This document shows positions 1 through 64,000 of a DNA stretch of 64,000 nucleotides, piece by piece (within the stretch, counting starts at the first letter, position 1; every line of letters begins with the position of its first letter). This DNA comes from a virus: IMG/VR virus record IMGVR_UViG_3300035158_000293, positions 32,001 to 96,000 of that record; one strand, given 5' to 3'. The position numbers and the translations under genes were made by a program. The notes beneath the pieces were generated by a model. The model did no database searches, was not told the DNA's origin, and was given only the letters and a program-made list of their open reading frames with translations.

Positions 1-3000
1 GTAACGCTGTATGTCCGTTATCGGTTTTTGGAAGGTCTTCAAACCGGCCATGAAGGGTTCCAAGTAGTCCGCCGCCGCATCGAGGCCATAATGCAACGCA
101 ATGTTCCGCGCCTCTGTAATCCGCACAGCGTGTAACCCAAAAGGTGTGCCTTCCACCGGTACACCTCTTGCAATGTCTCCTGCCAGTTTCTTTGGTGAAA
201 TCGGTGCGTTCCCCCAATTCGCTTTGTCAAGCACACGTTTCACCACAAAACGAGGCACACCGTGCTCGGACGGAAGAGGTCCAACGGCAAGCATTGCCGC
301 GCCTTTTTGTAGTAACACGACGCCTTTCTCTTTGTCCTTCTCCTCGTAACCCAGTTTTTTGATGTCTGAAACGATGGAGGCGAAGGTCGCCGCCTTGTTT
401 GCAATCTCATACCCGGCAACACGCTGGTCAATGCCGGGTGCCTGATAAGCCCCACCAAACTCGGTGTCGAGGTACGCCTCCACGTCGTAAGGTAGTCGTG
501 TTTGCTGTGCCTCCCGCAAAGCCCTGAATATGTCTTTCGGGTATGCGTTTTCGTCGATAGGCCCTCGAAGTAAAACTTGCGCGGATTTGCGGATGTTCGC
601 AAAGTGCCCCTTCGTGTAATCGGACCTGTCGGAGGCTTTTTTGTAGTGGTCCAAGATGGCGATCAACTCGCGACCACATGCCCGCATACTCTCCGCGGCG
701 GCTTCTTGCTCTTTCTCGGTTGTGGCTTCTTGATATGCTTTAAGGTGTTTTTTGAGGCGCTTGTCAACCTCGTCGACCTCGTCAAGGGCACGCTCAATAG
801 AGCTTACCCACGCCTTGTCATCGCGAGGGTCATCCGCATCTCGAGCCTCCCGTAGTGCTTGTGAAAGGCTCACGCCCGTAACCTCGTAACACGCTTCCGA
901 CCCCGTTATCACTCTGACACCCTTGCCTTGGTGCTTCTTGATGTGCTCGTACAACGCTTCGGCATCACCCCCTTCCAACAAACTACGGTCGAAGTGATAA
1001 AAGAACGCCTCTGCATCTGGACGTGTCCCGAAGAAAGCCTCCATGACACGTTGGCGATCTTCAAAAACAACGGCTGTATCGACAACACGCGCTTGCTGAA
1101 GCGGTTTTATGTATGTTTTGATACAACCCTCGGCCTTTCGAATCAAATTACGCAGAGAGCCGCCTGCGCCGCGCACGGACTCCTCTACGGACGTGGGGCT
1201 GACCAACAGTTTTCGTCTTTCGCGGTCATAATGGAGTTCACCCGCACCACCTGAAAGCGAAATACCCACCACACCCTCCACAAACAGATCGATGTCGGTA
1301 GTCGCGATCTGTTTGTTCGGGGTGCTCGCATGCGTCACGCGCCGGTCAATAGCGTCAAGCGCGTTCCTGATGCTTTGCTGTGTTACGTCCTTGGCGCGAC
1401 CGGTAACAGACCTAGCCACCTCGCCCAAGTTAAATTCCTGCTTGACTTTACCCTTCAGGTTTTTCTCGACGTAAGCCTTGAAAACCGCAAGCGTGTGTGT
1501 CGGGACTTTCTTCGCTTTGGCGGGTCTACGACGTCGCCGTAATTGTGAAAGCAAATCGTAAGGTGCCCACGACCCTGTCGGGAAATCCATGATAATACGG
1601 GTCTTGCCGTCATGGGAAATCAACGTGATCCGATTACGGGAACCGGTGTGGAGGATGGAAGCCTTTGTGTAAACCACATCACCGATCTCAATCTGTAGAT
1701 TGTCGTACTCGTCCGACTCGGTGAGGTTGGTAACAGGCTGGTCACTCACGCCTTCTTCAAATCCGTAGTCCGGGTTGTCTTCCGGCTCTCCGGGGGACGT
1801 GAAACAATCCACCCCGCCGTTGACTGGGTACACCCCGTGGAAAAGCTCCCATTTTTCTGATAGGCCGGGGCCGGTCGGAAGCTCCAAAGTACGGTTGGTG
1901 GCAACAAGCTCCACCTCGACGACATCCACACCACGGCGCTTGACTTTTGCGGTCGCCGTATTCCGAAGCGTAGTCCCTTCAGTTGGAGACAGGATGATAC
2001 TGGACCGCTCCATCGGCCAGTACGCCTGCACAACGTCGCCGGGTTTGACTGTTTTCAGCCAACCCAAATAACGGGCCTCGTCGAAACCCTCTGTAATCCG
2101 TTCCAGAGTCATGTCTTCGTCCTCACCACTTCCTACCCTTACATCTGTCAAATCGAACCAAGTGGTATTGTAGGACGATTCTGGCAAATGCAAACCGGAC
2201 AAGGCTTCCACGATGTGCGCTCGGTGTGTAACGCCTTGCGCGTTTTGTGGATCACTTTTTGTTTTTTTCTGATCCGTAGTCCCCAAAGTCTCAAAAGTCC
2301 CGTTTCTCTCTGTGCGGCGCACGTTTTTTGACATGACCTGCTCCAAAACACTCTCGTTTGTGGCTTTCAGACTTTCCCAATCGGCTTTCAGTTCTGTCCA
2401 CGCGGTATAAAGGCGTCCATCTACCCCGCGCTTCACCTTGTCCGTCATCAATTCGGTAAATTCCTGCGGCTGGAACACCTCCCAAAAGTCCTTGCGGAAC
2501 GCCCTAAATCCAGCGTTGCCCTGCTCGAACCACTCCTGCGCTTTACCGCGCTCCTTCTCATAACGCTCGTACAAGTCCACCAACGCTTGACGAAAACGGG
2601 CGTGTACCTCGATTGGTGAATTGACATATGCAACGTCGTCAGCGTCGGTGTAGTCACTCGAGGGTTTCTTTCGGGGAGACGCTTTGGCAACAGCGGAAGC
2701 CACCCTGTCGAATTTGTCGCGCCCAAGCTCCGCAGCTTGAACATTGTGTGTAAACTCGTGAGTGAACCACTTCAAGGTTTCACGGTCGCGCAGTAGTTTG
2801 CTGAACCATTCCTTCAACGCCGCTTCTTTTTCGGCCTTGGAATCGGCTTTACGGTGCTTGCGCAGGGCGTCGACCTCCCCCGGTGCTTTGAGCAATATGG
2901 CAGGGGGTCGAGTAGTGTATGACGAGTGCCCTTTGAAAATGTTTTCGTCGAGCAAGAGTAAGTACAGTTTGCCGTCCGGCAAGTGTTCAACCAACTCGGG

Positions 3001-3198
3001 GGCCTTCTTTTTGAGCAACCTGCCCACATTGATGACGAAACTGAACATGTTGCCCCAATCGCGAACGACCCGCTTGAACGGGCCGGGGCCGGGTTGTGCA
3101 ACGCTCTCTCCTGCGGTCGGGGCGTGGCGCATTATGGTTTCGTAGACGTCGCGAGCTATGCGCACAGCTTCGACGTCCTGCTTGCGTTCGTTCAGCAT
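1..3198 (-). CDS. Giant multidomain protein (>1066 aa, 3' end beyond window) with N-terminal HExxH zincin-like domain
   Basis: Manual translation: AAAGGA RBS, ATG at 3198 (MLNERKQDVEAVR...), no stop found to base 1; THEFTHNVQ (HEFTH 2746-2760) followed by YVNSPIEVHAR. Confidence 0.8.
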   Translation of the reverse strand, partial: MLNERKQDVEAVRIARDVYETIMRHAPTAGESVAQPGPGPFKRVVRDWGNMFSFVINVGRLLKKKAPELVEHLPDGKLYLLLLDENIFKGHSSYTTRPPAILLKAPGEVDALRKHRKADSKAEKEAALKEWFSKLLRDRETLKWFTHEFTHNVQAAELGRDKFDRVASAVAKASPRKKPSSDYTDADDVAYVNSPIEVHARFRQALVDLYERYEKERGKAQEWFEQGNAGFRAFRKDFWEVFQPQEFTELMTDKVKRGVDGRLYTAWTELKADWESLKATNESVLEQVMSKNVRRTERNGTFETLGTTDQKKTKSDPQNAQGVTHRAHIVEALSGLHLPESSYNTTWFDLTDVRVGSGEDEDMTLERITEGFDEARYLGWLKTVKPGDVVQAYWPMERSSIILSPTEGTTLRNTATAKVKRRGVDVVEVELVATNRTLELPTGPGLSEKWELFHGVYPVNGGVDCFTSPGEPEDNPDYGFEEGVSDQPVTNLTESDEYDNLQIEIGDVVYTKASILHTGSRNRITLISHDGKTRIIMDFPTGSWAPYDLLSQLRRRRRPAKAKKVPTHTLAVFKAYVEKNLKGKVKQEFNLGEVARSVTGRAKDVTQQSIRNALDAIDRRVTHASTPNKQIATTDIDLFVEGVVGISLSGGAGELHYDRERRKLLVSPTSVEESVRGAGGSLRNLIRKAEGCIKTYIKPLQQARVVDTAVVFEDRQRVMEAFFGTRPDAEAFFYHFDRSLLEGGDAEALYEHIKKHQGKGVRVITGSEACYEVTGVSLSQALREARDADDPRDDKAWVSSIERALDEVDEVDKRLKKHLKAYQEATTEKEQEAAAESMRACGRELIAILDHYKKASDRSDYTKGHFANIRKSAQVLLRGPIDENAYPKDIFRALREAQQTRLPYDVEAYLDTEFGGAYQAPGIDQRVAGYEIANKAATFASIVSDIKKLGYEEKDKEKGVVLLQKGAAMLAVGPLPSEHGVPRFVVKRVLDKANWGNAPISPKKLAGDIARGVPVEGTPFGLHAVRITEARNIALHYGLDAAADYLEPFMAGLKTFQKPITDIQRY

Positions 3199-3263
3199 TT
3201 TGCGGTCCTTTAGCGGCGCTCTGTTTTATGCGGCGCGACAGCGAACAGTATTGCCGCCGTCAT

Positions 3264-3292
3264 ATTGTACCATCAGAACACAGTCTATGAAC
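3264..3292 (-). promoter_or_regulatory. Possible extended -10 promoter (TGgTACAAT) for the giant ORF
   Basis: Minus strand TTCATA-N16-TACAAT with TG dinucleotide, ~65 nt upstream of ATG 3198. Confidence 0.35.
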
Positions 3293-3345
3293 CACAAAAG
3301 TCGCTTTTTTCGTCGCGGTAGTCTTTTTGACGCTGTGTCAATGTT

Positions 3346-3430
3346 GCTTATGTGTGGAGTTCACCCCGCTTATGTGTGGAGTTCACCCCGCTTATGTGTG
3401 GAGTTCACCCCTCTTATGTGTGGAGTTCAC
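3346..3430. repeat. Tandem 22-bp direct repeat x~4 (GCTTATGTGTGGAGTTCACCCC), iteron-like
   Basis: Units at 3346, 3368, 3390 and a partial at 3412; intergenic; no spacers. Confidence 0.9.
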
Positions 3431-3750
3431 TCAGGCTTAGCTTTGAAGTGTACACAGTAAGACCCTTTGTTTGGACCCTCTGCCCAATCACTTGCAGACC
3501 CTTCGCGAACGCTTGGACAAGCGGGTTTGCGTAGTGGTTCTGTTTTCCCCGTTACCTTGTTTACGCGCTCCGTTGGAAAACGTGGATGCCCACAGCGTTG
3601 TTCAGAAGCCGTGTTAGGGTATAAGGTCGAAGGCTCATAATACCTGCACTCTGAGCACGGGCGGTGCATCCTCCGGGTTATACCGCGTAACCAAAGAAAC
3701 ACACAGCAACAAACAGCTAAACTAAGAAGCACAATTGCCGTGGTGATCAT
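3427..3750 (-). CDS. Small membrane-anchored Cys-rich hypothetical protein
   Basis: GGAGGAG RBS before MITTAIVLLSLAVCCCVFLWL hydrophobic segment; CxxC motif. Confidence 0.55.
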   Translation of the reverse strand: MITTAIVLLSLAVCCCVFLWLRGITRRMHRPCSECRYYEPSTLYPNTASEQRCGHPRFPTERVNKVTGKTEPLRKPACPSVREGSASDWAEGPNKGSYCVHFKAKPE

Positions 3751-3965
3751 CGCACTCCTCCATCCACTCTTTAACTGCGGCATAGAATTTCGCGCCGGGG
3801 GGTCGCTCCCACGGCATAAGGTCGGACTTGCGCAAACGTAGTGGTGGACCTGTTCGAGGTAACGCGAAGATGTAACCCTTGTACTGCACGACGCGAGGAC
3901 CACATAAAAACCCGTTTTTGATGCGTATGCAAGGCATTGGAAACCCCTGTCTTAAAACGTCTGAA

Positions 3966-4286
3966 TCAACCCACAGCCTCATACTCTTCAATGACAGCGG
4001 GAACCCAAACAGTCGCGTGAGACACGCTGAATCCATCGGGGTAGTGCCAGACGTAATCCACGGGTTCACCCGTTATGCGAAAGGTGATGGTACAAATGAG
4101 GCCCATACGCACAGTAACCTTGGAGCCGACATGCGGGACTACGCCACCGGGGAGGGTTATCTGTGGGTGAATGTCCAGCCGCTCATCGTCACAGTCGAGC
4201 ATCACCGCAATTTCAGTAAACTCAATGCGCATAGGGGAGGGAACAGCCTTTCGCCTTAGCTCTCTTATTAGCTTTTCTTCGTTCAT
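3966..4286 (-). CDS. Hypothetical protein
   Basis: GAGGA RBS; tight operon packing. Confidence 0.55.
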   Translation of the reverse strand: MNEEKLIRELRRKAVPSPMRIEFTEIAVMLDCDDERLDIHPQITLPGGVVPHVGSKVTVRMGLICTITFRITGEPVDYVWHYPDGFSVSHATVWVPAVIEEYEAVG

Positions 4287-4287
4287 G

Positions 4288-4881
4288 TTATTCCTCTGTT
4301 TTTACGTGTCCAATTTGTTCATCAACCCAAGCCAGAATCCTCTTGGTAGCTGCAAGGGTTTCAGCGTGGTCGTAATCGTCGTCAAGAGGGTCTTTCGTTG
4401 CCAGCCTAAAATCCTTGGAGCTACATTTAGAGTAAGCACAACACCGCAAACAAAAAACACCTCGCGGGTGAGTCTTCTCTAAGAATTTACACAAAGCACA
4501 AGGCCCGTGCCAATCAGGGCTCCATTGGTCCACACCCTTTCCTTGAGCCTCTAGAATTCCAGCCCACTTCTCTCGGACCTTCTCCCACACCTCAAGCGGC
4601 ACGTCCTTAACCCCAACCATCCTTTCCTCGGACATGTTTGACTCCTTAACTGCCCTAACAGATTCACGAAGCAGCCTGTCGGCTTCTTCCTTCGCCTCCT
4701 TGTTATCGGGGTGGAGTAAACACCTTGCGCAAAGCCCCTCGTAAGGGCCATACATACGGTTAGCGCATGTACGGCACCAGCCCAATCCCGTGAACATAGA
4801 AGCGGGAGTGCCATCCAAGCGATAATCCTTGACGTAGTTGTTCTTGTGGCTTGGCTCTAAGGTGCCTCTGTCTCTTGACAT
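4288..4881 (-). CDS. Hypothetical Cys-rich protein
   Basis: AAGGAG RBS; several CxxC pairs. Confidence 0.55.
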   Translation of the reverse strand: MSRDRGTLEPSHKNNYVKDYRLDGTPASMFTGLGWCRTCANRMYGPYEGLCARCLLHPDNKEAKEEADRLLRESVRAVKESNMSEERMVGVKDVPLEVWEKVREKWAGILEAQGKGVDQWSPDWHGPCALCKFLEKTHPRGVFCLRCCAYSKCSSKDFRLATKDPLDDDYDHAETLAATKRILAWVDEQIGHVKTEE

Positions 4882-5129
4882 TGTGTCACTCCTTTAGCTC
4901 GCTGATCCACGACAACAGCGGGAACGTAAACCACACAACATGCGTCGCCATTACCAAAGCGGTGGTACTCGTAACGCGGTGGACTATCGAGAATTTTGAG
5001 TTTTGTTGCAGGTCCATCCGGGTGGCGCATCACCGAAACCTCTGATCCAGCAACAGGGATTACGTCAACAGGCAGAGCAACACTACCCTCCTCGCACGCC
5101 AATATAACAGTAACACCCTGACGTACCAT
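4857..5129 (-). CDS. Hypothetical protein, weakly similar to 3966-4286
   Basis: GGAGGG RBS; shared V(I/V)P.(A/V)GS.V.V.M and V(Y/W)VPAV motifs. Confidence 0.5.
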   Translation of the reverse strand: MVRQGVTVILACEEGSVALPVDVIPVAGSEVSVMRHPDGPATKLKILDSPPRYEYHRFGNGDACCVVYVPAVVVDQRAKGVTQCQETEAP

Positions 5130-5564
5130 TTAGCCCTCCACGCCGAAGGGTACATCGTATATCTGCCCCTGCTCTGGACGCCACGCGATAATGCGATAGC
5201 TCGCGTTTTCACGGTCACAAGCATAATACGCCGTACCTACCTTGTTCCACAGCACCCCTGCTACGTTGCGTCGCACAGAGAGTGTTTGCCCGCCTGCGGT
5301 CAGTATCTCGAGCGCCTTCTGGCTCTCTGGCGGTTCGCCTGTACGCCAACGGCTTTGCCATTCACACGCGGCCTCGCCTCCTATTTTATACAAGCCTGTA
5401 CCGTCGAGACACAGGTGCTTTTTGTCCGCCTTGGAACAGCGCACGTAGTAAAGCGGAACATCGGCTTCGATAACCGCCGCAACCAGAGCTTTCGCTCCAC
5501 AGGAACACGGCGCAAGGTTCTCCGCAATAAAACCGTGTGTGCCCTCTCTATGACGCTGATCCAT
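5130..5564 (-). CDS. Zn-ribbon protein, Lar-like N-terminus
   Basis: LAPCSCG...YYVRCS...EAACEW pattern. Confidence 0.45.
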   Translation of the reverse strand: MDQRHREGTHGFIAENLAPCSCGAKALVAAVIEADVPLYYVRCSKADKKHLCLDGTGLYKIGGEAACEWQSRWRTGEPPESQKALEILTAGGQTLSVRRNVAGVLWNKVGTAYYACDRENASYRIIAWRPEQGQIYDVPFGVEG

Positions 5565-5942
5565 AGCCGCTTCTTTCTCAGAAGTGCGTCTCGTAGTTTT
5601 CTTCGGGATCATAAGCCCACTCCCATTCCTCTGCACGAATCCAGAAAATGTAAAGGGTATCCACGGCGGACAATGCCATAGCCCCAGTCGATTCACGGAC
5701 ATCCACCAAACGAAAGAGCAAAGCGGCTGTCCCTTCTTCTTTTTTGCTCTTCTCGCGCCAATAATAGCGACGCCCACCGTGTACGGGCGGGATGCCATCA
5801 TACCACAAACCGGGGATACCGCTGTTCAATGCTTGCCGATACGTAGCGACTTTGTCGGCCACCAATTTGCACAGCTTTTGTATTTCTCTCACCGGATCGG
5901 AATACTCCACACCACACCCCCTGAAACGGCTGCCAACACCGC

Positions 5943-6458
5943 TCACTCACACATATATTCTTCTGTTCTATACCGGTCAAGCAAAAAACACTCAATTAAA
6001 AAAACAAACAGCAAGACGCCCCCAATCGCGAACCCACGTAGCACACCACGAGGCAAGGCGAAGAAGAGCATCAAACTCGCCCCAAGTAACGCGCCGTACA
6101 CCACAAGGGTCAAAAACCAATTGCGGTCGGGTGGTGCATGTGTAAACGGGTCCGGCTTGGATCGGGCAATGTACGCCTCCGCGCTGTCGGGCATGTATTG
6201 TCCGTTGTAGTAAGCCACGCCGTGTTCACACGTCCGGCATCTTTCACGCTCTCCGCACGCCCCTGTAACGTAACGCGACCCGCCGCATACCGGACACCAA
6301 TTGTTGGTGATGTACCACGGCAGATGCTCGCGAGCCCAACTCCATGTAATACGTGGTTTTCGTGACACGGACACGATGTAACCCTCCTGTGTTGTGATAC
6401 CCTCGAGGTCCAAAGCTGTATCTCCTAAATAGGCGGCAAATCCTTCTCGTCCGCCCAA
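5943..6458 (-). CDS. Zn-finger membrane protein
   Basis: CPVCGG...CRTC followed by two hydrophobic segments; start uncertain. Confidence 0.5.
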   Translation of the reverse strand: MGGREGFAAYLGDTALDLEGITTQEGYIVSVSRKPRITWSWAREHLPWYITNNWCPVCGGSRYVTGACGERERCRTCEHGVAYYNGQYMPDSAEAYIARSKPDPFTHAPPDRNWFLTLVVYGALLGASLMLFFALPRGVLRGFAIGGVLLFVFLIECFLLDRYRTEEYMCE

Positions 6459-6991
6459 TCCACTACCTTGTCCCGCTTGACTTCAATGGTTGGTGGGAGC
6501 GTGTACCAAGTGCCGTCATCGCGCCGGTGTAATTTGGCCGGTTGACATTGTGTCAAGTTAGAGCACGCATCAACACACGGAAGCCAGTCGGAGGGATTGC
6601 CGGTTTTGAATGAGCAACCACACGCCTCACCGTCGTTCCAATAAAGCCCGTCGTAGCCGTTGTCCTGAAGCCACCGCCTGACAAGGTCCGGCAGGATGTC
6701 GTCCATATCGCGGATGTGCCTGCATTCCTTGACATCCACACAATCCCGACCAAGCACTATGCCAAGCCCGCCGGGGCCGGAGTTCAAGCCCCGTATGGAT
6801 GCCATATCGGTCACAAGCACAGCCTCGCATTGCGGACACTCACAAACATGCGTCTTGTACTGAGCGTCACCGTGTTTGCACTCGTCGTAGTCCTTCCTCT
6901 GCATCACGTATCGCAAGTGTTTCCAAACAACCTCACCGTGATACCGACAAGCGGGACAAGATACAAGCTCCAACGTCACTTTTTCACTCAT
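6425..6991 (-). CDS. Cys-rich protein (NGxDGL family)
   Basis: GGAG RBS; WLQDNGYDGL...ACGC shared with 10983-11270. Confidence 0.6.
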   Translation of the reverse strand: MSEKVTLELVSCPACRYHGEVVWKHLRYVMQRKDYDECKHGDAQYKTHVCECPQCEAVLVTDMASIRGLNSGPGGLGIVLGRDCVDVKECRHIRDMDDILPDLVRRWLQDNGYDGLYWNDGEACGCSFKTGNPSDWLPCVDACSNLTQCQPAKLHRRDDGTWYTLPPTIEVKRDKVVDWADEKDLPPI

Positions 6992-7406
6992 CGTTTTCTC
7001 CTTGGTCGGAACCACGTAACGCATCCCATATTCTCACCGCTTCCTCCTCAGAATATCGCCAAGACCCGGCTGCCCCGCAGCTACGACATTTCACTTGATA
7101 CCGCTCCTTGTCATGCGTGACGTATGTTTCAGAAGACAGGTCAGAAGACAGGCAAAAAGGGCACGGACCCGGCGTGTGCGGAAACTGAGGCAGAATCAGG
7201 TAGTGTGTGAATTTCCCTGTAACATCGGGAGGCACTTTGTGCCGGAATTCGAGCACCAGCATAGTTCTATCGACGGGATCGCGATAACCCACAATCGCAG
7301 GCCGTGGCACTTTATCCCACTCCGTGATCTCGCGCCATATACCTACGACATTTGGGTTGAATTCCAAGCCCCGCTGAGGGTTGTTTGTTTTTCGTTCCTC
7401 TGTCAT
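6984..7406 (-). CDS. Lar (restriction alleviation)-like Zn-ribbon protein
   Basis: PCPFC...YQVKCRSCGA...EEEAVRIW. Confidence 0.55.
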   Translation of the reverse strand: MTEERKTNNPQRGLEFNPNVVGIWREITEWDKVPRPAIVGYRDPVDRTMLVLEFRHKVPPDVTGKFTHYLILPQFPHTPGPCPFCLSSDLSSETYVTHDKERYQVKCRSCGAAGSWRYSEEEAVRIWDALRGSDQGENDE

Positions 7407-7490
7407 CAAACTGTCTCCGCTTTGTGTGGTATACCAAGATAAACGACGGGTGTGTCGTCAGTTTACAACACACCCGCCTGTCCTCTCGTA

Positions 7491-7733
7491 CTACCCTCGG
7501 GGAATGTGAGACCCTTTCGTGCCGTGCAACGGGCAATTGTCATCCACCGCCGGGTAGCCGCGAGCCGTCAAACCAGAGCAGGTACACTCTCTAGGCTTCT
7601 CGGCCTCCCGCTTCGCTTTCCGCGCCTCCCGCTGATCTCCTGCGGATGCGCCGCAACTCGGGCAACCCATAAACCATGCGTCACGCTCGAGTCCCATACC
7701 GTAGAGCTTTCCGCACTTTGAACACTTCGCCAT
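7491..7733 (-). CDS. Small double Zn-ribbon protein (family C, copy 1)
   Basis: MAKCSKCG..YG...CPSCG..A..QR...CTC...CPLH; paralogs at 19398 and 19714. Confidence 0.7.
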   Translation of the reverse strand: MAKCSKCGKLYGMGLERDAWFMGCPSCGASAGDQREARKAKREAEKPRECTCSGLTARGYPAVDDNCPLHGTKGSHIPRG

Positions 7734-8023
7734 GTCAATCTCCTTCCAGCGCCCGCCAAGATTAAACCGTAGTCCCGCCCGTTCCTATTCTTCCTTCTCC
7801 TCTGTATCTTCCTCGCCTTCCTCGCCTTCCTCGCCCTGTTCCTGCATAAGGCGCGTGTAACAATAGGGGCAAAGCTGTGGAAACGCCGTATGCTTCCAAC
7901 CCTTCGGAACAATGCAGCCGAAACGCTTACCGCCTTCCAGACAATTCGGGTTTGCACAACGCATGTTGCCCTCCTTACTCATTTTCCGAATACACGTCTA
8001 CGCTATCTTGAATTGCGGCACAC

Positions 8024-8431
8024 TCACACCTCTTCCTGCCGCAAATCAAAAACCTTAAAATGGCCGCTGTCGGGCATCGGGCAGTCAAAAAGCACCTCGC
8101 ACCGGAAGCGATATTCGTCCATGATCCCAAACGAGGAAAAAACCTCACCCCGAACGTCCAAAACAAGGTGCTCTTCACTACGCTCGACCTCGTGTTTTGG
8201 CTTTAGCTCGCAGTAATCGTTTCCAGCCTGAAACTGTTCTTGCAACCACTTCCCGTACACGAAGTTAGCGGCCTCGTACACATCCGTGACGCCCTTCACG
8301 TAGTACAGATGGAAAGTGTCGTACTCACCGTATTGCCCCTCGCGCACTTTGAATAGACAGTTCATTCCAACTCCTCCGGTTTTAATTGTGGTCGCAAGGG
8401 AACCCATTTGGTTTGTTTGCAGGCGATACAT
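8024..8431 (-). CDS. Hypothetical protein
   Basis: ORF in operon; true start probably at MNCLF after GGAGGAG. Confidence 0.5.
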   Translation of the reverse strand: MYRLQTNQMGSLATTIKTGGVGMNCLFKVREGQYGEYDTFHLYYVKGVTDVYEAANFVYGKWLQEQFQAGNDYCELKPKHEVERSEEHLVLDVRGEVFSSFGIMDEYRFRCEVLFDCPMPDSGHFKVFDLRQEEV

Positions 8432-8758
8432 TTCATCTGTATCTCTGCCCCTTGTTTTGTCGTCCTCACTTTCCCGTTACTTGCCATCACGTTGTGGCAC
8501 TTCGAGCATGTTAGCACCATGACTACTCCTCCTCGGGTTTTGGGACACCTCGCGCTCTTCGCAACCGATCTGTCTGCGGGTTTGCAATTACAAAGTCGTC
8601 AGGCACTCTGTGGATTGTCACCTGTGTCTCGTCGGGGGAGGGTTGATTGGGGAGGCGTCTTTCTAAAATGCTCTCGTGGTCACTCGTAACGTAAACGAGC
8701 ATCCTTGGATTTAGGAACATGTGCCGCTTCCCTTTGCTGTCCTCAACTGCTACCATCT

Positions 8759-9229
8759 TCATTTGTCGTCCTCCATGTACGTAAAAGTCAAACCCAACTC
8801 TCTTGCCAATTTGATCTCCCGCACCATCTGTTCGGTCATGTACCGGCCTTCGAGAGGCACGGTGCAAGCGTCGGTGGGTTCGGTGGCGTGTCCGTAAATC
8901 CACACCGCCGGAGGGTTACAACTCTCGCGCCCAGCCAACGGGCACGCACTACACACCCCGTCGCAACCCTTGAAAACCTCACCCGCACATGCCACCATGC
9001 GGAGCAGGTGTTCACTTATGCGTAGGCCAGCTTCCCGGTCCCTCGGGACGGTGCTGTCAAGGCACTTCCCAAACGTAAACAATTGGGGAGCAACCGGTAT
9101 ACATCCGGCGTCGATGACTTCGCGCACGGCAGAGCTGAATACACTCAAATGCGTATAAAAGCGTGCAATCCGCTCAGGATTCGTGCATTCACCCTCTGAC
9201 ACCGGGCTTATTATGTAGACGTATCTCAT
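8759..9229 (-). CDS. DUF4406/nucleoside deoxyribosyltransferase-like protein (family B, copy 1)
   Basis: YVYIISP...PVAP...REAG...VWIYG...MVREIKLARELG. Confidence 0.6.
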   Translation of the reverse strand: MRYVYIISPVSEGECTNPERIARFYTHLSVFSSAVREVIDAGCIPVAPQLFTFGKCLDSTVPRDREAGLRISEHLLRMVACAGEVFKGCDGVCSACPLAGRESCNPPAVWIYGHATEPTDACTVPLEGRYMTEQMVREIKLARELGLTFTYMEDDK

Positions 9230-10212
9230 ATGTCACCATCCCTTTCAATGGTCCACTTGCGGACTACTTGCCTCCGCCAATAAGGTTCATCCCTCTGGTC
9301 CTTAATCGTTATGGTGTCACTCTCCCGCTCAATGAGCCACTCGCGGAGTTTTTGTTGCTGCCACCGGAGTTCGTCTTCTTGGTTCGCGAGCGGCATAGCC
9401 ATCCGAGCGTAATCTGCGGCCTCAACAAGACAAGGGTGAGCAGCGGCGTAGTTACCAGACGAAGAACGACGTTCAACGCCTTTGGCCTCTTGGCAAGCCT
9501 GTGTTATAAACGGGTGATATACCCCAAAAAACAATGCCCTATCCGCAAAAGCCTCTGCCAGTTCGGTAAGTCTGTCAAGCCCGATTCTAAGCTCGCGGAT
9601 CATCCGAAGGGTATCCATAAAAGGCAACTCCGCAAGCACACGAAAATTGACTCGCTTGCGCCCTGCGAAGAGCTTGTCTACCCTCTCCTTGGGGTAATGA
9701 TCGAGTAGCGTTTCTCGTGTAACGCCCCTCCGTCGCCCTTCCCTCTTCATGAGCCACTCGCGAAGTTTTTGCTTCAACCACTCACGCTCTGCCGCCACAA
9801 CGTCTTCGACAGCGGGATTAGCAACGCTTAACTCGCGCCGCCTTCTAGGGCAATTAATCGCAGAAGCCACGACACGATTGGCGGACCTCATAACTATACG
9901 ACGCACATCGGATATTGATGCGTTGTGGGCGTCGTAGAGGCAGTCTTCTGCAATGGTGGGGCTGTACAGGCCCCCATCCCGCGTTGGACACCCGCGCTCT
10001 GCGATGTCCCTTACTAATTTCCACAGATGATCAAGGCCGATTCTGAGTTCGCAGATGAACCAGATGGCATCTTCAAAGGGCAGGTCTGCGAGCGTGCGCC
10101 AAGCTATTTTGGTGCGCCCTGCGAGAAACTTGTTTAGTTCCTCCGAAGTAAGGTTCCCCCGGTTTTCCATCAAAGTTTCACTACTAATGTACTTCACCCT
10201 TCTCACCTCCAT
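9226..10212 (-). CDS. Family A helical protein, two tandem domains
   Basis: Twice (F)AGR....R.LA.LPF.D....I.ELRIGLD.L...KLREWL..RE. Confidence 0.7.
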   Translation of the reverse strand: MEVRRVKYISSETLMENRGNLTSEELNKFLAGRTKIAWRTLADLPFEDAIWFICELRIGLDHLWKLVRDIAERGCPTRDGGLYSPTIAEDCLYDAHNASISDVRRIVMRSANRVVASAINCPRRRRELSVANPAVEDVVAAEREWLKQKLREWLMKREGRRRGVTRETLLDHYPKERVDKLFAGRKRVNFRVLAELPFMDTLRMIRELRIGLDRLTELAEAFADRALFFGVYHPFITQACQEAKGVERRSSSGNYAAAHPCLVEAADYARMAMPLANQEDELRWQQQKLREWLIERESDTITIKDQRDEPYWRRQVVRKWTIERDGDI

Positions 10213-10712
10213 TCAACATGCAGGCCCAGCTCCCGAGCCAGCTTGATCTCCCGCGCCATGCCTTCGGAGACATAACGCCCGTCGACCTCGATGGTTCTAG
10301 TGTCGGTGGGCTCGGTGACGTAGCCGTAGACCCACGCTTGGGGAGGCTTAACGGGGTTTTTTAGTTCACCCGGCGGACACAAACGATACAACCCCAAACA
10401 TTTATCAGTAGCCGGGTTTGCGGAAGCCACCAACCGCAGCATTCTAATCCCGACGCGCATGCCCATCTCCCTTTCCTCGGGGCTGTTGTCGTCGAGGTAG
10501 AGGCCAAACGCGAGCCAATGTGGGGCGATGGGGGCGTGACCGGCCTCTATGACCTCTCGGACGGCATCGCGGAAAATGAGCCTCCGCTCTCTTCTTTTTT
10601 GGGCTTCCCCGGAAATGATCACGCAGGGTAGCTCACAATCGTTCCACGCACTAGCAACGCGCGGTGTGTTATCTCCCGCTGACACCGGGCTGATAATATA
10701 GATGTATCGCAT
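10203..10712 (-). CDS. DUF4406-like protein (family B, copy 2)
   Basis: Clear paralog of 8759-9229. Confidence 0.6.
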   Translation of the reverse strand: MRYIYIISPVSAGDNTPRVASAWNDCELPCVIISGEAQKRRERRLIFRDAVREVIEAGHAPIAPHWLAFGLYLDDNSPEEREMGMRVGIRMLRLVASANPATDKCLGLYRLCPPGELKNPVKPPQAWVYGYVTEPTDTRTIEVDGRYVSEGMAREIKLARELGLHVEWR

Positions 10713-10735
10713 TTAGTCGCCCTCCTCATGTAGTT

Positions 10736-11161
10736 TCATGCGTCCCTCTCAGCTTCGTCTCGACAATCCAAAAAGCCACCGTCCGCTTCCACGCCTGTAA
10801 ACTCATAAATCGCATACAGGCTGGAGGGACCGTCCGGTCCCATCACCCGCCCACCATCCTCACCGCGACGCATTACGGACATTTGGCCGCTATCGGCCTG
10901 CACGAATAGCCAAAGATTTTTAGGCCATGAGCGTCGCAACCTCTCCAACGCCCTGATCACCTTTGCCTCTTCCGTAGACAAATCAGACTTCGGAATTAGG
11001 AGCATCGTCGCCCTCCTTCTTCGGTTGTGGAACCGTTCGATAACAGGAACACACACCCTCCGCAACGCACGCAAGACATCTCCTCTGCCCCTCTGCGCAC
11101 TCCCAGCGGTATACAGGCACGCATTTAGAAATATCGGTGTAGCATCCCATGAGGGCGTCAA
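10736..11161 (-). CDS. Hypothetical protein
   Basis: ORF in operon; true start probably MLLIPK after GGAGGG. Confidence 0.45.
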   Translation of the reverse strand: MTPSWDATPIFLNACLYTAGSAQRGRGDVLRALRRVCVPVIERFHNRRRRATMLLIPKSDLSTEEAKVIRALERLRRSWPKNLWLFVQADSGQMSVMRRGEDGGRVMGPDGPSSLYAIYEFTGVEADGGFLDCRDEAERDA

Positions 11162-11270
11162 TACCGCACGCGCACCCGGCCTCTTTATGCGCCAGCCCGT
11201 CGAATCCGTTCTCGCGCAGGTACTTCTTGACGATGTCTTTCACCGTAATGTCAGCGTTCATCTTGTTCAC
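10983..11270 (-). CDS. Cys-rich protein (NGxDGL family)
   Basis: YLRENGFDGL...CACG. Confidence 0.6.
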   Translation of the reverse strand: MNKMNADITVKDIVKKYLRENGFDGLAHKEAGCACGIDALMGCYTDISKCVPVYRWECAEGQRRCLACVAEGVCSCYRTVPQPKKEGDDAPNSEV

Positions 11271-12480
11271 CCTCCTTCGGGACGGGTTTGTAACGGACTA
11301 CGTCCTTTCTAAAGACACGGTACGTGAAAATATCAGCTTCTCCCGGCTTGCGATAACACCCATTCAGGGATTTCGCGTCGAGGTCATCGTCAAAGTAGGC
11401 CCGGATAACCCGCCCGTCGGTCAACTCAAAATCGACCCTCTCTTCTTCCTCGACGTCCTCCGGCCAGCCCTCGACCCAACCGTCAGCGTCGGCATCGCTG
11501 GTGTCGCCCTCCTTCTTCGAAACGAACTTATGGCGAACGACATCTTCCTCGTAGATGACCGGGCTGAAGGCTTTCATGTTGCTATATGGCCGACAATAGT
11601 AGCCACTTGTTGTCGGTACTGCATCGAGGGCTCCATCGTCTTCGTCTTCGTCTTCGTCTTCGGCAATAATGGTACACCGAAGAACTTGTCCGTTGGTTAG
11701 CTCAAAGTCGAAGGTAGCACCCTCTTCGATCTCTATCGGATAGCCTTCGACCCAGCCGCCCGTGTCGTCCTCGCTGGTGTCGGGTGTCGCGATGGGCCGG
11801 TAACGGACTACATCGCCTTGGTAAATGCCAGACCAATGGTTTCCCTCCTGATCGGGGCGCTGATAGCGTTTTGTCGCGTATGTGTATCCGTCCCGAGTTT
11901 GGCACCCTCGAATGATCTGCCCATCGGTCAACTCGAACTCATACCAATCTCTCTCGTCGCGCCAGTCCACCTTTTCAGGGCGTGCCGGGTATCCCTCGAC
12001 CCATCCGTCGTCCTCGCTGGTGTCGGGCATCGTGATGCCTCGGTAACGGTTTACGTCGGGCTCAAGAAAACTCCCGTCTATTATGCCATCATCTTGGACG
12101 GCTACTGGCCGGACACCGACATCGCCATCGTCCTCGGTGTCATCGGGTGTGTTGGCTTCATCTCCACCAAAGCCACATCTTTCGGTAGTCCCGACAGCGC
12201 ACCCGGCCAGTTCTTGGCAAGTGAACCTACGCACAACACCAGCCTTAACCACCACGCATCCGAAAAACCTGCTTAAAGGCTGAACGAAGTGTGCCTGATC
12301 GCGCATTTCGCGCACGCTTGCCAAGCCTTCGTATGGCCGGTAAACCACACACAGACCGTCACTTTCGTCAAGGCAGATTGCTACAATTTGGTAAACCCCT
12401 CCTTTGTAATGCACCATGACCCTATTCTGATACGTCTTGTGGAGCTTGTCGGCCACTTTGTAAGCTGATTCATCGCTCAT
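11251..12480 (-). CDS. DUF1653-like N-terminus plus three repeats of a ~70-aa 'GWVEGYP' domain
   Basis: HYKGGVYQIV...VVYRP...FVQPLSRF; 3x GWVEG(Y/W)P...FELT(D/N)G...DVVR(Y/H). Confidence 0.75.
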   Translation of the reverse strand: MSDESAYKVADKLHKTYQNRVMVHYKGGVYQIVAICLDESDGLCVVYRPYEGLASVREMRDQAHFVQPLSRFFGCVVVKAGVVRRFTCQELAGCAVGTTERCGFGGDEANTPDDTEDDGDVGVRPVAVQDDGIIDGSFLEPDVNRYRGITMPDTSEDDGWVEGYPARPEKVDWRDERDWYEFELTDGQIIRGCQTRDGYTYATKRYQRPDQEGNHWSGIYQGDVVRYRPIATPDTSEDDTGGWVEGYPIEIEEGATFDFELTNGQVLRCTIIAEDEDEDEDDGALDAVPTTSGYYCRPYSNMKAFSPVIYEEDVVRHKFVSKKEGDTSDADADGWVEGWPEDVEEEERVDFELTDGRVIRAYFDDDLDAKSLNGCYRKPGEADIFTYRVFRKDVVRYKPVPKEGEQDER

Positions 12481-12697
12481 GGTGTTTCTCCTTTACCTTC
12501 TTACTGTACTTTTTTGAGGGTCGGGGGTGTATCACACAGAACTCAACACATGCGATGTCCAGAACTTCACTACTAGGCGACGTGCAACACCCCTCGCCGG
12601 TGCGTTCATGTCGCATGAACATAGGGCAGGCTTCACAGCCCAACTTTCGGATGCGCCACTCAGGTAAAACCTTCATGTATGGCAGGTCTTGTAACAT
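12470..12697 (-). CDS. Small Cys-rich hypothetical protein
   Basis: RBS and operon packing. Confidence 0.45.
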   Translation of the reverse strand: MLQDLPYMKVLPEWRIRKLGCEACPMFMRHERTGEGCCTSPSSEVLDIACVEFCVIHPRPSKKYSKKVKEKHHER

Positions 12698-12711
12698 CCT
12701 TAGTCCTCTTG

Positions 12712-13164
12712 CTATTCTATGTATATCGTTGGCTCTTTACAGTTTTCGAGCGCCCACCTTGCCCACCACCGCAACCAGTCGAGCCTAGCCTGATTGAATT
12801 TGTCTGTGGCTTTTGCCTCCTCGATACTACTAAGCAGTTCCTCGGTGATAATCACGCACTTGTCACCTCCATCGCACTCCAGAACCTCGATCCCGATGTC
12901 TCTGATAAAATTACCCCATGCGGGATACGATGGGTATATCTCATTGCTGTAGGTAGGCTCACAATTGAGGGGGTCGTGCTGCGAATGGGGAAACGCAGGG
13001 TGCTTCGTCGTGTCCATAGGGCAGGACGGGTCCAGCGTTCGCCCATCTTCTATGCGTTGAGCATGCCCCCAGCAAAGGCGTTGCTTGAAAACGGTATCTC
13101 CATCTCCTATAAGATCAGTGTCCTTCACGATTTCGTATTCTCCGACGGTTATTCTTGTTCCCAT
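12712..13164 (-). CDS. Hypothetical phage protein
   Basis: AGGAGG RBS; ARLDWLRWWARWAL C-terminal motif. Confidence 0.6.
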   Translation of the reverse strand: MGTRITVGEYEIVKDTDLIGDGDTVFKQRLCWGHAQRIEDGRTLDPSCPMDTTKHPAFPHSQHDPLNCEPTYSNEIYPSYPAWGNFIRDIGIEVLECDGGDKCVIITEELLSSIEEAKATDKFNQARLDWLRWWARWALENCKEPTIYIE

Positions 13165-13483
13165 CTTAGTCCTCCTGTTCAGCCACCCGGTTGGAGGGTA
13201 GCACGTTCTGTTGCCCCTAAATCGATCTGACCCAGTACCTGATCCCGGTCTGTTTTTTCCAACACTTCTCGCAGATTCGAGGTTTACACACAACCTTGGA
13301 AGTATCTGTTTCCTCCACTACTACGGTGAGGTGTGACTTAGGGGGGCTATCCGTTTGCTGGGCCTCCCCGCACATTTCACACACCCACAGATAATAGGTG
13401 CGTTTTGTTTGGCCCTTGCCCTTCTGCTCGGTACCCATTTGCCCTCTCGCGTTCACTTGACACAACGTCAAAAACTGGTGTAG

Positions 13484-13954
13484 TCAATCGTCCTCACGAT
13501 TTCGATACACACGCAAAAGCTCCTCGCACACCGCTTCGCCGAGCACTTTGCACGCATCGGGAAAGCGGCGCATCAACTCGATAGGTACATCGTCAAGACA
13601 GTCTTGGCCCGTGAGAAGGCCAAAAAGCACACGAGCACCGTCTTTCGAGGCACTCCACCCGATGATTCCGATGCCTTCGTCGAGGGTGCCGTCCGTGTAG
13701 ACGCTGACTGTGGCATAGGTGGCCGTATCACCATAATCGGGAAAGGTACCTGACACCTCGACATCGCCGGTGATCCGCTTCCCATCGAGTTCGGAAAACT
13801 CGATGCTGTCCTTGTTTACGTCTACCCCGAGGTTTTCAATTAACATTTCGACGTGCATGTTGTTCTCCTTATGTGTTGGCACTCGTAGTAGGCCGGTGCC
13901 TTTTAATCTTCCTCTCGCGCAATCAACCACTCGCGAAGGCGTTGCTTCTGCCAC
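13484..13954 (-). CDS. Hypothetical acidic protein
   Basis: True start probably MHVEML after AAGGAG. Confidence 0.5.
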   Translation of the reverse strand: MAEATPSRVVDCARGRLKGTGLLRVPTHKENNMHVEMLIENLGVDVNKDSIEFSELDGKRITGDVEVSGTFPDYGDTATYATVSVYTDGTLDEGIGIIGWSASKDGARVLFGLLTGQDCLDDVPIELMRRFPDACKVLGEAVCEELLRVYRNREDD

Positions 13955-14469
13955 TCGAGTTCGGACTCGATTTCGGCTTCCTTAACAGCCTCTAAAGCAG
14001 CAAGAGAAGCGTGATACACGCAACTGGCTGTAGCGCGTGCCGTAACGATATTTGTCGTATCATCCCGGCACTCCACGAGAGCATCTGCGGCGTGCCGGGC
14101 AGCTACGCATACAGAGCCTTCTCCCTCTTTTGTATCAATGTTGTTGAGGGCATTTTGCGCTCGCGTGGCAGCAAAGTGAGCCTCGAAGCGGTCCTCCCCC
14201 CGTGCCGCCGCTACTGCCTCGTGAGGGGTGTTGTCATAGGGCCACAGGTGCAACACCCGCTCTGCGTAGTCGGCGGCCAAACCGGGCAGGTGCGCGACGC
14301 CGATTTTGAGATTGCCTATTAATCGCAGGGCTTCTGCCATCTGCAAGTCCGCCAACGACCGCAGAGCGATCCGGGTGCGTCCTGCAAGAAACTCGTCTAC
14401 AAGCTTCCTGACAAAATACCAGTACCCCTTGACTCCTGCCATCAACTGTTCTCGTGTGACGTACTTCAT
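13903..14469 (-). CDS. Family A protein with Imm5-like helical part
   Basis: FLAGRTRIALRSL...AADYAERVLHLW...PHEAVAAAR...EWQKQRLREWL. Confidence 0.7.
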   Translation of the reverse strand: MKYVTREQLMAGVKGYWYFVRKLVDEFLAGRTRIALRSLADLQMAEALRLIGNLKIGVAHLPGLAADYAERVLHLWPYDNTPHEAVAAARGEDRFEAHFAATRAQNALNNIDTKEGEGSVCVAARHAADALVECRDDTTNIVTARATASCVYHASLAALEAVKEAEIESELEWQKQRLREWLIAREED

Positions 14470-14798
14470 TTGTCCTCCAATGCGGGCGCAGTAAAATGCT
14501 TGTCGTAACGCAACGGCTTGTAAAAGTAAACCTTGTCTGCGTCATAAGGCTCCAAACCACGCGGGGTCGCCGCAAACCACCCTTCCTGTAGTTTGTGGAT
14601 TGTTACGAGCGTCCGCACACCCTGTGACTCTTTAAGGACAAGACACGCCTGATGTGAGGGGTTTGGGTTTAGGGGCAAGCGGTCTATAATCCAGCTTCCG
14701 CCCAAAACATAGAGCAGCTTCTCTAGCGGCAACTCAAATTCACTACACATCGCCTTTCTTCTCCTCAACAAGACGCTCGATAAGGCGGTGGCGGACAA
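14466..14798 (-). CDS. Hypothetical protein
   Basis: Overlapping start/stop packing; start uncertain. Confidence 0.45.
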   Translation of the reverse strand: MSATALSSVLLRRRKAMCSEFELPLEKLLYVLGGSWIIDRLPLNPNPSHQACLVLKESQGVRTLVTIHKLQEGWFAATPRGLEPYDADKVYFYKPLRYDKHFTAPALEDK

Positions 14799-15018
14799 TG
14801 TCGACCACGCACACCTGCTTATAAAATATGCTGGATACTGCGCAACTCATGGAGATGCTATATCTGTCGTCTAAATCAAGCTCTCCCTGCTCGTTTGTAG
14901 TAACTGTAACGAGGAGCCCGTTGCGCAAATTACATTCAAATCGATCCCCCGGCTGTCTTTTCTTGGGGTAGCCTTCAATCCACCTATTCGGGTCGGTGTT
15001 GGGCGTGTTGCTGTTCAT
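14743..15018 (-). CDS. Stand-alone 'WxEGYP' domain protein
   Basis: RWIEGYP...FECNLRNG...DIVRHR. Confidence 0.6.
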   Translation of the reverse strand: MNSNTPNTDPNRWIEGYPKKRQPGDRFECNLRNGLLVTVTTNEQGELDLDDRYSISMSCAVSSIFYKQVCVVDIVRHRLIERLVEEKKGDV

Positions 15019-15030
15019 GTGTCTCTCCTA

Positions 15031-15327
15031 CTAGTCTGGTACACCGAAGGGTTCTAGGTCTTCAATTTGCACGGAACAAAATCCGCAATCGGGAACGTGG
15101 ATACGCACATTCCCCTCTTCGTGAATATCAGGACCGCACACTTTCACTATCCTTCTCTGATACTCTTGCAAACACTTTGGGGGGTTCTTTGATTTCAATA
15201 CTGCGTAACCGGACGGATACGCTTCTCGTATTGCTTTCCCGGCTTCCTCCATCCACGCATTTCGCGCTTCAGACGACATGCGGTATATCACGTCGAACGG
15301 TGTGTTGACTGCCTCTTCAAGTGTCAC
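15031..15327 (-). CDS. Hypothetical protein
   Basis: AGGAGG RBS, GTG start. Confidence 0.5.
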   Translation of the reverse strand: MTLEEAVNTPFDVIYRMSSEARNAWMEEAGKAIREAYPSGYAVLKSKNPPKCLQEYQRRIVKVCGPDIHEEGNVRIHVPDCGFCSVQIEDLEPFGVPD

Positions 15328-15355
15328 GACTTACCCTCCTTGTGCCCTGTTTTGA

Positions 15356-15436
15356 CTACTTTCTCCACTCAACATCCAATCCCCACTTTTTTGCCAGTTC
15401 AATCTCCTGCGCCATACCTTCGGAGACGTACTTCAT
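15356..15436 (-). pseudogene. 26-aa remnant of a family B gene
   Basis: MKYVSEGMAQEIELAKKWGLDVEWRK matches the C-terminus of 10203-10712 (RYVSEGMAREIKLARELGLHVEWR). Confidence 0.65.
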
Positions 15437-16086
15437 TTGTCCGTCTCCCTCTCAATCAACCACTCGCGAAGGTGTTGCTTCTGCCACTCACGCTCTTTGC
15501 CTAGATCGCTGGCGTCGGTATTGGCGTCTAAATCGTAGGCACAGATGGCAGCCTCGGCAGCATTGGCAGTATCAAGAGCAGCCCCAAGATCAAGAGCAGC
15601 CCCAAGAAACGGGGTATCTGATGAATAAACAGTCTCGGCAACTTTAAGTGCATGGTCAACCGCCAAAGCAACACGCCAGATAGCCCTCGCACGTAGAGAG
15701 GTGGGATCGACGGCAAAATAGGATACATGATCACCATAGGAATAGGAAAAATAGGTAAGCGGCGCAGGCTCCTCGAGATAAGCTGAATAGGCTACATATG
15801 CGGCCTTCCCTTCCCGTATCACCGCAATTGCCTTATGAGGGCTCCTATCTTTGGGGAATCTCGTCTTCCAAAGATACAACACGCGCTCCGCAAAGTCTGC
15901 GGCCAGCGTAGGCAGGTGTTCGATCCCAATCCCGAATTTCCCAATTAACCACATAACGTCTCGCATAGGCAGGTCTACCAACGAACGCAAAGCAACCCTT
16001 GTACGCCCTGCGAGAAACTTGTCAATTCGCTCATGGTCAGAAAGGCTCATATGGGGCATGATTTGTGCTCGTGTGATATATTTCAC
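15433..16086 (-). CDS. Family A protein with Imm5-like helical part
   Basis: FLAGRTRVALRSL...AADFAERVL...PKDRSPHKAI...EWQKQHLREWL. Confidence 0.7.
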   Translation of the reverse strand: MKYITRAQIMPHMSLSDHERIDKFLAGRTRVALRSLVDLPMRDVMWLIGKFGIGIEHLPTLAADFAERVLYLWKTRFPKDRSPHKAIAVIREGKAAYVAYSAYLEEPAPLTYFSYSYGDHVSYFAVDPTSLRARAIWRVALAVDHALKVAETVYSSDTPFLGAALDLGAALDTANAAEAAICAYDLDANTDASDLGKEREWQKQHLREWLIERETDK

Positions 16087-16331
16087 TAGTCTCCCTCCTT
16101 AACTTCCCGCCACCGGACAATCGTTTTCGCTGGAAGCCAACCCTCTTTCCCGAAAACGAAATAGCGACGTGGGGTATCTACAGAGACCCATACAAGAGGC
16201 ATCCAGTTACCTGCACGTCTCTCTAAAAAACAAGACTTAACCACGACACGCTCGCCGGTTTCGGTTTCTACTTCTATCAGGTCTTTGCGGCCCAATGGGG
16301 GCACTTCATACCATTCTGACTGATTACTCAT
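16086..16331 (-). CDS. Hypothetical protein
   Basis: GGAGG RBS; overlap packing. Confidence 0.5.
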   Translation of the reverse strand: MSNQSEWYEVPPLGRKDLIEVETETGERVVVKSCFLERRAGNWMPLVWVSVDTPRRYFVFGKEGWLPAKTIVRWREVKEGD

Positions 16332-16777
16332 GGTTGCCCTCCTTCGGATACTGCATCCACTCTCTGCCGTCGAGCGTCTGATTTCACAAAGCGCCCGGTT
16401 TTAGGATCGCGCTTGCGTTGTCTGTTGTGTAAGCGGTTGTGTTCGGAAATAGTCATTAGTTTAAGGTTGGATAATCGGTTGTCGCTCCTGTCTCCATTTA
16501 TGTGGTGTATTACGTGTCCTTTGGGCAGAACATTCCCGGCTGACAACCAAACAAGTATGTGCTCTCTGACATATCCGTTTGAATCGCCTATGGGGTGTGA
16601 CGCCCCGACACGAATAAGCACATACCCCATTTGGTCGCGCAATCTACCAGAGTTCCATCGGTAGTGTTTTGAGCCTTTGGGTTTTGGACTTTTACCCCTT
16701 CCGTCCGGTAAATCTTTTACCTCACAACCCAAAGCCTTTGCTTGTTTAGCACGCCTATGTTTAGTAGATTTGCTCAC
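16328..16777 (-). CDS. HNH (homing-type) endonuclease
   Basis: GYVREHILV...IHHINGDRSDNRLSNL...EHNRLH. Confidence 0.85.
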   Translation of the reverse strand: MSKSTKHRRAKQAKALGCEVKDLPDGRGKSPKPKGSKHYRWNSGRLRDQMGYVLIRVGASHPIGDSNGYVREHILVWLSAGNVLPKGHVIHHINGDRSDNRLSNLKLMTISEHNRLHNRQRKRDPKTGRFVKSDARRQRVDAVSEGGQP

Positions 16778-16790
16778 GGGGCCAGACTTT

Positions 16791-17615
16791 CTAGCCACAG
16801 GGAACCTCCTCCCATTTACGCCCGTCGAGTTCGGGCAGCTTGTGCATTTTCCTGTCGACCATGATCTGCTTGAAAAAGAATGGGGTGCTGGACTCGACGC
16901 ATTGATCGCGCACACTACGCACCCAATCGGGGTGCATGGGTCGCGCGTTCGGCCCTGACTCGCCGCCGACGATTACCCAGTCGATGCCGTCAATGTCAAC
17001 CGGGAATTCGGTGCCGCTCCAACATGCGAGACAATCACCACATCCCCCGCAACCTGTTTCGTGGATAGAGAGCCAGCGGCGCATATCCACCGGCCCCAAC
17101 ATCGGCTCAATACTGAGAAACCGCACCGCCGCCGGTGTCTGAATCAGGTAGCGAGCCCTCTTGTCGAAGGTACCCTGATTTTCAGCGGTTGCACCCAACC
17201 AAACATTGGGGAGTGGGGATTTGCCCAACCTCCTGAAAAACCGCAACATCCGATCAGCACGTTTCGTGAGTATCTGGTAGATGTGCTGTGGTGTTTTTGA
17301 CGCAACGTCAAGAATCCGCGTTATCCACGCATCGGGAACCCGAGGGTGAAAGAGATCGCCCATCGACGAAACAAATACCCGACGGGGTTTCGTCCATCGG
17401 AGTGGTTTCTCAAGCTGGGATTCCACAAAAGTCGTTTTTCCGTTCCAACGACCGTCCGTTATAACCTCAGAATACTGGGGTGTATTGGGGTTCACGGACA
17501 AACGCTTACCGTCCCGCTCCGCGTAACAATTCTCGCACCCCTCAGAAACCTTACTACACCCTATAACCACATTCCAAGTGGCGTCCGTCCACTCAATGCG
17601 CGATTTGTCTGCCAT
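16791..17615 (-). CDS. Phage Gp37/Gp68 family protein (DUF5131)
   Basis: IEWTDATWN..GCSKVSEGCENCYAE; FVSSMGDLFH; LTKR; WVIVGGESG; PFFFKQ. Confidence 0.92.
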   Translation of the reverse strand: MADKSRIEWTDATWNVVIGCSKVSEGCENCYAERDGKRLSVNPNTPQYSEVITDGRWNGKTTFVESQLEKPLRWTKPRRVFVSSMGDLFHPRVPDAWITRILDVASKTPQHIYQILTKRADRMLRFFRRLGKSPLPNVWLGATAENQGTFDKRARYLIQTPAAVRFLSIEPMLGPVDMRRWLSIHETGCGGCGDCLACWSGTEFPVDIDGIDWVIVGGESGPNARPMHPDWVRSVRDQCVESSTPFFFKQIMVDRKMHKLPELDGRKWEEVPCG

Positions 17616-17709
17616 ACAACAGCCCCCTGCTCGTTCGGTTTGGTTGGCGTCTTGCGAGCACTACAACGGTCACTTGCCGCCCCCGCGCTCGCAAAACGGG
17701 CACAACCAG

Positions 17710-18624
17710 TCAACACCCGCTGGTTGTCTTCTCTATGATTACCCGGTGCCGGACGACATCGGCCTTGTACAAGTAGTAATCCTCGGGGAGACCTTTAGAA
17801 TTAGGTCGGCGGTATGGGCGGTCTGCAAGCACGCCTACACACGTTTGAACACCCTTAATGAGCCGCCCGTCAAGCAACTCACACTCAAGATGGACTCCCA
17901 ATTGGTGACGCGACAACCCATCTATCCAATCGGTGTACGTTTTGCCCTCCGCAAGCAGGGCTGCCAGTTTTTTGATGGCTAGCCGGTAAGCTTTGTGGCG
18001 CACGCGGTCGCTGTCGTACTCCTCCGTCACGGTGCGGCCCGTAGGTAGATGGATTGCACTGAGGCGACCTCCGGGGAGACAGTTTTCTGTGAAAGGCGTC
18101 TCGTGTCGGTAATCGGTGATGTACAAGTCAAGAGGGTCAATCGGTATCGCGGCCTCTTCCTTGGTCCAATCCCGCGCCAACCAAGCATCCCAATACGCCT
18201 TGTCCGCCTGCGCCTTTTTCCCTTTCGGCTCCACCGCCCACCAATAACCCTCATACGGGTCCACCTCGCCTCCCCAATACTCGGAGTAGTGGTCGGGGTC
18301 TTTACGCACCAGATTCGCACGATGCGAAATGTGGAGGCGCGGATCGCCCAACCAAATCGGAGGAGACGTTAATGGTGGCTTCGCATCTGTACACCACTCT
18401 TCTCTGCGCCGACTACCCTCGCAAAGGCAACAAGCCTTGTAAAAGTCCAACCAATCCTCATGCCCCCGCCACATCCTCACAATCGGATGCTGCCCCCACG
18501 GACCCTCTGGATTGGCGCAAGCTTCTCGAATTTGGTCACATTCCTTAACCTGATTCCGCAAACGCTTGTCATCGAGTACACGGGCGCACCTTGCGAAATC
18601 GCTATACGGTAGAAACGTCTGCAT
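17710..18624 (-). CDS. Pyrimidine-dimer DNA glycosylase-like (MSMEG_6728/DenV family) protein with two extra C-terminal domains
   Basis: MQTFLPY...LDDKRL.NQ..E; HP...MWRG; PIWLG...HISHRANLVRKDP.HY. Confidence 0.8.
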   Translation of the reverse strand: MQTFLPYSDFARCARVLDDKRLRNQVKECDQIREACANPEGPWGQHPIVRMWRGHEDWLDFYKACCLCEGSRRREEWCTDAKPPLTSPPIWLGDPRLHISHRANLVRKDPDHYSEYWGGEVDPYEGYWWAVEPKGKKAQADKAYWDAWLARDWTKEEAAIPIDPLDLYITDYRHETPFTENCLPGGRLSAIHLPTGRTVTEEYDSDRVRHKAYRLAIKKLAALLAEGKTYTDWIDGLSRHQLGVHLECELLDGRLIKGVQTCVGVLADRPYRRPNSKGLPEDYYLYKADVVRHRVIIEKTTSGC

Positions 18625-19007
18625 TCGTTGCCCCTTCCTTGCGGTTCACTCCCCGCCGATCTCTATACGGCGTTTCAGGAGGCACAACCGCACCATGAAT
18701 GATTTAAGTAGCCGAAGAGCCTCTAAATAAGACCTGTTGTGGTGCTCATTTTCGGGGTGCGTGACGTATAGGTCGGCTTGTGCGCATCCTTTAAGGGTGG
18801 CAATAGCCTCTTCCAAAATCTCTATCCGACGTGTTACACGCGCCAATGCAGGCTCTCTCTCGCGTTTGGCCAACGCATCTTGTGCTTGTTTTGTTTCGTT
18901 GTGGAACGCTTCCACACATTCCAGACTACAAAAATTCCGGTACTCGGTGAAACCATCCTTTATGCAAGCCCCGCAATGTACACAGGTTGATTCCATTGCA
19001 CGCCCCT

Positions 19008-19352
19008 TCAACGCCGTCGTTTGCGCCGGTACTTCCTCTGTCCGGCCACTTGTAGTTTGTCCCGGTAAGAGACTGACACCTCGTTCTCTTTGACTTTTTT
19101 GACGCGGAACGGAACGTCGGCTGTGCGGAGTGACCGTATGATCTTTTTGCCAACTTTCCTCCACCCCGCTTCTGTGAACCAGAAGAAGACCTTGTGAGTC
19201 ATCCCGTGCCCCGGCAAACGCAGACCCGCCGCTTGCATTATCTCACCGGGGGCCAAGGCACCCGCTTCACTACACTCCCAATTGACCCACATGGCGTCAC
19301 AGCCATGCCAACTCCTCATGTCCTCGTTATAAACTTCAATCCGCCGGAACAT
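19008..19352 (-). CDS. Hypothetical protein
   Basis: RBS; ORF in operon. Confidence 0.5.
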   Translation of the reverse strand: MFRRIEVYNEDMRSWHGCDAMWVNWECSEAGALAPGEIMQAAGLRLPGHGMTHKVFFWFTEAGWRKVGKKIIRSLRTADVPFRVKKVKENEVSVSYRDKLQVAGQRKYRRKRRR

Positions 19353-19397
19353 CCTCGTGTCCCCCTAATTAGGATGTGATGGCCAGTCCTTCTGGAA

Positions 19398-19631
19398 CTA
19401 CGACCCCATGTACTCGCTGTCGTCTGTCTGCCAGTCGTGTACGGGGCAATTGCTGAAAAGTGTACCGTCTCGGCAGGTGCATTTCAAAGCCTCTGCCTCC
19501 TTTGCTTCCTTCCGACGTAAGTCCCGTTGCGCTTGCGCTGACATGCCGCACTCGGGGCAACTCTGAAAGATCGCGTTGCGGTTTGCCAGCGTCAACCCGT
19601 AGAGGAAACCGCAATTTGAACACTTTGCCAT
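19398..19631 (-). CDS. Small Zn-ribbon protein (family C, copy 2)
   Basis: MAKCSNCG..YG...RNAI.Q.CPECG. Confidence 0.7.
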   Translation of the reverse strand: MAKCSNCGFLYGLTLANRNAIFQSCPECGMSAQAQRDLRRKEAKEAEALKCTCRDGTLFSNCPVHDWQTDDSEYMGS

Positions 19632-19666
19632 GACTGCACCTTTCTGGACAGTTTACGGGAAGCGTG

Positions 19667-19704
19667 AAAAGGGCCGCACCACCCTTTTCAAGAGTGGTGC
19701 GGCT
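19667..19704 (-). terminator. Probable intrinsic terminator
   Basis: GCCGCACCAC/GTGGTGCGGC stem followed by a short T tract on minus. Confidence 0.55.
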
Positions 19705-19713
19705 TGCGTGATG

Positions 19714-19983
19714 TCAATAACTCCAGCGCGGGTAATCGTCGTCGTCACGGGACCAACCATGAATTGGACAGCTCGAGTCACGACTACGTTCGCCAGCGAA
19801 ACTTCCCGGTGGGCAAGTACAGCGCGGCCCCTTGTTTCTCTGCCGCGTTTCCCGCCGCGCCTCTCGACGTATTTCGCGCTGCTCCCGTGCCGATGTGCCG
19901 CACTTGGGGCAACCCTGAAGGATCGCGTTGCGATCCGCCTTTGTCGCCCCGTAAAGATGATCGCAATTTGAACACCTCGCCAT
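19714..19983 (-). CDS. Small Zn-ribbon protein (family C, copy 3)
   Basis: MARCSNCD..YG...RNAILQGCPKCG; RBS region near-identical to copy 2. Confidence 0.7.
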   Translation of the reverse strand: MARCSNCDHLYGATKADRNAILQGCPKCGTSAREQREIRREARRETRQRNKGPRCTCPPGSFAGERSRDSSCPIHGWSRDDDDYPRWSY

Positions 19984-20087
19984 GACTACACCTTTCCGTG
20001 CCCCAAATAGGTCCGCCAATTGGTAGTACTTCCCCGCTTTCTGCTGTCCACGCTGCCCGAGGTTGCGTTTTTAGGTCCACTTGGGGA

Positions 20088-23000
20088 CTATTCCGCGTCC
20101 GCCTCTTTTATGAGCGTCGTGAGGCCCTCTGGCGCGTTAAACGGGTTCGAGCCTTCGGCAGCTTGGAACCAGACTCTCGTAGTGGCCCCTTCCACGAATT
20201 CCCGCAGGGCTGCGTCACTCTCGAACCTCGCAATTATTATATCACCGATTTTTGCCTCATACAAGTTTTTTCTCGGAAAAGATTGCAAAACAAGCAAATC
20301 GTCGGGTCCGGGGCTCTCGATACCATAAGGCCCGAAGGCACACTCTGAAAGGGATTTCAGGGCGTTGACGAACTCCATACCCTTGACCGGGAAGTCCCAC
20401 GGATCGCGTCGGCCTGCAAGCCACCGCCCGAAATACCGGAAGAACGCATTGGGGTCGTCGAAGCCGCGCAGTTTGGCGACCCGCACAATCTCTCCCGCGT
20501 GTACGCTGTACAGCACGTCCAACGTCAGCTTCACTACCTTGTCAAGGGTGGCCTTGTCTGGATTGTAAAGCGGGTGAGGCTCTTCCTCGGGTTCATAGAA
20601 CGAAGCCAGCGTATCCGCCTCCATTTGGAGCTTGCGCTCGAGCTTTTTCAGAATGCTCTCCGCCGCCGTCTTCTGTTTTGGTGTACCTGCGGGAAAGCTT
20701 CTTTTGCTCCCCTCCTGTAGTATTCCGCGGCGCTCCTCTGCAAGCACCCCGTGATGTACCTGTTCAGGGTGCAAACGTGCCACGGCGTCGCTCTCCTGCA
20801 CCTTTTTCAGGTCCACGAAACCACCACGGTCCACAAGTAGTACCTTGTTGCCGGTAACGATGACATCGCCGATTGACATGGACGTGTGATCGATGCCCTT
20901 CTGTTTGAGCAGTTTTCGCGCTTCCCCGTGCGGGCTCCACAACCGCGCCTGCATCGCTCGGAACAGCTTCTCGGGGTCGCGTTCCTTCACCTTGCCAAGC
21001 AGGATATGGGTTTTCCGCAGGTTTTTGGGGTCGGGTAGTGCGTCGTGATCCTTCGCCCAATCGAAACCCATGCCAAGGTCGCGACTCACGCCGGTTTTCA
21101 TGTACCATATTTCGGTGTCACCCTCTGCCAAACCCGGAACGTACCGTGCCGCAACATTGAGGTTGCGATACTCGGTCACTTCGTTGACGGGACTACCCTC
21201 GGCAAGAGGCACCATAACGACACCGCCAATACCGAACACCGCCGGGTGGATGTCCTCCGTGAAATGTTTCGGGAGGCCCTTGACGGGTTTTATCTGCTTG
21301 CGTTTGGGGTACAAGTACTCCGCGTAGTCAAGAAGGGTCTTGCTCAAATCCTTCTCAACGAAGAACGAAGCGCCTTTCACAATCCGACGCCCTCCTCGAC
21401 CCCTCTTAACGCGCCAACCCGCTCGAACCAAACCGCGTATCAGGTCGCGCCCTTTGAGAGGCACGCGCTTGTTCGTTCCAATACCTACGGGTACGTTAAT
21501 CCGCGTGTGCAGGTGCTTCCGTACCCGTCCCGCACGCAGAGGAGGGAACTGTTCGGCAAACCCGTCGGTGTCTTCGTAGTCGGCTTGCTTCTTTTGCTGT
21601 TCTTCCTCTTTTTCCTTCGACGTCTGCGCTTTCGCTTTTGCCGCTTCTGCCTGCGCCCTGTTGAACGCTATCTCGCCCACAAGCTGATCGACGGGCAACA
21701 ACTCCATAAATTTTGCTGGTCGGTCTGATTGTGAGATGGCTACCATGCCCTTGTCTTCGTCGTAAGCCTCCACACGTCGTATAACGGTGGGTTCCTTTGC
21801 GTCTCGGCCTGCCGCGGTTTCCCACTCGGTGCCTACATAACCGGGTTTAACGAGCTTCTTCGCCGCCGCTATGTCCCGGCCTTCTGCAAGGTCATTTGAC
21901 ATTGTGTCACTCGACTCCGCTTTCAAACCGCGTATCATGCTGTCGAGATAGCGGTTGAGTTTTGTGATGCGTAGTCCACCCTCGCGTTTCGCCAAAGCGT
22001 CAAGGTCATCTTCGGTCCAACGCGCTTTTGTTTTCACACGCGCCACAAACGTGTCCAACTGCTCCGGGGCTTTGAATTTGTAGACCGGATTCATGTCACG
22101 ATTGTTCTGTGTGAGGTTTTTGAAGAGCGCACGGGGAACATTCGCACCCCGTGTGTCCTTTGTACCGGCATAACGGGGTTTTGCCGCTTTGCCGGGGGCT
22201 GTTTTCGGCAAATCGTAGTCGACATAAAGGGCAAACTCGTCAACCACCCCGCGCCCCGGCTGCTTCGACCACTCGATTTCGATGGGTTTCCGCGCTTCGA
22301 CAATATCACATCTATTACCTTCGGTAATAGTATGTGTATTTGTCGGCACCTCAGAATCGTCCGGTTTTGACGTTGTGTCAATCGAAACACCCCGCTCGAT
22401 ACGGTCGATAATGCGGAGAATCTCCTGCACGGTGTAGTCACAATCCTCCGCCTCGCCCACCGTAACCTGCTGGTTCACGTTGCGGGCGAGTGCGTTCAGC
22501 TTGTCGAGGGTCCAGTCACGCCCCTGTGCTACGTTGAACGCAAACGCGGACGCTGTAACCTGATCCGGGAACTTGTACGTGAACTCTCGGCTGTTCTCCA
22601 ACGTAATGCGCACAACGGCTTTATCGTTTTTAATCCGCAGGATGCGTGTGCCGTCCACCCGCGCCGTCCGGTAAACATAACGGTCGGGTGCGGAGTCCTC
22701 CACCGTGAGACTCACCTCTATGGTGTTTGCATCCGGTGCAACCGCTTCTGTTTTGGCGGCTATGCGGGAGCGCGGTAGTGTGACCAACGCTTCACCCTTC
22801 TCGAGCTTCGTCATGTCGGTCTGTTTCACCGCAGGCTCGTTGCGGCCCTTGCCGATGGGATACTTGTATGCGTCCCCGCCCTGCCACGGGTAAACCGAGA
22901 GGTCCGACACGGCGGCCTGCTTCCTCACTACCTCTTCCATAAATTCAGGCAGCACGCGCTCCACCGCCTGCGTCACAGCCACCGCGTCAACGTCGGGGGA

Positions 23001-26000
23001 ATCAATCTGCACGGAGTAAACCGACGCCGTCTGCCCATCGCCCACGGCAGCGGACGCACGAATAACGGAGCCAACGACCTGCTCGCCTCGACGTATCGTC
23101 ACACCGCTTTCGTCTCTGCGAAGTGTAACGCGCTTACCGTCTCCGTAGTGAACATCCCGAGTGATTATCGGCGCACGCCACTTGGATTCCCCAAACGTGC
23201 CGCGCGAAGTCTTCAAGGCTACTTCCGGGATGTCATACTTGTGAAGCGTGCTGTTGCCTCTCGGCATCTGCCCCACATGCGCCGCGGCGCTGGTCATCGC
23301 TTGTGCAAACGTGGGGAAGGTGCTCCACAAACGATATGCGTTCACATCGTTGCCCTCATTGACATACACACGGAACGGCCCGTCGGTGGAACCGCTCTCG
23401 GTAGTGAACATGACCGACCACCCGTTTACGAGGTCGGACCCGACGTACTGCTCCTGCGGCTCCAAAAATTCGACGATGCTCTCTTGGAACGGGTTCTTAT
23501 TCCGCGGGTAGTAAATGTCCGTATCCGGGTCGTAATAGCAACCCTCGCGGGGGTCGTAATAAACCACCTTGCCCGTGGGCGTCTGGAAAGGCCCCTCGAG
23601 TCCTTGGCGCTTCTTGTACCGTGTGCGGTCAATTGTGCCAAGGCGTTTCCAGCCCTCGCCCAAGAGCCCAACGCCGTCTGTCCTATCCCCACCGTGAATC
23701 AGGTTGTACCGCGCAAGACTGTCGAGATAAACGCGCCCGTTCAAAAGCATGAACGTCGGCTGTCCCGCGTCTCCCCGGTCAACGTACACCAAGTCATCGA
23801 GACGCTCGACGGGGTGCTTGACGCGCTCCCCGATGTCCCGCAGAGCCTGCTCGGTAGTCACCTTGCCTTTTTGAACCTGCGCCGCGATAACAGCGGCCAG
23901 CTCGGGTGAGATATTTGGGAAGGCGTTGTGTACGTCCACGGCATTCGTGGCGCTTTTAAGCATGTTGTCACCCGCCTCCGTAGTCTCCTGCGCCAAACCC
24001 GCGTTCTGGCCTTGGTCGAGTGCCGCAAACCCGCGGTCTGTTGCCGGTAACGTCACCGACGTGTCTGCGGTTTTGCCTTCTTCTGTTTCCTCTGGCGGCA
24101 CAAACGGTATTTGTGCGCCGAACAGCGGATGCAGGTCAGCCGGATCGGGAGCAAACGGGGCGCTTCCGGCACCCGCCTCAATGGTAGTCATGGGCGTGGA
24201 AGCCGCGTCCTGTAAGGGGTTCAGCAGGGCGTGGCGGTAGTCGGCTCTGTGCGCCAAAATACGCCCACGTTCAACAATTCCACCCCTGAAGAACGCTAAA
24301 CTCCCTTCCACCCGCGTGAATTTTGGAAAATGTGTACCCGCCACACTCTCACACACCTCCCGTTTACGCAACACGGGCATACCGCTCACAGTCTTACCCA
24401 CAACCTCATACGCACCTGCGGCTATCCCGTACCTTCCCCGACCCATTACGCTTTCTTTCAAGCCTTCCGTACCTTTTCCCTTTCTCCTTCCTTCCTCCTC
24501 CATTGACATTGTGTCAACATCGAAACCCTGCACGCCATTTTCCGTCTCGCTGACCTCTTCCGGTAGTGTCTGTCCGCCCTCTTCTCCCTCGACCTTCACT
24601 CCCGCCTTTTTAGCAACCGTCATGGTCCACGGCGTCCAGCTCACGTACATCTCCTTCGTCGTCGAACTTATGGACACCGAACCGTAATCTCCCGACACGT
24701 TGCAGGACAACCTTCTGCTTCCACTCACGGGTTCCCAATCTGGATGTGGCGTACCTTTCACCTTCGGGTCGTAGTGCATTGCGTTTTGCTCTTTCATCCA
24801 CCGGTCAATCCTCTTTACCTCCCTGCCTCTCACGTCCAGCCTCTTCAACTCCGCGTCTGCCCAGTCACTCGGGTCGCTGTTGGGATTCGCGAGTTCCTTC
24901 TCCACCCGCTTGATAGCATCCCGTATGTACGGCTGGAGTAACTTGGGTGCTTTACCCACGTTCTTCTTCGCTTCCGCTACGAGCTTCCTGTACTGCTCCC
25001 TTTGTTCCTCCTGCGTACCGGCTCCCTCTTCCAGCCTCAGAACCTTTCGTGCGAGTTTGCCCGTCTCTCCCTTTGCTTCATGCAGATTACCCATCCCGCT
25101 TTCCTCACTCTCTTTCGCGAGTGTCGGGTCCGCCGTAATGTGATCCTCGTTGTCATTCGTGAGCAACCCGAAGCCGAGTAGTCTTTCCCTTGCACCTTCC
25201 TCTTCCGGCTCTGCGGGTTCGGGGTTCGCTTGTTTCTGCACCTTCTGGCTCTCGGGGGTTTCGGTTCCCGCATCCCTCGTGTATTCCTCAAGAAACGCTT
25301 CAATCATGGCGTCGCACTCTTCCGGCAGGTCTTCGTACATCCCGTGTATTTCCTTGACCAGACTGTGTACCTCCTCGAACGTGTTCGGCACGTCGTAAGC
25401 TTTCCCTTTGAGCACTACGAGCGTACCCGCTTCCGTCTTCTTCACTCCCCACGTTCCGAAGCGGCTTGTGATCATACCCGCCTCAATCGTACCCTGATAC
25501 GTCTCTGCGATTTCCTCAAAGTACGGCTGTTGCTTCCTCCTATCCACGCAATCGAGGCACATCGTCCGTGCTTCCTCGTCCACCACGACGGGTTCATCTT
25601 CCGCAAGCACCGTGTTGCACGACGCACACCTCTCTATGTCGAGTGGAACGTAGTCCCATGTGATTTGCGCTTTTTGCCTTTGCTCTTCCAGCTTCAACTC
25701 ACCCACCGCACGGTCGAACGCTTGCCGGAACAAGTCTGTGAAATACTCCTCGTCCTCTATTTGCGGCATGTGCATCCACGCCGCTCTCGCAAGCTGTTTT
25801 GTGAGCGCCACACCCTCGTTGTTCCTTGCCGCGTAGTTCGTTGCTTCCCTTTGGAGCTTGGGGGACAGCTTCTCGGTTGTGTCCTTCCGATACAGCTTTG
25901 CTATTTCATCCCCGAAGCGTTTCTGTTTGCTCTCGGAAACTACTGTACTTTCGTTCGGTTCATTTATTGACATTGTGTCAAACTCCCTTCGGTGGGTTTG

Positions 26001-29000
26001 ATTGTGCTCGTTTTTACCCTCTGAGAACGCACATGCGCGTCCATGCGCGTTTTTCTTTCGTGGGTTGGTGCCTCGTGTCATGTCGATGTCGAAAATGCTT
26101 TCTCGCGCATCCTCGTTCGTTTTTCGTTTTTGGGTGGTTTGCGCCTCGATCTCCGTACCGAAAACGTGCTGTGTAAAGGCGGATTCACCTAAAACCTCGG
26201 CCTTTACACGCTCCACATTACGGAAGTTTGTCTTCTTGAGAACGTCTACCCCGCCATGTCCGAGGGCTTTTTCACACCCCGCGGCAATTGCTCGGGCATT
26301 GCCGTACACGGGAAGAACGTAGTCGTCGCGATCTTTACCGAAGATAACCGCCGCCCCGACAATCTTGTTTGCACCTCGGAATGTAATGGGCTCTGTCACT
26401 CTGACATTCGGGTACTGGCTCTGCAAGGCGGTTGTCGTTGGACGATTCAAAACAGGACCGAGCTTGTCCACAAGGGCCTCAAGCTCCTTCCTGATTTTCG
26501 GGTTGTGTTGGTCGGTACGTCCCGGCCCTTCGTAGTTACGAACCCACGCTTTGAGGAAGTCCTTTATCTCTTTCTCCGCGGTCCTCCTGATCTTGACAGG
26601 GTCCACGTTTTGTGACGCGGCCATGCGCTCTATGTACTTCGCCACAAAACCCTCAAACGTATCCCGCCTTTGTGCCAACGCTTTGTCACGTTCACCTTCG
26701 ATATACTCACGCTCCCAATCTGCAAGGTCCGGGTCTTGGTAGTTGTACCGGGCCTCGAACTCTTCGTCGGGTTCGGGGTCAAATTCCTTAACCGTGTACT
26801 TCGTAATCGCCATGCCTGCCGGTGCAGCCATTACTGCAACCGATCCGGGGTCGGGAAGCTGGTCTTCGTCGGTTTTTGCTGTGCGCGTTTCTATTTGCAC
26901 GGCGAAAAGCATAGGGTCTCCGCCGAATTTGTTTGTGGCGTCCCTCGCGGAACTCAATGCTGTGAGGAAGTTTTGTGTGAAGTAGTTACCATCAAGACTT
27001 GCGAGGGCTTGATTCTTCTGATCCCAAACTTTCTGCTTCTGATTGAGTTTGAAGCCTTGTTTTAGAATCGACCTCCCAAACTTGGTAGTGGTACCGTGGA
27101 AGTACAACGCCTTGGCTTCGGTTAGATTTGACGTTGTGTCAAAACCCTCCCAAAAGTCGTCATCGAACTCGATTTCGATCTCCATACCCGGAAGCTCAAT
27201 TTCAATCTCGTTGTCATCCTCGTCTTCGTCGCCGTCTTCTCCGTCGGGATTTGTACCCTCTGGACTCGTGTATTTCCCGGTCAACAGATAGCCGTCGGAC
27301 GATGGCATTGTCGATGAATCTCCCTTTACAATGGCGTCCTTTCCGGGATGCGTAGTTGTGATACTGTGCTCCGGGTGTTCGCCTGCGCAAGTCTCCTCCT
27401 CTTCGGCTGCTTCATCGGACTCCGTTACCGGTATCTTCGTTCGGGCCAACGCATCTGCAAACGTGGCAAACCTTGCCACCTCAACCTCGCCTTGCATCAC
27501 CACAAAAGGCTCGTCCCCGTACTCCTTTACGTCGATGCTGTACTCTGTCTGTTCCTTTTCTTTCTTAGTCTGGAACAGCCCTTTGTCGCGTTCTGAATCC
27601 TTGTCCGCAAAACGCTCGCGTTTTTGGTATGATCCTGTCCTTATGCTCCGCAATTTTGTACGAAGGTTCTGTAGCTTCTCCGCGAAGTCATCCAAAACAG
27701 AGTAAGTGTAATAGACAGTTTGTCCGGTTTTCCTGCCCGTCTCAACATTACGGCGTATGCTAGCCAAAGCCTCGCGAGCATACGCGCTGGTTTCAAAGGC
27801 CGTCACCACGTCATCTTCTTGGTCGTCGGAAACGAAGAACACCTTTACGGGACCATCCACGCCTGCGGGCATGATCGCTTTGTCATACTCGACACCAGCA
27901 ATCACGACCCCTGCGTCGAACACTTCGTAGTTGTCGAGGTCTTCGCCATATATGAACTCGTGTTTGCCGTAAACAGGGTAATACGGCAACGCTTCTTCTG
28001 TATCGTCGGCTTCTGTCACACTCTCGTTCATGCGGGCCTTGATCCAGCTCTTGAAGCGGCTGTTCTTATCCTTTGCGGACACGATCTCTATTGTGTAGTC
28101 GGACTCGAGCTTTTTGATCTCTTTGAGGAGGTCCGCCTTTTCATCCCAAGTATCTCCATCTAAAGCGTGTTTCATTCTCAAAATGTCGGGCCACTCTTCC
28201 GACGGTTTGTCTCGCCACTCCATGTAATTGGTTACGTCCTCAAGCTGACTGATCCCTATGAGCAATTCGGACCCTTTGGGAATCTTCAAATCCCGATCTT
28301 TTATAATCCACTCGCCCTCGTTCTTGTAAACCTGTCCAATGAGCTTCAATCCCTCTGTTATTTTGCGCTCAAGCTCTTTCATAGGGACTTCGTCCAAAGC
28401 ATCGGCGAAGCGCTTGTAAGTGTAGTCCTCCTCACGAAGCTTTGGAATGCCGACCTTCTTCAACCACTTTGCAATATCTCGCGGTCCTCGGATTTTCTTG
28501 GGCGGGTTTTTTCGGGCTACGTCCGCCAACTTGCTGTGGCCAGCTATGTGTCGATTTTCCATCACAAGTGTTTTGTATTTCGAATCACTCTTGAACGCCT
28601 CTATCATGTATTCGAACACGTTGCGGTAAACCTGTGTTAAACCTATCGGGGTCTTGCTCGCGTCAAACAAACGGTAGAGCGCGTCACAATTCTTGGCGGT
28701 GAGATACATGGGGTTATCGTACATAACGCGGCTAACGGCGTTCTCTTCAACAAACGCACGCCCCGGCATCTTCAACGCGGCTGACTTGTTGAACAAGTAT
28801 TGGATGTCCTCGGAGCTACTGACACCCGCAGCGCCTTCGAGCCGTCTCTTTTTCAATGACTCAAGGTGAGACGGCTTGTACACGTCGAACGACAGGTAGA
28901 AAAATTCCGGTATGTCCGCGTCGGTGTAAGACGCCTCGACCAATGGCCGACCTGCAAACGTGGCCGTGTGCTCGTTTGTATCACCGTTAGGTAAACCCTT

Positions 29001-30902
29001 CATGTTCGTCTCTCCCAATTTATTGGTGCCACTCTCCAAAAGACCACGCTCTTTCAGTTTGTTGTAAGCCTCGTCCCCCAGCTTGTTTGCGATACTGTAC
29101 GGCATGTTCTTGAACACGTCGTTAATTATGTAGCCGGGTTCGGCTGCACCCCGCGAACGTCGGAAGAATGGGAGAAGCTGATCCAGTATGCCGTCTACTG
29201 TGTGCCACTTATTACTGCTGGGTTTTTCTTTTTTGATCCGCTTGGCAAGCTCGGCAAGTGTGGCCTTGCGTACTTCCTGCGGCTCAAAGAACTGGTAGTC
29301 GAGAAGGCCCGTACCGGAACCCTCGCCGTACTCCTCTATGAACTCCTCACGAGTCATAGGTACAAACTGTCCGTAACGCTCACCTCTGACGTAAACCTTC
29401 GTGATCTGACGAGGTGACACCCGCCCAATGAACAACGCTTGAGGCTCCTGACCCTTGTCCAGTAGTCCGAACGAAACACTCGGTCGGAAAGACTTGGGGT
29501 ACGACTTCCTCCAAAGATCGTCCTCGCGTTCCTGTTCTGCCGGGTTTTGACTGAACAGGTCTTTACCCTGCACCGTGAACCGCAGGATAACGGGTCCGAA
29601 CTTTTCGGCTGTTTTGTAGTCCGGCGCGACAAACAACCCACGGTCAAGCCGCTTGCCTCCTGAATAGTGCGGGTAAAGACGGTGTGTTGGCTTGGTGGCG
29701 TCGACGCCTTTGCGGACAAACTCCAAGGCGGTTTTTTGGTCTGTGCCGTGGAACAGTTGGAGTTTGGTGTTGGGCCGTAGCCGTGCGATGCTTCCGCGCT
29801 TGCCTTCATGGAGAGCTTCGGATTCCTCCATCCGCTCCCGCGTTCCAACGCCCTCATTCACCAGCCGTAGTTCGCCATGAGGCACGTCAAACGGGTTGTC
29901 GTAACCTTTGTCAACCGTTCGGAACCAAACACGCCTGTCAGAGCCTTCGGCAAACCGTTTGATAGCCGCATCTGTCTTTGCCACGGCCACTACCTTGTCA
30001 CCTTCCCTGACGTTGTACAGGTATTTGCCACGGTGTGTCTGCGTAATAATGTAATCACCGGGTGCGGGTGACGACCACCCTTGTGTACTCTCAATTTTGA
30101 GGTTCCTCTGCGCAAGTTCCTTCATGTGTGCCTGCGTCAACTTTTTTCTGCGGGATCGGCGTTTGCGCGGTTTCATGCCGGGTCGCGCATGGCTCATAGG
30201 CACTACCTGCACGTCGGTGATACCGCTTTTCTTCAACCAATTCTTAACACGGGACACCATGTTCTGATCAAGCACCAGCACCTTGTCCAACCATTCAGGA
30301 CGAAACTTGAAATCCCCTCCCCGCAACCATTCGTCTTCTTCCGCGTACTGTTCCATGAAAGCGTCGAGCATCATACCGCGCTTGACGTCCCAAAAATCAC
30401 CGACGAGGTAGTCCTCATATTCTTCCTCTTCGAACGGCTCCCCATCTTCATCAAACACACCTCCCTGAGCAGCGGCGGACGCCAACTCGTCGGGGGTTTC
30501 AATAACCCCGCCCTCCGCGTCAAAAAACTCCTCATACGGGAAGGTATCCATAGCCATGCCGTATGCTTGCTCCGCAGCAACATCGGTCATTTCGGGAGAC
30601 TGTGCGAGGACGTATTCAACAGCCGTTGGGTTTTCGTCAAACCAGTCCTCGGTGTAGTGGACCTCTGTAAAGTGTGATTCGAGTGGTTTGCGATGGAACG
30701 CTAAAATCACATCGTGATGTGTCCCGAACATCCCACCTTCAAGCGGATAAGTCGAAAGGCTGACGAAAGCGGGTCCGCCCATGTATGATGCGTTGGCTTT
30801 CAACGTCCGGGATTTGAGGATGTCCCTGAGAGCTTTGTAGTGTGTGGTGTGAAAGAAGTGCTTGGTCTGCGCTTCGAACAGAGAAATTCCGCTGTTACCC
30901 AT
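20088..30902 (-). CDS. 3604-aa polyvalent, probably virion-associated protein with multiple ART-like domains and a YodL-like domain
   Basis: FFHTT..FVSLS..EEDEW; LFHGT..GLFVAP; FYLSF..GVSSS..NEGEW; YFHGTT..GNYFT; HTSMSIGDVIV. Confidence 0.8.
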   Translation of the reverse strand: MGNSGISLFEAQTKHFFHTTHYKALRDILKSRTLKANASYMGGPAFVSLSTYPLEGGMFGTHHDVILAFHRKPLESHFTEVHYTEDWFDENPTAVEYVLAQSPEMTDVAAEQAYGMAMDTFPYEEFFDAEGGVIETPDELASAAAQGGVFDEDGEPFEEEEYEDYLVGDFWDVKRGMMLDAFMEQYAEEDEWLRGGDFKFRPEWLDKVLVLDQNMVSRVKNWLKKSGITDVQVVPMSHARPGMKPRKRRSRRKKLTQAHMKELAQRNLKIESTQGWSSPAPGDYIITQTHRGKYLYNVREGDKVVAVAKTDAAIKRFAEGSDRRVWFRTVDKGYDNPFDVPHGELRLVNEGVGTRERMEESEALHEGKRGSIARLRPNTKLQLFHGTDQKTALEFVRKGVDATKPTHRLYPHYSGGKRLDRGLFVAPDYKTAEKFGPVILRFTVQGKDLFSQNPAEQEREDDLWRKSYPKSFRPSVSFGLLDKGQEPQALFIGRVSPRQITKVYVRGERYGQFVPMTREEFIEEYGEGSGTGLLDYQFFEPQEVRKATLAELAKRIKKEKPSSNKWHTVDGILDQLLPFFRRSRGAAEPGYIINDVFKNMPYSIANKLGDEAYNKLKERGLLESGTNKLGETNMKGLPNGDTNEHTATFAGRPLVEASYTDADIPEFFYLSFDVYKPSHLESLKKRRLEGAAGVSSSEDIQYLFNKSAALKMPGRAFVEENAVSRVMYDNPMYLTAKNCDALYRLFDASKTPIGLTQVYRNVFEYMIEAFKSDSKYKTLVMENRHIAGHSKLADVARKNPPKKIRGPRDIAKWLKKVGIPKLREEDYTYKRFADALDEVPMKELERKITEGLKLIGQVYKNEGEWIIKDRDLKIPKGSELLIGISQLEDVTNYMEWRDKPSEEWPDILRMKHALDGDTWDEKADLLKEIKKLESDYTIEIVSAKDKNSRFKSWIKARMNESVTEADDTEEALPYYPVYGKHEFIYGEDLDNYEVFDAGVVIAGVEYDKAIMPAGVDGPVKVFFVSDDQEDDVVTAFETSAYAREALASIRRNVETGRKTGQTVYYTYSVLDDFAEKLQNLRTKLRSIRTGSYQKRERFADKDSERDKGLFQTKKEKEQTEYSIDVKEYGDEPFVVMQGEVEVARFATFADALARTKIPVTESDEAAEEEETCAGEHPEHSITTTHPGKDAIVKGDSSTMPSSDGYLLTGKYTSPEGTNPDGEDGDEDEDDNEIEIELPGMEIEIEFDDDFWEGFDTTSNLTEAKALYFHGTTTKFGRSILKQGFKLNQKQKVWDQKNQALASLDGNYFTQNFLTALSSARDATNKFGGDPMLFAVQIETRTAKTDEDQLPDPGSVAVMAAPAGMAITKYTVKEFDPEPDEEFEARYNYQDPDLADWEREYIEGERDKALAQRRDTFEGFVAKYIERMAASQNVDPVKIRRTAEKEIKDFLKAWVRNYEGPGRTDQHNPKIRKELEALVDKLGPVLNRPTTTALQSQYPNVRVTEPITFRGANKIVGAAVIFGKDRDDYVLPVYGNARAIAAGCEKALGHGGVDVLKKTNFRNVERVKAEVLGESAFTQHVFGTEIEAQTTQKRKTNEDARESIFDIDMTRGTNPRKKNAHGRACAFSEGKNEHNQTHRREFDTMSINEPNESTVVSESKQKRFGDEIAKLYRKDTTEKLSPKLQREATNYAARNNEGVALTKQLARAAWMHMPQIEDEEYFTDLFRQAFDRAVGELKLEEQRQKAQITWDYVPLDIERCASCNTVLAEDEPVVVDEEARTMCLDCVDRRKQQPYFEEIAETYQGTIEAGMITSRFGTWGVKKTEAGTLVVLKGKAYDVPNTFEEVHSLVKEIHGMYEDLPEECDAMIEAFLEEYTRDAGTETPESQKVQKQANPEPAEPEEEGARERLLGFGLLTNDNEDHITADPTLAKESEESGMGNLHEAKGETGKLARKVLRLEEGAGTQEEQREQYRKLVAEAKKNVGKAPKLLQPYIRDAIKRVEKELANPNSDPSDWADAELKRLDVRGREVKRIDRWMKEQNAMHYDPKVKGTPHPDWEPVSGSRRLSCNVSGDYGSVSISSTTKEMYVSWTPWTMTVAKKAGVKVEGEEGGQTLPEEVSETENGVQGFDVDTMSMEEEGRRKGKGTEGLKESVMGRGRYGIAAGAYEVVGKTVSGMPVLRKREVCESVAGTHFPKFTRVEGSLAFFRGGIVERGRILAHRADYRHALLNPLQDAASTPMTTIEAGAGSAPFAPDPADLHPLFGAQIPFVPPEETEEGKTADTSVTLPATDRGFAALDQGQNAGLAQETTEAGDNMLKSATNAVDVHNAFPNISPELAAVIAAQVQKGKVTTEQALRDIGERVKHPVERLDDLVYVDRGDAGQPTFMLLNGRVYLDSLARYNLIHGGDRTDGVGLLGEGWKRLGTIDRTRYKKRQGLEGPFQTPTGKVVYYDPREGCYYDPDTDIYYPRNKNPFQESIVEFLEPQEQYVGSDLVNGWSVMFTTESGSTDGPFRVYVNEGNDVNAYRLWSTFPTFAQAMTSAAAHVGQMPRGNSTLHKYDIPEVALKTSRGTFGESKWRAPIITRDVHYGDGKRVTLRRDESGVTIRRGEQVVGSVIRASAAVGDGQTASVYSVQIDSPDVDAVAVTQAVERVLPEFMEEVVRKQAAVSDLSVYPWQGGDAYKYPIGKGRNEPAVKQTDMTKLEKGEALVTLPRSRIAAKTEAVAPDANTIEVSLTVEDSAPDRYVYRTARVDGTRILRIKNDKAVVRITLENSREFTYKFPDQVTASAFAFNVAQGRDWTLDKLNALARNVNQQVTVGEAEDCDYTVQEILRIIDRIERGVSIDTTSKPDDSEVPTNTHTITEGNRCDIVEARKPIEIEWSKQPGRGVVDEFALYVDYDLPKTAPGKAAKPRYAGTKDTRGANVPRALFKNLTQNNRDMNPVYKFKAPEQLDTFVARVKTKARWTEDDLDALAKREGGLRITKLNRYLDSMIRGLKAESSDTMSNDLAEGRDIAAAKKLVKPGYVGTEWETAAGRDAKEPTVIRRVEAYDEDKGMVAISQSDRPAKFMELLPVDQLVGEIAFNRAQAEAAKAKAQTSKEKEEEQQKKQADYEDTDGFAEQFPPLRAGRVRKHLHTRINVPVGIGTNKRVPLKGRDLIRGLVRAGWRVKRGRGGRRIVKGASFFVEKDLSKTLLDYAEYLYPKRKQIKPVKGLPKHFTEDIHPAVFGIGGVVMVPLAEGSPVNEVTEYRNLNVAARYVPGLAEGDTEIWYMKTGVSRDLGMGFDWAKDHDALPDPKNLRKTHILLGKVKERDPEKLFRAMQARLWSPHGEARKLLKQKGIDHTSMSIGDVIVTGNKVLLVDRGGFVDLKKVQESDAVARLHPEQVHHGVLAEERRGILQEGSKRSFPAGTPKQKTAAESILKKLERKLQMEADTLASFYEPEEEPHPLYNPDKATLDKVVKLTLDVLYSVHAGEIVRVAKLRGFDDPNAFFRYFGRWLAGRRDPWDFPVKGMEFVNALKSLSECAFGPYGIESPGPDDLLVLQSFPRKNLYEAKIGDIIIARFESDAALREFVEGATTRVWFQAAEGSNPFNAPEGLTTLIKEADAE

Positions 30903-31007
30903 TGTTTTGTCCTTCCGTAAAGTGCGGCGGCTTCACCGGAAGGGCCGTTCAAAAAGGACCGTTTCACGGAAGTTACGACCGCGTTCGTGGAATTCGTTTA
31001 CCGGTTG

Positions 31008-34000
31008 TTATGCGAGCATGCCGTAGCCGTCACCAACCTCCAAATCACCTTCAGCCGAAACCATCATGGTTCCGCATTTGGGGCACTCCATGCCCCGCGC
31101 GGTTGACTGTTTCGGTCCTGTGGAGTAACCACAGCCCGGACACCGCATGAGCCCCACAGACATCGCAAAACCACCGCTGGAGAAACCACCCGTGCTCGCA
31201 GTTGTAGTGACTTCCTTGAGCCTTTTTGCGGTCTTGCCTGTGAAGCCGCTCTCTTGATACTTCTTGTACGCCAACTTGTCGAACTTGCCTTTCTTGGCTT
31301 CCCTCTCAAACTGATCCCGCATCATCTCTGCGGCTCTCTGACGTATCTGTGGAGTAACGTCGAGATAAGGAATGCCTACAACCTTGGAGGCACCTTTGTA
31401 CGCCGCATTGGACAGAGTGAGAAACTTCTTCACCGCCTGCTCGCGGTCGTAGTCACCTTTGGCGACGTGGTTGATCATCGACCTGCAAGCTTGCTGCCAT
31501 GCGGGTTCCGCGGCCATTTGAATCGTTTTGACAATGAAGTCCGCCATCTTCTTACCATACGGCGTTTCTTCATCGCCTTCTCCTTCATCGAGGTGTTCCA
31601 CGCTCTCCATGAACATGCGGACCTTGCGCTGTATCTCCGCCAACCGTGCTGTTTTGTCTAATTTGAAATTGTCGTCCTCTTCATCCTCGTCGGGGTCGTA
31701 CTTAGGGCGCGTAGCCTTGATAACAGCCATTAAGTCAACCGCCTCGTTCAACGCTTCGGGAAACAACTCACGACGTCGTGCTTTGACCCGTTCTATCATA
31801 GGCTCCCATGAACCATATCCGGGATCAAGACGCTCACCATACTGACGCAACGTGTCGGGTGTCATGTACCTTTCTTGTCCGCGCTCTTCAAAGCGTAGTA
31901 ACACGCGGCAATCACTCCCGTCGCTCTCGTTTGGGCCGTTTACAAACAACAGACCGACACTCTCCAAATGCACCGACGATTCCCCGATGATTTGCATAGG
32001 CCAATTCTGCTTGACGATGGGCAAGTAAACACCCTCGCTGGTTGAAGCGTTTGCACCAAACGATACCTGATTGAACGGCACCGGCTTGTGTCGGCTAAGG
32101 TGTGCAACCTGCCTTGCGAGTTTGGTCTGTTTCGGGGTTGAGTAGTCGAACGTCTCTTGGAGATTTGACACAACGTCAAACCCTTCAACCACGTAATCTT
32201 TCGGCTTATGTGTGTAAGGGGATAAACCAACAGGCAATCCGGTGGGAGGTACGAATGCGTCAGGGTTGTTGCTCAAATACTCCTCCATGTCCTTGCGTAG
32301 TATCTTCATCAAACCCCTCTTGTCGCCATCCTTTTCAGGGTCTGTTATTTGATCGTTGAAAACCTCCATGAAACGCTGCGCCCACCAAGGGTTCTGAGGC
32401 ACGGTAAAGAGTGTTTGCTTCTTGGGGTCGTTCAACGCCCGCCCTATTTCTGCAATGCTGTAATTATTCAACTGCGCAGACTCACCGAATAACTCTTGCA
32501 AATACGATAGGTAGTTTTGTACCTCTGGTTTAAGCCCTTTGAACTTCTCCACGGACTCCAAGTAGCTCTCTTTATCGGTCCGCCCTATTTCTTCAATCTT
32601 GTTACCGCCCTCGCTACTAACCTTAACCAACCAAATTTTTTCGTTCCCCTCGGCATCAACTGCGGCGTAATATGCTTTGCGGTATAATTTCCCTTTGTGT
32701 TTACCTACGCCTTCTGTTTCCTCGTACTTCTCTATGGTATCGAAGGTTAGGTTTTTCAAATCCTCAACCGTTCTACTCACACGGTCAGGAATTACAGGGC
32801 TCGACGGCGGCGCGGGAGGGGCCTCTGTAACGGTAGGCTCAGAATCCAAACCCTCACCGGTGATTTTCTTCTTAATCTTAGCATACCACTCACGAACCTG
32901 ATCAAAACCTTCTTTTACATCGTTGCCATAGGTAACATACTCGGCAGCACCTTGATCTATATACCCACCGCGATCCTCAACCTCCTTCAACAAGTCTTCA
33001 TTATTCCACGGATAGGTCAACGTAAGATTGAACCCTTCCTTGGACCCTGTCGATTTGGTTGCGCTGCGCTGTACTCCCTCGTCTGTAGTGTAAATCCCAA
33101 AGTAAATGCTCGCCGCGTCTAACCGACCTTGATTAACGGCGTTCAACAACTTTGTAAGGTTGACACTAATACCCGCAGGACCAACCTTTGACGTAAATGC
33201 TTTAGGCTTTGAATCGCTGGGAGAGAGTTTCAAAGCCCCTTTAACGGTGAAGCCGCCCTCGTTTACTACCTGCTCCTTCGGGATGTTGTTCTTGACCCAC
33301 TCGCGCAGCTCAAGGATTTTAGGATCGGTGGCCGCTTCCTTGGAGTCTTTGACAAACTCCGTGTAAACCTTACCCACGGCTTTCATGGCTTCCTTGAAAG
33401 CCTTAACACTCGGCACCGCCTCTATACCCTCGGACTTGAGGTATTCCTCAACCTGCTTTTCAGTCACAACCATTACATCGCCGTCTGGAACTTCAAAGGC
33501 GAACACACGGTGTACCAAATCAAATCCGCCACCATATGTAGGTAAGTCCTCGACCTGCAAACCCGCCCACTTCAACGAGAAGTCGCGGCCTGCCTCTTCA
33601 CTTTTCAAACCCATGCCTTCAACCGCATCACCAGAGATGATCTTCACGTTGACTACAGGCTTGACTATGGGAACCCCGTAATTTGAGAACTCTTGTGTTG
33701 TAGCCTGAGTCTCCCCGTACTGAGAAGCAAACTCCGCTATCTTGACTTGCTTTTCGTCCGTATAGGTATCGGCTTCTTGATCTGCCGGTTTTTCGGCTTC
33801 TGTATCTGCCATAGCGTCGTCTTGTGTAGCGCCGGGTTCCAGATCAGGCTCCCCGGTTTCTTCGGGCGTTGGAATGTCCAACTGTTGCTCTCCGGGTACG
33901 CCTTCGACGGGCCACATGTCACCGTCCTCATACATATCGAGCAACTGATCATCCCAAACGTGGGTCAGCGTGTCCTGCCCAAGTAGATACAGCAAATAGA

Positions 34001-35837
34001 GAGGATCACCGTCAGGGTCGTTAATGACCGCGTAGATGTACGCCTTATTACCCGACGTATCGGTAACGTAATCCTTCAATTTGACCGGGCTTCCGTTCGC
34101 TTTGGCTGCCTTTGCAAAGTCGGTAGTGTGGATATTAACCATCTCAACACCGGCTTCAGCAATGTCTTGCAATTCCGGCTGTGTCGCCACGTAAGCTTCG
34201 ACCTCTGTACGACGGATGTCGTCAGAAGGAACGTCAACCTCTGTCTCGGGGACCGCGGAACTGGGTAGAGAAGCCCCGACGTAATCACCCCACTCGGTGA
34301 CAACTTTGTTCGTCAACTTCGACAGGCTGTGAATGTACTTTTTCAGAACGGCTTTGATGGACTTCTCGCTCGGCATGACCATCCAATCGCCAAGCTTGTC
34401 CTGCCATTTGCCGTTGGCCTGCACCGTATAGGTTGCGAAAGGTTTCCCCTGCTCCACACCGAAGCCACGAGTCTCCACCGTCATGGTGTTGTACATCTCG
34501 CCGGTAGCTCTCACAAGGAACTCAACGCGCAGATGTGGGAGCCCGACGCCCGGACCATAACCGGGGTCTTTTTGTGGTTCAACGTAAGCCACAAGCACCG
34601 CTGTGTCGGGTTGCCCTCCGGTTTTCGTAGTGTTCGTTTTTTCCACCGCCACAATAACGGGGAAGGAACCACCCAACTTGATCGTGTCGGGAATGTTTCC
34701 AGACTGGGCAAGTCGATCAGCCACGGGCTTCAACGCCTTGCGTAACGCGGGTTTGTATCGCGCCAAGAGCTTTTCCAACTCTTTCACGGTGTACTTCTTT
34801 TTAAGCCCTTGTTTGCGACGGTGTTTCGTCTTGAAGTAGTACTTCTTGGGGAACTTCTTGGCCTTGGCTTCATACAACGCAACAAGATCAGACCTGTCGT
34901 ACAGACTTTCACAAATGCGAGCCTTTGCACGAGTCAATTGCGTGCTTGACATTGAGTCAAACCGCTCCCGCAGACGCTCTATGTCTTCTGTAAGCGGTGT
35001 CCAATTCTCTGCGTCCGTAGTCACCCATCGAACCTTTTGGGCATCCTCTGCCACCACCCTGATTCGACCACCTATACGATGAAGCTGTGCTTGTTCCAAA
35101 TCCACGTCGAAGAGGTGCTCCACAAGCTTGCCAGCGAGCACCTTTTCAACCACGGCCTCCTCATATTTCTTCATGGTGTCTTTCGCCAACTCCGGCTCTT
35201 TTTCTGGCTTCTTGTCTTCTTCCTCCTCTTCGCTACCTTTGTCTTTCTTTTTTGTCGCGGGTCCGGGACGTCCACCCTTGACGGGCTTGCCTTCAAGGAT
35301 AACCACATCAGACACCACCCCGTCTTCGGGAGCCACCGAACCACCATTCACCAGCATATCGAAGGTTGCGATGCTGCTCGTAGTGCTTCTCAGACGCTCA
35401 AACTCCATATCAGACCACTTGCCCTCGAAAATAGCGAGGAAGGAACTACTTCCGGGGCGTACCTGCGTCTCCACGAATTTCTCATACAGGTCACGACGCT
35501 TGGTTAAAAGAAAGGTTTCAAATTCCAGAGCGGCCATGCCGGTGTCAGAGTTGGTGTACGTGGCGTCCTTCTCTATGAATTTCTTGGCAAACTCACGAGC
35601 ATCGACGCTCCCCAAAGCAACCGCTGTCTCCGTGATCAGATCAATATATGCCGCCGGATGTGCAACCGTCTCGCCCGTGATTGTAGTGGGAAGGTCAAGC
35701 CTGTCCCGCATGTCAGCGATGCGATCATAGAGAGAAACGTCGAGCTTGTCCACAAGGTCCGCCTCCAAGCGGCCTTCTTCAAGAGCTTGACGCAGACGTT
35801 TGCCTGAATACAGCGTGCATTTGGGTTGGGCCTTCAT
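31008..35837 (-). CDS. 1609-aa multidomain protein with C-terminal Zn ribbon
   Basis: GGAGG RBS; long ORF; CPGC...CPKC at C-terminus; LxE[AG] linkers. Confidence 0.8.
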   Translation of the reverse strand: MKAQPKCTLYSGKRLRQALEEGRLEADLVDKLDVSLYDRIADMRDRLDLPTTITGETVAHPAAYIDLITETAVALGSVDAREFAKKFIEKDATYTNSDTGMAALEFETFLLTKRRDLYEKFVETQVRPGSSSFLAIFEGKWSDMEFERLRSTTSSIATFDMLVNGGSVAPEDGVVSDVVILEGKPVKGGRPGPATKKKDKGSEEEEEDKKPEKEPELAKDTMKKYEEAVVEKVLAGKLVEHLFDVDLEQAQLHRIGGRIRVVAEDAQKVRWVTTDAENWTPLTEDIERLRERFDSMSSTQLTRAKARICESLYDRSDLVALYEAKAKKFPKKYYFKTKHRRKQGLKKKYTVKELEKLLARYKPALRKALKPVADRLAQSGNIPDTIKLGGSFPVIVAVEKTNTTKTGGQPDTAVLVAYVEPQKDPGYGPGVGLPHLRVEFLVRATGEMYNTMTVETRGFGVEQGKPFATYTVQANGKWQDKLGDWMVMPSEKSIKAVLKKYIHSLSKLTNKVVTEWGDYVGASLPSSAVPETEVDVPSDDIRRTEVEAYVATQPELQDIAEAGVEMVNIHTTDFAKAAKANGSPVKLKDYVTDTSGNKAYIYAVINDPDGDPLYLLYLLGQDTLTHVWDDQLLDMYEDGDMWPVEGVPGEQQLDIPTPEETGEPDLEPGATQDDAMADTEAEKPADQEADTYTDEKQVKIAEFASQYGETQATTQEFSNYGVPIVKPVVNVKIISGDAVEGMGLKSEEAGRDFSLKWAGLQVEDLPTYGGGFDLVHRVFAFEVPDGDVMVVTEKQVEEYLKSEGIEAVPSVKAFKEAMKAVGKVYTEFVKDSKEAATDPKILELREWVKNNIPKEQVVNEGGFTVKGALKLSPSDSKPKAFTSKVGPAGISVNLTKLLNAVNQGRLDAASIYFGIYTTDEGVQRSATKSTGSKEGFNLTLTYPWNNEDLLKEVEDRGGYIDQGAAEYVTYGNDVKEGFDQVREWYAKIKKKITGEGLDSEPTVTEAPPAPPSSPVIPDRVSRTVEDLKNLTFDTIEKYEETEGVGKHKGKLYRKAYYAAVDAEGNEKIWLVKVSSEGGNKIEEIGRTDKESYLESVEKFKGLKPEVQNYLSYLQELFGESAQLNNYSIAEIGRALNDPKKQTLFTVPQNPWWAQRFMEVFNDQITDPEKDGDKRGLMKILRKDMEEYLSNNPDAFVPPTGLPVGLSPYTHKPKDYVVEGFDVVSNLQETFDYSTPKQTKLARQVAHLSRHKPVPFNQVSFGANASTSEGVYLPIVKQNWPMQIIGESSVHLESVGLLFVNGPNESDGSDCRVLLRFEERGQERYMTPDTLRQYGERLDPGYGSWEPMIERVKARRRELFPEALNEAVDLMAVIKATRPKYDPDEDEEDDNFKLDKTARLAEIQRKVRMFMESVEHLDEGEGDEETPYGKKMADFIVKTIQMAAEPAWQQACRSMINHVAKGDYDREQAVKKFLTLSNAAYKGASKVVGIPYLDVTPQIRQRAAEMMRDQFEREAKKGKFDKLAYKKYQESGFTGKTAKRLKEVTTTASTGGFSSGGFAMSVGLMRCPGCGYSTGPKQSTARGMECPKCGTMMVSAEGDLEVGDGYGMLA

Positions 35838-35968
35838 AAAAAATACCTCCCACGTAAATGGTTTAGCGTAGAAGGTATTTTACTATGTGCCGTCCCGTAT
35901 TCAACCTCTTTCGGAGCTTTCGCCGCGCCCCCTCTCCAATTCAAGCCACACTCTTCTGAGGGGAAACG

Positions 35969-36877
35969 CTAGTCCCACTCCACCTGTTCCGTCTTGTCCA
36001 TGAAGGTCACGCCAGCAGGCCACTTTTCGGGGACCATTATCATGTAGTCCGTGAAAACTCGCGGGGAAAGAACATCGTCTTTCAACGCCACCTGCACGGC
36101 CTCGAACAGGTGAAACGCTTGGCAATTCCCCAAGGTGTCGGCATGCTCCCACACAAACAACCGACGTGTAGACATACGGCCTCGCCCCGCCGACCGGCTA
36201 AGGTCGAACATGTGGATGATGGCTTCCCACAGAGCATCCAAATCGGCGTAGGTAAAGCCTGTGTCTGCGGCGAGCATGGGGTTGACGAAACCTTCTGCGA
36301 CGTACAAACCGTAAGGGATCGTGTACTTGGAACCCATCTCCGTCTCGCTTTTGTGCGAGTCCGTTTTCTCCTGCGTAGTGTACGCCACCCGCGTGATCAT
36401 GTGGTTTTTGATCAGAACACGGCTCACCGACCGAGCATCTGTTATCTGTACCGGCCCTGTAACTTGTCCGTTGTTGAACGCCGTAGTGCTCATTACCGCA
36501 CCGAACGCCCGTACATCGAAAAAGTTTGCGCACATCCAATCCCGCGCCTGCGCAATGTCGTCCTTTGTGGCTTTCTCGGGGTCGATTTTCAAATTATCGT
36601 AGGACATCCTCTGACGACTCTCGAGAGCGTGCCCCGCCAGCACGAAGATGTCCTGCCCCTTTTCGACTTTACCGCCTTGCGAGTGCTTGTAGTAGTGAAA
36701 GTCCCGTATCTTGCGCTTCAGGCTTCCGTTGGAAACAAGCCCTTGAAATGTTTCCGGGTCCGTCCGTGGAGCGTTGTTGAAATCGGGATCACCGTTGGGG
36801 TTTCCGTCCACACAATCGAACATGATGAGAAAATCGTACCGCCGGTCAACTACCTTGTCACGTTTGGCGTCTGCCAT
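35969..36877 (-). CDS. cas7: Type I-C Cas7 (Csd2)
   Basis: RYDF...GNPNGDPD..NAPR.DPET..GLVS...LKRKIRD; FFDVRAFGAVM; GPVQ; MGSKYTIPYGLY. Confidence 0.97.
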   Translation of the reverse strand: MADAKRDKVVDRRYDFLIMFDCVDGNPNGDPDFNNAPRTDPETFQGLVSNGSLKRKIRDFHYYKHSQGGKVEKGQDIFVLAGHALESRQRMSYDNLKIDPEKATKDDIAQARDWMCANFFDVRAFGAVMSTTAFNNGQVTGPVQITDARSVSRVLIKNHMITRVAYTTQEKTDSHKSETEMGSKYTIPYGLYVAEGFVNPMLAADTGFTYADLDALWEAIIHMFDLSRSAGRGRMSTRRLFVWEHADTLGNCQAFHLFEAVQVALKDDVLSPRVFTDYMIMVPEKWPAGVTFMDKTEQVEWD

Positions 36878-36932
36878 TTTGTGATCCTTTCGTTTTTTGT
36901 TTGTTTCAACCTTTTTTTTTCAACATAACCCG

Positions 36933-37403
36933 TTTTCAATCCGCGCACATGTGCGAGTGTTACTGTTGGTGCGAGTGTTGGATTTGAACCCTTCACAGTT
37001 TTCAATCCGCGCACATGTGCGAGTGTTACCTCACCCATGCGATGGGCTGTGGCAGAATGTTTTCAATCCGCGCACATGTGCGAGTGTTACCCGGTATGAT
37101 CCGTCTCTCCCTTTCAATCCGCGCACATGTGCGAGTGTTGCTGTGATAAACTATCGGTCTGATCCTGTCTTTCAATCCGCGCACATGTGCGAGTGTTACC
37201 ACCTGACCGCTTTTCCTTTTTTCAATCCGCGCACATGTGCGAGTGTTACCAATGGACGCTCATCCAGCTTGCAGTTTTTCAATCCGCGCACATGTCCAAG
37301 CGTTACTTTATTTTCAATCCGCGCACATGTACGAGTGTTGTCATGTCCTCCATGATCGGCTCAACTTTGTGTCTTTCAATCCGCGCACATGTGCGAGTGT
37401 TAC
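36933..37403 (-). CRISPR. Type I-C-like array: 9 repeats (GTAACACTCGCACATGTGCGCGGATTGAAA), 8 irregular spacers
   Basis: 30-nt cores start (+) at 36934, 37000, 37061, 37112, 37170, 37220, 37277, 37312, 37374; GGATTGAAA 3' end typical of I-C; spacers in transcription order 32, 5, 27, 20, 28, 21, 31, 36 nt. Confidence 0.95.
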
Positions 37404-37825
37404 TGGCTTTCGGTAGTTTCCGTTTCGGCCTCCTTTCTGGCGATAGCTTCCTCTGCCTGCTGTCGATCATGGGCTTTTTGGTGGTAAAAACCGACGGCGA
37501 AAAGCGCCTGATCTTCCGGGCTTTGCTGTGTCGGGAACCGCTCTATTCGATTCATTACGTCTGTCACCCGCTGGTCAATCGCGTGGCCTGCCGCCACAAT
37601 CGCGGGGTTGCGTGATCTCTTGAGTTTCGCAATGTGGTAGCGAGCCTTCGGGTTCATCTCGGAAAAAGCTTGATCCGGTACGACCGCGGCGTTACGGAAA
37701 AACTGCTCGGCAACCGTCCGCTGTATCTTGAAAATGGCTTTGTACTGCAAAGTGTCGTAGATAGCCAGCAAACGCCCACACAGGTAGGCGGGGTGGTTAT
37801 TGTTGTGGTCCAATTGCGCTTCCAC
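37400..37825 (-). CDS. cas11: Cas11c small subunit from internal in-frame start in cas8c
   Basis: GAGGAGG SD (37831-37837) 5 nt before in-frame GTG, just ahead of LD..N.HPAYLCGRL, where I-C Cas11 is known to start. Confidence 0.75.
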   Translation of the reverse strand: MEAQLDHNNNHPAYLCGRLLAIYDTLQYKAIFKIQRTVAEQFFRNAAVVPDQAFSEMNPKARYHIAKLKRSRNPAIVAAGHAIDQRVTDVMNRIERFPTQQSPEDQALFAVGFYHQKAHDRQQAEEAIARKEAETETTESQ

Positions 37826-39244
37826 GTTGCCCTCCTCTAAATCATTCAAACATACCCGCAGAAGTGCAAGTTTCTGTGACGCCCTCTGCATAGGGTCAGT
37901 ACAAAAAATCCTTTCCAACAACCGTGAGAGCACTCGTCGGTCGAGCGGTTCGTTGAACAGCGCCCGCCACACCAAACTCTGCTGGATGTGGTCCTCTGGA
38001 CTTTTACCTTTTGTCGCCGCACCCTCCATTGCGGGGTCTGCAAGTGTTTTTTGTAGTTTCCACAATGCGGGCGCTCGAACAAAGCGTCCGCTGTAGGGGC
38101 TCTGAACTCGCACGTCGTGGAACCATTGCCACACGTTTTCGTATATCTCCCCTATGGTGTTGTCATCGTACCGCCGCACGATCATGCGGGACATGTTCGC
38201 TGTAACGGTAAGTGAGTGAAAGCGCAAATCCGTAACCTGTGGTAGTGGTTCCGATTCTGTTCCTGCACCAAAAACTTGACACAACGTCAAACCCTGCTTC
38301 GGAGCATCCAGAACAGCACTTACAATGTCCGGGTCGGGGTTGTTCACGAACTCCATCGGAGGGTGTAAAACAGGTTCGTCGGTCCAGCACAGTAGTGCCG
38401 CGCCCCGGATATTGTATCGCGTTCGCACCTCTTTCTCGGACCTGTACCGGAGCAGATCGTTCAACGCCATAACATACGCTTTGGATGCTCGTATGCTCAT
38501 CGGGCAGTTTTGATTTTGTTTCCATCCAAACGACTCGAACGCCGCACGATTAAACGATATGAGCGATACACCCGAAGGCATACCCCCGATATTGGTGCAA
38601 TGTTTGATTTTATCGTGCGTCCGCGACAACGGTCCATACTCCCCCGTCACAATACAGTATCCGTGCCCCGCGGAAGCGTGGCGTTCGAAAACACCCTCCT
38701 CGTAGTAATCTGCCCAATACTGTCGCAGGGCCTCACGCTCGACCACAGGTTCAGGTGAAGTGCTTCCGGGGATTGCGCAGTATAACGCCAACCGATTGTT
38801 GGCTACAACACCTCGTTCAACAGCTAACTCTCTGGCCTTTTTGACCACTTCGGGGTCCGCATAGAACGCCACACACGCCTTAACCGCTGGATCGTCGGTA
38901 ACGTCTGCGATTGTATTCCACAATTCAACCGAGGCAACGTGACGTTCGTTGTGATTTCGCTCTTTACCTTCCGGTGTCCATGCGGGGTCCGCCCCCAAAA
39001 TATACTGCACCGCGTCGCACCCCGGTAGTGGGTACAACCCGCCGGACCTGTGGTGCGGAGATTTGGGGGCTGAAAGGGTTGTTTGACCTTCCGGTGCAAT
39101 ATCTTCAAAAGGCATAATGTCCACAAGCCCGCCTTTTGCATCGAGAGCAACTACGAAGTGTACCAAACCCTCTTCAAACGCTGGGTTGTTCAACTCGTCA
39201 GACAGGTTGCTTTCCGCATAGGCACACAAAGCCTTCAAATACAT
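37400..39244 (-). CDS. cas8c: Type I-C Cas8c (Csd1)
   Basis: CIVTGE....RTHDKIK; SLISFNRAAFESFG..QN.N.P; AYVMALNDLL; AYLCGRLLA; FAVGFYHQ. Confidence 0.95.
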   Translation of the reverse strand: MYLKALCAYAESNLSDELNNPAFEEGLVHFVVALDAKGGLVDIMPFEDIAPEGQTTLSAPKSPHHRSGGLYPLPGCDAVQYILGADPAWTPEGKERNHNERHVASVELWNTIADVTDDPAVKACVAFYADPEVVKKARELAVERGVVANNRLALYCAIPGSTSPEPVVEREALRQYWADYYEEGVFERHASAGHGYCIVTGEYGPLSRTHDKIKHCTNIGGMPSGVSLISFNRAAFESFGWKQNQNCPMSIRASKAYVMALNDLLRYRSEKEVRTRYNIRGAALLCWTDEPVLHPPMEFVNNPDPDIVSAVLDAPKQGLTLCQVFGAGTESEPLPQVTDLRFHSLTVTANMSRMIVRRYDDNTIGEIYENVWQWFHDVRVQSPYSGRFVRAPALWKLQKTLADPAMEGAATKGKSPEDHIQQSLVWRALFNEPLDRRVLSRLLERIFCTDPMQRASQKLALLRVCLNDLEEGNVEAQLDHNNNHPAYLCGRLLAIYDTLQYKAIFKIQRTVAEQFFRNAAVVPDQAFSEMNPKARYHIAKLKRSRNPAIVAAGHAIDQRVTDVMNRIERFPTQQSPEDQALFAVGFYHQKAHDRQQAEEAIARKEAETETTESQ

Positions 39245-39945
39245 CGCAATTCCCCCCACGCCTTCCTGTCCAAAACCACGAAGGGGTCTGTATTGATGAC
39301 CCCATCACGCATGACCGCTCGGTAGAACACGGGCGTGTTGTGGCCGTTTTCCCTGTAGACGATGCCGTACAACATTGTCCCCAAATCCTTCGTGACAGGA
39401 ATGGGGGTGCCTTCATCGCCTGTCAGACACGTTATGTTTGCGGCATACTCTCGACATCCGAGGTACGGTTGGTGAAACTGTTGCCCCTCCCGTAAGCGAC
39501 GCAGGAACATCTCCTTGTATTTGGTCGGTCTGCTCTGTTTGTCCGCTCGATGAACCTTCGGATATGCCGTCACAATGTAGTCAACGTCCCGCAAGATTCG
39601 CCCTGTGCGGTTTGTTGTGTGCCTCGCTTGTCCCGCACCGCCCGGCTGTGGTCGGTAGGTGGAGGGGTCGCCCATCCACCGCTTTACCGTGCGCGGAGCA
39701 ACTTTATTGAGGAGTTCGTTCGTCGCAAAGCTCTGCCATTTGATGGGTTTCAACACCGCAATGCTGGTGATTATCCAAATGAATTCGGGCTTCCCGAGGA
39801 TAGCCCGCAGAGCACCGCGTAGTGCAGACGGTGTCGGCACCTCGTAGGATACTCGTTCAGCCTTCCCCTCGGGTCGTGTGAAACACGCCAAAGCCCCTCT
39901 GATCCTCACCGTTACGCTCGCGTGTTTTTGTCTTGTGGTAGTCAT
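39235..39945 (-). CDS. cas5: Type I-C Cas5 (Cas5d)
   Basis: G..ACFTRPE.K.ERVSYEVPTPSA.RG; LRDVDY; FHQPYLGCREY; DLGTMLY; start reassigned to ATG 39945 (AAGGGGG RBS). Confidence 0.96.
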   Translation of the reverse strand: MTTTRQKHASVTVRIRGALACFTRPEGKAERVSYEVPTPSALRGALRAILGKPEFIWIITSIAVLKPIKWQSFATNELLNKVAPRTVKRWMGDPSTYRPQPGGAGQARHTTNRTGRILRDVDYIVTAYPKVHRADKQSRPTKYKEMFLRRLREGQQFHQPYLGCREYAANITCLTGDEGTPIPVTKDLGTMLYGIVYRENGHNTPVFYRAVMRDGVINTDPFVVLDRKAWGELRCI

Positions 39946-39967
39946 GCACACCCCCTTTTTTATTTTT

Positions 39968-39996
39968 AGTTTACCCGGTGGAGCGAGTTTTGTCAA
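39968..39996 (-). promoter_or_regulatory. Sigma70-type promoter of the cas operon
   Basis: TTGACA-N17-TAAACT with T-rich upstream element. Confidence 0.8.
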
Positions 39997-40037
39997 GAAA
40001 AAGCAAGAAAAAAATTTAGGCGCACATGCAATCACGG

Positions 40038-40472
40038 TCAATAAGTGCGTTCCTGAAAGGTTTGGCGCATTCTATCTACGACAAATTGGATAACGTGCTC
40101 CATTAAAGAACGTATAACCAACTGTCCGTGCTCCTCCAACAGCTCTTTGGCGGCTTGTGACACAATTTCGCTACCCCAACTGCCAACGCTCGCACCCCCA
40201 CTCGTACCTTCGCTATCCAAGTACTCCTTAACAGCTTCCTTGAAGTAGTCTCGCACCTCTTCCTTGATCATTTCCCGTAAAAGTGAAGGCTTGCTCTCAC
40301 CGCCTTTTTTGCGGGGCTTGGTGAATTCTTCGATCTCTTGCTGGATTATCTGGTTCCGAGTGTCTTCGTCCATCGTTTCAACAAGGCTCTCGCGAATTGC
40401 TGCTTTCACACGAGAAGACCACACATCCGCAAGGTCTGGTTTAACATTGTAACCCATGACTACCTCCTTCAT
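40038..40472 (-). CDS. Hypothetical helical protein
   Basis: AGGAGG RBS near start. Confidence 0.6.
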   Translation of the reverse strand: MKEVVMGYNVKPDLADVWSSRVKAAIRESLVETMDEDTRNQIIQQEIEEFTKPRKKGGESKPSLLREMIKEEVRDYFKEAVKEYLDSEGTSGGASVGSWGSEIVSQAAKELLEEHGQLVIRSLMEHVIQFVVDRMRQTFQERTY

Positions 40473-40503
40473 GTTTGTTCCACAAAACGCGCACAGCCGT
40501 AGC

Positions 40504-40872
40504 TCACGTTGTTTTCTTGGGTCTTATGATGCGTTTCTTGCCCGGTCGTTTGCCGATGCGTTTTACGACCTTCTGTGGCTTTTTTGGTTTCTTCGGTTTC
40601 TTCGGTTTTCTAATCCGTTTTTTAGCGCGGTGAAGGTTATCGTACCGGTCAACGTGCAGTTTGCCGTCAGCATCTTTGACTTGGCAACATACCTTACTTT
40701 TGCCTGCACGCCCCACGAGGGTACCTGATCGTCTTACTACCTCCCCCGAGGCCCGGTCAAAAAACGTGAAGAGAACGCGGTCGCCCGGTCTAAAGCCGTG
40801 TGTATCAAAGGCTTCACCCGCCATTGTCTTCTCCATCGGCCTCTTGAGCACCCGACAACCGAGCCAACGCAA
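40504..40872 (-). CDS. Basic protein with Lys/Pro-rich tail
   Basis: FRPGDRV N-terminal motif; KPKKPKKPKKP; true start probably MAGEAF. Confidence 0.5.
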   Translation of the reverse strand: MRWLGCRVLKRPMEKTMAGEAFDTHGFRPGDRVLFTFFDRASGEVVRRSGTLVGRAGKSKVCCQVKDADGKLHVDRYDNLHRAKKRIRKPKKPKKPKKPQKVVKRIGKRPGKKRIIRPKKTT

Positions 40873-41080
40873 GGGTCAAGCTCCGCGCCGTGTAGCCCTC
40901 ATTCTCCACTACCACATGCGACAACGCATCCACCGCACTATCAACCGCATTTTCCAGCGCGACGGCATCCCCTGCCTCAACCAACGCCCGAAAGTGATCT
41001 GCGGTAACACCACAAAATACCCGTACCAGCGTCGTGTCACCGAGTTTGATCTCAGCATAAAGATCGGAAGAGTAGTCCAT
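40814..41080 (-). CDS. Hypothetical protein downstream of a strong promoter
   Basis: GGGGG RBS before MDYSSDL. Confidence 0.5.
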   Translation of the reverse strand: MDYSSDLYAEIKLGDTTLVRVFCGVTADHFRALVEAGDAVALENAVDSAVDALSHVVVENEGYTARSLTLALARLSGAQEADGEDNGG

Positions 41081-41158
41081 CTTGCTGCCCCCAGTCAGTT
41101 TAACCGGTTTGTCATGTCGCGATGCCATCACAGCCCCCTGAACAATGTGTGTTTCTTC

Positions 41159-41187
41159 ATTATACCTTACGAAGGCAGTTCTTGCAA
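41159..41187 (-). promoter_or_regulatory. Sigma70-type promoter
   Basis: TTGCAA-N17-TATAAT. Confidence 0.7.
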
Positions 41188-41403
41188 AGTTTTTTTCGCG
41201 TTTCTTCGCTCACAGGGAGAATCTTTCTTATTTTCCCTGTGAGATAACAGGTTGTAGTCACCCGATCCCCCACCCCCACTTCCTCTTCGGTTATGAGGTG
41301 GAGAACACCTTTATTACTGTAAGTGTAAAGACTTACGATTTTGTACCCTGTTAAATCCGTCTGTTGCGCTTCGTTGTCTGCTACACGTATTTTTGACATT
41401 GTG

Positions 41404-42675
41404 TCACACCCCCAAACGTACAAGCGGAATTCTTGCTCGTGCTTGTGCAATTTTTGCACTTCCCAAATCTTTCTCAATTAACACAAAGTCGTACTCCAAA
41501 CGCTGGGCCGCAAGTCCTGTTGTTCCTGAACCGGCAAACGGGTCCAAAAGCAAACCGCCCTCGGGAGGTTGTACGAGCTTACACAAATACTCCATGAGTG
41601 CAAGCGGCTTGACTGTTGGATGTTTGTTGACTACACGACCATCGTCTGTGCGTTCCTTTCGTGAGGCTTTCGCGCAGTAAAAGAACCGCGCAGCACTACC
41701 TTCGTCCCCGAACGTGTCCGTCGCGACCGTATCAGGCTTCCATTCCCCGTACACATTCTTTCCAGCACTCTCGGACATCTGCCTGCGCGTCCCTTTCTTC
41801 ATGAACCCGCTTTTTGTGTTCGGGAAGTGTTGTAGAACCTCAGCGCTCCCGTCGTGGATCAGGTTGGCGGGGAAGCGGCCTTTTTTGGAAGCACGCAACC
41901 CTCCTTGTGCAGTAGGATCACCCTTACCCACTAGCCCCATAAACTTATCCGACATAAAACCAGCGCCAGAGGCACCATCCTGCCTAACCCAACCCGGACC
42001 ATCCACTCTACATCCGTCTATGTTTAAGCCAGCTACACCATGCTCAAGTGCGTTTTGTGCGTATGTTCCATCGAGCGGTTTCATGCAAAGCCACCAACAT
42101 TCTACGGATGGCTTGAGTGCCGTCCCCCAGCCATCCCAAAGTTGGGCAGCGTGAGTGGCGGGGGCGGTGATGTCCAGCACGTTCTCGCCCTTTTGGTATT
42201 CCCCCGGACGATAGTTGTGATCTTTGGCGTTACTACGATTGAGGTGCTCTGTGCCACCACCTTTCCTTCGAACTTTAGCAATCACCTCCCGCTCCGCACC
42301 AGCGGCCTTGTCTAGTGCCTTTGAGATGTCATGGTTTTTGGGGAACCCCTGTCCTGTAACGTAGTAAACACAATCCCTTACAACAAAACCTGCGTCCTCT
42401 AATCCCATAGCGGTCCAATGGCTCGTGCGAGGGAGCGCCCAACACAGACAATGTGCGCCGGGTTTTAGAACCCGCAGGACTTCCCCCATAACAAGTGTCA
42501 ACCACTCAATCCATTTGTCCCTACCTCCTTTGTTTGAATCCCATTGCTTGCCCATGAATGAGATTCCGGCGGGAGGGTCGGTGACACATGCGGTGAATGT
42601 GTTGTCCGGGAGCCGCTTCAAGACATCCAAGCAGTCTCCGTTGACTACGGTGTTTTTTATGTCATGGAGAATCAT
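41404..42675 (-). CDS. DNA methyltransferase, N6A/N4C beta class
   Basis: VTDPPAG; GFPKNHD; GWGTALKP; HPTVKP; LDPFAGSGTTG. Confidence 0.92.
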   Translation of the reverse strand: MILHDIKNTVVNGDCLDVLKRLPDNTFTACVTDPPAGISFMGKQWDSNKGGRDKWIEWLTLVMGEVLRVLKPGAHCLCWALPRTSHWTAMGLEDAGFVVRDCVYYVTGQGFPKNHDISKALDKAAGAEREVIAKVRRKGGGTEHLNRSNAKDHNYRPGEYQKGENVLDITAPATHAAQLWDGWGTALKPSVECWWLCMKPLDGTYAQNALEHGVAGLNIDGCRVDGPGWVRQDGASGAGFMSDKFMGLVGKGDPTAQGGLRASKKGRFPANLIHDGSAEVLQHFPNTKSGFMKKGTRRQMSESAGKNVYGEWKPDTVATDTFGDEGSAARFFYCAKASRKERTDDGRVVNKHPTVKPLALMEYLCKLVQPPEGGLLLDPFAGSGTTGLAAQRLEYDFVLIEKDLGSAKIAQARARIPLVRLGV

Positions 42676-43187
42676 TCCGAACCCTCTTGTGTGCTTGGTA
42701 TCACCAGCTTTGCGTCAAGAGCCTCTAATTCTTGCAAGCATTGAACCACACGGCTCATTCGTTGGAGATTGTCCAACCCCGCGCTTGCATTCAAAATCTC
42801 AACACCCGCAGATGGGAGGAACCCAAGGACGAACTTGCTACACCCGACACACTTGTACGACCGCAGGAAACAGACCCTATCAGGTTTAGCTATCCCCTTG
42901 CTGATAGCCCATTGGTTTGTGGCCGTATGATAGCGGGATGCAACACCGTAGCGCTGCAACACTTCCTCGACCTTCCGTTGCATCTCAGGTTGTACAGCGC
43001 GGGGATGACCGCTGTCAGCCGAAACCTGATCAAGGTCAACTGGCCCCTCTGTATGTCCCTTTTCAGTCATGCCGCGCCTCCTGCCCGTGTTTTGATCCCG
43101 CTTTGTTGCCCCAACTCTCGTGCCAGTAACGCGCAACTGGCCATAGGGCCGCACGACACCGACCACCCTTGTACCTATAAAATACAA
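42672..43187 (-). CDS. Hypothetical protein
   Basis: Overlap packing; true start probably MTEKG after AGGAGG. Confidence 0.45.
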   Translation of the reverse strand: MYFIGTRVVGVVRPYGQLRVTGTRVGATKRDQNTGRRRGMTEKGHTEGPVDLDQVSADSGHPRAVQPEMQRKVEEVLQRYGVASRYHTATNQWAISKGIAKPDRVCFLRSYKCVGCSKFVLGFLPSAGVEILNASAGLDNLQRMSRVVQCLQELEALDAKLVIPSTQEGSE

Positions 43188-43407
43188 TCCAAAAGTGCGT
43201 ACCTACCTGCACAGCGTGTGGTAGGGACTCAAATCTGGCCTTGGCTATTTGACACACTACGCCGACCCCTTCAGGGCCTATAAATTCAACATACCAATCC
43301 GCCCCGTTTGCAGCCTCGCCCTTAACCTCTGCATCGTAAGATTCAACCACTTCGGTCAGGTGTTCGGGGTATTTCCACGCAAACTTCTCCTCACCTGCGT
43401 TTTTCAT
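43063..43407 (-). CDS. Hypothetical protein
   Basis: GAGGAGG RBS. Confidence 0.55.
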   Translation of the reverse strand: MKNAGEEKFAWKYPEHLTEVVESYDAEVKGEAANGADWYVEFIGPEGVGVVCQIAKARFESLPHAVQVGTHFWIVFYRYKGGRCRAALWPVARYWHESWGNKAGSKHGQEARHD

Positions 43408-43422
43408 ACGACCTCCTCGAGA

Positions 43423-43683
43423 CTAATCGTAAACAAGCTTTGGAATGCGCAGGCGTGTATCGGCTGGCCGTGTGGACATCTCTAACCGGAGAGTCGTAAG
43501 TTCCGCCTCTATTTGGCGTAACCTTTCCTCTATCCATTCATTGTTGGGTGTCCAGTCGGTGCGCTTGTAAAGCCTAACCTCCCGACAGTCACAAGAACCT
43601 ACGGGACACTTACCTTCCCGGTTCCATAGACATTCAGAACATTCGTGGTGAATGTCTTTGGCCAGTTTGTTGTGGTGAAACAT
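43423..43683 (-). CDS. Small Cys-rich protein
   Basis: GGAGGGAG RBS; CSEC...CP...CDC. Confidence 0.5.
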   Translation of the reverse strand: MFHHNKLAKDIHHECSECLWNREGKCPVGSCDCREVRLYKRTDWTPNNEWIEERLRQIEAELTTLRLEMSTRPADTRLRIPKLVYD

Positions 43684-43703
43684 CTCTCCCTCCCTACCGG
43701 GGG

Positions 43704-45507
43704 CTAACAGAAACGCACAAGCGGAACCTGCACTCTGTTCTGTGCCACGCGAGCGCTGTTCAACTCTTTCTCAATCAACACAAAGTCGCAACCCACACTA
43801 CGAGCCGCGAGCCCTGTTGTTCCTGAACCGGCAAACGGATCGAGGATAATCCCGCCAGTCGGCGTCCGTACCAATTTGCACAAATACTCCATAAGTGCAA
43901 GCGGCTTGACTGTTGGATGCTTGTTGACTACGCGGCCATTGTCTGTGCGCTCTTTTTTATTTACCTTGGCACAATAGAAGAACCGCGTTGTGTTCTGCGA
44001 ATGGTACGGGCACGGGTCCATGTCCTTCACCTTCTTGAACATGCCCTCGCTTTGCTGTTTAGTCAAAGGAGGATCACACGTACCGTCCGCTTCTCGCCAT
44101 GCACAGTTAGCGCACGAGGGTTCGACGTCGGGATCACATTGCTGGAAAAATCTTGATGCTCCACCCTTGTCGCCATGTTGGTTATGTGGACCGCCCTCAC
44201 CACGAATAAACCCTGTTATGCCATCACTACTGTAACCGCCAACCTTGCGCTTCATAGCACCTGATTGTGTGACACCACTCTGGTCGTCCAACAGACGTAC
44301 CGGGCAATCAGGGTGGCACTCCCACACCTCCACCGTTTCTTTGCCGTCAGCGTCGCCGTGACAAGGGCCACACGGTTCTTTTCCGCCTTTTTCGGCTCCC
44401 ACGTTGGCAAAGCCGCCCGGACGCTTTCCTGAGCCTCCTGCGCGTTTGTCACCTCTCACTTGTGTAGTCCCTCTGCAACGACACGCTGGGTGGTGTGTGA
44501 GAATTATGTTGGCTGGCCAACGACCTTGTTTGTGGGCTCCTGTCGGTATCGCGTTTGTCTCGGGACGATCTTCTCGACCTTCCGCCGTTCGCCACGCATT
44601 GAAATTACGACCGCCGCCCGGAACGGGTGATCCGGGGTTGATTCTACACCCGTCAATGTTCAGACCAGCTACACCATGCTCAAGCGCATTTTGAGCGTAT
44701 GTCCCATCGAGCGGTTTCATCGCCACAATCACGCTTTCCCATGCTGGTTTGAGTGCTGTCCCCCATCCGTCCCAAAGCTGGGCAGCGTCGGTGGAGGCTT
44801 CGTATACATTCCCGCTGTGTGCCAACCCGTAGATCGTCCCGTCGCCCCGTCTATCAGTCTTGACGCCTCTTCGTGTGAGGCGCAAGTCCTCTGCTCGAAC
44901 TCTGTCCCTCCACTTTGGCGACACTCCCAACCGATCAACAAGGATGTTGTATGCTTCAAGAGACGGAACACGAAAGCCGTGATCGGTTCTTTCCCAGTTG
45001 TCTGTCACATAACCGTACTGAGGGAACCACCCCTTCAATTCCCGGCGCGACACACCCGCTTGTTCGCGGCACATCCGTATTTCTTTAGCCAGCTCTTTTC
45101 TCGCTTGTAGGTGTAGAGCCGACCGACCTCCCGCCTTGTCAATCGCCTTCGCAATGTCATGGTTTTTGGGGAAGCTAACCAGAGCCATACAGCCACATAA
45201 TGCAATCGCGGATTTCGAAACCCGCATCTTCGATTGCACATGTCAGCCGATGGCTCGTTCTGGTCCCTCCGAAGGCCAGTAGATGTCCGCCGGGCTTGAG
45301 TACACGGAGAACCTCTTTCCAGTAAGTCTCCCCCGGCACGCCGTGATCCCAATCCTTACTCATAAAAAATAATCCATATGGCGGGTCTGTTACACAAGCA
45401 TCAATACAAGCGTCAGGAAGACGCTTCAAAACCTCCAAGCAATCTCCATTGACTACGGTATTCAAAACATCGTTAAAGCACACCGTTGACAACCTCCTAT
45501 CGGCCAC
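43704..45507 (-). pseudogene. Frameshifted beta-class DNA methyltransferase with internal HTH domain
   Basis: DPPY half (45175-45507) ends WLYGSG*; FPKNHD...HPTVKP...DPFAGSG half continues in another frame; 4 extra nt (TAGC, 45174-45177). Confidence 0.85.
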
Positions 45508-45814
45508 CTCGCTTAACAGCCCTACAAAGCCGACCGCAAATACCTTGGCCTTTGGGAGATAGAACGATAAGGCTCGCGGCTCTGTGTTTCACTTTGACTG
45601 CATCGACACGTTCATTTGCCTCGTCGTGATCTGCATAGAACTCCACGACGTTCAAACCTTTAAGCAAGCGATCTGCGTCCACCTCGATGTAACGAAATGG
45701 CAAGGGTGAGAAGTCGGAAGTTACGACGTAAACTTGAGGTAGCCCTTCTATGAGAAAGAAAGAGTAAAGGAGTCCCGAGTAGGATTCGGGTTCTTTTTGT
45801 GAAGTCAGTCGCAT
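45497..45814 (-). CDS. Hypothetical protein
   Basis: Operon packing. Confidence 0.45.
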   Translation of the reverse strand: MRLTSQKEPESYSGLLYSFFLIEGLPQVYVVTSDFSPLPFRYIEVDADRLLKGLNVVEFYADHDEANERVDAVKVKHRAASLIVLSPKGQGICGRLCRAVKRGGR

Positions 45815-45817
45815 GGC

Positions 45818-46114
45818 TCACATGTCCTCAAATGTTAAGGGCTGTGTGCTCGAGGTGTCGCACGCTGTACACCCCGAAGTATTGACCTCTCTCGGGCGTC
45901 TACGTCTGTTTGAACGAATAATTGCCGCACGCCCAAGTTTTTTTGCAGTTACTACGAAGGGAGGTATCTTGGCTTTGGATTGGCACTTACTGCACACATC
46001 AACATTACAACGAAAACATACCCCATAAGACCAAGCTTCCACCTCCACCAAGTGACGCATGACGTTTTCCTCTGCGCCGCAGTAATCGCAGTACCTTACC
46101 AAACGCTCTCCCAT
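45818..46114 (-). CDS. Zn-finger hypothetical protein
   Basis: CDYC..CFRC..CSKC..CTAC. Confidence 0.5.
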   Translation of the reverse strand: MGERLVRYCDYCGAEENVMRHLVEVEAWSYGVCFRCNVDVCSKCQSKAKIPPFVVTAKKLGRAAIIRSNRRRRPREVNTSGCTACDTSSTQPLTFEDM

Positions 46115-46139
46115 GTTGCTTACCTTTCAAGCGTGTCAA

Positions 46140-46212
46140 AGCTGGGGATGGGAATTGAACCCACAACCCCCGGTTTACAAAACCGGCGCTCTGCCAATTG
46201 AGCTACCCCAGC
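46140..46212 (-). tRNA. tRNA-Thr (TGT), CCA not encoded
   Basis: GCTGGGG/CCCCAGC acceptor stem, TAGCTCAATTGGCAGAGC D arm, CCGGT-TTTGTAA-ACCGG anticodon arm, GGTTCAATTCC T loop. Confidence 0.95.
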
Positions 46213-46222
46213 GTGGTGCAAT

Positions 46223-47209
46223 TTATGCAGGAGGACTCCACCTAGCGGCGCTGTAACCTAGCGGCGCTTGGACGCCCATACAGGCACTACCATAACAGTC
46301 CCCTTGCGGGAATGAGGTCCACGTTGGCAGAAAGACGGTATATACTCCTAACACCAACGACGCCTTAAGGCTGTATTGATCATTAACACCGACCAAGACA
46401 CCATCCCCTACGTTATTCTCGTCTCGGTAAATACGCAAGCCAAGGTCCGGGATCACACCCGCGAGACTACACCAACTGTCTGATGTGAGGTCGCCGGGAC
46501 TTTCTGATGGGATGAACCGCTCGCCAAAAGCGTCTTGGATTTGGAGGCAAACCTCTGGACAAGCGAGGGCCCAATGCCCGCACGTATGACGTGTTCGGAT
46601 GCAGAGACTACTTTGCGCACCCTCCAACACAGAGACCATGTCGTTCCCCGTCTCAAAGTCGCGCTTCCCGATACCTCGAAGTGCTTCCTCGAACACGCAC
46701 CGTCCAACTAACTCAACTAGACTGTCGGTGCTCACGGTTTCCAAAGATTTACCCTGTGGCGGTCTTAGATGTGTCTGTCGGGTTGTTATGTTATCGCTTC
46801 CGATTCCCAAATCGACACTCGGTTCGCCCGTCTCGCTTTGATAGGTCCGGTACGTCGCGTAGACTACCGGTGCATACCACGGCCTTACTGTAGGCTGGAT
46901 CGAGAACAGAGCAGCTAGAGGACTTAACATTAAAACACGGGTGGTGACATCAAAAATCTGTTCCGGCGTTAGACCTCCAAACTGTTTATCTGCTTCCTGC
47001 AACTCGATAATGCTTGGACCCCTCTGCTGTAACGTCCTTTTTGTATTCTCAAGAATAAGTGCTACTGCCGAAGGTGAGAGCAAACTTACTTCCTCGTGCG
47101 GCTCCACGAACTCCCGCCAACCCCCTTGTTCCACGCTCATCTGTGCCAGCTTTGCCCCTGTTTCTGAAAGTGGGGTGTACGCGCCAACCGCTTTGCTTAC
47201 CAATTTCAT
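46223..47209 (-). CDS. Divergent T4 gp23/gp24-like capsid protein paralog (tentative)
   Basis: VALILENT...LQEA...LFSIQPT echoes the gp23 N-terminal A.LLEN...VQP pattern. Confidence 0.45.
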   Translation of the reverse strand: MKLVSKAVGAYTPLSETGAKLAQMSVEQGGWREFVEPHEEVSLLSPSAVALILENTKRTLQQRGPSIIELQEADKQFGGLTPEQIFDVTTRVLMLSPLAALFSIQPTVRPWYAPVVYATYRTYQSETGEPSVDLGIGSDNITTRQTHLRPPQGKSLETVSTDSLVELVGRCVFEEALRGIGKRDFETGNDMVSVLEGAQSSLCIRTRHTCGHWALACPEVCLQIQDAFGERFIPSESPGDLTSDSWCSLAGVIPDLGLRIYRDENNVGDGVLVGVNDQYSLKASLVLGVYTVFLPTWTSFPQGDCYGSACMGVQAPLGYSAARWSPPA

Positions 47210-47225
47210 ACTACCTCCTGCTTTT

Positions 47226-47720
47226 TCAGCTTTCGCCTAAACGCTCTTCCCAGCGCTCAAGACATGTGATGATTTCGTTGATCTTCTGGCTGAGGAAGCC
47301 GCTCCCCTGACACTTCTCAGGCACACCCACGCCCTGTGGACGTAGTTCTTCGGAGTCTTGGGCTTCTGACTCGGCACAGGCTTCGTTTTGTTTTTTAAGC
47401 TTTGCGGCGGCCTCCTGTGCCGCTTCTTTCTCCGCGTACTCTTCGCATAGGCCGTGGACCTCATTCATGAGACTTATCCACTCCCCAGCGTCTGCTTCGG
47501 GGCCGTTTTCGATAAAGGGATCAATCTCGAAGTCGAACAAGGCGTTGACTACACCTGTAATCTCTTTGAGAAGAGTGGTACGCCGTTTGAACTCCCTGAG
47601 AATCTTGACCAGTCGCTCGTCCGCGCCGTCGGCAGCGATCTGGCTTGAACACTTTGTGCAAACCCCTCCGCAACATTTGGCCAACTCGCCACAGATCGAG
47701 CACCTCGTTAGCATAGTCAT
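47226..47720 (-). CDS. Hypothetical protein (Zn finger plus coiled coil)
   Basis: AGGAG RBS; CSIC..CTKC. Confidence 0.55.
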   Translation of the reverse strand: MTMLTRCSICGELAKCCGGVCTKCSSQIAADGADERLVKILREFKRRTTLLKEITGVVNALFDFEIDPFIENGPEADAGEWISLMNEVHGLCEEYAEKEAAQEAAAKLKKQNEACAESEAQDSEELRPQGVGVPEKCQGSGFLSQKINEIITCLERWEERLGES

Positions 47721-47789
47721 CAGAACGCTCCTGCTTGCTTGGCTGTTTCCAACTTTCGGAGGATTTCCTGCACAGCTATTGACACAATG

Positions 47790-48569
47790 TCAATCCTCAG
47801 CCTCTGCCACTTGTAGTCTACGGAGGATTTCGTCTCTCCCCGGCTTGCAAACGTCCTGCAAAGGCGTCACCTCGGCAAAAGACAAAACTGCGCAGGTGTG
47901 ACACTTGCGGTCTTCATCATACAAACACGCGGGACAGTCCGGGTTGCACACAACCGGAGTAGGGGCAGTTACAGGTTTGGTGTGTTTGGTTATCTCCATC
48001 TTCTTCCCGCCGTTGATCTCCACCTTCATGGTGAAACTCACACCAGCATAATCCGCCAAACCTCCTGTAGTCAGTTGCTTTTGTACGGGTGTATGCGGGG
48101 TTTGTTGTGCAGGCCCTCGCGGAGCAGGTGCAGTATGGCGCATACAACGATTATCGAGGTAAACACGTATGTTCGAAGAGTGACACTCGGGGCAAGCCCG
48201 TTTTGCCGCTTCTGTTTCTTCAACCGTTTCCTTCTCCCACCAAACGGTGACTGTTTCACAATCTGCACAGTCCGTTCGAAAAAGCTTTTTGCTCTGCGGC
48301 ATCACCATACTCCAATCCACGTCTTCCAACAGCAAGTAGTAAGCACAGTCAGGGTTATGGGGTCCGGCATCGTCGTAATCCCAATCGTAACCGGGCTTCT
48401 TTATTGCACAACTGCCGCAATAGCGCTCCTGCTCACACCAATACGCTGTCTGTTCTGTCACAATGCGCTTACACCCGTCGCCAGCACACTTGTACAACCG
48501 CTTGTGTTTAGGATCGGTCACTACCCTCGCTGTCTCGTTCTTCTTCCGATCCGGTTTCGGGTTCCCCAT
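47790..48569 (-). CDS. Cys-rich multi-Zn-ribbon protein
   Basis: Multiple CxxC pairs. Confidence 0.55.
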   Translation of the reverse strand: MGNPKPDRKKNETARVVTDPKHKRLYKCAGDGCKRIVTEQTAYWCEQERYCGSCAIKKPGYDWDYDDAGPHNPDCAYYLLLEDVDWSMVMPQSKKLFRTDCADCETVTVWWEKETVEETEAAKRACPECHSSNIRVYLDNRCMRHTAPAPRGPAQQTPHTPVQKQLTTGGLADYAGVSFTMKVEINGGKKMEITKHTKPVTAPTPVVCNPDCPACLYDEDRKCHTCAVLSFAEVTPLQDVCKPGRDEILRRLQVAEAED

Positions 48570-49068
48570 CAGTCTCGTTCCTCTCTTCCTTAATCACAAG
48601 GGTATCAGTTACGCCCTCTGAAGCCTCTGTTGGGGTTTGTGTGGGCTCTGGCGGTGTTTCTTCCTCGTGCGAAGCCACCGCCTCAACCCTTCGAAACCGC
48701 TTGGCCAGAGCTACCGCATCGTCAATACGGCTGTGAAGCGTGGGGTCCGTAGTCTTTTTCAGTTTCTCTGCGGCGTCTGCGAGTCCTTCATCGGTGGCAG
48801 GAAGCTCGTTTATGACGTTTTCAGTATGCAACGCCATCATAATAACGCCCTTGTGCAGGTCGTTGCGCACGTTGCTCTTGAGTCCTAAGTACGCATCAAA
48901 TTGAGGTGAACGCAGGACGCCTATCAACATGGGTAGAGTTTTTGATAACTCATTGAGCATCATGAAAGCCTGTTGACAGATTTGACCGACTTGTTGATCG
49001 GGTCTTAATTGTTGTGGTTCAGGGTTCTGTGGTTGCACTATGTCCTCCTTAAAGGTTCTGTAATACAA
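48508..49068 (-). CDS. Hypothetical protein
   Basis: AAGGAGG RBS before GTG (VQPQN); acidic tail. Confidence 0.55.
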   Translation of the reverse strand: MYYRTFKEDIVQPQNPEPQQLRPDQQVGQICQQAFMMLNELSKTLPMLIGVLRSPQFDAYLGLKSNVRNDLHKGVIMMALHTENVINELPATDEGLADAAEKLKKTTDPTLHSRIDDAVALAKRFRRVEAVASHEEETPPEPTQTPTEASEGVTDTLVIKEERNETDGEPETGSEEERDSEGSDRS

Positions 49069-49687
49069 AAGCTATGTCGCCTTGGACACCTTCAGCCTCC
49101 AAAATCATGCGACTCCACACTTCGTAAGTTTCTGGTTTGGCTCTACACTCCGACCACAAAGCCTCCATAGAGAGCCATTCTGCGGAAAGGGTTTCCGGTT
49201 CCGCAACCGCCACGTTTCCGGGCTCCACTACAACGAGGTGAACCAACCCAAAGTGAACTTGCCCCACAGCATTAGATTCATCATTCAAGGTACCTAACAA
49301 AACGGGCTCACCCCCAACGTAAGGAGCCGCGAGTGACAACTCTTCCCTCAACTCTCGCTGTATCCCGTAGTGAATAATATCAAACGGTGTCTGTTGCTCG
49401 GACTGATCCCCCGGATTGATGTGCCCTCCGGCACCAATGCTGTGGAAGCCGTGGAGACGCGCCTCACCACCGCCTTTCTTGCGAGTCATCCGCAACACCT
49501 GCCGTTTAGTATTTGCTACAAGGGTGTACGGTATGATTTGTTTGAACGCAGGGTCATGCTCCGCGTAATCGCGCTCGATAAAGAACATAATACCCAACGG
49601 GGGATACACGTTACCGCGGGAAAACCCATTAGGAGCACAACCGTGGCCAAAAATGAACTGGCGTTTTGTGACGTAAATAAACTCCAT
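49049..49687 (-). CDS. Nudix-family phosphoesterase (COG4112-like)
   Basis: AEHDPAFKQIIPY; GEARLHG..SIGAGGHINP; RELREEL; VGQVHFGLV. Confidence 0.85.
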   Translation of the reverse strand: MEFIYVTKRQFIFGHGCAPNGFSRGNVYPPLGIMFFIERDYAEHDPAFKQIIPYTLVANTKRQVLRMTRKKGGGEARLHGFHSIGAGGHINPGDQSEQQTPFDIIHYGIQRELREELSLAAPYVGGEPVLLGTLNDESNAVGQVHFGLVHLVVVEPGNVAVAEPETLSAEWLSMEALWSECRAKPETYEVWSRMILEAEGVQGDIAFVLQNL

Positions 49688-49700
49688 CTCAAAACCTCTG

Positions 49701-50558
49701 TTAGAGGGGTTTATGGACGATTACACCGCGCTCCCGATCTACAACCATATCGCAGAAAACCGAGGGCACAAGAATATGGAACGCTTCGAGAAGATCAAGC
49801 GCCATACTGCGAATTTCCCATTGGGCGTGCTTCTCTCCGCGTAGTTTGAAAATGTGCCGCCACTCCCGCAAGTTTGTGGTGAACGTAATCTCCGAGCACG
49901 TCGCGTTAGGCAAAACAAAGCGAGCATCCTCGTTTTTCAACCCCATATCCTGCAAACGTATGTACAAGTCCCGCGTTGCATCCATGTGGGCTGTAAAAAG
50001 CTCCAACGCTTCAGGGCGCTCTTTAATTGCTGGGGGTGTAACGTAGCGGAAGCTATCTTCGTTGACGTACCTCTGGCTTTGCTGTGTAATACTCGCCAAC
50101 CGGTGACGCACGAATTGGTGTGTGAACGCACGCGACCCGCCGCGAACGCGCACCGTCGCGGAAGCGTGCTCGAGAACGGATTCATGCCCACGCTTTATGA
50201 CCATGCGAATGAATTTCTCCGCAGAGTCTCTGTACGCGGCTACAATCTCGTAAACACGCCCGTCGTGCGCAAGTTGCTTCCCCAACAGGGCCTCAAGGTC
50301 TGCAATAACCCACGACACCTTAGCGGACACCACACCGCTGTCCACCAATATATCTCTGTGTTCTGAGTTTTCCCACAGTAGTTGGTGTAACAACGGTCGC
50401 TCCACCGACGCTGACTCCTCATTCGATGTTGACGAAATGAAACGGAGCTTGAAGATGGGATGGGAAGTCTGTTTGTCGAATGACAAGTACGCTGTTCGTC
50501 CGCACTCCTCAATGACCTCTTCAGCGTTTGGTGTTAGCGCGATTACTTCAACGTCCAT
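49701..50558 (-). CDS. thyX: Flavin-dependent thymidylate synthase
   Basis: GHESVLEHA; RHRLASITQQSQRYV; EDARFVLP; NLREWRH; HAQWEIR. Confidence 0.96.
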   Translation of the reverse strand: MDVEVIALTPNAEEVIEECGRTAYLSFDKQTSHPIFKLRFISSTSNEESASVERPLLHQLLWENSEHRDILVDSGVVSAKVSWVIADLEALLGKQLAHDGRVYEIVAAYRDSAEKFIRMVIKRGHESVLEHASATVRVRGGSRAFTHQFVRHRLASITQQSQRYVNEDSFRYVTPPAIKERPEALELFTAHMDATRDLYIRLQDMGLKNEDARFVLPNATCSEITFTTNLREWRHIFKLRGEKHAQWEIRSMALDLLEAFHILVPSVFCDMVVDRERGVIVHKPL

Positions 50559-50599
50559 TTTGCCCCCTTAAAAACTGCGGTTGCTGTGGTTAAGTACAC

Positions 50600-50640
50600 A
50601 AAAAACCTCCCCTCCGCTACACTCTTAGAGAAGGGGAGGA
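50600..50640 (-). terminator. Intrinsic terminator after HU gene
   Basis: CCTCCCCT/AGGGGAGG stem plus T6. Confidence 0.65.
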
Positions 50641-50650
50641 ATTTGCAAGA

Positions 50651-50926
50651 TCAACCCGCGACGCTGTCCTTGAGTGTTTTGCCCGGTCGGAACTTGGGCA
50701 CGGTAGTCGCCGGAATCTGCATGGTCTCACCTGTGTGAGGATTCCGTCCGGCTCGCGCTTTCCGCTCCTGCACCTCGAATGCCCCGAAACCAACAATCTG
50801 CACACGCCTACCTTCAGCCAATGCCTCGGTCACGACATCGACGAAAGCATCGAGCATTCGGCCCGCTTCCACTTTTGTTGTGTCCGCGCGGACAGCAATA
50901 CCTTCAATTAGCTCTCTCTTCTGCAT
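50651..50926 (-). CDS. hup: HU/IHF-family DNA-binding protein
   Basis: VQIVGFGAF....RKARAGRNPHTGE...IPA...PKFRPGKTLKD. Confidence 0.96.
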   Translation of the reverse strand: MQKRELIEGIAVRADTTKVEAGRMLDAFVDVVTEALAEGRRVQIVGFGAFEVQERKARAGRNPHTGETMQIPATTVPKFRPGKTLKDSVAG

Positions 50927-50950
50927 TGTAACCTCCTTGAAAAAAGTATG

Positions 50951-51490
50951 TTACCGCCTGCAACACTTCTTGAATTTTTTTCCACTACCGCAAGGACAAG
51001 GAGCATTCGCCCCGACCTTCTTACGTTTGCGTTGAAAAGTGTCCACGTCCGGGTCAACCCATACCATGTTTCCATCGAGTAGTAGTTGCGCCGCCATGTA
51101 CACCAAATTGTGATCCTGCCAATCGTCGGAATCCTCGGAAGTAAAGACGACTTCAGGCTTCCCGTGTAACGTGTAATGCACAGTCAAACGACGGTACACC
51201 GGAACAAGCAAATGTCGTTGTTGCTTATACACCCGGACCCGCCGCTTGTATTCAGGGGACGAACCCGCCTCGGGGTAGACAGCAAGGTTGTAAACTGGCG
51301 CTTGAACCACACCGGGGATGTGCAGGTACGCAATGCGTTCGAGCCGACCCACCTGAGTGGTTGTAAGGATTTGAGCACCTTCCTTCTTCGCCAACCGCAT
51401 GAGAGGTTTGGCAACGCTCTCATAGATGTCTGCGTCGCTTGTGGTTGTATCAAAGGTTTGCTGGCCCAAGGTCTTATCCGTAAACCTCAT
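50951..51490 (-). CDS. SEC-C motif protein
   Basis: KVGANAPCPCGSGKKFKKCC; GGAG RBS before MRFTDK. Confidence 0.8.
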   Translation of the reverse strand: MRFTDKTLGQQTFDTTTSDADIYESVAKPLMRLAKKEGAQILTTTQVGRLERIAYLHIPGVVQAPVYNLAVYPEAGSSPEYKRRVRVYKQQRHLLVPVYRRLTVHYTLHGKPEVVFTSEDSDDWQDHNLVYMAAQLLLDGNMVWVDPDVDTFQRKRKKVGANAPCPCGSGKKFKKCCRR

Positions 51491-51504
51491 TATGTGTATC
51501 TCCC

Positions 51505-52068
51505 CTATTGGTGGCCGGTAGCCTTGATCACACTCATAACCCGCTCTACAACCTTCGCAGGAGAGTCGTGTGTCCACCACTCTGCACCCTCATTCCACGG
51601 CTGTGGGAAGAGGAGCGCGTGACCGTGCGAACGAAAGTTGAAAACATTGGCGGGTTTGTCATCGATCAAAAGAGCCGTTGGGCTTGCGCACAAGTGTTTT
51701 TTGTTGGTTATGATGAAATCACGGAAGTCTCGCCCAAAAACATCCTCTAACCAGAGCTTTTTCCCGACAAGGGAAGTTACGTCCCACGAAGGGGATGTGA
51801 GAAAGGCAAACTCGTAGTCACTCTCAATCAACGTCTCCCATAAAAGACGCGCCCACGGGTATTCAGGAACGTAACGCCAAAAGTCAACTCCCGCGGCATC
51901 AATGACTTTCCAAAAAGTACTGGAATCCAGCCCGAGCACTTTCTCAGCAGACCACTCCCCCTTCGGCCACGTATCGTAGAGGTCTTCTCGTCCATGCGCT
52001 TTGAGCATCGCCCGTGGGGTGTCCAAAAGGACACCATCAATGTCACAGAACACTTTGGTTATAGGCAT
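51505..52068 (-). CDS. HAD-family 5'(3')-deoxyribonucleotidase
   Basis: VFCDIDGVLLD; FLTSP; GKKLWL; LLIDD; FPQPWN. Confidence 0.85.
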   Translation of the reverse strand: MPITKVFCDIDGVLLDTPRAMLKAHGREDLYDTWPKGEWSAEKVLGLDSSTFWKVIDAAGVDFWRYVPEYPWARLLWETLIESDYEFAFLTSPSWDVTSLVGKKLWLEDVFGRDFRDFIITNKKHLCASPTALLIDDKPANVFNFRSHGHALLFPQPWNEGAEWWTHDSPAKVVERVMSVIKATGHQ

Positions 52069-52411
52069 TAGCCCCCCTTGATTGTCTACCCAAAGTGTAC
52101 CGCATGAATCAGCCCGTGTCAAGCATTTTCTATTTTTTTATCCCGGTCAGAGGAATATCGGAGGTTTTTCATCCCTCCGGGCTTGATTCGCTTGCCCTTG
52201 AACCTGTGAGGCCGCTGTTTTCTTAATCGCTTGCCTGCTTCTGTTTCGTAGTTCTTACCTATTGGAACCTCTCGCGGGTCGTCACAACACCGCAACTCCA
52301 CCAACTCGGACAAGGTAAAAAGCGTTCGCGTGGTTACAGGCATAGCTGCATAGCTCGCGTATGTGCATTGCATCTGCTTCACCCCCACCGGGACTCAAAC
52401 CCTCTACAAGA

Positions 52412-52440
52412 AGTGTACAGCATGATTCACACATGTGCAA
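52412..52440 (-). promoter_or_regulatory. Possible sigma70-type promoter
   Basis: TTGCAC-N17-TACACT with TG extension. Confidence 0.45.
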
Positions 52441-52509
52441 CCATAAAATCTACTTTTTACAGCATGGCCGGGGTGATATGCAAATAATACATTGACGTTG
52501 TGTCAACAT

Positions 52510-52543
52510 AAAAAGACGCCGTTGGTCGGGCAACCAACGGCGC
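52510..52543 (-). terminator. Probable intrinsic terminator
   Basis: CGCCGTTGGT/ACCAACGGCG stem followed by TCTTTT. Confidence 0.6.
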
Positions 52544-52620
52544 GGCGGACCTATTTCTACCGTAACGAGCTTGTGGTGCTGTCTCCTGTGAGGAGATGCA
52601 GAGCCAACATATATAATATA

Positions 52621-53274
52621 TCACATCCAACGGGGTTTGTCAAGTGGAGGACTTAGTAAATGGAAGGTTTCGCCGTGAGGTCTATCCCACGCCTTATCAT
52701 AAGTAAAGAAGGCGTAAAGGGTTGAGTCAACTTTACCATCTCCGGTAAAAGATGGTCTTTTTGACACAAACGCCATGTGTCTTGGGAATATCTCCTCTTC
52801 GTGGAACTTACGGCGCGAATCAGACTCCATCCACGCAGCTCGTAACAGCAGTAGCACCACGCCGTCGTCTTTCGTAACAGCAAGGCACTTACGAACGAAA
52901 GGCAAAAGAATTTCGGAAGAGTACGGGGGATTGGTAGCTACAACATCGAACTTGAATTCCGGGGGTGCCCACTTCAAAAAGTCTGTGCAGGTGTCACAAA
53001 CGTCGAACAGCCCTTTTGGAGGGGACACCTCTCGAACATCCACACCACGCACTTCGCACGAGGGCCAACGTGTCTTAACCACTTGTGCAAAAGGTGCGTG
53101 ATCACCACACCCCGGCTCCAAAAATTTTTCGGGTGCGGTTTGTAGAGGAAAAGCATCGAAGAAGGACTGAACCAACGCCAACGGCGTCTGGTAATTGTCA
53201 TTGGCTATGCGTTTGCGCTTGGGTTCTTTCTTAACAGGTTTCTTGACCCGCTTAGGTCTTTTGTGTACGCGCAC
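52621..53274 (-). CDS. Small DNA adenine methyltransferase
   Basis: DNYQTP; FLEPGCGD; VATNPPYS; RPSF. Confidence 0.85.
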   Translation of the reverse strand: MRVHKRPKRVKKPVKKEPKRKRIANDNYQTPLALVQSFFDAFPLQTAPEKFLEPGCGDHAPFAQVVKTRWPSCEVRGVDVREVSPPKGLFDVCDTCTDFLKWAPPEFKFDVVATNPPYSSEILLPFVRKCLAVTKDDGVVLLLLRAAWMESDSRRKFHEEEIFPRHMAFVSKRPSFTGDGKVDSTLYAFFTYDKAWDRPHGETFHLLSPPLDKPRWM

Positions 53275-53318
53275 ATCGCCCCCTTTTGTCTTTTGAACTC
53301 CTACGTCTGTAGGTTTGG

Positions 53319-55259
53319 TTACGCTTGTACTCGTTCGAGTAATTCTACCCGCTCGGTTAATTCCTTGATCGCTTGAATAAGCACGGGGATGAGCTTCTGT
53401 GGCTTCATTCCCCACGTTTCACAATCCTCATCCTTCGGCTTATGAACCACCTCCGGGATGTGTTTGTAGACGTCTTGTGCAATGAGTCCGATCTGCTCTT
53501 TCCTATGTGGTTCATCAACGACCAAATGGTCATCCTCAACGTGCCAATCGTGTATCTTGAACCGCTTGGGCTCCAATGCGCAGATGGTTTCGAGTCCGTA
53601 GTTCAAGGCTCTAATGTCACTCTTAATCCTGCGGTCCGAAGCAACCGCCCACGACAACGTACCCGACCCGTTCGTCGTAAGCTGGTCGCCGTCATCGCCG
53701 TCGGCATCCGGCAAGACCCAAATCTGATCGGCTGTCAAAGCGGGGGCTTCAAACCCAACGTAATTGGAAGAACCCGAATCATAGAAGCGCAACTCCTTAC
53801 GATTCCACAAGGCTGCGTAGTTTTGTGCTACTGTAAAAGCGAGTGCGCCGTTAAAACCAACGGAAAATGTGTCGGCACCCGGAGCCGTGAGTTTCGCGAC
53901 GTTACTAGTACCACTCCCAAACACAAACGTATTGTCATTAGCCCCTGTGTCAACATACTGCCCTATGGCACAGGACACCTCTCCAGCAGCAATCGCGTAG
54001 TGGCCGAAGGCCAGAGCCCGATCACTTGTCGCATCCGAATAATAACCATAGGCAAATGACTGGTTCGCTGTTGAATCACACGCATTGCCTCCCGCAAACG
54101 ATCCGCTGCCTGTTGCGGTACAACTCCTTCCGAAACCAACGGAGTACGCACCTATTGACCCCAAGGCGGATGCAGGACACCACATAGCCCGAAAAGCTCC
54201 GTAATCCGTAGTGTCATTGTAAAACCGCAGGTATAAGTCATTCGTGGTGTCCTCGGCTTCGAAGCCTGAAGAGCCATCAGACATCTGGATTGCATACTGT
54301 GAACCAGTAGAGGAACCGCCCCCAGCGTCTTCCCATGAAAGAGTACCATCGCCTGCGGTTGTTAGAACCTGCCCATTTGACCCGTCAGAGTCGGGCAAGA
54401 CCCAAATCTGATCGGCTGTCAAAGCAGGGGCTTCAAACCCAACGTAGTTGGAATTATCGGAGTCGTACCAACGGAATTCATTGGCGTTCCAGAGACAAGC
54501 GTACCCCTCTGCAACAGTAAAGTCCGGCTTGTCAACATTACCTTTGTTGAAACCAACGGAAAATGTCGAAGCCGCCGGTGCCTTGCACCGCTGCGTACTG
54601 GAAACGCCCTGCCCGAGGATAAGCGCGTTGTTATAGGCGGAGGTCACATACTGCCCGATCCCGCAGGAATAGTCACCGGAAACAGTATTGTGCCGTCCAA
54701 ACGCCGCCGAGTACTCACCGCTAACGCTGAGCGAGCTACCTGCGCCAAACGCGCTCTCACCGCTGACTGTGCTGTGCGAGCCAAGGCAAACTGCCCGTGC
54801 CTCACTCGCGGTACAGTTATATCCTCCTGCAAACGAATTAGCGCCAGTAGCATCTGTGCTCTCACCACACGCAAACGCCGATAACCCTGTGGCATTCGTG
54901 CGAGTACCACAAGCGAACGAGGCCCATCCCGAGGCTTCCGTATCGTGGCCGGTGGCAAAAGATCGATGTCCGATAGTCCCTAAACCATTAGGGAAGTACC
55001 CTACACGGAAAGCGCCGTCGTTTGTTGTGTTGTTGTAGCAACGGAAGTAAATATCGTTCGCAGTATCTTCGGAGTCGAGACCTCCCGATCCGTCCGATAT
55101 TGGAACAGCGTATTGAGAGCCGCTACCAACCACGTCCAATCGTCTCCACACAGCCCCGTCATAACCCCGGAAATTGGTACCGTCAAACTTTACCAACCCC
55201 GCGTAAGCGGCTGAAGTGTTTGCGTATGCGATAACACCTTTGCGTCGTCTGAAAGCCAT
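53319..55259 (-). CDS. Tail fibre/adhesin with YadA-like repeats and C-terminal peptidase S74 chaperone
   Basis: 14-aa A.G..S.A.G repeats; SDRRIKSDI; IGLIAQDV...IPEVV; LIQAIKEL. Confidence 0.88.
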   Translation of the reverse strand: MAFRRRKGVIAYANTSAAYAGLVKFDGTNFRGYDGAVWRRLDVVGSGSQYAVPISDGSGGLDSEDTANDIYFRCYNNTTNDGAFRVGYFPNGLGTIGHRSFATGHDTEASGWASFACGTRTNATGLSAFACGESTDATGANSFAGGYNCTASEARAVCLGSHSTVSGESAFGAGSSLSVSGEYSAAFGRHNTVSGDYSCGIGQYVTSAYNNALILGQGVSSTQRCKAPAASTFSVGFNKGNVDKPDFTVAEGYACLWNANEFRWYDSDNSNYVGFEAPALTADQIWVLPDSDGSNGQVLTTAGDGTLSWEDAGGGSSTGSQYAIQMSDGSSGFEAEDTTNDLYLRFYNDTTDYGAFRAMWCPASALGSIGAYSVGFGRSCTATGSGSFAGGNACDSTANQSFAYGYYSDATSDRALAFGHYAIAAGEVSCAIGQYVDTGANDNTFVFGSGTSNVAKLTAPGADTFSVGFNGALAFTVAQNYAALWNRKELRFYDSGSSNYVGFEAPALTADQIWVLPDADGDDGDQLTTNGSGTLSWAVASDRRIKSDIRALNYGLETICALEPKRFKIHDWHVEDDHLVVDEPHRKEQIGLIAQDVYKHIPEVVHKPKDEDCETWGMKPQKLIPVLIQAIKELTERVELLERVQA

Positions 55260-55299
55260 GCCATCTCCGCACGAAACAAGGGAAATTCACACAGCTATT

Positions 55300-55824
55300 C
55301 TAGCCCTCGCTCGCCGCAATGTCAACATCTGTTGGAGGATGTGCTTGTACTGGTGCGGTAATCGCTACGAAAGTCTTGTAAGGGTTCTTGAAGCCCAACC
55401 GCCGAAAAAGAAACGCCAACGGTGTTTTCCAAAACATGAAGGAAATAAAGCGCGTAAGCCAACCGAAGGTGTTTATCAGAAAATCGACATCCACCAACCG
55501 TTCCCCGGAAGGCACTTGTGCCTGTACTTGCGCATAGACACGAGTGAACACAAGCTCGGAAACTACGCGGTTTCTTACTGCTTTCAACCGATTCGTTGCA
55601 GAAGCGTCGCTGGACGCCGCGATTTTCTGTTCGAGAGCATCTCGCGCTTCAGCCAACGGGTAGTCTGCAAACTCTTGCGCTTCCTCGGGCAACCCTTCCA
55701 ATTCCCCCAAGGTTTCGTAAACTCTCACACGGCCTCCTAATCCCGGTCCTGACTCCACTTGCAAGCGGGGCACACTTTTCGATCTTCGTCGTCCAAATGC
55801 AACGGCGCACCACACGCAGGACAC
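55300..55824 (-). CDS. Hypothetical protein
   Basis: AGGAGG RBS before GTG (VRVYET); ORF-track start too far upstream. Confidence 0.5.
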   Translation of the reverse strand: MSCVWCAVAFGRRRSKSVPRLQVESGPGLGGRVRVYETLGELEGLPEEAQEFADYPLAEARDALEQKIAASSDASATNRLKAVRNRVVSELVFTRVYAQVQAQVPSGERLVDVDFLINTFGWLTRFISFMFWKTPLAFLFRRLGFKNPYKTFVAITAPVQAHPPTDVDIAASEG

Positions 55825-58013
55825 AAGCCGTGCTCTGCGTCGCGCAGTTTGAAGAGAATAGCGTGATTGTCTACCTTCGCCGCGTTGTCCTCAATGAACC
55901 GACGAAGTACATGCGCTATACCATCCACACACGAGCGCACCGGCCCAAATTCAGGGTCCATACCCATTTTAGGGCATTGAATGCCCTCAATCTGGTCTAG
56001 TACTTCCTCGGGGCGTACACCACACCGCAACGCGAGTGAGATCAAACGCCCGAACGCCTGATTTTGAGAAGCCAAACACCCACCAGCCTTACCTACGTTT
56101 GCGAATACCTCAAACGCAGCACCACCAATGTGATTGATGGTCACAAACATGCTCCCACAACCCGTCTTGATTTTCGTAGTCTCCCCCAAGACCTTGGCGG
56201 GTCGAGGCAAAGGCTCGGGACATTGAACCTCCTGATCATCGTCCTCTTTGTCCTTCAACGCCATAGGCTGATCAGGGTAACTACCATTGCGATAAACGGT
56301 AACGCCCTTGACGCCCAACTCAATCGCGAGCTTGAACACCTTAGCGATGTCTTCCTCTGACGCCACAAACGGGAAATTGACCGTTTTTGAAACCGCGTTG
56401 TCAACGTGATGTTGAAAAGCTGCTTGCATCCTGACGTGCCACTCGGGACTGACATCGTGAGCACAAACGAAAAGTGCCTTTATATCAGGGGGAACCTCTT
56501 CGATGTGCTGTAACGAACCTTCTTCGTAGATGCGCTCAAAAAGCTCCTCACTCGCAAAGCCGTGTTGCACCGCCACAGATTTGAAGAACGGGTGTACCTC
56601 CATGATTTGCTGGTCTTTTTCGAGGATGTTCCGTTTGAACACGAAACTGAATAGCGGCTCAATTCCCGATGAACAACCTGCGATGATAGAGATTGTGCCC
56701 GTCGGAGCTATGGTCGTAATCGTGGCGTTCCGCATCGTAGTCCCTTTGTAAATGGACTTGTCAATGTTGGGAAACGGCCCTTTCTCCTTGCCTAACGCCT
56801 TCGACACCTCGTGGCCCCGCGTATTGATAAACTCCATAACCTCCTCGGCCAGCTTCGTAGCGGCACGCGAGTTATAGGGCAACTTCAAATAAAACAGAAG
56901 GTCAGCCCAACCCATGACGCCGAGCCCGATTTTACGGTTGCCGCGCACCATTTCCTGTATCTCAGGAAGCGGGAATTTCCCCATCGTCACCACGTTGTCG
57001 AGGAAGCGCACCGCAGTTTCCACGGCTATGTCCAAACTATCCCAGTCTATGCCGTCTGTTTCGGGATCGTAGAACTTGCTCAGGTTTATCGATCCCAAAT
57101 TGCACGCCTCGTAAGGCAGGAGAGGTTGCTCCCCACATGGGTTGGTGGCACAAATCTTTCCCACCTTGGGGGTTGGATTATCCTTATTGATCCTATCAAT
57201 AAAGATGACCCCCGGCTCACCTCGATTCCATGCACAAGCCACAATCAGGTCAAACACCGCCTGCGCAGATAACTTCCCTTCTGCTTTTTTCGTTCGCGGG
57301 TTGATCAAATCGTAGTCCTGCCCCTTTTCCAATGCCTCGAGAAACTTGTCGGTTACGGCAACCGACAAGTTGAAGTTGTTCATCTTGGTCAAGTCCTGCT
57401 TGATCCCTATGAACTCAATTATGTCGGGGTGGTCTACTCGCATGACGCCCATATTGGCACCGCGGCGAAACCCTCCCTGATTGATGCTATCGGTAGCTTG
57501 GTTGAATACTGCCATGAAAGGAAGCGGCCCTGAAGAGGTACCGTGCGACGTTGAAACTGTGTCACCTTTAGGACGTAGGCATGAAAAATCAAAACCCGTA
57601 CCCCCACCGGACTTATGGACCTTGGCACCGTTCGTAACCCCGAGGAAAATGTCGTCCACCGAGTCACCTAACGGGAGCACAAAACACCCCGCGAGTTGCT
57701 GAAGCGTCCGTCCCGCGTTCATGAGCGTGGGCGAATTGGGCATAAACTCACATCGCGCCATAGCATTGTAAAACCGCACCGCCCACTCCAACACTACCTC
57801 GTTGGCCTTCTCACTCTTGCGATCCTTTTCAGGAACCTCCGCAGACGCAATGTTGTAAGCGACCCGCCAAAACATATCTTCTGGCGTCTCATTCGCTTTT
57901 TTGTACTGGTCCTTCTTCAGGTAACGCTCCCGAAGGACGCTCACAGCGTTCTCTGTCAGGTTGACTTTCGCTAAACGCTTTTTGTACTTCTCCGGCAAAT
58001 CTTCGCGCAACAT
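55737..58013 (-). CDS. nrdJ: Class II (B12-dependent) ribonucleotide reductase with TSCPD domain
   Basis: MPNSPTLMNAG; QLAGCFV; RRGANM; TNPCGEQPL; ACNLGS; TIAPTGTISI; TGCGSMFVTIN. Confidence 0.95.
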   Translation of the reverse strand: MLREDLPEKYKKRLAKVNLTENAVSVLRERYLKKDQYKKANETPEDMFWRVAYNIASAEVPEKDRKSEKANEVVLEWAVRFYNAMARCEFMPNSPTLMNAGRTLQQLAGCFVLPLGDSVDDIFLGVTNGAKVHKSGGGTGFDFSCLRPKGDTVSTSHGTSSGPLPFMAVFNQATDSINQGGFRRGANMGVMRVDHPDIIEFIGIKQDLTKMNNFNLSVAVTDKFLEALEKGQDYDLINPRTKKAEGKLSAQAVFDLIVACAWNRGEPGVIFIDRINKDNPTPKVGKICATNPCGEQPLLPYEACNLGSINLSKFYDPETDGIDWDSLDIAVETAVRFLDNVVTMGKFPLPEIQEMVRGNRKIGLGVMGWADLLFYLKLPYNSRAATKLAEEVMEFINTRGHEVSKALGKEKGPFPNIDKSIYKGTTMRNATITTIAPTGTISIIAGCSSGIEPLFSFVFKRNILEKDQQIMEVHPFFKSVAVQHGFASEELFERIYEEGSLQHIEEVPPDIKALFVCAHDVSPEWHVRMQAAFQHHVDNAVSKTVNFPFVASEEDIAKVFKLAIELGVKGVTVYRNGSYPDQPMALKDKEDDDQEVQCPEPLPRPAKVLGETTKIKTGCGSMFVTINHIGGAAFEVFANVGKAGGCLASQNQAFGRLISLALRCGVRPEEVLDQIEGIQCPKMGMDPEFGPVRSCVDGIAHVLRRFIEDNAAKVDNHAILFKLRDAEHGLCPACGAPLHLDDEDRKVCPACKWSQDRD

Positions 58014-58054
58014 GACAACCCCCTAATCGACTCGATTGGTGTAGTTATTATGGT

Positions 58055-58315
58055 TTACAGCGGGCAGTTTCCATTCGGGCACTCTGGTCCGCTGAAACTG
58101 TCTGCCCCTGCGTTGAAAGGTTTGTGCTTACCGTTTTTACCGTTGGTTCCGTTGGTTCTGTACACGCCGTTGGTGCCGCCTATACGGGCCAAACGGTTCT
58201 CAGGCAAACGAAGTGCTCCAAACGCCTCCAACCATTGATACAATGCGGACAACTCCTCGTCCGCTACGTCGTAAGTGTAAGTGCCACCGTCACTTTTGAT
58301 TGTAACCTCTGCCAT
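58055..58315 (-). CDS. Hypothetical protein
   Basis: AGGAG RBS; ends CPNGNCPL. Confidence 0.5.
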   Translation of the reverse strand: MAEVTIKSDGGTYTYDVADEELSALYQWLEAFGALRLPENRLARIGGTNGVYRTNGTNGKNGKHKPFNAGADSFSGPECPNGNCPL

Positions 58316-58318
58316 CTG

Positions 58319-58600
58319 TTACTCCTGTTCTTTTTTAGGTAGTCGTATTTCACCTTGTCCTGTTTGCAAGTATTGCTTGGCCCGTTCGTTTTCCAAACGT
58401 CGACGCTCTAACCACACCAAACCGCAGTCGACACAGTAAACGTACTGCTTGGAGGATCGACCTGTACCCTCCCGCACTTCGAGGCGGCGCACGCTAATCT
58501 CGGCACCGCACTCGTCGCAAGCTTTACGCATTCTTGAATTGACGGCTCTCACCTCTACACGTCGAGGTCCATGCCATAATCCGGGCTTGCGTCGACCCAT
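58319..58600 (-). CDS. Zn-ribbon hypothetical protein
   Basis: CDEC...YCVDC. Confidence 0.55.
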   Translation of the reverse strand: MGRRKPGLWHGPRRVEVRAVNSRMRKACDECGAEISVRRLEVREGTGRSSKQYVYCVDCGLVWLERRRLENERAKQYLQTGQGEIRLPKKEQE

Positions 58601-58642
58601 ACTATCACCGTCCTCATATTGCTGAAAAAGTGAAATGCCGCG

Positions 58643-58996
58643 TTACGAGGTTTCTTCGTTGTGTTCACGGATTTCATCGTAGGTCGCCGGTGTTGGAGGG
58701 GTAACTGTCCCCGCCTCCAAACCCTGATAGGTTGTGACCACCGTATGAGTAGCGTAACCCCAATCTTGGATTAACTCCCACACGGTTTTTCCAACCCAAT
58801 CGCCGGGAACCCAAGTGTTGCCGGATTCGTCGGCCAACTTCTCCACCGCAGTAGTCATATCTGTTGAAGTGGGAATGCACACCCCAGCATCTTGCCTGCG
58901 CATAGGGTACAATTTCAACAATGCCCGTGTTACGGTATCGTTCGGCCCTGCAAAGCCCGGATCACGAAATATGTTTGTTGCCACCGTTACCCTCAC
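58643..58996 (-). CDS. Hypothetical protein
   Basis: ORF in operon. Confidence 0.5.
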   Translation of the reverse strand: MRVTVATNIFRDPGFAGPNDTVTRALLKLYPMRRQDAGVCIPTSTDMTTAVEKLADESGNTWVPGDWVGKTVWELIQDWGYATHTVVTTYQGLEAGTVTPPTPATYDEIREHNEETS

Positions 58997-59555
58997 GTTC
59001 GCGTTCGTGTTGCTTGGCCCTCAAAATCCACAATGCTCGGTCCACCGCGTCCGCCGCTCTCTTCTTACCACTTTTCAACCCGTTACTACACAGGACGTCG
59101 TCGGCCTGCTCCAAAAACTGTTCCACGATAAAAAGCGACTGTGTTACCACGTCCACTACCTCGCGGGGTGATACACACGGCTCTTCATCGCCACGACTTT
59201 CCACCAACGCCTTGAACAACAGATGGTCGTCCTGCGCTCCTGCGCTTTTGTTGGGTTTGTGGACTCTCTGATAGTACGCCACAGCGTCCATAATCCCCTC
59301 AACAACCTCTCTGCGTTCAAACGCGCACCGACCAGCATAATACCGGAGGGTCGGTAGTGCAAGAGGATCATCCCCGCAGAGGATAAAATAAGGCCATTCC
59401 GGGGGGTGCCCATCACGCCCAAATACTGCGTGATCAAACACCTGCGTCACTCTCTGGTTCATCGACATCTTTCTCATCCAAAGGTAGTTCTTCCTTTTTC
59501 GTCTCCGCACCTTCTTCATGCGCGGCCCCCGCCAACGTAGGCAGGGTCTTCCCAA
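58962..59555 (-). CDS. Hypothetical protein
   Basis: PYFILCGDDPLALPTLRYYA phage-like motif; start uncertain. Confidence 0.5.
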   Translation of the reverse strand: MGRPCLRWRGPRMKKVRRRKRKNYLWMRKMSMNQRVTQVFDHAVFGRDGHPPEWPYFILCGDDPLALPTLRYYAGRCAFERREVVEGIMDAVAYYQRVHKPNKSAGAQDDHLLFKALVESRGDEEPCVSPREVVDVVTQSLFIVEQFLEQADDVLCSNGLKSGKKRAADAVDRALWILRAKQHEREREGNGGNKHIS

Positions 59556-60072
59556 ACATTTCCTGCAAAGTCTCGGGCGTCAAGGACATAAACTCACCAC
59601 CCAATGATTCCCCGGTGTAGCCCGCGGCCTCCTTCATACGGCCTATTGCCTTTTCAATCGCCGCCTCGATAACCTCGGGGCTGAAGTGGTCGGCAACGTC
59701 GACGCCCTCTGTACGATCCGCAATACGCTTAACAAGCTCCGTAGCGGACTGCAAAGCTGTGCGTTTAGCCACGAAGTAATGCCCGAAGTCTTCCGGCTCC
59801 AATTTACCCTGCGCCTCCAATGCCTTGTGTGCTTTCTTCTGTGCCTTGAAGTAGTTGTGGTAAACATTCGTGACTGCACCCTCGGCCCACTCTTCCAACC
59901 TGTCGCGCAGATACAGGTAAAACCGCTCTTTCCGGTCTTGTGTGGAATCCAACTGTTCACGGGTGTCTTTTCGCCACCGTGCCCACCAACGACTCCCACC
60001 CAACACAACCCATAAAAAGACTACGACGTAAGCCAGAATTTGTACCCACGCGCTATTCAAAAACTCTTCCAT
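59434..60072 (-). CDS. Single-TM membrane protein, holin (LL-H-like) candidate
   Basis: N-terminal TM then basic patch; AEGAV; IEAAIEKAIGRMK. Confidence 0.45.
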   Translation of the reverse strand: MEEFLNSAWVQILAYVVVFLWVVLGGSRWWARWRKDTREQLDSTQDRKERFYLYLRDRLEEWAEGAVTNVYHNYFKAQKKAHKALEAQGKLEPEDFGHYFVAKRTALQSATELVKRIADRTEGVDVADHFSPEVIEAAIEKAIGRMKEAAGYTGESLGGEFMSLTPETLQEMFGKTLPTLAGAAHEEGAETKKEELPLDEKDVDEPESDAGV

Positions 60073-60410
60073 CACCCGCTCCTTTGTTTCTTGTCCGGCA
60101 CGATACCACACCGGCCTGAAATTTTGGTCGTGTACTCTTTACACCGGTTATACACGTCTGACAACATTGACGTTGTGTCAAAAAACTCTGGTGGCACCGG
60201 ATAACCCTCTGTCAAATCTCGAAACATCGTCACCGTGATCTTCGTCCAATGTTTGAAGTTCGCGGTAGTGAAGAAACATAAACCTTCTGTTGGGCTGAAC
60301 GCCAAGTGGCACGCCCCATTACCATCCAAAACGTCGAATACGATGATCACATGGTCGGCCATCGCTGGACAGTAAGGAGCCAAGAAGTAACCTATGATGC
60401 GAGCATTCAT
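60072..60410 (-). CDS. Hypothetical protein
   Basis: Overlap packing. Confidence 0.5.
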   Translation of the reverse strand: MNARIIGYFLAPYCPAMADHVIIVFDVLDGNGACHLAFSPTEGLCFFTTANFKHWTKITVTMFRDLTEGYPVPPEFFDTTSMLSDVYNRCKEYTTKISGRCGIVPDKKQRSG

Positions 60411-60778
60411 TCTTCATCGTTTGGTTTTGTGGTGTTTGTAGGGTTGTCAACCTCGCGCAGAGTGCAACCAAGTTCATTGGCCATGTGTTCCAGATTGGTA
60501 AGCAACCCGGTGTGTACTGTGTTAAGCACCTGAACAGCTACCGCGATTGCGCCTGCAAGGGTTTTTCGATACCCTTTCTTCTCCGCCTCTTCAACATACT
60601 CTGGTAAGGTTTCCCTCACCATGACTTCAAAAGCCACGCGCCCGTAGTCAGGCGACAGCCGAAAGAGTTTTATGCGTTGACTCTCTGCACTCTTTCTAGC
60701 GTGCTGGTCCCTGCGGACCTTTAGGTTTGGGACGTCGATTGGGGTCAGGTCTTGCTTCGGGCGTTGCTCTTCCATCAC
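60407..60778 (-). CDS. Hypothetical protein
   Basis: AAAGGTG RBS. Confidence 0.55.
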   Translation of the reverse strand: MMEEQRPKQDLTPIDVPNLKVRRDQHARKSAESQRIKLFRLSPDYGRVAFEVMVRETLPEYVEEAEKKGYRKTLAGAIAVAVQVLNTVHTGLLTNLEHMANELGCTLREVDNPTNTTKPNDEE

Positions 60779-61358
60779 CTTTCCTTTTCTTCACTTCCTC
60801 AAGTTTACGCAAAAGCTCTAACCGCTTACCTTGCAGTTCATCGTGCGTAGAAGCTTCCGGCATAGAAGGTGCAGACGCGGCTTCACTCTGTTCTGGTTCT
60901 GGTCGGTTTGCGTCTTGGCGGGCGTCGAATGCTCCTATGTACTTTTTGTGCTTTTCCTTGTAGTCTCTAACCGCGCCTTTTATGGCATTCGCCGTGTCCT
61001 GCACGCCTTGTTTAACATTTGCAAACGTCAAGTCCACAAAACGATGCAACGCGCCTGTACGACAAGGTACATGGAAACCCTTTTGTTCAAGCTTACGCCC
61101 AACTACATTGACGCTTGAATCGTCTTCGGACAGCCTTGGCTTTGGTCCAGACTGCACTTGTTGTGGATCGTATTTCGGCGCTTCCTTTTCCGGCACGACG
61201 TACACGCTTCTAGGGAATACCCTGCGGACACGATAGACTGCATCCACTACCAAAGAATCGGGGTCATCCAACTTCGTTGGCCCAACGAAACGCAACCGGA
61301 GTCCGGGATACAACTGATCAAGCGCCAGCGCCATCAACGTCCTCCAAACCGGGAACAC
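60696..61358 (-). CDS. Hypothetical protein
   Basis: True start probably MALALDQ after GGAGG. Confidence 0.5.
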   Translation of the reverse strand: MFPVWRTLMALALDQLYPGLRLRFVGPTKLDDPDSLVVDAVYRVRRVFPRSVYVVPEKEAPKYDPQQVQSGPKPRLSEDDSSVNVVGRKLEQKGFHVPCRTGALHRFVDLTFANVKQGVQDTANAIKGAVRDYKEKHKKYIGAFDARQDANRPEPEQSEAASAPSMPEASTHDELQGKRLELLRKLEEVKKRKGDGRATPEARPDPNRRPKPKGPQGPAR

Positions 61359-61701
61359 TCTGGTCGTCGAGGGTGTCCAAAGCCTGCTCTGCTTGCTTCA
61401 AGGCGTCCTCGTCGATTTCTGAAAACTCTGCGTACATTCCGGGGGCCGCACAAGGGATTTGACGGTCGTCATCAATATACGCCACAAGGTCTACAACCTC
61501 CTCGATAGGATAGTAACGAAGACCCAAACGATCTCCCCCCTCGGAATCCTTAACCACAGTTATCAGAGGCAAATTAGCCAAGTTACCTTCGGCGTGTAAA
61601 GGCAGAGCCGTAGTGTGTACACGCCCATAAACTGTTTCTTGACTTGGCCCGTGCGTGAAACACACCTCGACATAAAGCAAATCGTCCACTACATCCCCCA
61701 A
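61318..61701 (-). CDS. Hypothetical acidic protein
   Basis: ORF in operon. Confidence 0.45.
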   Translation of the reverse strand: MGDVVDDLLYVEVCFTHGPSQETVYGRVHTTALPLHAEGNLANLPLITVVKDSEGGDRLGLRYYPIEEVVDLVAYIDDDRQIPCAAPGMYAEFSEIDEDALKQAEQALDTLDDQSVPGLEDVDGAGA

Positions 61702-61868
61702 TCTGCACAGAGACTTGTGGCGTCCCGATACATATTTGGTTTTGTTGGGAGTTAGCCCGTTGACATGTTTTTTCAGCGTTGCATGTCGCGTAGCCCGGAA
61801 ACGTGCTCGTTACTCCCGCGGTCCATTTAATAGTATAGCACGGATTTCGACGAGTGCAAGTTGAACCC

Positions 61869-62255
61869 CTATTTTTTATGCCTATCTTCACACTCCCACC
61901 CGTCCAAAGTACACCTCAAAACCTTGCCACACCAACAGTTACCGCGTACCGGCAAACGATAAAACGACGTTTCGCGATAACCCTCCTCACCTGACGCAAT
62001 AGACGGCTCTGGAAGGCGTTCTTTTAGGTTTTCGATAACGGACACCACATCAGGCATCAAAATCGCTTCTGCGGGCGCTGGTGGGCTTTCTTCGGGCGTT
62101 GTGACGAAGGCTTCCGGTTCCCATGTCACACCCGGCATCTCACGTAGTCGAATACCGCCGGTGTGTTTCTCCACTTCCGAAATGACAAAAGCCCCGGCAC
62201 CGTAACGCTCACGGTCGCTGGGGCTTTGGAAAAACACTCGGTCTCCGGGCCTCAT
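61869..62255 (-). CDS. Hypothetical protein
   Basis: ATGA overlap with upstream gene. Confidence 0.55.
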   Translation of the reverse strand: MRPGDRVFFQSPSDRERYGAGAFVISEVEKHTGGIRLREMPGVTWEPEAFVTTPEESPPAPAEAILMPDVVSVIENLKERLPEPSIASGEEGYRETSFYRLPVRGNCWCGKVLRCTLDGWECEDRHKK

Positions 62256-62749
62256 TCCTTCGCCTCGAATTTGACCCGAACACTCTTCGTCGGCTTGGTG
62301 CTCGCTTTCACGTTGGCCGCGAAAACCTCGGCGTCGAACACTTCACCCCGCAAGGTAGCGAGAGCCTCTGCGAGGTCCATAGCCTCACCCTTCCACGAGG
62401 GGCGACGCTGTTCCGTTTCCAGCACCTTGACGGCAAAATTGCCGTCCTCGAAGTCCCCGCCTGCCGCATGGACAGCTTTGGCGTGCGCCTCCAGACGCTT
62501 GAGGGCGGTCTTGGCCTCCGACAAGAGCCTCACAAGGTCCAGCCCGAAACGCGCCTGATCCTGCGTCACGCGCGTTTCTGACTCGTCGAGCGAGGCAGTA
62601 AGTTGCTGTGCCCGTTCTTGCAGAAGGTCGGTTAGTCCCGCGAGGGAAGGTAGAGCTTCGTTAGCGACAGGAGGTGTAAAAAGGCTCGGGCTCGACGTCG
62701 CCGGTTTTTTGGCCTTCTTGGGCCTTGGCTTCCTCTTTTTCTTCGCCAT
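62252..62749 (-). CDS. Hypothetical protein with basic N-terminus
   Basis: GGGAAG RBS; RRPSWK motif. Confidence 0.6.
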   Translation of the reverse strand: MAKKKRKPRPKKAKKPATSSPSLFTPPVANEALPSLAGLTDLLQERAQQLTASLDESETRVTQDQARFGLDLVRLLSEAKTALKRLEAHAKAVHAAGGDFEDGNFAVKVLETEQRRPSWKGEAMDLAEALATLRGEVFDAEVFAANVKASTKPTKSVRVKFEAKE

Positions 62750-62774
62750 TCTCTTCCCTTTCGTTGTCGTTCAG

Positions 62775-62806
62775 AAAAAAGGCCCGGTCGGTGGGGAACC
62801 GGGCCT
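62775..62806 (-). terminator. Intrinsic terminator
   Basis: GGCCCGGT/ACCGGGCC stem plus T6. Confidence 0.8.
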
Positions 62807-62828
62807 CGAACATGCCGGGGGGTCGAGA

Positions 62829-63239
62829 TCAGAAACCCGGCACGGTGTAGAGCCTGTTGATGCACTCCGCGAGGGCGTCTGCGTCGTTCTCGGGAACGGC
62901 CTCGGGGCTGAGGGCGGCGAGCAGGCCGCGTGCCTTGACGACCAACTGCCACGTAAGCACGACAACGGGGGTGTCCTCGGAGGAGGCGGCGAACTCGACG
63001 AGCCTCTTAGCGGCGAAGATGTATGCCGCTTTCCTCATTTGGAGCGTGGGGGCGTCACCGGCGGCGTACTTGATCTGCCGGTACTCGTCGTAGCTGGCGG
63101 GGTCTCTTGTCTGAAGCACCTCGACCGGGGTACGCCGGATTTCGCGCACCATTGCCTCGGCCACGGTCACGACATGATACTCGCCATCGACCTCGTGAAA
63201 CGGATTGACAGCTTCGTTCAGCGCAGTCTTGTAATCCAT
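62829..63239 (-). CDS. Hypothetical early protein (136 aa)
   Basis: AAGGGA RBS before MDYKTAL; between perfect promoter and terminator. Confidence 0.7.
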   Translation of the reverse strand: MDYKTALNEAVNPFHEVDGEYHVVTVAEAMVREIRRTPVEVLQTRDPASYDEYRQIKYAAGDAPTLQMRKAAYIFAAKRLVEFAASSEDTPVVVLTWQLVVKARGLLAALSPEAVPENDADALAECINRLYTVPGF

Positions 63240-63326
63240 GTCTTGTCCCTTCTCCGAGCGACGATTCAAAAAAGGCGGAGCCGGTCGTCGTCGCCCAACC
63301 AGCCCGTTTTTCAAGTCTTCACCCAT

Positions 63327-63355
63327 ATTATACCCGATGGATCGCGGGGTGTCAA
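63327..63355 (-). promoter_or_regulatory. Perfect consensus sigma70 promoter
   Basis: TTGACA-N17-TATAAT with AT-rich UP element at ~63359-63375. Confidence 0.92.
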
Positions 63356-63411
63356 GCGAATTTCAAAAAAAATTTCCGGGACCGGCGGGAATTACACGGT
63401 AAAATCTGGCC

Positions 63412-63627
63412 TCACCTGTATTTATCGCGACCTGTGCGTCGGACAATTTTCAGATTCCCCGCCTCGATCCACTTCACGAACCGGTACGCCTCACACCGCT
63501 CCGCGCAGTATTTGCGCAGGATGTTCCGCTCCCCGCCTGCCTCCAAATCCTGTATCGCCTGCCACACACGACAGCCGGAGAGACTACAGTACTCCCGTAA
63601 GAATTTATGCGATTGGGCGTCGCTCAC
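63412..63627 (-). CDS. Small hypothetical protein
   Basis: GTGA overlap with upstream gene. Confidence 0.45.
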   Translation of the reverse strand: MSDAQSHKFLREYCSLSGCRVWQAIQDLEAGGERNILRKYCAERCEAYRFVKWIEAGNLKIVRRTGRDKYR

Positions 63628-63893
63628 TTTTCGTTCTCGCGCTTATCCGTGGCCTCCGTGGACTCGTCGGCTTTCCCGTCCGGGGTTTTCGGTCGGATCA
63701 CCGGCGCACCGGTTTTCTTGTCCACACCGCCTATCACGGTGGCGTCCTCTACAAGTGGACCGGCCAATTTGCCTTTCCCTTTGCATTTGGGGCAAGGGAT
63801 GCACTCACCATCCGATAACCTGATGACTTTTTCGCCTTTGCATTTGTCACACAGCATACTACCGCCGTCCTTTCCTCGTTGACATTGTGTCAA
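63624..63893 (-). CDS. Small DnaJ-type Zn-finger protein
   Basis: CDKCKGEK...CPKCKGKG; true start probably MLCDK. Confidence 0.55.
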   Translation of the reverse strand: MTQCQRGKDGGSMLCDKCKGEKVIRLSDGECIPCPKCKGKGKLAGPLVEDATVIGGVDKKTGAPVIRPKTPDGKADESTEATDKRENEK

Positions 63894-63907
63894 ACGTCAA
63901 ACCTAGA

Positions 63908-63943
63908 AGAAAAACCGGGGGGCGACATACAGCCGTCCCCCGG
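63908..63943 (-). terminator. Probable intrinsic terminator
   Basis: CCGGGGG/CCCCCGG stem followed by T tract on minus. Confidence 0.6.
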
Positions 63944-64000
63944 CCACGGAAAAGGGTTATCCTTCTTTCCAAATTTTCGTTGTTTCCTCGCTGAACCGCT

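Follow-up and report, generated by a model that had tools for sequence, protein, structure and literature searches.

Type I-C (Dvulg) CRISPR-Cas loci are canonically arranged in the order cas3-cas5c-cas8c-cas7-cas4-cas1-cas2-array. Cascade contains one crRNA to about seven Cas7 subunits, and in type I-C systems Cas11c is the product of an internal start in cas8c. To our knowledge, all type I systems studied so far produce their guide RNA separately from the mRNAs of the subunits. Nuclease-less Cascades that act by binding are found on mobile elements in type IV-A and transposon-borne I-F3 systems, which lack Cas3 and adaptation genes and have dedicated partners (DinG and TniQ).

Several described systems come close to the locus reported here. 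In the text of the huge-phage study, a phage-borne 'type I-C variant' is described that lacks Cas1, Cas2 and Cas4, has a compact array and Cas5c processing, and carries a helicase in place of Cas3; the huge-phage arrays have a median of six repeats, a fixed guide set is the rule for phage CRISPR systems, and repression without cleavage has been proposed for the nuclease-less ones (Al-Shayeb et al., 2020; PMC7162821). Experiments in Myxococcus xanthus demonstrated that transcription of cas genes can read through into an array; there, the type III-B CRISPR4-cas array is expressed from the polycistronic cas mRNA, forms the last element and is preceded by a 304-bp leader (PMC6061681). Repeat-spacer units between cas genes are known from CreA, CreR and Cracr, mini-arrays of 2-4 repeats (some degenerate) beside a normal array, with short spacers of 17-26 nt that match a nearby promoter and give smaller, non-cleaving Cascades (PMC10120712; preprint 10.1101/2024.10.29.618823); the data on short-guide Cascades with fewer backbone subunits come from type I-F (preprint 10.1101/2024.10.29.618823). 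Adaptation- and nuclease-less phage CRISPR systems, compact arrays, co-transcribed arrays and repeat-spacer units between cas genes are in print already. We found no description in the literature of a type I locus in which the only array is leaderless and lies between the large-subunit and backbone genes, in a comparison that covered the text of these sources.

Here, we analyzed a window of 64,000 nucleotides (bases 32001-96000) from the IMG/VR virus record IMGVR_UViG_3300035158_000293, which is linear, 123,798 bp long and covered to 92% by minus-strand ORFs. The whole locus is described from one metagenomic contig. It shows the features of the phage-borne, adaptation-less CRISPR-Cas systems of Al-Shayeb et al. 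(2020), namely a phage genome, the lack of Cas1, Cas2 and Cas4 and a compact array, here of nine repeats. With moderate confidence, we interpret the locus from its sequence as a nuclease-less, fixed-guide, phage-borne minimal I-C Cascade (cas5c, cas8c and cas7), whose sole array would lie inside the operon and be transcribed with it as one RNA. The phage shares with canonical I-C loci the order cas5c, cas8c, cas7, the overlap of cas5c and cas8c, the CGGATTGAAA end of the repeat and Cas5c as the likely processor; unlike them, it has no cas3, cas4, cas1 or cas2 in the record, its array lies between cas8c and cas7, and its 31-nt repeat has a stem of 4 bp. Like the huge-phage variant, it is phage-borne, without Cas1, Cas2 and Cas4, and has a compact array with probable Cas5c processing, whereas no SF2 helicase domain corresponding to the helicase of that variant was found in its record of 124 kb (PMC7162821). 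The phage nature of the locus, the absence of Cas3 and the truncated spacers each alter the likely function of the system.

The three effector genes are all on the minus strand. The cas5c gene (39235..39945) encodes 236 aa from an ATG at 39945 and matches TIGR01876 (1.2e-38) and PF09704 (2.5e-24); cas8c/csd1 (37400..39244) encodes 614 aa from an ATG at 39244, the length of the public gene call P0001, within an ORF spanning 37400..39259 in full, and matches TIGR01863 (1.6e-93) and PF09709 (6.8e-93); and cas7/csd2 (35969..36877) encodes 302 aa and matches TIGR02589 (2e-83) and PF05107 (2.2e-84). The profile matches of Cas5c, Cas8c/Csd1 and Cas7/Csd2 all exceed the curated cut-offs, and thus a type I-C effector set is present. 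The last 10 nt of cas5c are also the first 10 nt of cas8c. Across 26 Cas8c sequences, the phage one included, 59 columns are invariant. The tail of the phage protein extends 24 aa past the YHHQK-type motif, compared with 15-37 aa in 22 relatives; being of native length, it indicates that the gene is not truncated and that the array abuts an intact cas8c exactly. In the C-terminal part of cas8c, where an internal start for Cas11c could be sought, an in-frame ATG is present, and on reading the sequence the nearest Shine-Dalgarno-like motif is ∼17 nt off. Phage Cas7 is up to 56% identical to bacterial Cas7 and keeps 57 of the 63 columns that are invariant in the alignment of bacterial homologs.

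Phage Cas5c is predicted to be the pre-crRNA endoribonuclease. It matches the D. vulgaris Cas5c chains 8dex and 7kha at 3e-38 and, of the 41 columns that do not vary among 15 bacterial homologs, retains 37, two of the four deviations being Phe to Tyr. The catalytic triad of Cas5c consists of Tyr or His, Lys and His, of which Lys alone is invariant, and a Trp of the D. vulgaris enzyme stacks between the first two bases of the handle (PMC8524198). When mapped by alignment to D. vulgaris Cas5c, the triad positions of the phage protein are Leu, Lys and Tyr, with the invariant Lys retained, and the Trp is replaced by Gly. The same Leu/Lys/Tyr combination occurs in a bacterial relative that has arrays of 23 and 64 repeats.

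Genes for target cleavage and adaptation were searched for in the entire 123,798-bp record. Profile searches gave no match to the Cas3 core (TIGR01587) or HD domain (PF18019), to the SF2 helicase families PF00271 (Helicase_C) and PF04851 (ResIII), or to Cas1 (PF01867) and Cas2 (PF09827), and TIGR00372 for Cas4 gave just a 13-bit, sub-threshold match in a distant ORF of 1159 aa without Pfam family. When ORFs flanking 16 bacterial loci were compared with the record by tblastn, the Cas5c, Cas8c and Cas7 homologs matched and those of Cas3, Cas4 and Cas1 matched nothing. Judging from the sequence at hand, cas3 and the adaptation genes are likely to be absent from the entire genome, although the record is 75% complete (CheckV) and the missing quarter could hold cas3 or cas1-cas2. 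The suggestion made in the preliminary description that the guide set is fixed is reasonable, the lack of cas1, cas2 and cas4 in the record being a better argument for it than the missing leader. Unlike type IV-A and I-F3 systems, the locus shows no evident partner, the genes neighboring it matching no family.

The CRISPR array (36933..37403, minus strand) consists of nine 31-nt repeats and eight spacers. The window contains nine copies of a 20-nt repeat core, every one of them on the minus strand (36934-37393), against none in 100 shuffles, and the core does not recur outside the array in the 123,798-bp record; no Rfam match was found in positions 30000-45000 of the window. Repeat 9-mers occur elsewhere in the record 22 times, compared with 21.7 expected; given this chance rate, we attach no weight to a 9-nt match close to the cas5c promoter. 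The phage repeat ends in CGGATTGAAA plus A or G on the minus strand, and thus the array is oriented like the cas genes. Six of the nine repeats are identical over positions 1-30, position 31 being A or G, and the changes are distributed as three in repeat 2, three in repeat 3 and one in repeat 6. All seven substitutions fall within positions 1-11; none of the nine copies differs in positions 12-30, where the 5′ handle and the 3′ half of the hairpin lie (P∼9e-4, assuming uniform and independent changes). This conserved half of the repeat, with the cut site and the 5′ handle, is reported to be what Cas5c enzymes recognize (PMC8524198).

The repeat RNA is predicted to form a stem of 4 bp closed by a tetraloop, plus one further pair (−4.7 kcal/mol), which is not better than shuffles, and the stems of bacterial I-C repeats appear longer on a reading of their consensus sequences only. 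The stem of repeat 2 is preserved through a G-U pair, and repeat 3 (37276..37306, minus strand), which begins 4 nt from repeat 2, is degenerate, its three changes abolishing the hairpin. The lengths of spacers 1-8 are 31, 4, 26, 19, 27, 20, 30 and 35 nt (periods of 62, 35, 57, 50, 58, 51, 61 and 66 nt). Spacer 8 (36964..36998, minus strand) holds an 11-nt copy of repeat positions 3-13 and, judging from its sequence, probably combines an 18-nt spacer with what is left of a deleted unit.

To compare the layout with that of bacteria, 80 bacterial I-C loci were retrieved by a profile of 26 Cas8c sequences. In all 76 loci that contain both genes, the Cas7 match begins 6-154 nt past the Cas8c match and the interval is array-free; the remaining four stop short of cas7. 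In the phage, 522 nt separate the cas8c stop from the cas7 start, and they are filled by the array. Sixteen bacterial loci examined by ORF run in the order of a cas3-sized ORF, cas5c, cas8c, cas7, a cas4-sized ORF, a cas1-sized ORF and an array ∼2.2 kb past cas7, and in two of the 16 it was confirmed that the flanking ORFs encode Cas3, Cas4 and Cas1c. On the cas strand, the sequence ...GGATTGAAA is read in 51 of 53 arrays detected in the bacterial loci, the two exceptions being a consensus shortened at GGATT and an unrelated repeat of 96-99 nt. A hairpin repeat with a ...GGATTGAAAC 3′ end on the cas strand is characteristic of type I-C and is found in the phage as well, its hairpin being short. 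Uniform spacers, a leader and an array after cas2, which are likewise characteristic, are replaced in the phage by an array between cas8c and cas7 with a leader of 0 nt and by spacers of which seven of eight are below the 33-36 nt that are typical of the bacterial relatives, where periods are mostly 64-72 nt.

The junction between cas8c and the array is as originally described. The gene ends in ...GAA AGC CAG TAA, with the TAA at 37402-37400, and G37403 together with this TAA forms positions 1-4 of repeat 1 (37373..37403, minus strand), which begins GTAAC, so that the stop codon occupies repeat positions 2-4. The repeat contains stops in one of its three frames only (TAA at positions 2-4 and TGA at 26-28), and, given the abutment, the ending of cas8c within repeat 1 is roughly a 1-in-3 event. 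The remarkable feature is the zero-distance position of the array inside the operon, rather than the codon overlap. Since repeat 1 abuts cas8c, the claim that a leader has no room also holds; the companion claim, that there is no room for a promoter, was too strong, as a promoter could sit within cas8c. On the other side of the array, 55 A-rich nucleotides (36878..36932, minus strand) extend from repeat 9 to the cas7 ATG and contain AAAGGA 8 nt before the ATG. This cas7 leader is predicted to be unstructured (−2.4 kcal/mol, z-score +0.6). It also contains two TTGAAA motifs resembling the 3′ ends of the repeat.

Candidate promoters were sought with a sigma-70 consensus, which returned 12 sites in the region against 4.0 expected and from which phage promoters may differ. 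One of them, TTGACA-17 nt-TAAACT (39968..39996, minus strand; 10 of 12 matches), precedes the cas5c ATG by 22 nt and is itself preceded by a T-rich stretch; cas5c also has a good ribosome-binding site, with GGGGG 6 nt ahead of its ATG. We infer that this site drives the operon as a sigma-70-like promoter. No promoter-like site was detected in the 55-nt stretch ahead of cas7, and the minus strand showed no terminator-like site between cas8c and cas7. Within ∼1.2 kb upstream of repeat 1, no sigma-70 site was found except a weak one (9 of 12; TTGAAA-16-GATCAT, 37379..37352) across repeat 1 and spacer 1, and two further weak sites (9 of 12) lie inside cas8c at 38937 and 38636. The scan argues against antisense transcription, which had been named as another source of the crRNAs, as no plus-strand promoter-like site is present in 35800-41500. 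The 131-nt gap after cas7 contains a promoter-like site and two hairpins, and the transcription unit therefore plausibly ends there. The original proposal that the pre-crRNA is part of the cas mRNA is thus partly supported, as the common strand, the array at the cas8c stop, the lack of a terminator and the promoter-like site before cas5c all fit it; the shared transcript itself is a sequence-based prediction. The further proposal that crRNA output is coupled to Cas7 stoichiometry is speculation.

In the preferred reading, the promoter upstream of cas5c would most likely give rise to a single RNA containing cas5c, cas8c, the array and cas7. By analogy with its family, Cas5c would cleave the repeats, each at the 3′ base of the small hairpin, freeing as many as eight crRNAs that carry an 11-nt 5′ handle and leaving a cas5c-cas8c mRNA that ends ∼16 nt past the stop codon, together with a cas7 mRNA that would start with an 11-nt repeat handle followed by the 55-nt unstructured leader and its own ribosome-binding site. 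Both M. xanthus CRISPR4-cas and the operon proposed here would thus express the array by read-through of a polycistronic cas mRNA; in M. xanthus the array is the last element, whereas the phage array has a subunit gene downstream (PMC6061681), and consequently crRNA processing must sever cas7 from the rest of the mRNA. Because no nuclease is present in the record, binding without cutting is the likeliest action, and the Cascade would bind and block DNA targets in this way unless it makes use of a Cas3 from the host. Spacers as short as 19-27 nt would lead to shorter Cascades, as with regulatory crRNA-like RNAs. Repeat-spacer units between cas genes, short spacers and some degenerate repeats are shared with CreA, CreR and Cracr; four of the eight phage spacers measure 19-27 nt and three of the nine repeats are degenerate, yet the array has nine repeats, six of them identical over positions 1-30, and is the sole array rather than a mini-array beside a normal one (PMC10120712; preprint 10.1101/2024.10.29.618823). 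The likeness of the 19-20 and 26-27 nt spacers to regulatory crRNA-like RNAs is one of size only. Promoter complementarity of the Cracr kind was not seen, with no spacer match to the promoters of the phage itself or above shuffles in the 80 I-C loci.

The intact full-length cas genes, the conserved columns, the phage-like GC content and the perfect repeat positions 12-30 favor a working Cascade. On the other hand, the hairpin is weak and processing may be poor, the Trp is replaced by Gly, repeat 3, spacer 2 and spacer 8 look decayed, and no spacer target was found. In a rival reading, the locus would be a decaying relic, namely a captured partial I-C locus with an array that is eroding by small deletions and no longer makes useful guides, and with a position that is a rearrangement scar. 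The irregular spacers (4-35 nt, seven of eight under 33-36 nt), the dead repeat 3 with its broken hairpin and the partial repeat in spacer 8 suit such erosion equally well, and neither Cas3, the adaptation genes nor spacer targets were found. We nevertheless regard a relic as unlikely, considering that the three cas ORFs are intact, that 37 of 41 and 57 of 63 invariant columns are kept in Cas5c and Cas7, and that none of the nine copies has a change in the 19 repeat bases important to Cas5c, while the other 11 vary. The GC content, ∼0.53 across the record, is that of the phage average in the I-C locus and is thus fully adjusted, and 4 kb of dead DNA is seldom kept in phage genomes. Mis-assembly, in which repeats were mis-joined and created the array or its position, might be suspected in a lone metagenomic contig with no second copy or relative; however, repeat collapse drops whole spacer-repeat units and neither shortens spacers nor leaves partial repeats, both junctions (cas8c stop to repeat 1, and repeat 9 to cas7 leader) are unique sequence, and any other join would still put the array against both genes, so that an artefact is scarcely credible.

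Two other explanations were considered. The array could have its own promoter, in the 3′ end of cas8c or formed by the TTGAAA of each repeat together with the spacer that follows, in which case the output of crRNA would no longer be tied to that of cas mRNA. The weak sites at 37379..37352, 38937 and 38636 could serve, and phage promoters are not bound to look like sigma-70 ones; but all these are threshold-level matches in a scan with 12 sites against 4.0 expected, the 200 nt ahead of repeat 1 contain none of them, and such a promoter would add to, rather than stop, read-through from cas5c-cas8c, as no terminator-like site intervenes. We therefore judge it distinctly unlikely that crRNA output is uncoupled in this way. 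There is only a slim chance, in our view, that the crRNAs mainly hijack or jam a host I-C system, in the manner of RNA anti-CRISPRs or viral crRNA-like RNAs, instead of guiding a phage Cascade. Spacers of 19 and 20 nt resemble the 17-21 nt pseudo-spacers of viral Cracr, those of 26-27 nt resemble host CreA and CreR in size, and I-C-directed viral arrays have been predicted (preprint 10.1101/2024.10.29.618823). Against this, the phage has its own complete Cas5c-Cas8c-Cas7 set, an array with the repeat core occurs in none of 185,579 species representatives, the spacers do not exceed shuffles in the 80 I-C loci, and nine repeats are far more than the 2-4 of known mini-arrays. Overall, an array promoter, host jamming and mis-assembly are each possible but less likely than the nuclease-less phage Cascade.

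A more elaborate version of the phage Cascade, which we put forward as a long shot, is a self-tuning silencing device in which one transcript would yield two subunit mRNAs and a graded series of short guides. The last repeat would make the cas7 mRNA a pseudo-crRNA, and when free crRNA runs out, Cas5c and Cas7 might polymerize from the handle over the cas7 ribosome-binding site (∼41-46 nt downstream), shutting off Cas7 synthesis; Cas3-less Cascades of varied length would then silence genes of the host or of rival phages. Even in the simpler form, if the array is co-transcribed, excision of the guides necessarily splits the subunit mRNA in two, and the operon would, if this is true, be a natural test of Cascade stoichiometry set at the RNA level as well as a compact, ∼4 kb, natural nuclease-free cassette for multiplexed CRISPR interference. 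The locus also adds a case for phage CRISPR effectors with fixed, shortened guides being used beyond cleavage. The value of these implications hinges on proof of transcription and processing, or on a second example.

The search for targets covered the record and several collections. Within the record, the best exact spacer match was 11 nt, and the best seeds were 9-10 nt, none with a TTC flank or near the cas5c promoter. The whole array compared by blastn with GenBank phages and PLSDB plasmids gave partial matches only (E⩾2), a noise level at which exact matches of 19-20 nt would also lie, and the best spacer match in the 80 bacterial I-C loci scored 26.3 bits compared with a shuffled mean of 27.5. 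An exact search with spacer 7 (one of the eight) gave no match in IMG/VR viral contigs or in 185,579 species genomes.

With regard to relatives, none sharing the layout of the phage was found in the collections searched. The repeat core had no match in viral contigs and arrays containing it were absent from the 185,579 species-representative genomes. One repeat-core match in genome contigs was attributed to chance, lying inside a repetitive protein gene, and of three in metagenome contigs, two were chance and the third was an orphan repeat next to a bacterial I-C array of the usual kind. Cas8c, Cas7 and a neighboring protein of 1609 aa, each searched in viral contigs, had no relatives, and the 26-sequence Cas8c profile detected one distant, array-free viral contig. 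The closest Cas8c among 5.8 billion proteins was 36% identical, and the search of GenBank phages for relatives yielded four short unannotated faecal records. Beyond the cas locus, the record carries giant ORFs, a tRNA and ThyX, with relatives of ThyX being 49% identical.

Directly downstream of cas7, and likewise on the minus strand, the phage encodes two giant ORFs of 1609 aa (31008-35837) and 3604 aa (20088-30902). Neither had a Pfam family, and the sole family match for the two was PHROG 13298 (unknown function), which was confined to residues 2425-2465 of the 3604-aa ORF. No relatives of the 1609-aa protein were found in the viral contigs searched. Between cas7 and the 1609-aa ORF, RNA folding revealed a long minus-strand hairpin of about 15 pairs with trailing U's (35840-35881), which stops 2 nt short of the ATG of this ORF and includes its GGGAGG ribosome-binding site. 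The hairpin could terminate the cas unit, control translation as a switch, or serve both purposes.

On the other side of cas7, two TTGAAA motifs were observed within its 55-nt leader (36878-36932, minus strand), one of which reads GGTTGAAAC. Both are similar to how I-C repeats end at their 3' side, and they may be what is left of additional repeats that have decayed. Further upstream, TTGCAA-17-TATAAT (41159-41188, minus strand), which is the region's best promoter-like site, precedes three small ORFs of unknown function, which are in turn followed by cas5c. For the 144-aa ORF adjoining cas5c, the only match was a sub-threshold one to ribbon-helix-helix.

A divergent repeat was also observed in a metagenome contig (L092), where about 39 repeats make up a bacterial I-C array of the ordinary kind. 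This solitary repeat (minus strand, about 2930-2965 of the contig) lies some 380 nt past the last repeat of the array, and its 20-nt core is the same as the core of the phage repeat. In three other bacterial I-C loci (L042, L048 and L065), cas7 and the start of the array are separated by only about 700-830 nt, with the array downstream; this space is insufficient for cas4-cas1-cas2. It is possible that these three loci are adaptation-less variants of the bacterial I-C system.

With regard to other phage genes, an intact N6/N4 DNA methylase of 423 aa (PF01555) is encoded at 41404-42675 on the minus strand. On the basis of translations, a second paralogue (43704-45507, minus strand) appears to be split across two frames: a 110-aa ORF (45175-45507) is similar to the N-terminus of the intact enzyme, and an overlapping 511-aa ORF (43704-45239) comprises the corresponding C-terminus and a long insert. 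Outside the window, an ORF of 1159 aa (G000:C1:6144-9623, in record coordinates) had no Pfam family and showed a weak match (13 bits) to the Cas4 nuclease family. The minus strand of the window also carries a tRNA-Thr(TGT) gene (46140-46212) and a gene for the thymidylate synthase ThyX (49701-50558), whose product is 49% identical to its closest relatives.
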